A stretch of 64,000 nt of DNA, from positions 286,998,001 to 287,062,000 of the forward strand of contig OZ024741.1 of NCBI GenBank assembly GCA_964016885.1, read 5' to 3'. The position numbers and the translations under genes were made by a program. Below the pieces are notes generated by a model. It was given only the letters and a program-made list of their open reading frames with translations. It did not search any database and was not told the DNA's origin. How positions within the stretch are numbered: position 1 is the stretch's first letter; each line of letters starts with the position of its first letter. Positions 1 to 64,000 of this stretch are shown here, in pieces. The DNA is from Eledone cirrhosa (taxonomy: Eukaryota).

Positions 1-14189: not shown

Positions 14190-15870
14190 TCGTGTAAATG
14201 TGTATATTTTTAGTTGTATGTGTGCATGTGTATATGCTTAGTATCTGTACATGTGTACATGCAGTTATTAGATGCAAAATGTTTGGAATGTTTTACATAT
14301 GTTTACTGCTCCATTAATGGACTGTACTTGTAATTTCCTAAATAGTTGTGTTCTTTCTGTTCCTGTGAAGCCCTGCTTCTCAAGATTTGTATTGGGGCAG
14401 TTACTAACATAGCCCAGTGCCCCAATAATCACAGGCATAAATCTAAAGTTATAATCAGGGTGGAGTATCTGCAGATTTCTCATTAGTTCTGCATAAATAT
14501 TTTCCTTTTCGCTAATCTTTGATATTATATTGGCATCTGCTGGGCAGCTAACTTCCACTAATGTGCATGCCTTCTTTTCCCTGTCCCATATCATAATATC
14601 TGGTCTGTTATGCCTGCATTTTATTGAGGTTTTTACTGGAACATTCCACCAGTACTCTTTCATATTATGTACATGTATGTCTTCCACATTGCTGTAGCTT
14701 TTAATGTGTTTATTATTGCAATCTACGGATTGCATTGTTCAGTGTTTTGGCCATTATATTATGCCTCATAGTTGATAGTACCGCGATGACATCTTTGGAC
14801 AGCTGCTTATGACATGGGTGACATCTTCGATGTTAATTCTGCAGAGTCTGCACTTGTTATCACATCTAGGTGTTTTGCCTGCATCACTATCTCTTTTGTG
14901 AATCAGGTATTTCGTGTTGATTTCCTGTTCTTGGATTGCGAAAGCGTATCCTTCAAAGTGGGAGCCAATATAGCGGTTGTTGGTCCAAGATAGACTACTT
15001 TCTTTATGTATATTACTCTCACTCTGGAGTTTCCTGGCAACATATCCATGCATGATATTTTGCTGATAAGCATGCAGTTTTTCATCCATGGGTTCACTGC
15101 TCTACTGCTGAGCGACTTCCCTGGGCGTGAGTTTTTGATTATCACAAAGGGAATACCTCTCGAGGAGTTCCTTCCCAACTCTCATGATCTTATCTGTTTC
15201 ATGCAGATAGACTTGCTCGAGGGACGGGTTCCTACGCTTTGAGGTTCGTAGATGTTGTCGGAGGGATATGATGCGACATTCAAATGCTGTCTGGACTGAT
15301 GTTAGGCCTCTGTGCCTCCATGCTTACGTTTCAAGTAAAGGCGGTCTATGTCACTGTTGTTGTGGAAGTTTCCGGTGTTGTTTAGTATTTTTCGAGTTCT
15401 AACATCAATTGCTTGGATTTCGTCTATCGTCTAATTGTGTATTCCAAACGTTGGTGTTAGGACAGGAACAGTAAACACATTGTGAGCCACTGTTTTGTTT
15501 TGTGCAGAGAGTTCCGATGACCATATCTTTCTTAATCGGGTGTAGTATTCCCTGGTTACGCGTTCTTTATTACAGATACCATTATAGGATATGTTCTAAT
15601 CTATCCCCAGGTATCTATAGCAGTCCTCATCAGATATTGGTGAAACAGTTAGGCCATTGATACAAATGTTGCTAGATTGGGTAGTTGTTTGTCCCCGCTT
15701 TACAGTCATGTATGAGTATTTATCTTGGCCAAACTCCATTCTTATATCCTCTGAGAACGTTGTAACCAGGTCAAGATTTTTCTTCATCCCATCCATGTTC
15801 TTGAGTTTCAAATCATCCACAAAGAAATTATGGGTTAGGTTCGTATTTCTGTCCTCCTGTGAGCCAATGA
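14190..15870 (-). mobile_element. 5'-truncated R4/Dong-like non-LTR retrotransposon (RT C-terminus, CCHC finger, restriction-like endonuclease), decayed
   Basis: THNFFVDDLKL, FSEDIRMEFGQDK, YRYLGI, CRLCRINIEDVTHVISSCP, HNRPDIMIWD..LVEVSCP..EKENIY, PVIIGALG; frameshifts and stops; 5' end in (TATG)n; 3' limit approximate. Confidence 0.85.
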
Positions 15871-17002
15871 TGTATGTATGTATGTATGTATGTATGTATG
15901 TATGTATGTATGTATGTATGTATGTATGTATGTATGTATGCAATACTACCGTGATCCTCGAAATTGCGTTACCCAAGATGTGTCTTTTGAGGGAGTTGAT
16001 ACGTTTGTTTTTTTCATCCTACGTATTTAGTTTTCTCTCGTATGCAACTTTGTAATTTAGTACTATTCTAATGTTACACGATCCTTCTTTAATTAATTAA
16101 CAGTTTATTTACTGGCGTGATAACACTCTCTCCCCTTTCTCACTTTCTATCTCTCTCGCATCTTTTTTGACGAAAGTCGATATTTCACTCCTTTCGGCGT
16201 TATCATTTGCACATCTTGTTTGCATCGTATCCTGTTTACGTACTCGTTTTCTTGTCATACTCGAAAGGGACGCGCTTGTGTCCTCTCTCTATGTTGTTGT
16301 GTTGTCTTATATGCATGTTTCCAGCAGATTTTCTAAGCCATCGTGCAACCTGGGCTCAGTATTATGCAATACCACCATCATACACGAAATTGCAGGATGA
16401 TAGATACTTTTGTTCCAACGTATTCCTTCTTCCTCCTCCCATGCATCTTTGCTATTTACACACACACACACATATATATATATATATTGTCTGTAGTTAG
16501 TATTCTTTTCACCTTAGCCATTCTGGTCCATTACGATTTGAACACATGTATGTATATGCATGTGTTCGTTTTTCTTTTTGGTTCAGTTATACTATACGGC
16601 TCGGGAAAACCTCTTTCCTAGAGCTAATTTACTGTAATGAGACTATTTTGAGTTTCTACCTCAATACATGCCTTTGATATATATATATGTACAGAGAAAG
16701 AATATAGCAAATGTCAAGAAGTTTGTCAGCTCAATAATATAGAAAATGCCAAGAAGTTTGTCAGTTTGACATTTGACAAACAAAAATTTGAAAAAAAATA
16801 ATAATCAACCTTCAGGACACATGGTAGAATTTTTAGACTTATTTTAAGAAAAAAAGTAGCGTCTTCGACGTCTGGAAATACGGTAATTACAAAATATTTG
16901 GTCGAGCCAACATAAATAATGTGCGAAATGTTTGTTCATAGATAAGAATCGAAATCACGTTGTTCTGATACATCAAATTTTAAAAAAATATATTCATAAA
17001 GA

Positions 17003-17155
17003 GGCGATGAATTGGTAGTCATTAGAATGTCGGATGCAATGCTTTGTGGTATTCGTTTCAGCTCTCTGCTCTGTGAGTTCAAATCCCATCAAGGTCAACT
17101 TTGCCTTTCATCCATTCAAGGTCAATAAAAGAAGTACCAGTCTAATACTTGGGTC
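17003..17155 (+). mobile_element. Old diverged SINE copy, mirrored at about 19935-20085
   Basis: GAGTTCAAATCCC..GGTCAACTTTGCCTTTCATCC..GGTCAATAAAAGAAGTACCAG. Confidence 0.75.
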
Positions 17156-18926
17156 AACTTTTCCTGTATTTCTGTTTCTCACTTCCATTCTCTCATTCTC
17201 TCTCTATCCTTCTCTGAAAGACATTTGCTGTATTCAGAAATGGGTGCACCAGTTTTTAAAATACCCTAGAAACGCCGTATACGGCACCCCTACTATTCCT
17301 TCGGGAGTAACGAGATCATATATGCATACAAAATTTATATTCACTAAAAATATGGGATGATTTGTTGGGGGTTGCTCAGAATGACTCAACAAAACTTTAC
17401 GTCTGACATGTGATTCGGTTCTACAACCCCCGAGGATTTGATTTAAGTTTATATTCAATTTTCTGGGTTAACTCAAAGTCTCATACTCAAATTGAATTTC
17501 TTTATTATAGCAGTAATTGAAAAACTACAGAATTCTCAAGGAATACGTAATAATCTGACACTGATGTGATGATTTGTCCCTGATGTTATAATTGGGCCTA
17601 GATGGTGTGATAATTAAGCCCAGAAGATATCATTTTATATTATTTAAGTCTATACTTAAATTGTAGTTTACAGTAGATCGCCCCCAAATCAAAAGAAAAT
17701 ACCTGAATGTGTCTCTTAACTAAAAAGACAAATTTGCAACAGAGGCCGTATTTTTTTCTCCAGGTAGGTAACTAGTTCATTTCGAATAGTTTCGGTAGTG
17801 TGACAAAATTATGAAGCACATTGTTTTCATTTTGAAAAAAAGTATTAAGTATACAACAAGCTCTGGGAGTGACAGATTTTCAGAAAGGTTTCAATTAGAT
17901 TTAGCTTTAATATATGACTTGTTGCATGAACACGGTTTACTCTCAATGCATTTATAAAAATCCAATATTATATTGCTTATGTAGACAATTGTATCCAATG
18001 GAGTATAATATCACAGCATGGAGTAAAAAAAATAAACTACCTGGCTCAAAAACTCTAGAATCTGAAGAGGTGAAGTTTGGGAAATTAACCCCAACAAGCA
18101 GTGCCAAAAATTGTGCCAGAGCTGACAAACTTCTGGGCATTTGCTATATTCTTTCTCTGTACATATGTCACACCTAAACTATATCATTAATAGTTTAGAC
18201 GTTAACGAGATTGAAAAGCGAAGTGGTACGATAAAGTATATTTCTATTTGATAACATGATAACATTTTGCACGGTTACTCAGTGCAACTTACACACACTG
18301 ATTATCATCAAAAATAATAATCAATCAAATAATCAAATAAATAATAATAAAAAAAAAGACAGTAGTCATGTATCTTACCCATTTAATGGCATAAATATGA
18401 CATCTCTTAATAATTTTCACAATGGGTCAAGTGTAATTTGAAGTCTGTAATATCTGAAGCACTCTTGTCATAGTGTCATCTTCTGATTTGTACTACTGCA
18501 GCTCTGTTGTTATACACGACTCATAATTCAACAGATAGATTAACAAACATAAGTGCTAATATATAATTTATGAATACTGTTCACCGTGTTGTTCATATGA
18601 TAGAATCACCTCTCACACGCAGAAGTAGTGTTATGTTTAGGTCAGTAATGAGAACATTTTCTTTAACAATAGTTTACACATACTTCGTAGTTCGGATGTT
18701 TGAGAGTCTTTCAGGGACGTTGTGCTAAACACACAGTTTATAATACTAGCAAATGGCTGTAAATGATAAATAGAGACAATTATTGGCACTGCTTGTTGGG
18801 GTTAATTTCCCAAACTTCGCCTCTTCAGATTCTAGAGTTTTTGAGCCAGGTAGTTTATTTTTTTTACTCCATGCTGTGATATCTGAAGCACTCTTTGGAT
18901 ACAATTGTCTACATAAGCAATATAAT

Positions 18927-19108
18927 TGTTTCTATTTTAGGCACAAGGCCAGCAATTACCCAGTGTATTACTGGTACTTTATTTTATCGACCCCGTAAGG
19001 ATGAAAGGCAAAGTTAACCTCGGCGGGATTTGAACTCAGATCGTAAAGGGACGTAACTATGCTGGAAAGCATAGCGTCCGACCCTCTACCGATACTGCCA
19101 ATCCACCG
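18927..19108 (-). mobile_element. Full-length SINE with 16-bp target-site duplication
   Basis: TSD ACATAAGCAATATAAT at 18911-18926 and 19109-19124; empty site present in the other arm at about 17966-17982. Confidence 0.93.
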
Positions 19109-20204
19109 ACATAAGCAATATAATATTGGATTTTTATAAATGCATTGAGAGTAAACCGTGTTCATGCAACAAGTCATATATTAAAGCTAAATCTAATTGA
19201 AACCTTTCTGAAAATCTGTCACTCCCAGAGCTTGTTGTATACTTAATACTTTTTTTCAAAATGAAAACAATGTGCTTCATAATTTTGTCACACTACCGAA
19301 ACTATTCGAAATGAACTAGTTACCTACCTGGAGAAAACAATACGGCCTCTGTTGCAAATTTGTCTTTTTAGTTAAGAGACACATTCAGGTATTTCCTTTT
19401 GATTTGGGGGCGATCTACTGTAAACTACAATTTAAGTATAGACTTAAATAATATAAAATGATATCTTCTGGGCTTAATTATCACACCATCTAGGGCCAAT
19501 TATAACATCAGGGACAAATCATCACATCAGTGTCAGATTATTACGTATTCCTTGAGAATTCTGTAATATTTCAATTACTGCTATAATAAAGAAATTCAAT
19601 TTGAGTATGAGACTTTGAGTTAACCCAGAAAATTGAATATAAACTTAAATCAAATCCTCGGGGGTTGTAGAACCGAATCACGTCAGACGTAAAGTTTTGT
19701 TGAGTCATTCTGAGCAACCCCCAACAAATCATCCCATATTTTTAGTGAATATAAATTTTGTATGCATATATGATCTCGTTACTCCCGAAGGAATAGTAGG
19801 GGTGCCGTATACGGCGTTTCTAGGGTATTTTAAAAAGTGGTGCACCATTTCTGAATACAGCAAATGTCTTTCAGAGAAGGATTGAGAGAGAATGAGAGAA
19901 TGGAAGTGAGAAAGAGAAATACAGGAAGAGTCGACCCAAGTACTAGACTGGTACTTCTTTTATTGACCTTGAATGGATGAAAGGCAAAGTTGATCTTGAT
20001 GGGATTTGAACTCACAGAGCAGAGAGCTGAAACGAATACCACAAAGCATTGCATCCGACATTCTAATGACTACCAATTCATCGCCTCTTTATGAATATAA
20101 TTTTTGAAAATCTGATGTATCAGAACAACGTGATTTCGATTCTTATCTATGAACAAACATTTCGCACATTATTTATGTTGGCTCGACCAAATATTTTGTA
20201 ATTA

Positions 20205-20374
20205 TCGTATTTCCAGACGTCGAAGACGCTACTTTTTTTCTTAAAATAAGTCTAAAAATTCTACCATGCGTCCTGGAGGCCGAAGGTTGATTATTATTTT
20301 TTTTCAAATTTTTGGTTGTCAAATTTAGGGTGTGTCCTCGAGGAACGAAGCGTCTTCGGCGCCGGGAAATACGT
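20205..20374. mobile_element. Tc1/mariner (pogo/Tigger-like) MITE
   Basis: Imperfect TIRs TCGTATTTCCAGACGTCGAAGACGC and GCGTCTTCGGCGCCGGGAAATACGT, with TA on both sides. Confidence 0.65.
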
Positions 20375-20462
20375 TACCTTAATAATTGCCGTGATTAAAG
20401 CGTAGTTGCGAACTACCCAGGTGTTTTATTTATGTTGAATATATATTTTTGATTTTTAATTT

Positions 20463-21051
20463 AGGCACAAGGCTGGCAAAAATGGGGTGTGGCAAAGTTG
20501 ATTAAATCAGCGCCAGTTCTTAACTATTACTGCGATTTATCGACACCGGAAAGATGAAAGGGAAAGTTAACATCGGCGGATTTGAAACCAGAACCTAGAG
20601 GGTCGTAGCGAAATATTACAATTCATTTCACTCAACACACTGACGATTACGCCAATTCTGAATTGGCAGTATCGGTAGAGGGTTGGACGCCATGCTTTGG
20701 CGCATAGAGTTACGGCCCTTGCCATTCTGAGTTCAAATCCCGCCGAGGTTAACTTTGCCTTTCATCCTTACGGGGTCGATAAAATAAAGTACCAGTAATA
20801 CCAGTGTATTACTGGTACTTTAATTGCTGGCCTTGTGCCAAAAGTAGAAACAATTATGTAAAAGCGGTGGATTGGCAGTATGGGTAGAGGGTCGGACGCC
20901 ATGCTGTGCAGCAGAGTTACGTCCTTTTATGGACTGAGTTCAAATCTCGCCGAGGTTAACTTTGCCTTTCATCCTTACGGGGTCGATAAAATAAAGTTCC
21001 AGTAATACACTGGGATAATTGCTGGCCTTGTGCCAAAAGTAGAAACAATTA
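20463..21051. mobile_element. SINE cluster: diverged minus copy (about 20463-20655) and two tandem plus copies (about 20660-20857 and 20865-21051)
   Basis: Same A box, B box, central domain and 3' end as 12011-12201. Confidence 0.85.
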
Positions 21052-21360
21052 TATAAAATATATATTGAAAGCGTTTTATAAGCATACATAATTGACTGTA
21101 GGACAAAGCAAGAAATAAGAGAATAAATAACAGACGATGTTATATATAAACTGAAATTGTTTGCTGCTTCTTGCTGGGAAATTTGCTTTATTGTCTTATT
21201 TTATCCCATAAACACTTTCGAGTATTTAGAAGGATTGTCTGCTTAGGTTCTTATGTTTTCTTATGTTCTTATCAACAAGCTGAAGAGTGGAAAATGTGGG
21301 ACAGACGTTATTTTATTATGTGTAACTGAAACGCCACATAAGTACACACACACACACGCG

Positions 21361-21449
<89 letters not shown>

Positions 21450-21481
21450 TGTGTGTGCGTGTTTGCGAGTGCATGTAATCA

Positions 21482-21900
21482 CTCTATATATAAAACAGAG
21501 GATGTCTGTCTGTCTGTGTAAATCCCTAAAACTCGAGAAATGCCCGACCGATTTTTTTCAAACTTTACACATGCGTTACTTATATTTCTTGAAGTGCAAT
21601 GGGCTTAAGTTTTAACTTTTTCTGCCTTAGGGCCCGCATTAGGCGAAAAACCGCATTTTTTTTGTATTTTTAGGTTTTTTGAGGCGTAACTTAAAGATAA
21701 TCCACCCGATTTCCTCGAAATTTGTAGCACACATTAGTTAGTCCCCTCGCATTGCTGTGGACGAAAAGAAATTCCGATTCCATTAATGGTTTCTAGGAAA
21801 TTTACAAATTAGCATTGGACATTACATGCCATTTTCATTTTCAATATAAACGCTACTTAAACATCGTAAGTAGCGTATAATATTTCGTTAAAAATTTGGT
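21482..21900 (+). mobile_element. Possible non-autonomous Helitron-like 5' end
   Basis: TCTATATATAAAA..GTCTGTCTGTCTG..ACCGATTT..AAACTTT, with a repeated CCGATTTCCTCGAAATTT motif; resemblance from memory only, no 3' hairpin or CTRR found. Confidence 0.4.
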
Positions 21901-23169
21901 TTATTTAACAGAGGACACAACACTGACTTACTTTTAAGCAGGACCATTTTTGGGATTGAGGAAATTAGGAGGACCTTAAAATTTTGTCTGCGTTCTGTTG
22001 ACGCTTCGTGCTTTCATCACGCGCAAATCCGGGCCCTGTGTACGTTGCCGTGTTATTGACACCGTAAAACTCGTCTGTGCTACTTCTACTAAGACCCCTT
22101 TTGTTGCACCTACACCGCAGTATGAAGCCCTGCGCAAGTACTCCGAACAGCGGTTGTGTTAATTCCACGGTGACCCCTTTTGTCGCACCTTTGTTGCTGT
22201 GTAAACGCAGTGCAACCAGTACCGCCCAGCGTTTGTGCTAATTGCACTATGACCCCTTCTGCTGCAACTGCGTTGCCAACCTGATTTCGTCATCTCAATA
22301 TCTCTACTTAAACGTACACCCCTACTTGGTTTTCATACAATTGACTACGTCACTCCTTCAGACTGACGTGGTTCCCCATTCGTGATGTAATTCGTGAATA
22401 GACTTACGACATACATCGCCCCACAACACTTACTTACACCTTTCGCATACAGGATTTCCGCAATAAGTCCACAGACACTGCTACTACTGGATTTGGCCTG
22501 CTGGTGTTCTACGTTTCCAGTAGAAGAACCATCATTCCCTGACACTATACACACACTCCTTAAAACCATATTCCAATAATAGAATTTCTTTTACAACCCT
22601 ACTGCTGCCATAGAATGTGTCTCTACCTTACAATTCCCCATCCCCATTTGAACTCTTGACCAGTCAATTAACACAATCAGATATACACACACATATTTAC
22701 AGAATATTTTTTTTTGCACCCCCAAACACATTTTTGTTCTGTAGAGAAACACAACTACCAACACTACTGCTACTACCATGCCCACACAAGAACTCATTCT
22801 CCAGTCTACTTCTGAGCAAGGAAGATGGGGAAAAAACTTACTCAAATACTTAATTTTAAATCTTTAATGTTTAGCTTTTAATTCCTATTAATTCTTTTTA
22901 ATTGTAATACTCAACATTTGATAAGATGAATTTTAATAATACATCAAAACCGGTAATACTTTATATGCTTTATATACATTATAAAATTTTTTTTAAAAAG
23001 AATTGTCCCTCTCATTTTTTCAATAATGTCATCTTTTCAATAATGTCACTTTGACGAATGAAAGAAAGGAAAAAAAGAAAGACAGACACTAAAATATATT
23101 TTCTGTGCTATTACCAATTTCACCTTTTCTCTATATCCAGTGTTTTGTATAGAACCTTACTTCCCTTTA

Positions 23170-23260
<91 letters not shown>

Positions 23261-23424
23261 AGGTGTATTATTGGTTGTGTAAAATGGTCCAATAAATTTA
23301 TGTTAGCAATATTAAGTTCTCCGCGCTTTTGTATATCTCCAATTCCATTCAAGGAAGCAGATAGGTGATGTAAAACGGAGTATAAGTATCAAAATGAAAA
23401 TCTGAAGGCAAGATAAAATTCCAA

Positions 23425-23513
23425 TCATTTTAATTACGACACAGGTTTCAATAAGAGACGGATCGATCGTAAAGCCATGATCAATTATCACTGTCCTCAT
23501 CAGGTGAAAATGA
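23425..23513 (-). ncRNA. Putative type I hammerhead (fold-back B, left arm)
   Basis: TCATTTT-c-AC-CTGATGA-G..T-GAA-ACCTGTGT-C/GT-aatt-AAAATGA; stem II imperfect. Confidence 0.6.
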
Positions 23514-25294
23514 ATTGTCTTCAAATTCTTGATATGAAGGAGAAAATTAGCAATGTTCACTCACAGAGTTTATTCCCTCATATGAAAATCCAGTAGTCAG
23601 AAATAGGGCGACTGCTATCAGCTTCAGTTAGGGTCATAAAACTGTCAAATCTCCATAGCTGCAAAGAACGCTGGACATTAATCAGATCTGTAGAAATACA
23701 GTCGGTCACAGTTAATGTGAGTGGGTACACACACACTCAACACCCATACACACCGGCTCGAGGTCAAAGAAAAAAAAATATATATATATACACATATCAA
23801 CACAGCATCAAACCTGTAGAACTATAGAAGGTCACAATTAGTGTGAGTGGGTACATACACACTCTCACACACATCGAAGCGATGTCATAGAAAAAAAACA
23901 ACAAATATAAGAATAAGAATATACCAACACAGCATTCACCGAAAGTTCGTTTACAAAACAACAAATGCTACATTGGTTAAATCTCAATTTGACGATGTAA
24001 ATTGGAAATATTGGGTTAACCACAGCCCCATACACATACACACACACACACAAGCAAGTAAGTTCAGTTCAGTGTTCTGTTATATATGTATAGATTGAAT
24101 TGTAACATCCGTATCTTCAAATGTATGTTATGGTATATACACATCCGTATCGTCCGAAAAAGTGTATGTCAGGTATAAACACATCCATGTGAAGAGCAAG
24201 CAATCAGTTCATATCGAACTCAGTATGTACCGCTGTCCCATTGAGAGTCCGAGTCCCCAAAACCGTGCGAGCAAGCAACCACAATATAGGCCAGCAAGGG
24301 ACGCCGTGTAGGTTTGGGTATTTGGGTTAATGTGTCAGTAAGTGCAATTTCCGGTCAAATGGGCCCTTGGGCTTTTAAGATAGGTGTTTGAGTGGTGGAG
24401 GTGTGTTATCCAACACAAAAGGTAAAGTAAATAACAAAGGATAGCAAAACCTAGAGGATGTGTGTAGGCCCATTAATGGTGTGTAAGTAATATTGTTCAA
24501 TCCGTAACTGTGAGCACTCTATGGTTAGATGATCACGGATCAAAACCTAGTGTAGTGTTCAATCGGTAGGAACGTGACCAGTCGCAACTGTGGGAACAAT
24601 ATTACTTATACACCATTAATGGGCCTACACACATCCTCTGGGTTTTGCTATCCTTTGTTATTTACTTTACCTTTTGTGTTGGATAACACACCTCCACCAC
24701 TCAAACACCTATCTTAAAAACCCAAGGGCCCATTTGACCGGAAATCGCACTTACTGACACATTAACCCAAATACACAACCCTACACGGAGCTCCTTGCTG
24801 GCCTACATTGTGGTTGCTTGCACGCACGGTTTTGGGGACTCAGACTCTCAATGGGACAGCGGTACATACTGAGTTCGATATGAACTGATTGCTTGCTCTT
24901 CACATGGATGTGTTTATACCTGACATACACTTTTTCGGACGATACGGATGTGTATATACCATAACATACATTTGAAGATACGGATGTTACAATTCAATCT
25001 ATACATATATAACAGAACACTGAACTGAACTTACTTGCTTGTGTGTGTGTGTGTATGTGTATGGGGCTGTGGTTAACCCAATATTTCCAATTTACATCGT
25101 CAAATTGAGATTTAACCAATGTAGCATTTGTTGTTTTGTAAACGAACTTTCGGTGAATGCTGTGTTGGTATATTCTTATTCTTATATTTGTTGTTTTTTT
25201 TCTATGACATCGCTTCGGTGTGTGTGAGAGTGTGTGTGTACCCACTCACACTAATTGTGACCTTCTATAGTTCTACAGGTTTGATGCTGTGTTG

Positions 25295-25352
<58 letters not shown>

Positions 25353-25604
25353 CTTTGACCTCGAGCCGTGTATGGGTGTTGAGTGTGTGTGTACCCACTC
25401 ACATTAACTGTGACCGACTGTAATCTACAGATCTGATTAATGTCCAGCGTCCTTTGCAGCTATGGAGATTTGACAGTTTTATGACCCTAACTGAAGCTGA
25501 TAGCAGTCGCCGTATTTCTGACTACTGGATCTTCATATGAGGGAATAAACTCTGTGAGTGAACATTGCTAATTTTCTCCCTCATATCAAGAATTTGAAGA
25601 CAAT

Positions 25605-25679
25605 TCATTTTCACCTGATGAGAACAGTGCTTTACGATCGATCTGTCTCTTTTTGAAACCTGTGTCGTAATTAAAATGA
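25605..25679 (+). ncRNA. Putative type I hammerhead (fold-back B, right arm)
   Basis: TCATTTTCAC-CTGATGA-GAACAG..CTGTCTCTTTTT-GAAACCTGTGTC/GTAATTAAAATGA; GUC site after 25666. Confidence 0.6.
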
Positions 25680-25735
25680 TTGGAATTTTACCTTGCCTTC
25701 AGATTTTCATTTTGATATATATATATATATATATG

Positions 25736-25771
<36 letters not shown>

Positions 25772-26592
25772 GAGAGAGAGTGACATAATATATGGCTGCT
25801 GCTATGTGTGTTTGGATAAGGTCCATTACGAGAGTGCTAATGTTATTTTTATTTTTTGTTTGTGCGTGTGTGTGCATATATATATATATGTGTATGTGTG
25901 TGTGCGTGCGTGGGGGGTATGTGTGTGGGTGTTTGTATACAAGGGTGGGGGTGGGGGGTTATGTGTATATATATACACACACATAACCATGATGTATATT
26001 TATAAAAATAAGTCTCTGTAGTGTGTTTTCTTAACGCACGCGCAGTGATATACGAAATAAAATCGAAACCGGAATCAAATCCGGATCACAGCACACTTGT
26101 AGACGCAGACTCATTTTCCGGTGTTTAAGTTTACACAATGTCACTTACTTGTGTCTATCTATCTTTATGTAAAGCTCTATCTGTTTGTTTTTGTTATGAG
26201 TGCCCATTTCGTATGGGGTTTTATATTTCTCTGGACTCCAGGATAAAGGTGGCTGTAAAGTGTAGAGTGTAAATAGAAATAAGCAGGAATGAAGACAAAA
26301 TGACATCATAAATAAACAATTATTTCGATATCGATTAGTTCAGGGTACGATCATATTGATCGGGTCCCGACTTTGTGTCGACATCTCATCAGATATGCGA
26401 GCTCGTAGTTACAGAAAAAATTAAAACTGCCGAAAGAGGTCAAGGGGCCCCTTATATAAACCTTTGAACTTTTTGAAGCGCCAGGAGTTTGAAATTTGGA
26501 AATTCAGAAATTTAAGAATCCCGCACGCCAAAAAAGAAAAGCACCCAATCACTTTACTTACACGATTTACATGGATTTCTCAGCTGTTATAT

Positions 26593-26711
26593 ATAATTGT
26601 TTCTACTTTTGGCACAAGGCCAACAATTATCCCAGTGTATTACTGGTACTTTATTTTATCTACATCGTAAGGATATAAGGCAAAGTTAACCTCGGCGGGA
26701 TTTGAACTCAG
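26593..26711 (-). mobile_element. 5'-truncated SINE
   Basis: Reverse complement of the SINE from B box to 3' end. Confidence 0.85.
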
Positions 26712-27129
26712 TATATAATGATTAACAGTTATTCAGTGGCGGTGGAAATGAGGGGGGGGGGGGGGAGCAAGAGGGCCATGAGCCCCCCACCCCCATAATT
26801 TTTTTCTCCCCAAACTACCAAACACACATCTATTTGTGTGTATGCGCTATGTACGTGTTATGTAGAGACAGACGGGAGAGATAGATATATATTTCTATTT
26901 ATTTGCCACCAGGGCATCAAAGATTGGGACAAATACAAAGGGGGAGTTTACATACATTTAAAAAGATGTGTAAAAAACATATAACAAATTAAATTTAACA
27001 ATCGATGTCCTCAATAGGGAGGGGCGTTGACATGGGTCGTACACACCCCCGAAAAAATGTGCAACCCTCCTCTTCAGGAGCACAAAGAGCGGGTGCTTCC
27101 TTCCTCTTCTCATTCTTCTCCTCTCTCAT

Positions 27130-30073
27130 CTACAGGCTGATATAGAGAGAAGGCCCATTCACTCGGGCCATTCTCGCTACTTTCACCCATCTTTCATAAA
27201 ACTTGCTGGGGTAGAGCACCTCTCTCTCCATTCTGATCCTTCTTCTAATGTGGTACTTGAAAAAAAAGACCAGTTGTTGGCCGGAGAGATATGTGTCTGA
27301 CCTCAGCCCTTTCAACCTTGTCCACCATACAACTTCTTTCGCCATGGCTATCACACAGAGGAAAACCGCCTCTCCTTCGTTTTTGAAAGGGGGAGGCGGT
27401 TTGATTGTGACAATGTTCTCGGTGGTCAACCGGATTGGTCCCACCCGCGACAGTAGTCGTTCTACATAGCCCCACAGGTCAGCAACGCCCGGGCAGTGTA
27501 CGAATGCGTGTGCGACGGTTTTCTCGTCACGCACGCATCTTGGGCAGATCTTCTTCGAGGGGTCCCTACCCGGGCGCCCGTGTCTGTAGAGATGTCCCGA
27601 ACGGGTAGAGCTCCTCGGTAACATTGCCAAGCCAGGGACTTTTGGAAGTTGTCCATAGGTCCCGGGCCAAACGTCCTACCAAACAGACTGGCCAGCTCGT
27701 CTTCCTCCATGCCCAGAGCCTCTCCGAGAGCGTCGTCGCACTTACTGCGCACCAACCCTCTATAGAATGTTAAGGTTGAGTCTCCACTGATTGCCGGATC
27801 CGCTTGCCAGAGGGCCGTGAGCGCCTGGGCACATTCAATGTGCCAGTCGCCCACTTTTCTCGGTCTTTTCTTGACCCAGGATTGCAGCTCGGTGAGTGAG
27901 TCGAGTCTCGGAAAGGCTCGCCTCACAAACAGGGCCCACACCGGATGACCGGTGAGGAATACCTGGAGGTGTCGTAGCCTTAATGCGTGTCTACGCATCG
28001 TCAGCCACGGCATCCCCAGCCCTCCGTTCGAAGGGTGTTGACAGCAGATGGATCTTCTCACCAAAGGAGCCCGCTTCTTCCAAAGAAATCGGAAGAGCGC
28101 GCGTTCCATTTTGGCGAGTGTTTTCTCTGGGCAAGGCACGACGGTCAAGCGGTAGTAGATGACGGACGCTATATAAGCGTTCGCCACCTCCGCTCGACCT
28201 TTCAGGGATAGTTTGCACTCGGCCCACTTCTGGGCGAGTGCAAACACCTTGCCCGTTACCTCGTCCCAGTTTTTCTCCACCGCATCCAGGTACCGATGGT
28301 CAACCCTATCGAACGCTTTAGATTGATCCAAGTTGATCAGGACCCCACCAAAGCCGGGTTCGTTCCCTACCCTCTCTACGATGTATCGCATGAGGTGGAG
28401 GTTGTCGTGTATGGACCTGGACGGGATTGCGCATGTCTGCGCTTCTCCCACCAGGTTCCCGACGACAAGCGCCAACCTCTTCGCTAACACCTTGTCCAAA
28501 ATCTTTAACTCTGTGTTTAGCAGAGTTATCTATGTCATCCCCCTTGTTCTCGTCCTTCCTCAACAGCGTGACTACGCCCTTGGTCACAGAACTGGGAATT
28601 CTCCCGTTCTGTTGCCAGTTGCAGTAGACCGCCTTCGAGGAGACCGGAGAACAAGCCCGGCATCGCTACATAAAGTTCGTATGGTAGACCATCGAGACCC
28701 GGAGATTTGCGTTTGCCGCATTGGCTCAGCGCTTCCCCTACTTCAGCGGCTGAAATCGGCCTCTCGCAGGACTTCGCCTCCCCGTCCGAGAGCCGCGCCA
28801 GACCGTCGAGGTATGGACCGAAATCCATGGCCCCACCCGGCCCGCCGCCCCATCCCGAACAGTCGTGCAAAGCGCCGTTGAAAGGCCGTGCTCATCCACT
28901 CAGGTTCAAGGATCACGCGTCCATCCTGGTCCTTCAAAGACCGAATCGTGGACTTGTTTCCACTTTTTGCCTCTGTCACTCGGGCCCAGCTAACAGCTTT
29001 GGCTCCCTCGTTACTCAGAGCACGTATTTTACTCCTGACAACGCATCCCTCGTGCTTCGCATCAAAGAACTGGTCTAGGGCCGTTCTTGACGCCAGCACG
29101 CCGGCCACGTTGCCACTCCTAATCGCCTCTTCTACTCTGTTTGTTAATTCCCTTTCAGTTCTATTCCTATCTGATGCTAATTCCCGACTAAAACCTATCG
29201 ATTCTATTCTAATTTCTCTCTTGAGAGAGCCCCGCCACCTGTTGTTGACAATTTCCCGCGTCAAACGCTGCTTAACTAGTGTGCTAATCCGCTTACTGTA
29301 AGCTTTGTTTGTCGGTAAAGACAAGTTTAGCTTCCAGTAACCGGGTCCCTGTCTATGAGTTATATCAAGGTTGACCACTCCGGTCAACAACTTGTGATCC
29401 GAATAGTCAACCATGAACATTCGTGGACAGCTCAATATGTCCCTATCCTTATTTCTAACTAGGAACCTATCTAGGTACGACCTGAATGTTCCGCTGCGAT
29501 TACTCCACGTCCACCGTGGCACAGTCGGAAAATCCAGTCGATATCTATCGGCCAGATCAAATCGGCCGATTAATCGTTTGAGGCTGTTACACCCCCCTCT
29601 ATCGGGACATGCCCCTACATAGTCCCAACGTGCATCCAGGATACCATTCCAGTCCCCCACTAAAAGCAAGGAGCGAGACGTTCCCAGGAAATTCTCCAGG
29701 TATCGGAAGAAGTCCGGTCGCGGTGTCCCAGATGGGGCATACGCTGCCACCAGCCTGAAAGCTCCACCTTCACCACTGCCGACGTCTAAAACCACCAGTC
29801 GACCCTCCGGGTCCAGGTGAACCTTCTGTGGGGCAAGACCCAGGTATTTTCGCAGCAGAACGACAACTCCACCCCACCCCTCGGCTGACAGAGAGATGCG
29901 TAGATCTCAAAGTCGTCGAAGATGGGGGCCAGTTGGTGCTCGCTGCTGATCCTGGACTCGCAAATAACCATTACATCCACTCTGTGCGACCTGAGGTCAT
30001 TTAAGAATTTGCCCTGTTTCCAGGACATCCCCAAGCCGCGTGCATTCACACATCCAACTCTTATATTGGCCAT
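27130..30073 (-). pseudogene. L1/Tx1 ORF2 (APE endonuclease, RT, zinc finger), frameshifted, RT core deleted
   Basis: VNARGL, VAAYAP, LVGDWN, SYLDRFLV, YSDHKL, GPGYWKLN, KSPGLDGLPYELY, LAKRL, LDQSKAFDRVDH, GGLGMP, CPRC..ETVAHAFVHC; no QG..LSP or YADD motif between HRYLDAV and EKNWDEV. Confidence 0.9.
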
Positions 30074-30115
30074 GTTGGTGCTGAAGAGGTAAAAAGGAAG
30101 AGGAAAGGAAATTAC

Positions 30116-31890
30116 TTACCTCTTCGTCTCCTGGGGACCAGGCTGCACAATTTCCATGGGGGTGTTGGAAGGGTTGTTTGGTGGGGTGGTGGTTTGTGGT
30201 GGGGTGAGGACATCAGTGTGTGGTGGGATTAGGGTGTTTGGTGGGGTGTGGGTGTCTGGTGTGGGGGTGGGGAAACATCTCAATAGGACGCCGTTATGTG
30301 GTTTGGTGCAGTTGGTCCCCACATGCATTGGATGGTTCTTTTTCAAAGTTACATAGGTTTCCGTTGGGACCCTAATCATCATTAGGTGCGGTTTGTTCGC
30401 TGCGTAGGTGAAAGTGATCCCTTCGGTTTCCACCGAAGGGTTATTTTCTATCGCTTTCATCAACGTTTTATTGTTCTTGTTAATGTATGTATAGAGTTTT
30501 TGTTGTGTTGTGTTTGTTTTTGTTTGTTGTTCTTGCGGGTGTTTGCGTTTTGTAGTACGTGTTATGTTTTGGGGAGGGGCGGGTTTTTTTATTTGTGATG
30601 TTTGTTCTGTTTGTGCTGGTGGTTGTGTGTTTGTGGCATTTTTGTTAATGTGGTGCCTTTTTTTTTTCCTTTTCACCTGTTGAAAGGGTTCTCCCTCGTC
30701 GTCACTGGGTGACGTTGATACGGAGTCCTCTTCCGTGTTGTTGGGGAGGGGTATATTTTGGGGTTTTGTTGTGGTTGCTTTTGTATTTGTTTTAGGTGGG
30801 GAGGGGTTGGGTGGAACAGTGTTTTGTGTTGTTATTTTTCCGTGTTGTTGTTGTGGTGGTGGTGGTGGTGGTGGTGGTTGTGTTGTTGTGTTCGGGGTTG
30901 GCAGAAGAGCCTTTTTTTTTTACTCGTTAATTGAGGACAGGCAGCCCTCAGGTGACCCCTGCTTAAGCAGTGGTAACATGACGGCCGCCTTCCCTCCACT
31001 GAAATGTTTATATAAGTTAGCCCGTCCAGAGGCACGCGTTGTGGGATATTCGCTATTCGTTCTGGACTCATTTGCACCAGAACTTCTACGGTGGTCCCAC
31101 CAAATACACCTCCGGAGGACTTTCCTATTGAAATTATCTTGTCTTCGTCAAAGTTAATTATTCCACATAGTATCCACCAAATGTTTACATTTGGTGTGAT
31201 ACTCATTATTTTTATTCTTTGTGTCCTTTTTCCCCTGTATGTGGGGTAAAAGGTGAAGCGGGTGGACACAATGGGTGCTACCGAGTACTTTTGAGCTGTT
31301 GACTGGTTGTTCATCAGCACCGAAATGCTACCAAACAGTTTACCTTTTTGTATGAAGGTTAAGTCCTTCATTGCGTCTTTTAGAACCAGCTAATTTTCAT
31401 TTTGTGATAATTGAGCTGGTTTTCTTGTTACGTTCGATATTGTCCTGAAAACCACAGTTTTCAGGACAGCCTCTCTACGTAATTCCTGTGGAGAATTGAT
31501 GCTAAAAGCACCGTTTTCGCCAAAAGTCACGAATTGTTTTGCGTCTTGTAATAGTTGTTTAGCATTTGTTATGTCTATTGGCGTGTATAGTTCGTTTTTT
31601 TTTACGGTCTGTGCGAATGTTGTTTTGGTGTTGTCTTTCGTGTTACTGTCACTGTTGGTAATATTGGTGTTGCTATTGTTGCAGTTGTTGGTTGTGGTTT
31701 TGTTGTCATTGTTCTTGTTGTTGGTGCTGGTATTATTTGCCGGGTTTGGTCTCGCGGTTTCGATATTTTCCACGTTTTTCGATGATGCGAGGGGGGACGG
31801 CTGCAAGCTTTGTACTCCTACCTTCCCTCCACCACTTTTCTTAGTGGGCATGGCACTCATGACAGTGTGCGAGGTGGAAATGGCATCCAT
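30116..31890 (-). pseudogene. L1/Tx1 ORF1 (nucleic-acid-binding protein), disrupted
   Basis: TTFAQTVK, SVEGRRPSCYHCLSRGHLRAACP zinc knuckle, PFQQVKRKKKR; split over three ORFs. Confidence 0.8.
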
Positions 31891-32079
31891 TGCCACCAAG
31901 TCTACAGTTTTTAGATGAAAATTGAAAATTTCGCCCCAGAAAGGGGCGAAAATTTGTTGACTTAACTTCTGACGGCCAAGGCAAGGGGCTAAACCAAACA
32001 ATGTTATTAAATTGATCAATAAACTCACAGTTCTTTTTTACAACAATCCGCAAAAATCCGGAGCAAAGTAAATCACGTC

Positions 32080-32990
32080 TATATCAAGTGGTAATTGATA
32101 TAGAGAGGGGGAGAGATTGGTAGTGATGGATAGAGTGAGAGGGAGTGAGAAAGTGTGTTGTATGGTAGATATAGAGTGTGGGATAGTTTGGTAGTGATGG
32201 ATAGAGTGAGAGGGAGTGAGAAAGTGTGTTGTATGGTAGATATAGAGTGTGGGATAGTTTGGTAGTGATGGATAGAGTGAGAGGGAGTGAGAAAGTGTGT
32301 TGTATGGTAGATATAGAGTGTGGGATAGTTTGGTGTAAATATAGAGAGTTTGTTGTTAATTGATATAGAGAGGGACATTGGGAGACAATATTGTATGGTA
32401 GATATAGAGAGGGGGAGCGTTTGGTGTTAATTGGTATAGAGAGCGGGCATGGAAGAGTGTTTGTGTAGTAGATATAGAGAGGGGAAGAGTTTGGTGTTAC
32501 TTGATATAGAGAGGATTATTGGGAGTACCGTGTAGTAGATATAGAGAGGTGGATAATTTGCTGGTTGTAGATATACAGGGAGGGACAATGGGAGAGGGCT
32601 GTGTAGATATAGAGAGGGGGAGAGTTTATGGGTGATTGCTATACAGAGCGGGATTGGGAGAGATAAGTGTAGATATTTATAAAGTGTGATAGAGTGTATT
32701 AGTCTTAGATATAGAGAGTGGGATAAAAGAGGCAGTGTCGTGGTAGATATAGAGAGGGATAGAGTTAGATAGTGATGGATAGAGTGAGAGGGAATAAGAG
32801 AGTGTGGTGTATGGAAGATATAGAGAGGAGGATAGTTTGGTGCTAATTGATATAGAGAGAGAGATTGGAAGAGAGTTCCGTATAGTAGATATAGAAAGAG
32901 GGAGAGTGTGTTGTTTATTGATATAGAAAGCGGGATTGGAAGAGAGTTCCGTGTAGTAGATATATAGGAGAGAGTTTCGTGCTAATTAAT
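32080..32990. repeat. GA-rich minisatellite: three 71-bp copies (32119, 32190, 32261) in a degenerate array of about 35-bp GATATAGAGAG subunits
   Basis: Periodicity read directly. Confidence 0.88.
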
Positions 32991-34060
32991 ATTAATATGA
33001 ATCACTTACAATAAAATTTCAGCGGAGATAGATTAGCAAAATTTAATAAGCGGGTGGGGGTGGGCCAGGGCAATAAAAACCGAGTTGGGGAATCTGACAA
33101 ATTAATAAGCGGAGGATGGGGACGATTATTCAAGATATTGACGGACGTAAGAATGAAAACTAAATACCGAAGTAGAGTTTAAATATTCTTTTATCACTCT
33201 GGAATCTCGCCTGCGTACACACCAGACAAGACTGGTGATTCTGTAAGTTCGCATGTAAAACTTTAGAGTAACAAATCTCACCAATAACCATAATAAATGA
33301 ATGTATATATATATATATATATAAATTAATAAAAATAATGAATAAAAACAAAGAAACAGTGCCTTATATTAAAACATTCATCATTTTACGATCGTTTCTA
33401 GGATATAAACAAAAAATCTGAAGCAATTTCGGCTTGTAAACATAAATTGCACAAAACTTTCCTGTATTACAGCCCCACGTTATACCCTAACGGATAGTAC
33501 GATCTATACGTGGATATTTTACGTCTTGATGTCGTAGCTAAGTATATGTTTTGTTTATACCATCACTTATACCATTTACGTGGTTTTGTCTTTGCGTGCA
33601 ATTGTTCTCTACGCTCCACATACGACGTATTATCTTCGTTTTTTCCCGTTCATTGCCAGAGAACGTCTCTATGAACCACCTAAGGGAACATTAGTCTACG
33701 ACTTCTTTTATACCATAAACGTGGTTCTGTCTTTGCGCGTAATTGTTTTTCACCGCTCCTATTAATGACGTATTATATTCGTTTTTTCCCGTTCTTTGCC
33801 AGGGAACGTTTCCACGAACCAAAGTATCGTCTTCCTGTGTTCCTCTGGTTGCAACGTTTTTTGAAATATCCACTTCTGCGTTTACAGATTGACTTAGTTA
33901 GTTTCAGAAGATCTCGTTAAGGGTGAAAGCAGCGATTCTTTGCTTAAACTTTAATCTGTTATTTTAATAAATATTTGCTCTACGGTTCTTATATATTTGA
34001 TATATATTTATCCTTATCGAGCCCTCTTTGGATTTTAGTCTTCAAATTTATTATTATTAC

Positions 34061-34098
<38 letters not shown>

Positions 34099-34361
34099 TG
34101 ATATCTTTTCGCCTTAACATATGTTGATGCCCTAAGGACAGACACTGGTCTCTTGGAGACGCAGGATATGGCAGCGATAATGAGGGACAGAGACCGCTAG
34201 AGAGAACTCGTGCATGGATCTCAGGAATTTTACCCGCCCTAGACATATATAGGGGATGAATAAATTGTTTATAATACCAACTTTCTTATCAAATGCGAAG
34301 AAGCTCGATATATTAACCCCTTAGGAAAGGGCACAGAGCATAATTTTTTAAATCATATATA

Positions 34362-34592
34362 CAGTGGTGGTGGAACTTGGGTGGAGGGCATGCCCTCCTG
34401 CAATAATTACATTTTCTCACCAAACTACCAAAACACACATCTATTTGGATATGCGCTACAATTTATGTACGTTATGTTTATTGCATATCGAAATTTTCTG
34501 ATCATTTTAGAGTGCAAAGAGCGAAAAGAATCACTACAACTATATTGTCCAAATTTAGCACCCCCAGTTGAGAAATGCATCCACCGCCCCTG
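34362..34592. mobile_element. Possible hAT-type MITE; related left end at about 26734-26850
   Basis: Termini CAGTGGTGGTGGA and TCCACCGCCCCTG; shared internal CCAAACTACCAAA(A)CACACATCTATTTG; no 8-bp TSD seen. Confidence 0.5.
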
Positions 34593-34977
34593 TTATTGCA
34601 GTTAGGTTTGGTGTTTGGGATTCTCACAATTCCAAATAAAAACACACACATACACACATATACACATACTCAATATTTCCTGAATTGTTGTTTTACAACA
34701 TATATAGTCCTGTACTCTTCGAATCACTTCAGTTTCACAAGGGCTTTGCGCATGAGGTGCTTAGATCTTAAATGACTGGTATAGATTTAGGGCTATAATA
34801 AAACGTATACACCAGTGTTATTATAGTATGGAAATTTATTTCTCCCGTTTCTACAACGAATATGAAGTACATATGCAGCAACACACATACATACACTAAC
34901 ACACTTATACCCACACATATCTATATTTATACATACATATGTATACATATATACATATAGATGTATATATACACATA

Positions 34978-35049
<72 letters not shown>

Positions 35050-35264
35050 TATGCATATATATATATTATATATATATAATTATATATGCATATATAATTA
35101 TATATATTATATATATGCATATATAATTATATATATATATGCATATATATATATATGTTATATTTAATTTGTTGGGATTCCAACAAACTTAAAAGTTTAT
35201 AACTGATATAGAGCACTCATAAAATAATTATGGTTTTATAAATATAGTTTCCATTTATTAATAT

Positions 35265-35325
<61 letters not shown>

Positions 35326-35473
35326 GGAGGCTCGTATTTGTGTAATAATATTGCCAGAATTAATAACAAAAGCCCCGCAGAACTAATATATATATATATA
35401 TATATGAAACTCCAATTGGAACCCTGTAACCATTAAGCTCCAAGTATAAAATACTGAGCGGATTAATAATATA

Positions 35474-36041
<568 letters not shown>

Positions 36042-36719
36042 TTATATATATAAAATTGGTCGTTTTGGAAGCCTCAACAATGCAGATGGGTAAATCTCCG
36101 GGTAACAGAATCAGGTGGTGATGAGAGAGATGTAAGAGGAAATGTAGAATGAGACACATAGGGTGTAGAGGAACGTAGGGAAGAGTATAAAAATAATAAC
36201 ACGAGATAGAGTTACCTTGGAAGAGATTTAATTGTCCCTCGGATTTCGCATCAATCAACTGGGGATTTTCCAAGGGGGAAGCTTTTTAGTCGAAGAGGAA
36301 CAACACCTGGCCTCTGTTGTCTGCCGTTTGTGTACAACTGAAATATTCTGTAGGGCTCACGTGCGCGCAGAATAGCTGTGGTCAGGAAAAGGTCGGGGCA
36401 GTTCTTCTTTACTAGGGTAGTGGGATGGTGCTTCGCTGTCAATCTATTATACTACTTATATTCAGTCTTTGATACTTGGCAGTATTGGAAGTCTGCCTGA
36501 TTGTTGTTTGCTGCTCGGTGGATGGTGGACACGCTATACACACAATAACAGTCGTTCAATTGCCACTGTGTGTCTGTTGTTGTTTCATTTGTTTACACCA
36601 GCCATTTCGTCTCGCTTCTCTCGGATCGGTTATTTATTTGTGGTCCTAGGAGTTTGATCCAAAGTGCTTCCTTGATTCTTAAGGTACCGACGTTGCGTTC
36701 TGTCGCTAACACTGTGACA

Positions 36720-37720
36720 ATGGGCCTTCTGTCTGCTTTGGGCTCACCCCCACTGACATCCACCAGCTCCTATCCGTCGTCGTTGACACACATTTCAATG
36801 TTCTCGACCAAACATACCGGCAGACCTCAGGGCTACCCATGGGTTCAAGCCTGTCGGGTGTGCTAACGATCTCGTACATGGACAGCCTCGAACGCAAGGC
36901 ACTCAACGCCTGCCACCCCAACGCCGTCGCCTTCTTCTTAAGATACGTGGACGACATGCTCATCCTCACATCTTCCCAGGAGATGGCGAACGGAACTTAC
37001 GAGACGTTCAGCAACACGGATGAGAATATTGACTTCAGTGTTGAACACCCCAACGACGAGGGTCCCTTGCCCACTTCGACTTCCGAATCAACATCACGGA
37101 GCAAGGAGGGATCCACACCAGCTTCCACCGCAAGTCAGCCTGCAGGGATTTCTTCGTCCACTACAAATCTGCCCTCCCTAACAGTGCTAAAAGAGGGTAC
37201 ATCACGAACGAGATCACTCGGATTAAAAACAGATGCAGCGATCCCGTGAGTGGTATCACCCATACCAAGCGGTTCCTCAGGGTGCTGGAGACGAACGGAT
37301 ACCCAGCCTCACTTACAAGCAGAGTAAGAGACACCAGACGCAAGAGGCAGAGAAACACCCAAGACAAGTGCTTCCTTAAAATCCCGCACCTGGGCGAGAA
37401 AACCACCAACGCTATCCGCAGGACCATACGGAGGGAGCGCCTCGACATCCACATGGCCCACTCGGGCCCCTCTCTACGTAGATGCCTCTCCAGGAAACAC
37501 GGGAAATTGGTTGACGCGTGTTCCCTCAGTAACTGTCTGGTGCGCCAAACGAACTGTTGCTTACGCACGTACGTTGTATACAGGGTAGAATGTGACAAGT
37601 GTAAACGACTACTACATCGGTAGCACAATGCGGCCACTACATATCCGGATCAAGGAGCACATCAATGCCAGGGCCTCGTCTTTCCGGAAACACATAACCA
37701 AATGCGGAAACAAAAACTGA
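36720..37720 (+). pseudogene. 5'-truncated Penelope/Poseidon-type RT plus GIY-YIG, frameshifted
   Basis: GLPMGSSLSGVLTISYM, FLRYVDDML, IDFSVE, LETNGYP, LKIPHLGE, VVYRVECDKC, then (shifted frame) YIGSTMRPLHIRIKEH. Confidence 0.88.
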
Positions 37721-37924
37721 AGGCCCATTGCCAAAACATGGGATCAACAACACGTGCTACAGGTCGCCATGCTACTAGACTTCCTAGCAGCCAGGTCGAA
37801 CAGCGCCTTGAAACGACCTGTAGCACGTGTTGTTGATCCCATGTTTGTTGTGGGGCACTTACAATTAATAATATTAATTATTAAAATATGTATGTATGTA
37901 TGTATTTACGTATGTATGTATGTA

Positions 37925-38300
37925 AGTATCTATGTAAGGAAAATAGACTGCTCTAAACTGCCTGCTGTTGAACATCATCTGGTTTGCCAGCACTGTGGTC
38001 GAGTCTGCCTGAGCAAAACTGGTTTGACTAGACATGAACAAAGTCATATCAGTAGACCTCATGTAGATTATGACCTGAAAAGGTGTAAGGAATGTACTAG
38101 CATGGGAGGTCTTAAAAGACACACGAGAGCACACAGCCAGAACAAAGCAATGGAAAGTCCTGGAGGAGCCTACAGTTCCCATGTGTGTGCCAGAGGGTGC
38201 AAGTCTTTGGCTGGTTTAAAGAGACACATTCGTGCCTCACATTTTTAAGCATTTTATCAGGCGATGGCAACGCTTGAACACGAATTTGCAGCCATCATGC
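37925..38300 (+). mobile_element. 3' fragment of an RTE-like LINE with C2H2 remnants
   Basis: CQHCGRVCLSKTGLTRH and VCARGCKSLAGLKRH; 3' end GAATTTGCAGCCATCATG matches the other RTE derivatives; flanked by TATG repeats. Confidence 0.6.
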
Positions 38301-39588
38301 ATTTACATATGTATGTATGTATGAATCTATAACCCCCGATGGAGTTTTATGGGCGCCATCGTGACATATATCTTAACTTGGGCGGATCCCATCCCCACTC
38401 CAGGTCTGAACTCAGCCGATTTCTTGCAGAGCAGGAGAGAGAGAGTGAGAGTAAGAGAGAGAGTGAGAATTGGTATAAGAAAGAGATATAGACGAAGAAT
38501 CGAGCATAAAAAGACGTAAGTAAATATCACGTAGATACTATCGACTATTGCTCTGTCGCCTCTATCATTCTATCATCTCTCCCAATGTTCTATGTCAATA
38601 ATCATTTCTTTCCACATCACCCCCTCCCCCCATCCTTTTGCTATCCCGAATCGATCTGATAGAAATCGAATCTAAAGTGAATATAAATAACTACACCTCC
38701 GTAATATCGGATCGATAGCAGCTCGTCTAAGGAAGGAGTCCCGTGAGATGCCATTTTGTCCGCAGAGCACAGCCGAAACACCGTTCTGACTTAGGTGTAG
38801 AGTTTGTCATACTCACCCCTTCCCCCCTTTCTTTCTTACTTTGTTTAGTAGTCCTTGTTTTTCTCTTCTTTTTCCTATCATTTATAGCATTTATAGTCCT
38901 CTCCAATACTGCTCTCTTTCCCTGTATGTTTAATACACCCTATTGTTTAAAAAAGCATTGGATAACTAAAAACATATAGATCCACACATACAATAACATC
39001 TGTACCTGCAAACACATATACACAAACAGATTGAATAAGATAACACTGTTATAGATTCTTTCCTCACAATTCAGGATGGGCAAGGCTGGAGTGACTTTGA
39101 TCCTCTGACTACTCGATTAGGGATGACCCTGGTCTAAACAACAACTGTAAAACATCAACGACGACAACAACTATATTGAAATTACATTGATATTCCATAG
39201 TAACACACTACAGTAATTTCGATAGCTTCACAAGCAAACCAATATCAATTGTATATTATGATCTGAGGTCATTGCCAACAGTAATACCTATTCCTTATAT
39301 AATTATAGAGATTTACATTGTCACATATCGATTCTTAACTAGCACCATTTGGTTTAGATCCCTTTCAAATTCTTCTGAAAAGAATGAGTGTACCACATCT
39401 AGAGTAAATGACCTTCTCTCTGTAAATCGATGTTTTATGCCCAGTCATAAGAAAACCAATTAACTAACCGATGAATCGATGAATCAATCTAAGTTTAATA
39501 TATCTTTTCAGCACATAAAATAACACACACACACACACACATACACATACACACATACACACATATATATGCATATATATATAAATAA

Positions 39589-39660
<72 letters not shown>

Positions 39661-40159
39661 ATATGTGTATGTATATATGTGTGTGCGTATATATATATAT
39701 GTGTAACTTTATAATCATGTATTAAAACATAAATATTACTTCTATGTTTATATATCGGTCCAAACATTACTGGAACAGTCACAGCAGAGACAGTAAAGGC
39801 GCCTAAGGTTAAAAGATAGGAGGACTATGAGGTTAAGCTGGAATCCAGCTTTAGGTCACAAATAAACTATTCTGGTAGACCATCCGTCAGCTTTGTGATA
39901 AAGGTCGCCCCCCGTGCAACCTACCAGGAACGAATTTGTTCTTCTCGCTGAAGAGGTGGATCCTCGCGAGGTTGAGAGAATACTTCGACGGATCTAAATC
40001 CGGTCAAAACATATTGTGATATACATGAGCTGCATCTAGGGGCGAACACTAACTTCTCGGTGGTTAAAGTTGCCAGAGTAATTAAATCGCTCAAATGTGA
40101 CAAAGCCTGGTGATTTTGATACCCTTAAATAAAGATATTAAAAGCCTTAAATAATAATA

Positions 40160-40305
40160 GGTGTGGGGTTATGGAGTTCGCTTGGTAATCACCTGATTCT
40201 GTATTGAGTACCGGTACGCCGTGACTTGGACAAGTTTCTTGTATTATAGCCCCAGGTTGATCAATGTCTTGCGAAGGGAATTTGTTTAACAGAAGCTGCA
40301 GAACG
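40160..40305 (+). mobile_element. Highly diverged SINE of a second family
   Basis: Decayed tRNA-like head, then GACTTGGACAAGTTTCTT.TATTATAGCCCCAGGTTGATCAATGTCTTGCGA.GGGAATTTG; recognised from memory only. Confidence 0.4.
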
Positions 40306-40925
40306 GATTTGTCTATGATCGTAAGTTGAATGTTATATATTTTCTTATATTAATTCGATCGTTATGTATTATGCACTTGTGCTATTATTTATTTATTTAT
40401 TTTTTAATAAAACGTATTTGGTTGAAATCTTCTGAAGCAATTTTCAAGCTGTTTGAGTTTAACTACCAATAGTATGATTAGTTCTATCGACTAGGCTTTA
40501 CAGCCTTCATCTTTGGAAGGTCACGCAATGTTGCTGTTGTTTTGGACTGCTCCGTTTAATCACTGCTGATTTCGTGAACAGACCTCCTCGTTGATAATTC
40601 GCTGCACCAGTCCTAGCTGCGTATACTCTCTGGATGTTTTCGGAAATAACACGTAGCGTGAAGGGTTGCCAAGCTCATATATGTATCTGAGACTATGTCT
40701 AATTATATATATATATATACCCTTTGAATTTAATATATACTCCCGTAAGGTTGAGTAAAACTTTAGGCAGTATCCGGCTGTGCTTTCTAGCAACCAACAT
40801 ACTCGCCAACAGGCTCCAATCACAAACTTTCTGCCTTGACCGCTGGCCACGTGATAGTTCTTAGCCATTTTGAATTCATTTCTGGCGGGGATCATGGTAG
40901 AAGAAACTTAGTCCAGTCTGAGGTA

Positions 40926-41008
40926 TCTCCTGAAGAGTTCCAGGCCTCGTGGATGTATCCAAGATCGGGTATATCCAAAAAGTGGAATGAAATCACCGGT
41001 GGTCGAGA
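40926..41008 (+). ncRNA. Type I hammerhead ribozyme, solo
   Basis: TCTC-CTGAAGA-GTTCCA..(GGATGTATCC/GGGTATATCC hairpin)..TGGAAT-GAA-ATCACCGGTGGT-C/GAGA; near-palindromic stem III; GUC site after 41004. Confidence 0.85.
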
Positions 41009-41358
41009 CTAGGAGAATTTTGGTAAAATTTATGTGCATTTTTTCTTCAAACTTCTATTTTGTACCTAATTCAGTGTAGTTAACTATTTGTTTAGTCAAT
41101 GTCTACAGCTAGAGGAAATAATTAGATAGGTGTCATATGGCTGTACATTGCGGAACATAATCTGTATCATTTGTCTATTATTTCTTCATAAGTATATTTT
41201 AAACTTATAGCTTCGTTTAAATGATTTTTTGTGTGGTTAATTTATACTGATTGGAAGAGGAAATACTGTATATATTTTATATACAGTATTGTCTTCGGAC
41301 TTGCATTTATATATATATATCTATATATATATATATATTGTTATACTTGGGGAGGTGT

Positions 41359-41389
<31 letters not shown>

Positions 41390-41478
41390 CATATTCATAT
41401 AGAATATATATATGTACATATATATAGATTCATATATAATATACATATGTACACACACACACACACACACGCACACGC

Positions 41479-43168
<1,690 letters not shown>

Positions 43169-43389
43169 GGATTAACAAATAATAGTTAAATGCAGTCCAC
43201 TTAGGTGAAGTCCAGTTATGGTATTCCAGGTAGTGGATGATATTAACGCTTGGCTTGGTTTGACTCAACAAGGCGTTTTCATAGTGATGCTGCGGGTATG
43301 CCGTAATTCCTATGTTGTAAACACTTGGAGTAATAATAAATCAGGAAAGAAGGTTTACATGGTTTGCTATACAAAAAAGTTTTTAATCA

Positions 43390-43502
43390 CATAGCTTACA
43401 TTTGTTTCACTGAACTGGTATGTCTAGAGATCGCTATTCGCTTAATTTTGCGTTACTCGATCGCCAATACAGAATTATAACCAGTCAGATCTTCGGAGCA
43501 TG
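43390..43502 (-). ncRNA. Type I hammerhead, C4 variant (left arm of D)
   Basis: Reverse complement of 45081-45193. Confidence 0.7.
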
Positions 43503-43924
43503 CGAGAATGAAGAAAATACACAGGCAAGAAAAGAAAAGAAAATACAGGCTACTATATGAAGTAGTAATGGCATTCAATTAGAACAATAACAACAATTAC
43601 AACAATGCTATCAATAAATTATTTAAGGAGACCCTGACATTACTTAGGTGGGGGGTATATAATGTATCTAATGTTACGGCGTGTAAAACTAGCTGTCATA
43701 AGGCAAAATGAAGCGTTGGCATGTACAAAGTATCGTAGTGTATATCAATTTTAAATTATAAAGATAAGCTAGCTTTTACAGTCTTTCTCTTCATCTTCAA
43801 CAGTATACATGAGTGGGACCACTGTCAAAGCTAAATAGTTGTTGAGTTAATACAGAGGTTAACGAATTAATATACGCATATATTTACGCACAGGTTTGAG
43901 GATAAGCGGGATATAACTGTCACC

Positions 43925-44334
43925 TCCCAGATAGGTGCCCATTGGCGAACAGATGTCTCGATTCGAGCCTGGTGTACATGTGCACTGTCATCTCGGGTAA
44001 CTCCACCTGGAATTACATAGGATCCACCGCGGGTTCTTTTAAGAAAAGATGGTATGTGCACAGGCACTCAATGAAAAACCGTGCACTTATGGGTTCCACG
44101 ACCCTCGCCAAAAAAATATGGGAATTGAAGGACAGCAACACTAACTACAGTATCAACTGGTCGAAGTTGTCGGCTGCTAAAACCTATAGTACAGGGATGT
44201 CCCATTGCGGGCTATGTGATCTTGAGCTATTGTATATCCTTAGAAATGTTAAAAGGCTACTTAATAAGTTAGAAAGATCTATCTTCTGCAGACATAGAAT
44301 AGCCACTAAATTCATAAGATTCAAACCTCCGTGA
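43925..44334 (+). pseudogene. Neptune-type GIY-YIG endonuclease domain, 5'-truncated
   Basis: CPLANRCLDSSLVYMC..YIGSTAGSFKKRWYVH..TTLAKKIWELK..CGLCDLE..LLNK..CRH. Confidence 0.9.
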
Positions 44335-45080
44335 ATCGAACCAACATAACATAGCTTTAAATTAGGATACCTACTACCCACAGAAATATATTCATTAAGT
44401 ATACTATATCCTTCACAAGTCTATACCACACAATTGTCTGTAAGTACCTCATCTACCAACAATCTTACTCCTTCTCAGCTGCTGCCATCATTTGATCCTA
44501 AATCCTAGTTTTTCTCATTTCACTACTACAATGTTACTTTACCTTCTTTCTGCCTTAATTACAATTAGCACGCTTATCTCTTTGCATGTATGTATATTTT
44601 TGTACGAGTGTATATTGATGTGTATGTATGTGTCTATGTACACATGCATGTGTATATATGTGTATGTGTGTGTGTGTATGTGTGTGTGTGTGTGCGTAAA
44701 TATATGCGTATATTAATTCGTTAACCTCTGTATTAACTCAACAACTATTTAGCTTTGACAGTGGTCCCACTCATGTATACTGTTGAAGATGAAGAGAAAG
44801 ACTGTAAAAGCTAGCTTATCTTTATAATTTAAAATTGATATACACTACGATACTTTGTACATGCCAACGCTTCATTTTGCCTTATGACAGCTAGTTTTAC
44901 ACGCCGTAACATTAGATACATTATATACCCCCCACCTAAGTAATGTCAGGGTCTCCTTAAATAATTTATTGATAGCATTGTTGTAATTGTTGTTAATGTT
45001 CTAATTGAATGCCATTACTACTTCATATAGTAGCCTGTATTTTCTTTTCTTTTCTTGCCTGTGTATTTTCTTCATTCTCG

Positions 45081-45193
45081 CATGCTCCGAAGATCTGACT
45101 GGTTATAATTCTGTATTGGCGATCGAGTAACGCAAAATTAAGCGAATAGCGATCTCTAGACATACCAGTTCAGTGAAACAAATGTAAGCTATG
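45081..45193 (+). ncRNA. Type I hammerhead, C4 variant with long stem II insertion
   Basis: CATGCT-CCGAAGA-T-CTGA-CTGGT..ACCAG-t-TCAG-T-GAA-ACAAATGT-A/AGC-t-ATG; GUA site after 45186. Confidence 0.72.
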
Positions 45194-45399
45194 TGATTAA
45201 AAACTTTTTTGTATAGCAAACCATGTAAACCTTCTTTCCTGATTTATATATATATATATATTAAGAAACGGCTGGATACAAAGATAAGTTCACATACAAC
45301 GACCAGACTAACAACACAAAGTTACACAATCAACATAAGACTTTATCAACACCTATTGACAATAATGCCCCCCCCCCTCCTCCCCCCACTAGAGTAACT

Positions 45400-46430
45400 A
45401 CCACGCAAGAACCACCACTAGCCGACAGGCCAGGCAGTGACATATACTACTGCAAAGGAGGTAAAGCCATACCCGCCTGCCCCTCTAATGACATGATGCC
45501 TAGCACACAAATAGGTATTAATAGGGACCGAAGATTAAACGGTACAAACCAAACCAGAACACGCAAACAGTTATGCCTGACCTCAACACACCCACAAACA
45601 AGCTGTAGCAACCAGACTAAACATCTTAGGACACAGAGTAGAACCATGACATGGTACAACGCCCCGTACTCGATGAACGTTGTTACCAATGTCCCAGAAG
45701 CATTCTTCAATCCTTGACCAATCCTTTCCACCCACACACAAACATCACACGCCCTTTAACAGACACACAGTAAAATTCTCCTTCTCCACATCACCCAATC
45801 TAGCTGACACTATAGCATACACTAATAGAATCAAAATACCAAAACATAAACAAGCACCCCAAGCAATCACTAACACAACGCAAAATAATACCACACAGAC
45901 AATACGCAACAATGCTCAACAGCAAGCCAACTCCAACCAAAATGAGACTAACCAGCAACATACCAATAATGCAGCCGCCTCTAGGTGTAACTGCAAAAAG
46001 CCAGAGAAATACCCACTGAGCGGAGAGTGCCGCATCAGGAACATTGTATACTAGTGCGATGTCATGGTTGGGCGCAATGAATACACATATATAGGCGCAA
46101 CCTCGACAACCTTTAAGGAGTGAGTGTAAACCACAGTAACTCTTTCAACCACAGACCTATGCGCTCCAAAACCAGACTGGCCGATTTGATCTGGGACCTC
46201 AAGTATAGGAACCCGAAATACCAGATCAAATGGTCCGTAAGGAGACGCGAGGCCCAACATTCCACCGGAGGAAGCCACTGCAGGTTGTGCCTGGCAGAAT
46301 TTGTAGAGATCATTAAATTCTAATCAGCTATTAATTTGAGATCGGAAATTTTCGTAAACTACCGACACACCAGAAAGCATACATTCTCCGCCATGGTATT
46401 CGGTCTGACAGACCAAAACGTTACCACCTG
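45400..46430 (+). pseudogene. 5'-truncated Neptune-type linker plus GIY-YIG, decayed
   Basis: WYNAPYSMNVVTN, FNRHTVKFSFSTSPNL, CNCKKPEKYPLSGECRIRNIVY, YIGATSTTFK, NHSNSF..TRLADLIWDLK, CRLCLAE. Confidence 0.88.
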
Positions 46431-46881
46431 AACTCAAACAACGATAGACACAACATCTTAGTAACTACTACAATTATTATTATCACATCTTATCAACTTT
46501 ATCATCGTCCCCATTACCACCGTTACATTCATTACCAATGTTGTTCTTGTTAATATTATATTGTATTCTTTATCATGTCCCCCATCACAAAACATACCAC
46601 CATGTATTCACCACTCTCCCCCATACCAACACGTACCACACACACAAGAGGCACACATAAAACAGCAGCATCCTACACATTACCACAATTAATTTCATCA
46701 CTTCCATTTGTATCACCAATTTCATCCCCGTTATCACTAACATGACACTTATTTCCCAACACATTTTCACCCTTCTCATATCCTAAATTTATTTTACCAC
46801 CATATATTCCTATGCGATTGTTATCTAGACACACTACTAGCGAGATATACATATATATATATATATATATAGAGAGAGAGT

Positions 46882-48376
<1,495 letters not shown>

Positions 48377-48553
48377 AGTAAGAATATTTTCGAAACAGCG
48401 AGAGGATTTGAAATTATTAGAAATGTTAGCTATCGCCGTATTTTGACTAAAGAAATTAAAGAAATTATTTAGCCTGATAGTGGTGTTAAGAACCCTCGGA
48501 GAAATGGAAAAAGATGAGTATTGACGTACATGTACGTCAATACACATCTTTTT

Positions 48554-48617
<64 letters not shown>

Positions 48618-48982
48618 ATTTTAGTACAGCATTGACGAAGCTTTAGAATACGGCCAAGCTAGCGTATATGCATAATCGGTCTGTAGCTTGAGCACTCGGA
48701 TGAGGAAAGACCCCAGAGTAATAACATTACGTTCAGACAGCTTAGCAAATCAGATATAGCGGTCCGCAGTCCAGCCGCATTACCAGAGCAACGAAAATAC
48801 AGGACCCAGGAATAGAGCTGGTCAATTCCGTATGGTCAATATTAATGTAATAATATGGAGAGTACTCAACGTAAAGCAGTTCAACCGTCTTTGTTTTTGT
48901 AGTTGGTGGTGCTATTACGGAGTTAAATATTATAATGAAATGACAGCAGGCTGGACCTGTGTAAATCCTTGAAAGGTTTATT

Positions 48983-49040
48983 ATACTATGGTCATTTCAA
49001 TGACCGGGTTCCTTATGAATCCGGTGATATCATCAGGTAT
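48983..49040 (-). ncRNA. Type I hammerhead (left arm of E)
   Basis: ATAC-CTGATGA-TATCACCGG..CCGGTCATT-GAA-ATGACCAT-A/GTAT. Confidence 0.75.
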
Positions 49041-49944
49041 TAGAAATATAATAAGTGAATGTAATAGATAAAATCCATGGGGCTGAAAATCAAAGACCCG
49101 AGGACGACCGCCATCCAGCATCTTCGACCTTTGCCGGTCGCCCTCAAGTGACGTGGCTAAAGCTTACAGTGTGCTACTACCGGTCAAATAAAGGAAAACA
49201 GAAAGGGATAGGAACATGAACATAAGTCAGCGTTAATATCATGCCACAATAATGCCAATCTTCTGCTCACACATTATAACATACAGACCCCCACTATATT
49301 TACCTCTGCTAAGATACGGATCCCTTTGAAAATATTTTTTTCGCGCTATTCCTGGCCTGGCTGTAGTCTGACATTAATATCGATCTTTCTTCCTCTTTCT
49401 TTCTATCTTTCTTCTTGTAGCCATCAACCCTGACTTTTCTTCTTCTTCCTTTTCTTCTTCTCTTCCCCCTTCTTTCTGTCTTTCTCCTTGTGGCATGATA
49501 TTAACGCTGACTTATCTTCCTCCCCCTATTTGTTTGCCTATATTTGACCGGTAGTAGTTGTTAAGATACGGGTCCCTTAGAATAAATTTTTTTCGCGACA
49601 TTCCTGGCCTGACTGTAATACCGACCTTTCCTCCTCTTTCTTTCTGTCTTTCTTCTTATAGCTGACATTAACCCTGACTTCTCTTCTTCTTCCTTCTCTT
49701 CCTTCCCCCTTCTTCTCTCTTCTTTCTTTCTTTCTTTTTTCTTGTGGCATGATATTAACGTTGACTTATTTTCCTATCCCTTTCTGTTTTCCTTTATTTG
49801 ACCGGTAGTAGCACACTGTAAGCTTTAGCCACGGCACTTGAGGGCGACCGGCAAAGGTGGAAGATGCTGGATGGCGGTCGTCCTCGGGTCTTTGATTTTC
49901 CGCCCCATGGATTTAATCTATTAGATTCACTTATTATATTTCGA

Positions 49945-50002
49945 ATACCTGATGATATCACCGGATTCATACGGAACCCGGTCATTGAAATGATCATAGT
50001 AT
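49945..50002 (+). ncRNA. Type I hammerhead (right arm of E)
   Basis: ATAC-CTGATGA-T-AT.ACCGG..CCGGT.AT-T-GAA-ATGATCAT-A/GTAT; palindromic stem III; AUA site after 49998. Confidence 0.82.
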
Positions 50003-50052
50003 AATAAACCTTTCAAGGATTTACACAAGTCCAGCCTGCTGTCATTTCATTA

Positions 50053-50128
<76 letters not shown>

Positions 50129-50157
50129 TACATATATGTATGTATGTATATATATAT

Positions 50158-50291
50158 ATAACGAAGGAGGTGTGGTAAGGAACCAGATGGACCGTAACGC
50201 ACCAGAGTACTCAATAATTAGGGTAGTAGAGTGGCTAATAGGAAATAGCCGTCGAAACGGCTTGAGCTCTGCCGTCGGGGTCAAACATTTT

Positions 50292-50296
<5 letters not shown>
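50158..50296. mobile_element. Tiny inverted remnant of the family A pLTR inside (TA)n
   Basis: Reverse complement of the 6240-6322 tail joined to TAGCCGTCGAAACGGCTTGAGCTCTGCCGTCGGGGTC. Confidence 0.8.
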
Positions 50297-50339
<43 letters not shown>

Positions 50340-51970
50340 GTATGGATATGTGTGCATGTGTGTGTGCCTCTGTGGGTGTGTACACATGTATATTCTCTAT
50401 AGTACAAATATCCCTTTAAGGCTATAGATAGTTTACACCAAAGCCCCATCCCCAACCTAGGCTAACCTACTTTCCTTATCTTTTTTCCTTTTTATTTTCA
50501 TTTTCATTTATTCCTCTTCGGCAAGCCGCTAACCAGCAGAACCCCCTCCCCCTAGTGCAGTACCGCACTTCTTCATCTCCTATCACGCATAGCCCATAAC
50601 CACTTCCAAACCCATACCCACCACCTCCGCCTCACCACATACATGCCCCAATGTCTATGAAACAGCCAAACCTCCCCCAAAACTCACACCAGGCACCGCT
50701 CTCCACCATCACCACCACCTCGTCATTATGAGTATCCACCCCCACCCCCACTTATCACACACGCCAAAACATTCCTTATAGCAAATCCACCAATCAAAAC
50801 AACAGAAAATGACCACTGTAATTGAATGTGAAACGTTACAGACATTTCTAAGTTCTACAGGTTCATTCTGTCATTACCACAACAGAAGTCCGACGAGCTT
50901 TTGATTCCAGAGTCGGGCAAGATTGTTAAAGATCGAAGCTTGAGCTGATTAATGGCGAAACGTAATGAAGGCATCGTCCTTTTATTATCATATTTACATT
51001 CTGCTTTGTTCTACACCGCTTTACAGACAGGAAACTACGCATCGACTGCTCACTCGGGTGAAGCTGCAGTAACTGCATGTTACACTCCCTATATATATAT
51101 ATGAATATGTGTATGTATATATATATATATGTGTAAGTGTGTGTATATATGTACACACACACACACACATACACACACATACACACACACATATATATAT
51201 ATATATCCTGTCGCGATCAGAGGTTATTCACTATTTCAACAGGTTTCTTATTAGGTATACCATATCCCGTGAGTGCTTTCAAATTCCACAGTTTTCTTGT
51301 TCTTTCTAGATCGAATATTATTTGCTAACACATACATTTACATATATGTTTACACCCAGACGTTGATATGTTTGATGGAAGGCTTTCTTGCATGTATTTA
51401 TTGACTTTCTTTGGTTAGTTATATTCCATTAAACCAATTCTGATATTCTTTTAGTCTCAGGAGGTTATGGCACCATTTTAATGTGAGCGGTCTCTTTTTC
51501 TACATCACTAGGTTTGCTTCCAATGCGATTAATTTCGCTGTTAATGTAGAAAGCTTTATAGAAATAAATCTTCGATTTGAAAGAGTGAAATAAATCTTTA
51601 CAAACAAGAGTCTTATAGACATTGATTTATTTTTCAACTGGACGTCGAGCAAGAACAAAATAATTCTTTCTCATTCATTTGTTTATTTGATGTTGAATAT
51701 ACTATGGCAATGTAGATTATCAATATGAAGAAAGAGATATTGCACATATGTTTAAGGTCAGCAGAGAACGAGAGAGGGAGAGATGGGGGTAGAGGGAGAG
51801 ATGGGAGAGAGAGTGAAAAGAGAGAAAGAGGTGGAAGAGTCTCACACACACAAACAGATAGGCAGACAGATGCACGAACCCACATAGAGACACGTACACA
51901 CACATACGCACACACACACACATAGTTCAACGTTAAAAAAGACTAAAACAGAAAACTACACAAAATGTCA

Positions 51971-52087
51971 ATATAGAAATGACTTCTACAGGACTAGAAC
52001 TGTTTCATTCGCATGAAATCATCAGGAATGATCTGATGATTTCATACGAATGAAACAGTTCTAGTCCTGTAGAAGTCATTTCTATAT
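51971..52087. repeat. Near-perfect hairpin of about 55 bp made of two divergent hammerhead remnants
   Basis: Right arm CTGATGA-TTTC-atac-GAAT-GAAACAGTTCTAGTC-CTGTAGAAG; left arm is its reverse complement; 5' strand of stem I is missing. Confidence 0.75.
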
Positions 52088-52183
52088 AGAATACACACAG
52101 CTCCCTGTTTCTCCCAAAATGTTTATTATTTTATTGCTGTGACTTGTTCTTTCTTTTTTTCCGTGGTTGCTATTTACTCTTTC

Positions 52184-52578
<395 letters not shown>

Positions 52579-53214
52579 GGTTATTTATATACATACAGGT
52601 GCTCGTGTTCCTCTCTGTTTCGGTATGTTCTCTGCGTTTTTTCCCCTTTCTCCCTTCTGCTTGATTTTTTTCTCTCTCTCCTTTTTTAACCCAATAACTT
52701 CCACGAGTTATTGACGCACTGGAGTTAGACATATTGTCTTTAATGCATTGAAATATCCGTGATCTCAAGCAGACAACTGAAATACACAAACTAAATACAC
52801 TTTATCAAATAACTACTTAGCTCCCTGTTTCTCCCAATTTTATATATATATATATATGTTAGTAGTGGGGTTCTTTCTTTCTCATATCTCATTCACGGCG
52901 GACGGTCTGTTTTCTGACCGCTCATGAAATTCACCCAGCTTATGCTGACCGGATAACCATCATGTTGCTTGCTGTTTTCTTACCTTCGGTTTGCTTTTCC
53001 TTCTATGTTGTTTACTTGTCCCACTCGCTTTACGCGATTCACTTGTCCCAATAGCTTATTTTAGTTATTGCTCGCACCAACCTGAGGTATCTGATTTTTA
53101 ATGCGATGAAATACCAATGATGGTTGGCAAATCACTGATGAGGGACTAATTTTATAATATGTAACCCATGTGCAACCACGCAGTGTTCCTCTTTCTTCCC
53201 ATGTTTTTATATAT

Positions 53215-53287
<73 letters not shown>

Positions 53288-53375
53288 AACATATATATAT
53301 ATATATAATTATATATATATATATATAATTATATATATATATATATATAATTATATATATATATATATATATATA

Positions 53376-53488
<113 letters not shown>

Positions 53489-53507
53489 TATATATATATA
53501 ATTATAT

Positions 53508-53565
<58 letters not shown>

Positions 53566-53730
53566 TATATATATATATATATACCTTTTTGTTGTTACTC
53601 TAGCGTCCCCCTTTATTTACGTGTCCCAACGACTTTTTTTAGCCGTTGTTCGCACCAACCTGAGGCTTATGGCCCTTAAAGCGATGAAATGCCGAGGACG
53701 GCTGGAGGGTCACTGATGAAGGACTCACTT

Positions 53731-53788
<58 letters not shown>

Positions 53789-53863
53789 GTATATATATAT
53801 ATATATATATATATAATTATATATATATATATATAATTGTATATATATATATATATATATATA

Positions 53864-53928
<65 letters not shown>

Positions 53929-53932
<4 letters not shown>

Positions 53933-54129
53933 AAGTATGACCGCGACGGCAGAGCTCAAGCCGTTTCGACGGCTATTTCTGGATTAAATAGTCCAGAAAT
54001 AGACGTCGAAAGGGCTTGAGCTCTGCCGTCGGGGTCATACTTTCTCCTATTACCCACTCTACTGCCCTAAGTATTGAGTACTCTGGTGTGTTATGGTCCT
54101 TCTGGTTCCTTACCACAACTCCTTCGTTA
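53929..54129. mobile_element. Hairpin remnant of the family A pLTR (arms about 53929-53983 and 53991-54046) plus tail
   Basis: 3' half of the family A hammerhead in both orientations, then the 6240-6322-type tail; inside (TA)n. Confidence 0.82.
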
Positions 54130-54142
54130 TATATATATATAC

Positions 54143-54174
<32 letters not shown>

Positions 54175-54191
54175 GTATGTATATATATATA

Positions 54192-54333
<142 letters not shown>

Positions 54334-54697
54334 TATATATATATATCATATATATATATATATTATATATATATATATATATATTCAAATCAACAAACAG
54401 CGAAAGACGCGTCCCGATTTGTCCGACAGACAACCTTTTCCCCCACCCCGAAAAAACCCCCAGTTGATGGATGTGAATCCGAAATATATAGGGACTATTA
54501 AATCTCTCCCAATGTAACTCTCTCTTGTGTTGTTATTTTTATTTTTATCCTTTATACTCTTCCCTTCATTCTACACATCTCACACATGTTATACACACCA
54601 CGCATCTCAACGTACACCCACTTACATCTCTCTCTCCACCACCGGACCTTGTTACCCGGAGATTTACCCATTTGCATTGTCGAGGCTTCCAAACGAA

Positions 54698-54749
<52 letters not shown>

Positions 54750-55040
54750 AAACAAAATGAAAACGAAATTTCATTTCTCACTCTTAGTATGGCACTTACT
54801 TAAATGTAAGTATGCATGTATACGTACATACATATATGTATACAGACGTACAGTAGCATGCACATATATATATATACATATATACATACATATGCATACA
54901 GGTACACATACATATATGCACGTATCAGTTTAGCGGCGCTAACGTCGCTTTGTTCGTTTGTAAACAAACTGAACAGCCTGAATTTATGCCATACGGTGTT
55001 AAGGCAACCACGTCACCTTTTTGTTCAACACTGACACAGG

Positions 55041-55085
55041 AACGATGTACTAGTTTCAAGCTTGTTAGCTATCATCAGCACCGTT
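55041..55085 (-). ncRNA. Minimal type I hammerhead; further copies at 55503, 55965 and 56427
   Basis: Reverse complement of 56858-56902. Confidence 0.85.
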
Positions 55086-56776
55086 TACCCATCTGCCAGA
55101 TAGTTGAACGTTCGAAAGTATATACTTTCCTTATGAAAATTAACGGCTGAGCAGCCTAATTTGCATATTGAGTGAGTTAAATCGGTCAGGCATACCGAAA
55201 ACGATAAATTGAAACAAAATGAAAACGAAATTTCATTTCTCACTCTTAGTATGGCACTTACTTAAATGTAAGTATGCATGTATACGTACATACATATATG
55301 TATACAGACGTACAGTAGCATGCACATATATATATATACATATATACATACATATGCATACAGGTACACATACATATATGCACGTATCAGTTTAGCGGCG
55401 CTAACGTCGCTTTGTTCGTTTGTAAACAAACTGAACAGCCTGAATTTATGCCATACGGTGTTAAGGCAACCACGTCACCTTTTTGTTCAACACTGACACA
55501 GGAACGATGTACTAGTTTCAAGCTTGTTAGCTATCATCAGCACCGTTTACCCATCTGCCAGATAGTTGAACGTTCGAAAGTATATACTTTCCTTATGAAA
55601 ATTAACGGCTGAGCAGCCTAATTTGCATATTGAGTGAGTTAAATCGGTCAGGCATACCGAAAACGATAAATTGAAACAAAATGAAAACGAAATTTCATTT
55701 CTCACTCTTAGTATGGCACTTACTTAAATGTAAGTATGCATGTATACGTACATACATATATGTATACAGACGTACAGTAGCATGCACATATATATATATA
55801 CATATATACATACATATGCATACAGGTACACATACATATATGCACGTATCAGTTTAGCGGCGCTAACGTCGCTTTGTTCGTTTGTAAACAAACTGAACAG
55901 CCTGAATTTATGCCATACGGTGTTAAGGCAACCACGTCACCTTTTTGTTCAACACTGACACAGGAACGATGTACTAGTTTCAAGCTTGTTAGCTATCATC
56001 AGCACCGTTTACCCATCTGCCAGATAGTTGAACGTTCGAAAGTATATACTTTCCTTATGAAAATTAACGGCTGAGCAGCCTAATTTGCATATTGAGTGAG
56101 TTAAATCGGTCAGGCATACCGAAAACGATAAATTGAAACAAAATGAAAACGAAATTTCATTTCTCACTCTTAGTATGGCACTTACTTAAATGTAAGTATG
56201 CATGTATACGTACATACATATATGTATACAGACGTACAGTAGCATGCACATATATATATATACATATATACATACATATGCATACAGGTACACATACATA
56301 TATGCACGTATCAGTTTAGCGGCGCTAACGTCGCTTTGTTCGTTTGTAAACAAACTGAACAGCCTGAATTTATGCCATACGGTGTTAAGGCAACCACGTC
56401 ACCTTTTTGTTCAACACTGACACAGGAACGATGTACTAGTTTCAAGCTTGTTAGCTATCATCAGCACCGTTTACCCATCTGCCAGATAGCTGCATAAATT
56501 CAGGCTGTTCAGTTTGTTTACAAACGAACAAAGCGACGTTAGCGCCGCTAAACTGATACGTGCATATATGTATGTGTACCTGTATGCATATGTATGTATA
56601 TATGTATATATATATATGTGCATGCTACTGTACGTCTGTATACATATATGTATGTACGTATACATGCATACTTACATTTAAGTAAGTGCCATACTAAGAG
56701 TGAGAAATGAAATTTCGTTTTCATTTTGTTTCAATTTATCGTTTTCGGTATGCCTGACCGATTTAACTCACTCAAT

Positions 56777-56784
56777 ATGCAAAT
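56777..56784 (+). promoter_or_regulatory. Octamer motif ATGCAAAT, one per satellite unit
   Basis: Exact match about 75 nt upstream of each hammerhead; also at 20-27, about 42754 and about 47775; function inferred only. Confidence 0.35.
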
Positions 56785-56857
56785 TAGGCTGCTCAGCCGT
56801 TAATTTTCATAAGGAAAGTATATACTTTCGAACGTTCAACTATCTGGCAGATGGGTA

Positions 56858-56902
56858 AACGGTGCTGATGATAGCTAACAAGCTTGAAACTAGTACATCG
56901 TT
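56858..56902 (+). ncRNA. Minimal type I hammerhead; 13 copies every 462 bp up to 62402-62446
   Basis: AACGGTG-CTGATGA-T-AGCT-aaca-AGCT-T-GAA-ACTAGT-A/CATCGTT; 7-bp stem I (one G-U), 4-bp stem II, palindromic stem III; GUA site after 56895. Confidence 0.87.
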
Positions 56903-59900
56903 CCTGTGTCAGTGTTGAACAAAAAGGTGACGTGGTTGCCTTAACACCGTATGGCATAAATTCAGGCTGTTCAGTTTGTTTACAAACGAACAAAGCGACG
57001 TTAGCGCCGCTAAACTGATACGTGCATATATGTATGTGTACCTGTATGCATATGTATGTATATATGTATATATATATATGTGCATGCTACTGTACGTCTG
57101 TATACATATATGTATGTACGTATACATGCATACTTACATTTAAGTAAGTGCCATACTAAGAGTGAGAAATGAAATTTCGTTTTCATTTTGTTTCAATTTA
57201 TCGTTTTCGGTATGCCTGACCGATTTAACTCACTCAATATGCAAATTAGGCTGCTCAGCCGTTAATTTTCATAAGGAAAGTATATACTTTCGAACGTTCA
57301 ACTATCTGGCAGATGGGTAAACGGTGCTGATGATAGCTAACAAGCTTGAAACTAGTACATCGTTCCTGTGTCAGTGTTGAACAAAAAGGTGACGTGGTTG
57401 CCTTAACACCGTATGGCATAAATTCAGGCTGTTCAGTTTGTTTACAAACGAACAAAGCGACGTTAGCGCCGCTAAACTGATACGTGCATATATGTATGTG
57501 TACCTGTATGCATATGTATGTATATATGTATATATATATATGTGCATGCTACTGTACGTCTGTATACATATATGTATGTACGTATACATGCATACTTACA
57601 TTTAAGTAAGTGCCATACTAAGAGTGAGAAATGAAATTTCGTTTTCATTTTGTTTCAATTTATCGTTTTCGGTATGCCTGACCGATTTAACTCACTCAAT
57701 ATGCAAATTAGGCTGCTCAGCCGTTAATTTTCATAAGGAAAGTATATACTTTCGAACGTTCAACTATCTGGCAGATGGGTAAACGGTGCTGATGATAGCT
57801 AACAAGCTTGAAACTAGTACATCGTTCCTGTGTCAGTGTTGAACAAAAAGGTGACGTGGTTGCCTTAACACCGTATGACATAAATTCAGGCTGTTCAGTT
57901 TGTTTACAAACGAACAAAGCGACGTTAGCGCCGCTAAACTGATACGTGCATATATGTATGTGTACCTGTATGCATATGTATGTATATATGTATATATATA
58001 TATGTGCATGCTACTGTACGTCTGTATACATATATGTATGTACGTATACATGCATACTTACATTTAAGTAAGTGCCATACTAAGAGTGAGAAATGAAATT
58101 TCGTTTTCATTTTGTTTCAATTTATCGTTTTCGGTATGCCTGACCGATTTAACTCACTCAATATGCAAATTAGGCTGCTCAGCCGTTAATTTTCATAAGG
58201 AAAGTATATACTTTCGAACGTTCAACTATCTGGCAGATGGGTAAACGGTGCTGATGATAGCTAACAAGCTTGAAACTAGTACATCGTTCCTGTGTCAGTG
58301 TTGAACAAAAAGGTGACGTGGTTGCCTTAACACCGTATGGCATAAATTCAGGCTGTTCAGTTTGTTTACAAACGAACAAAGCGACGTTAGCGCCGCTAAA
58401 CTGATACGTGCATATATGTATGTGTACCTGTATGCATATGTATGTATATATGTATATATATATATGTGCATGCTACTGTACGTCTGTATACATATATGTA
58501 TGTACGTATACATGCATACTTACATTTAAGTAAGTGCCATACTAAGAGTGAGAAATGAAATTTCGTTTTCATTTTGTTTCAATTTATCGTTTTCGGTATG
58601 CCTGACCGATTTAACTCACTCAATATGCAAATTAGGCTGCTCAGCCGTTAATTTTCATAAGGAAAGTATATACTTTCGAACGTTCAACTATCTGGCAGAT
58701 GGGTAAACGGTGCTGATGATAGCTAACAAGCTTGAAACTAGTACATCGTTCCTGTGTCAGTGTTGAACAAAAAGGTGACGTGGTTGCCTTAACACCGTAT
58801 GGCATAAATTCAGGCTGTTCAGTTTGTTTACAAACGAACAAAGCGACGTTAGCGCCGCTAAACTGATACGTGCATATATGTATGTGTACCTGTATGCATA
58901 TGTATGTATATATGTATATATATATATGTGCATGCTACTGTACGTCTGTATACATATATGTATGTACGTATACATGCATACTTACATTTAAGTAAGTGCC
59001 ATACTAAGAGTGAGAAATGAAATTTCGTTTTCATTTTGTTTCAATTTATCGTTTTCGGTATGCCTGACCGATTTAACTCACTCAATATGCAAATTAGGCT
59101 GCTCAGCCGTTAATTTTCATAAGGAAAGTATATACTTTCGAACGTTCAACTATCTGGCAGATGGGTAAACGGTGCTGATGATAGCTAACAAGCTTGAAAC
59201 TAGTACATCGTTCCTGTGTCAGTGTTGAACAAAAAGGTGACGTGGTTGCCTTAACACCGTATGGCATAAATTCAGGCTGTTCAGTTTGTTTACAAACGAA
59301 CAAAGCGACGTTAGCGCCGCTAAACTGATACGTGCATATATGTATGTGTACCTGTATGCATATGTATGTATATATGTATATATATATATGTGCATGCTAC
59401 TGTACGTCTGTATACATATATGTATGTACGTATACATGCATACTTACATTTAAGTAAGTGCCATACTAAGAGTGAGAAATGAAATTTCGTTTTCATTTTG
59501 TTTCAATTTATCGTTTTCGGTATGCCTGACCGATTTAACTCACTCAATATGCAAATTAGGCTGCTCAGCCGTTAATTTTCATAAGGAAAGTATATACTTT
59601 CGAACGTTCAACTATCTGGCAGATGGGTAAACGGTGCTGATGATAGCTAACAAGCTTGAAACTAGTACATCGTTCCTGTGTCAGTGTTGAACAAAAAGGT
59701 GACGTGGTTGCCTTAACACCGTATGGCATAAATTCAGGCTGTTCAGTTTGTTTACAAACGAACAAAGCGACGTTAGCGCCGCTAAACTGATACGTGCATA
59801 TATGTATGTGTACCTGTATGCATATGTATGTATATATGTATATATATATATGTGCATGCTACTGTACGTCTGTATACATATATGTATGTACGTATACATG

Positions 59901-62676
59901 CATACTTACATTTAAGTAAGTGCCATACTAAGAGTGAGAAATGAAATTTCGTTTTCATTTTGTTTCAATTTATCGTTTTCGGTATGCCTGACCGATTTAA
60001 CTCACTCAATATGCAAATTAGGCTGCTCAGCCGTTAATTTTCATAAGGAAAGTATATACTTTCGAACGTTCAACTATCTGGCAGATGGGTAAACGGTGCT
60101 GATGATAGCTAACAAGCTTGAAACTAGTACATCGTTCCTGTGTCAGTGTTGAACAAAAAGGTGACGTGGTTGCCTTAACACCGTATGACATAAATTCAGG
60201 CTGTTCAGTTTGTTTACAAACGAACAAAGCGACGTTAGCGCCGCTAAACTGATACGTGCATATATGTATGTGTACCTGTATGCATATGTATGTATATATG
60301 TATATATATATATGTGCATGCTACTGTACGTCTGTATACATATATGTATGTACGTATACATGCATACTTACATTTAAGTAAGTGCCATACTAAGAGTGAG
60401 AAATGAAATTTCGTTTTCATTTTGTTTCAATTTATCGTTTTCGGTATGCCTGACCGATTTAACTCACTCAATATGCAAATTAGGCTGCTCAGCCGTTAAT
60501 TTTCATAAGGAAAGTATATACTTTCGAACGTTCAACTATCTGGCAGATGGGTAAACGGTGCTGATGATAGCTAACAAGCTTGAAACTAGTACATCGTTCC
60601 TGTGTCAGTGTTGAACAAAAAGGTGACGTGGTTGCCTTAACAGCGTATGGCATAAATTCAGGCTGTTCAGTTTGTTTACAAACGAACAAAGCGACGTTAG
60701 CGCCGCTAAACTGATACGTGCATATATGTATGTGTACCTGTATGCATATGTATGTATATATGTATATATATATATGTGCATGCTACTGTACGTCTGTATA
60801 CATATATGTATGTACGTATACATGCATACTTACATTTAAGTAAGTGCCATACTAAGAGTGAGAAATGAAATTTCGTTTTCATTTTGTTTCAATTTATCGT
60901 TTTCGGTATGCCTGACCGATTTAACTCACTCAATATGCAAATTAGGCTGCTCAGCCGTTAATTTTCATAAGGAAAGTATATACTTTCGAACGTTCAACTA
61001 TCTGGCAGATGGGTAAACGGTGCTGATGATAGCTAACAAGCTTGAAACTAGTACATCGTTCCTGTGTCAGTGTTGAACAAAAAGGTGACGTGGTTGCCTT
61101 AACACCGTATGGCATAAATTCAGGCTGTTCAGTTTGTTTACAAACGAACAAAGCGACGTTAGCGCCGCTAAACTGATACGTGCATATATGTATGTGTACC
61201 TGTATGCATATGTATGTATATATGTATATATATATATGTGCATGCTACTGTACGTCTGTATACATATATGTATGTACGTATACATGCATACTTACATTTA
61301 AGTAAGTGCCATACTAAGAGTGAGAAATGAAATTTCGTTTTCATTTTGTTTCAATTTATCGTTTTCGGTATGCCTGACCGATTTAACTCACTCAATATGC
61401 AAATTAGGCTGCTCAGCCGTTAATTTTCATAAGGAAAGTATATACTTTCGAACGTTCAACTATCTGGCAGATGGGTAAACGGTGCTGATGATAGCTAACA
61501 AGCTTGAAACTAGTACATCGTTCCTGTGTCAGTGTTGAACAAAAAGGTGACGTGGTTGCCTTAACACCGTATGGCATAAATTCAGGCTGTTCAGTTTGTT
61601 TACAAACGAACAAAGCGACGTTAGCGCCGCTAAACTGATACGTGCATATATGTATGTGTACCTGTATGCATATGTATGTATATATGTATATATATATATG
61701 TGCATGCTACTGTACGTCTGTATACATATATGTATGTACGTATACATGCATACTTACATTTAAGTAAGTGCCATACTAAGAGTGAGAAATGAAATTTCGT
61801 TTTCATTTTGTTTCAATTTATCGTTTTCGGTATGCCTGACCGATTTAACTCACTCAATATGCAAATTAGGCTGCTCAGCCGTTAATTTTCATAAGGAAAG
61901 TATATACTTTCGAACGTTCAACTATCTGGCAGATGGGTAAACGGTGCTGATGATAGCTAACAAGCTTGAAACTAGTACATCGTTCCTGTGTCAGTGTTGA
62001 ACAAAAAGGTGACGTGGTTGCCTTAACACCGTATGGCATAAATTCAGGCTGTTCAGTTTGTTTACAAACGAACAAAGCGACGTTAGCGCCGCTAAACTGA
62101 TACGTGCATATATGTATGTGTACCTGTATGCATATGTATGTATATATGTATATATATATATGTGCATGCTACTGTACGTCTGTATACATATATGTATGTA
62201 CGTATACATGCATACTTACATTTAAGTAAGTGCCATACTAAGAGTGAGAAATGAAATTTCGTTTTCATTTTGTTTCAATTTATCGTTTTCGGTATGCCTG
62301 ACCGATTTAACTCACTCAATATGCAAATTAGGCTGCTCAGCCGTTAATTTTCATAAGGAAAGTATATACTTTCGAACGTTCAACTATCTGGCAGATGGGT
62401 AAACGGTGCTGATGATAGCTAACAAGCTTGAAACTAGTACATCGTTCCTGTGTCAGTGTTGAACAAAAAGGTGACGTGGTTGCCTTAACACCGTATGGCA
62501 TAAATTCAGGCTGTTCAGTTTGTTTACAAACGAACAAAGCGACGTTAGCGCCGCTAAACTGATACGTGCATATATGTATGTGTACCTGTATGCATATGTA
62601 TGTATATATGTATATATATATATGTGCATGCTACTGTACGTCTGTATACATATATGTATGTACGTATACATGCATA

Positions 62677-62766
<90 letters not shown>

Positions 62767-62779
62767 TATATGTAGATAA

Positions 62780-64000
62780 ATCTACCAAAATATAGGGTAG
62801 TGTCCAATCCGTATGAAGAACTCAATGTAATCCAAATATCATGAAAAGAAAAGATGTATTCAATAATTATTTCGATGAAAATCACAGGAAAACAGAGTCA
62901 AGATAAATTAATAAAAACAATGAATAAAACAAAGAAACAGTTCCTTATATTAAAAAATTCATCATTTTACGATCGTTTCTAGGATATATATGTGTGTGTT
63001 GGTATGTATATCATATAGATCTATGTAAAAATTTTACAAACTATCAGAGGGAATATACATACCTACACATATATATGCTGTCTTCAGAAATAATGATAAT
63101 TGTTTATTGAAGAACACCAACAAAAATTTAATTTAATAGGTCTGTTTGGGAACAGGTTTTGAATTGACCAATAGAAGAGTAGTAAGTGGTCAAGTTGATA
63201 GAATAGTAGTAGTAGAAATTTAATTTAGAGGTAGAGGAATGCAGACTTCAGTTTTGAATGGAAATAATACTTTGAATTAAAAGATTACTTTGGGGATGAA
63301 AAGAGGTCAAGCCGGTGAAAGGTACACGAAAATTTGATGTTATTAAATAATAATGCTAATATTAAAATCGAAGGAGAATAACATTTTAGTATAAATGTGT
63401 TAGTTCGAAATACCAATCTTATTAAAAACATAAGGAATTAAGATCTATAAAAAGAAATTAAATTAATGTAATTGATAGGTATACTTATAGGGATACATTT
63501 ATATTAATTCATATAGATGTGATAAATAAGAGTTAGATGTTACTAAAGAATGTTGTTAAAAACGAAAGAAAAAAAATTGGGGGAAGGGATAAATGTATTA
63601 GTGAGAAATAACAAACTTATATAGACTACAAGGAATTTAGATTCATAACAGGAAATTAAAATAGTTTATATGTATACTTATAGGTATTAATTTTAGGAAA
63701 AGATAACTGTAAAAGGGAAATAAAATTATGCAGTTCTCAGTAGTAAAATACTAACTATAGGTTAACTAAATAAATAAAAAACTAATTATAATAATTTGTA
63801 AAATAATTTGTAAAATAAAAGTGTATATTAATTAGGTTTATAATATTTGAAAGTTCTTCTAATTCTATGATTGCACGATATAATTAATTCTTGTCGCTTA
63901 TTTAATAGGATATCCTTAGATTTCATTATTTCAAAAGGTTCCTGGGAACATAATCTACACTCATATCTGTTATTTTGATAAGGGGTGGCCCTTTTGAGCA
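62780..64000 (-). mobile_element. 3' end of another Neptune-type Penelope element, continuing beyond the window
   Basis: Minus-strand translation of about 63998-63880 gives LKRATPYQNNRYECRLCSQEPFEIMKSKDILLNKRQELI (GIY-YIG C-terminus); AT-rich UTR and pLTR hammerhead follow. Confidence 0.8.
62960..63095 (-). ncRNA. Type I hammerhead with a long stem II built from microsatellite-like sequence
   Basis: CATTATTT-CTGAAGA-C-AG.ATATATATGTGT.GGTATGTATAT..ATATACATACC..ACACATATATAT.CT-A-GAA-ACGATCGT-A/AAATGATG; 8-bp stem I, palindromic stem III, GUA site. Confidence 0.83.

Follow-up and report, generated by a model that had tools for sequence, protein, structure and literature searches.

The hammerhead repeat in the analysed stretch of Eledone cirrhosa DNA (64 kb, here called the window) is best read as a single insertion of a non-coding element, with two arms in a (TA)n tract, that was mobilised in trans by the reverse transcriptase (RT)-endonuclease of a Penelope-like retrotransposon (PLE); we consider this roughly 80% probable. 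The genomic evidence for PLE-type mobilisation of the retrozyme is clear. The element is a new family of a known kind, the metazoan non-LTR retrozymes, and may already be present in Dfam or Repbase as an unknown repeat or PLE fragment.

Architecture and copy number

An earlier note on this DNA had reported one tandem array of 462-bp units with 17 hammerheads between 54748 and 62679. All 17 CUGAUGA...GAAAC-UA-GUA motifs were recovered, four on the minus and 13 on the plus strand, but the non-coding repeat of about 7.9 kb proved to be two oppositely oriented arms, back to back within one insertion, whose outer ends both adjoin (TA)n. Its features are as follows ("unit" followed by a number denotes a position within the unit).

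54700..54747, no strand: left (TA)n microsatellite, the likely insertion target
54748..56489, minus (RNA sense): left arm of 3.8 units with 4 motifs, running from unit 407 (5' end) to the 'long' site at unit ~301-302 (3' end)
55041..56471, minus: four hammerheads of the left arm; CUGAUGA starts at 56464, 56002, 55540 and 55078; predicted cut after 56434 - n*462
56490..56491, no strand: inversion junction, two bases (CT) separating the 5' ends of both arms
56492..62679, plus: right arm of 13.4 units with 13 motifs, running from unit 59 (5' end) to the 'short' site at unit 240-241 (3' end)
56858..56902, plus: type I hammerhead that opens the right-arm series of 13, with cores from 56865 to 62409 at steps of 462; predicted cut after 56895
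56896..57357, plus: reference unit used for folding; position 1 is the first base past the predicted cut
57018..57127, plus: TA-rich tract inside the unit (unit 123-232); its length alleles tell individual insertions apart
57132..57147, plus: small hairpin CUUAC/GUAAG, its loop containing the 'short' 3'-end site, unit 240-246
57136..57201, plus: 'tail' of about 60 nt from short to long site; long site at unit 301-306, a U-rich stretch past a second hairpin
57231..57287, plus: unit 336-392, the best-conserved block outside the ribozyme; ATGCAAAT stands at unit 344, accompanied by an inverted near-copy
62680..62771, no strand: right (TA)n microsatellite, flanking the right arm

The cut positions predicted in the earlier note (56895 + n*462) match the plus-arm motifs, with 56434 - n*462 as the minus-arm counterpart. 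The units have a GC content of about 36-37% and are nearly identical, with three substitutions over the 15 full units compared (57878, 60188 and 60643). No credible ORF was found, as had been stated: the longest ATG frame has 38 aa in the sense direction and 72 aa in the antisense direction, and each crosses the TA-rich tract. The conserved block at unit 336-392 is possibly an internal promoter or protein site. A substitution common to two units five apart, 59G>A, was considered as a sign of a five-unit period and rejected, as it is missing from the next expected unit; the 36-mer carrying it has 14 copies genome-wide, and the 12 outside the window are all singletons. LINE-like RT frames also occur in the 64-kb window.

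Sequence-pattern matching counted 10,032 exact copies of the 41-nt ribozyme core in the genome vs none of a reversed control, which excludes a chance origin of the motif. The copies are dispersed over many contigs, at high number. A non-LTR retrozyme should have at least two tandem non-coding units with a full type I motif and GC below 45%, as the 13 + 4 units of the window insertion do. The name retrozyme is supported, since the tandem units are dispersed and non-coding and each contains a type I hammerhead that is conserved and covaries. The alternative label of a self-cleaving satellite is too weak for a single retrotransposition product with PLE-type ends, a feature absent from the earlier note: instead of long head-to-tail arrays lacking an insertion signature, the genome holds short arrays at scattered places, inverted and with fixed ends.

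Hammerhead sequence and predicted folding

Stem I (AACGGUG/CAUCGUU), stem II (AGCU/AGCU), the palindrome ACUAGU and the GUA triplet are as previously described in the motifs of the insertion, and older copies with A-U in place of the stem I G-U pair are present at 41877 (minus) and 42840 (plus). The type I core (C3 U4 G5 A6 N7 G8 A9, G12 A13 A14 A15.1, U16.1, H17) is invariant in 8/8 family rows, N17 being A, U or C. In the hammerhead alignment of these eight rows, which come from three related families and are thus not independent, 96.1% of cells are paired and 10/16 pairs show changes on both sides; stem I is 100% paired with 5/6 pairs changed on both sides, stem II has 3/5. Sister family B is identical to the window family in 269/490 columns. 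As to whether the core is better conserved than the rest of the unit, a check that the earlier note had set, covariation of the stems says that it is, while identity (39/45 vs 230/307) is only borderline (P=0.056).

The claim of a complete type I hammerhead in each unit holds for the core and stems I and II; the motif is, however, not self-sufficient as a monomer. Its stem III is a single A-U pair closed by CUAG with a pair probability of 0 in the monomer, and a lone hammerhead inside the monomer is predicted to be inactive. The pair G10.1-C11.1 is U.U in the window family, C.A in an older subfamily and G-C in family B (disrupted in 5/8 family rows), and the U.U may reduce cleavage. As stem III is one base pair long and palindromic, cleavage is predicted to occur as a dimer. 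Folding of the dimer placed the double hammerhead 1.1 kcal/mol over the minimum vs 16.9 for two single hammerheads, and the palindrome becomes ACGCGU in family C, still palindromic. In the fold of the 462-nt reference unit, stem I holds both ends together (z = -7.65, partly owing to a TA-rich hairpin), and 462-nt monomers or circles from the array are plausible on this model. The Rfam search that the earlier note had proposed gave no match at gathering score; the best ribozyme match was Hammerhead_HH9 (18.5 bits, E 0.17, cut-off 52), and matches to microRNA families were rejected as TA-repeat noise. The 17 hammerheads of the insertion are real as sequence motifs, their self-cleavage being predicted.

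Insertion ends and the RNA template

At the sampled loci, mostly those first listed and on one contig, 108/121 arm 3' ends fell inside two intervals spanning 52/462 unit positions. These sites lie about 60 nt apart and distant from the predicted cut, whereas the 5' ends are scattered and compatible with a uniform distribution (KS P=0.09), 1/121 lying within 10 nt of the cut. Where both ends of a two-arm insertion could be classed, one was short and the other long in 31/33 cases (P=7e-8); inspection of the two exceptions revealed a long+short pair divided by a grown TA tract and an insertion that had lost one end. An end beyond both intervals was present in 8/41 two-arm pairs, and locus L080 has a genuine off-site 3' end at unit 283. 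The short+long rule also holds for 14/14 two-arm insertions of family B and in 14/14 cases for a young autonomous Neptune-type PLE with the identical target. Fixed 3' ends with a one-sided tail, random 5' truncation and an inverted 5' copy, as found here, are expected of a non-autonomous PLE, and (TA)n flanks are common to the retrozyme, Neptune-type and Hydra-type elements of this genome. The (TA)n target makes any target-site duplication unreadable.

Twin priming in L1 produces 5' inversions, and the LINE-like RT frames in the window would suit a LINE-type enzyme acting in this manner. We disfavour this reading, together with a palindrome from DNA fold-back or assembly error, as very improbable: the second priming site is fixed rather than variable, poly(A) is absent, the short+long rule extends to the autonomous PLE, the two-arm layout recurs at dozens of loci, each with a different junction, and the long-site/TA junction is also seen in contigs of a public sequencing run outside this assembly (loose end at 57201).

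As a rule, the same rare private allele is present in the two arms of an insertion, an indication that they were copied from a single RNA template: the alleles of both arms agreed in 13/16 insertions vs 29/240 mismatched pairs. The TA-tract allele of the window has 74 genome copies vs 3,923 for the adjoining 78-mer, and 18/74 sit on both window arms. Most young insertions are uniform across all units of both arms, private substitutions included (L073, L044, L081). Mixed units occur at L042/43, L071 and L039, and, since a single monomer circle cannot yield them, these loci count against a one-circle template; at L042/43 three different units (442T, 466 bp and 458 bp) follow one another in an identical sequence in both arms.

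For PLE mobilisation we propose five steps. Retrozyme arrays would be transcribed (step 1). Adjacent hammerheads are predicted to pair via ACUAGU as a double hammerhead and to release 462-nt monomers, whose ends stem I should keep together, and a host ligase could seal the circle (step 2). To judge from the end positions, the PLE enzyme would nick both strands of the (TA)n tract, and two cDNAs would start within the unit, one from each site, the long site lying 60 nt downstream of the short one and neither coinciding with the ribozyme cut (step 3). As the shared alleles suggest, both cDNAs would derive from a single template or from sister transcripts of the same locus, reverse transcription running through many uncut hammerheads and ending at random (step 4). 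Joining of the truncated 5' ends would then give outward-pointing arms of 4 and 13 units (step 5).

A serious contender, to which we give somewhat less than an even chance, differs in steps 2 and 4 only: the template would be an uncut linear multimeric transcript, the hammerhead being little used in mobilisation and circles, if any, a by-product. The repeated unit order at L042/43 and the weak base of stem II speak for it, as do hammerhead mutants of an Anolis PLE, with which insertion in vitro was unaffected (PMC11167929). The uniformity of most young insertions over both arms argues against it, as does retention of the ribozyme with compensatory changes across families; moreover, arms reach 13 units in the window insertion and about 31 in family B, a considerable length for an RNA that could be cut in every unit.

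Insertions of one or two units that later expanded by unequal exchange, satellite-like, appear unlikely to us, although array growth of this type is the route favoured in the available part of Li et al. 2026 (bioRxiv 10.64898/2026.07.22.740005). The longest arms carry variants in some units only (59G>A twice in the window, L042/43, L071), so some later duplication is likely. However, inverted arms are often both multimeric with shared private alleles, arrays of 2-15 units with identical fixed ends are found at many young loci dispersed in the genome, and the exchange leaves fixed ends and inversion unexplained.

A candidate partner for PLE mobilisation exists in the genome as an autonomous element encoding a 784-aa RT + GIY-YIG with a Neptune-type linker and (TA)n target. 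Two observations count against the PLE reading. The tail of this element is about 40 nt, compared with about 60 in the retrozyme and about 69 in family B. The retrozyme unit, moreover, showed no homology beyond TA repeats to the 3' regions of 20 Hydra-type loci or to one Neptune-type 3' region, and the 5' flanks of 39 single arms showed none to 9 library sequences; the genome contains further PLE families besides those compared. A U-rich likeness between the retrozyme long site and the Neptune short site was discounted as low-complexity. A degenerate hammerhead pattern with identical loop 2, used as a helper search, gave 52 scattered matches; among 20 inspected, some were mutant retrozyme copies, the others could be assigned to no element, and none was a clear helper. 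The contigs of four sequencing runs, of unrecorded kind, were not counted as evidence of expression. A single 470-nt contig from one of the runs and joints that 'go back 462' were rejected as evidence of circles, as tandem DNA gives both.

More speculatively, a dimeric PLE enzyme might load onto a single retrozyme circle; each of its active sites would start at one of two fixed positions 60 nt apart, primed by one target strand apiece, and both would roll around the circle. The strict one-short-one-long rule would then be the footprint of the dimer's asymmetry, and the retrozyme a minimal cassette, acting in trans, for PLE-driven integration at (TA)n, without homology to its helper.

Relation to known retrozymes and PLEs

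The finding bears on which enzyme moves animal retrozymes and on whether the circle is the template. The parts needed to put this question to an in vitro assay that already exists are at hand: the RNA is short, two start sites on it are predicted, the target is (TA)n, and one candidate enzyme has intact frames.

As a class, such elements are already known. In the available part of Cervera and de la Pena 2020 (PMC7229834), metazoan non-LTR retrozymes such as axolotl Rtz331/Rtz353 and newt satellite 2 resemble the window family: their non-coding units stand in tandem and have a GC content below 45%, each unit holds a type I hammerhead, and the copies number in the thousands. According to the same portion, axolotl HHR_Amex1 has a single-pair stem III with palindromic tetraloop, and HHR_Amex2 has the U.U at the stem II base and still cleaves, weakly. 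The 462-bp unit, however, exceeds the ranges given there, 170-400 nt for the RNAs and 150-450 bp for the repeats, and back-to-back arms, fixed paired ends or (TA)n targeting are not described in that portion. Expression and circles were shown for those retrozymes; for the window family they are predicted.

Among the described features of PLEs are truncated copies in inverted orientation, a tail that may be present at one of the ends, and a (TA)n bias (PMC8557442, PMC3846280), and one PLE used two internal RT start sites in vitro with both strands extended (PMC11167929). The retrozyme shares with EN+ PLEs (Neptune, Hydra and Naiad; Craig 2021, PMC8557442; Arkhipova 2013, PMC3846280; Frangieh 2024, PMC11167929) 5'-truncated tandem copies, an inverted truncated copy on the 5' side, a one-ended tail, the (TA)n bias and two internal starts. 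It differs from them in having no ORF, a tail longer than their 30-40 nt, measuring about 60 nt in the window family and about 69 in family B, and arms of up to 13-31 whole units.

The available part of Li, Clavereau and Pollet 2026 (bioRxiv 10.64898/2026.07.22.740005) regards non-LTR retrozymes as non-autonomous PLE derivatives, in agreement with the PLE link of the window family. It draws on co-occurrence and pLTR homology in vertebrates, compared with an insertion signature and no detected pLTR homology in the window family. That part leaves the mechanism open, leaning to local amplification, and reports cleavage in only 1/9 Xenopus dimers. PLE mobilisation of animal retrozymes, as far as these portions go, was proposed in 2020 (PMC7229834) and backed by co-occurrence and homology in 2026 (bioRxiv 10.64898/2026.07.22.740005); added here is a retrozyme that bears the insertion signature of PLEs at several dozen loci, and a near-absolute pairing rule that an autonomous, apparently active PLE in this genome also obeys.

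Structure, abundance and predicted fold

The earlier note had read the 462-bp repeat as one tandem array of 17 hammerheads. All 17 motifs are present, but they are divided between two arms, and Tandem Repeats Finder reported two 462-bp arrays for the region because these arms read on opposite strands. The two arms (from sequence and motif scan) and reference loci of two related families in the searched assembly (G000) are as follows.

Retrozyme arms in the window and loci of sister families
54748-56489, minus strand: left arm, 3.8 units, 4 hammerheads
56492-62679, plus strand: right arm, 13.4 units, 13 hammerheads
L176:5117-5585 and G000:C1:5738000-5752700: family B, one arm of ~31 units
L031:7050-9500: family C, 310-bp unit, palindrome ACGCGU

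The 5' ends of the arms are separated by two bases, and (TA)n lies at both outer ends. With unit position 1 set at 56896, the first base 3' of the predicted cut, 12 of the 15 full units were identical to the reference and the other three showed a single substitution. The unit has no credible reading frame, in agreement with the non-coding character previously claimed. Older members of the family, likewise two-armed and in TA tracts, were found at window 41580-43080, 46881-48281 and 1-288; in the copy at 46881-48281, the junction is duplicated and a poly(T/A) stretch is inserted.

In the 3.0-Gb assembly, the 41-nt ribozyme core spanning the predicted cut was detected in 10,032 exact copies (control 0), a 78-mer characteristic of the young subfamily in 3,923 copies and older subfamilies with 46 exact matches. 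The retrozyme reading is supported: the element is a real, young and very abundant non-LTR retrozyme. Family B, a sister family with units of 466-469 bp and 9,643 pattern matches, has a canonical G10.1-C11.1 pair, and its subfamilies differ by a compensatory change within stem II. The family C locus has a short arm on the minus strand, seven units on the plus strand, a tail of ~35-40 nt and TA at both ends.

An Rfam search, as had been proposed, led to no match at the gathering score and only to a weak match to HH9. As families B and C and the older subfamilies occur in the genome, the fold could be tested by comparison. In a gap-free alignment of eight representative copies, the catalytic positions were all invariant, 96.1% of cells were paired, both sides had changed in 10 of 16 pairs, and 10.1-11.1 was the sole broken pair. 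None of 500 shuffles reached the covariation score, a figure which is not a probability because the rows, drawn from three families, are related to each other. Stem III consists of a single pair over the palindrome and has a pairing probability of 0 in the lone motif. For a natural two-motif stretch, the double-hammerhead fold lay 1.1 kcal/mol above the minimum, compared with 16.9 for two single motifs. By these models the ribozyme is of the dimer-dependent type, with cleavage predicted, and resembles the dimer-dependent hammerheads described for amphibian repeats as well as Penelope-like elements (PLEs) in the parts of PMC7229834 and PMC4209133 consulted. Among Xenopus dimers, cleavage was reported in only one of nine (Li et al. 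2026, main text).

The earlier note had also staked its reading on a core conserved above the remainder of the unit; by identity alone, this was only borderline between young and old subfamilies (39/45 for the motif, 230/307 for the rest, P=0.056). Unit positions 336-392, a region chosen after the fact, were better kept (54/57) and contain an octamer, which is missing from one family B copy; its possible link to the snRNA-type promoter of newt satellite 2 (as cited by PMC2220036) may serve as a lead only. Two pairs of a hairpin 3' of the cut (window 56925-56940) are G-U in the young family and Watson-Crick in the older one, consistent with selection acting on RNA structure beyond the ribozyme.

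Insertion ends and the template

Arms were mapped in 61 stretches of the assembly, mostly the first-listed places on contig C1, and in the window, which gave 41 back-to-back pairs and 39 arms standing alone; one convergent neighbour consisted of two different insertions. The 3' ends fell within two windows ~60 nt apart in 108 of 121 cases: a short one (alignment end 228-256, true junction mostly at unit position 240-246) and a long one (286-308, mostly 301-306). Where both ends were classed, 31 of 33 pairs combined short with long; of the exceptions, L055 proved on closer view to be long and short as well, and in L027 one end is lost. Eight pairs with an end outside both windows reflected edges, nested inserts and deletions, with one real off-site end (L080). 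Additional mixed pairs were found beyond this set (L077, L084/85, L186 and L187). The older subfamily uses homologous sites, and all 14 resolved pairs from 27 family B loci were mixed (three unresolved). In the window's family, B and C, the short site lies within a loop, that of a small hairpin predicted there. Outside this assembly, contigs of unrecorded kind from a public run showed a loose end at 57201, the long site, running into AT repeats.

If a cleaved linear monomer served as template, 5' ends would be expected to pile up at the cut. The 5' ends were compatible with a uniform distribution and lay within 10 nt of the cut in 1 of 121, in a search whose pattern spans the cut and therefore missed lone arms stopping there. 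The TA-tract allele of the window occurs in 74 copies genome-wide, 18 of them here and spread over both arms, and is found on both arms at several other loci. For 16 young insertions whose two arms both contain the tract, an allele was shared between arms in 13 (29 of 240 mismatched pairs) and the commonest allele was identical in 11 (24 of 240); without two insertions chosen for the window allele, the counts were 11/14 and 9/14. Private substitutions were common to both arms at L073, L044 and L040. Such sharing points to a single template for the two arms. At L042/43, three distinct units follow in identical order in both arms, and at L071 and L039 units are mixed; these loci count against a pure monomer circle. 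Some insertions may have been copied from a circle and others from a multimer, and some duplication may have followed.

Penelope-like elements and comparison with known systems

The insertion signature ties the retrozyme to PLE-type priming. A reverse transcriptase (RT) and GIY-YIG frame was found in the flank of L046; 150 of 20,620 candidates were scored, all at 96-100%, and many of these are open frames of 784 aa (for example L232:2662-5013). Judged by motifs given in PMC8557442, the element, with its CxxxxCxxC linker and CCHH, fits the Neptune clade. This PLE is very young, and its two end sites, ~40 nt apart, adjoin (TA)n; in 30 loci, all 14 resolved two-arm insertions were mixed, two ends being classed by eye. 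Hammerheads are said to be general in the Neptune clade; none of the element's own was evident in seven loci scanned. Further elements lie in the window.

Other elements in the window
485-3215, minus strand: broken Hydra-type PLE with RWRA, DKT and CxCx5C, ending in TA
27130-32037, minus strand: broken LINE, endonuclease and RT matches
36710-37650 and 43906-46054: further broken PLE frames

The Hydra-clade element has a hammerhead-like motif at 485 with ATTTGCAT 117 nt upstream; in the retrozyme, the reverse octamer lies 81 nt upstream of the motif. As the unit showed no homology to the Neptune-type or the Hydra-type element, the helper remains a candidate only. In a single case (L047:3900-5126), a retrozyme arm adjoins an oppositely oriented Hydra-type 3' end with no TA between, which might mark a chimeric insertion that would identify the helper, or might result from a deletion. 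Diverging hammerhead-like pairs at window 48600-50060 (49036-/49949+), 23270-25720 (23503-/25615+) and 51960-52090 (52025-/52033+) are probably ends of further PLE-type families.

No published description of this family or of a paired-end rule in any retrozyme was found in mostly open literature, Repbase and Dfam lying outside its scope. Inverted arms and tails have no mention in the main text of Li et al. (2026), whose supplements may bear on the point; these authors reported retrozyme-PLE co-occurrence and pLTR homology and left the mechanism open. In autonomous PLEs, an inverted copy, a tail confined to one end and a bias towards microsatellites have been described (PMC8557442, PMC3846280, PMC8969392), and in vitro a PLE used two internal start sites with both strands extended (PMC11167929, in part). 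Many invertebrates are known to carry non-LTR retrozymes, with PLEs named as likely helpers (PMC7229834). The window family is an addition to this known class, and is of value for its insertion signature, which makes the helper and template questions testable.
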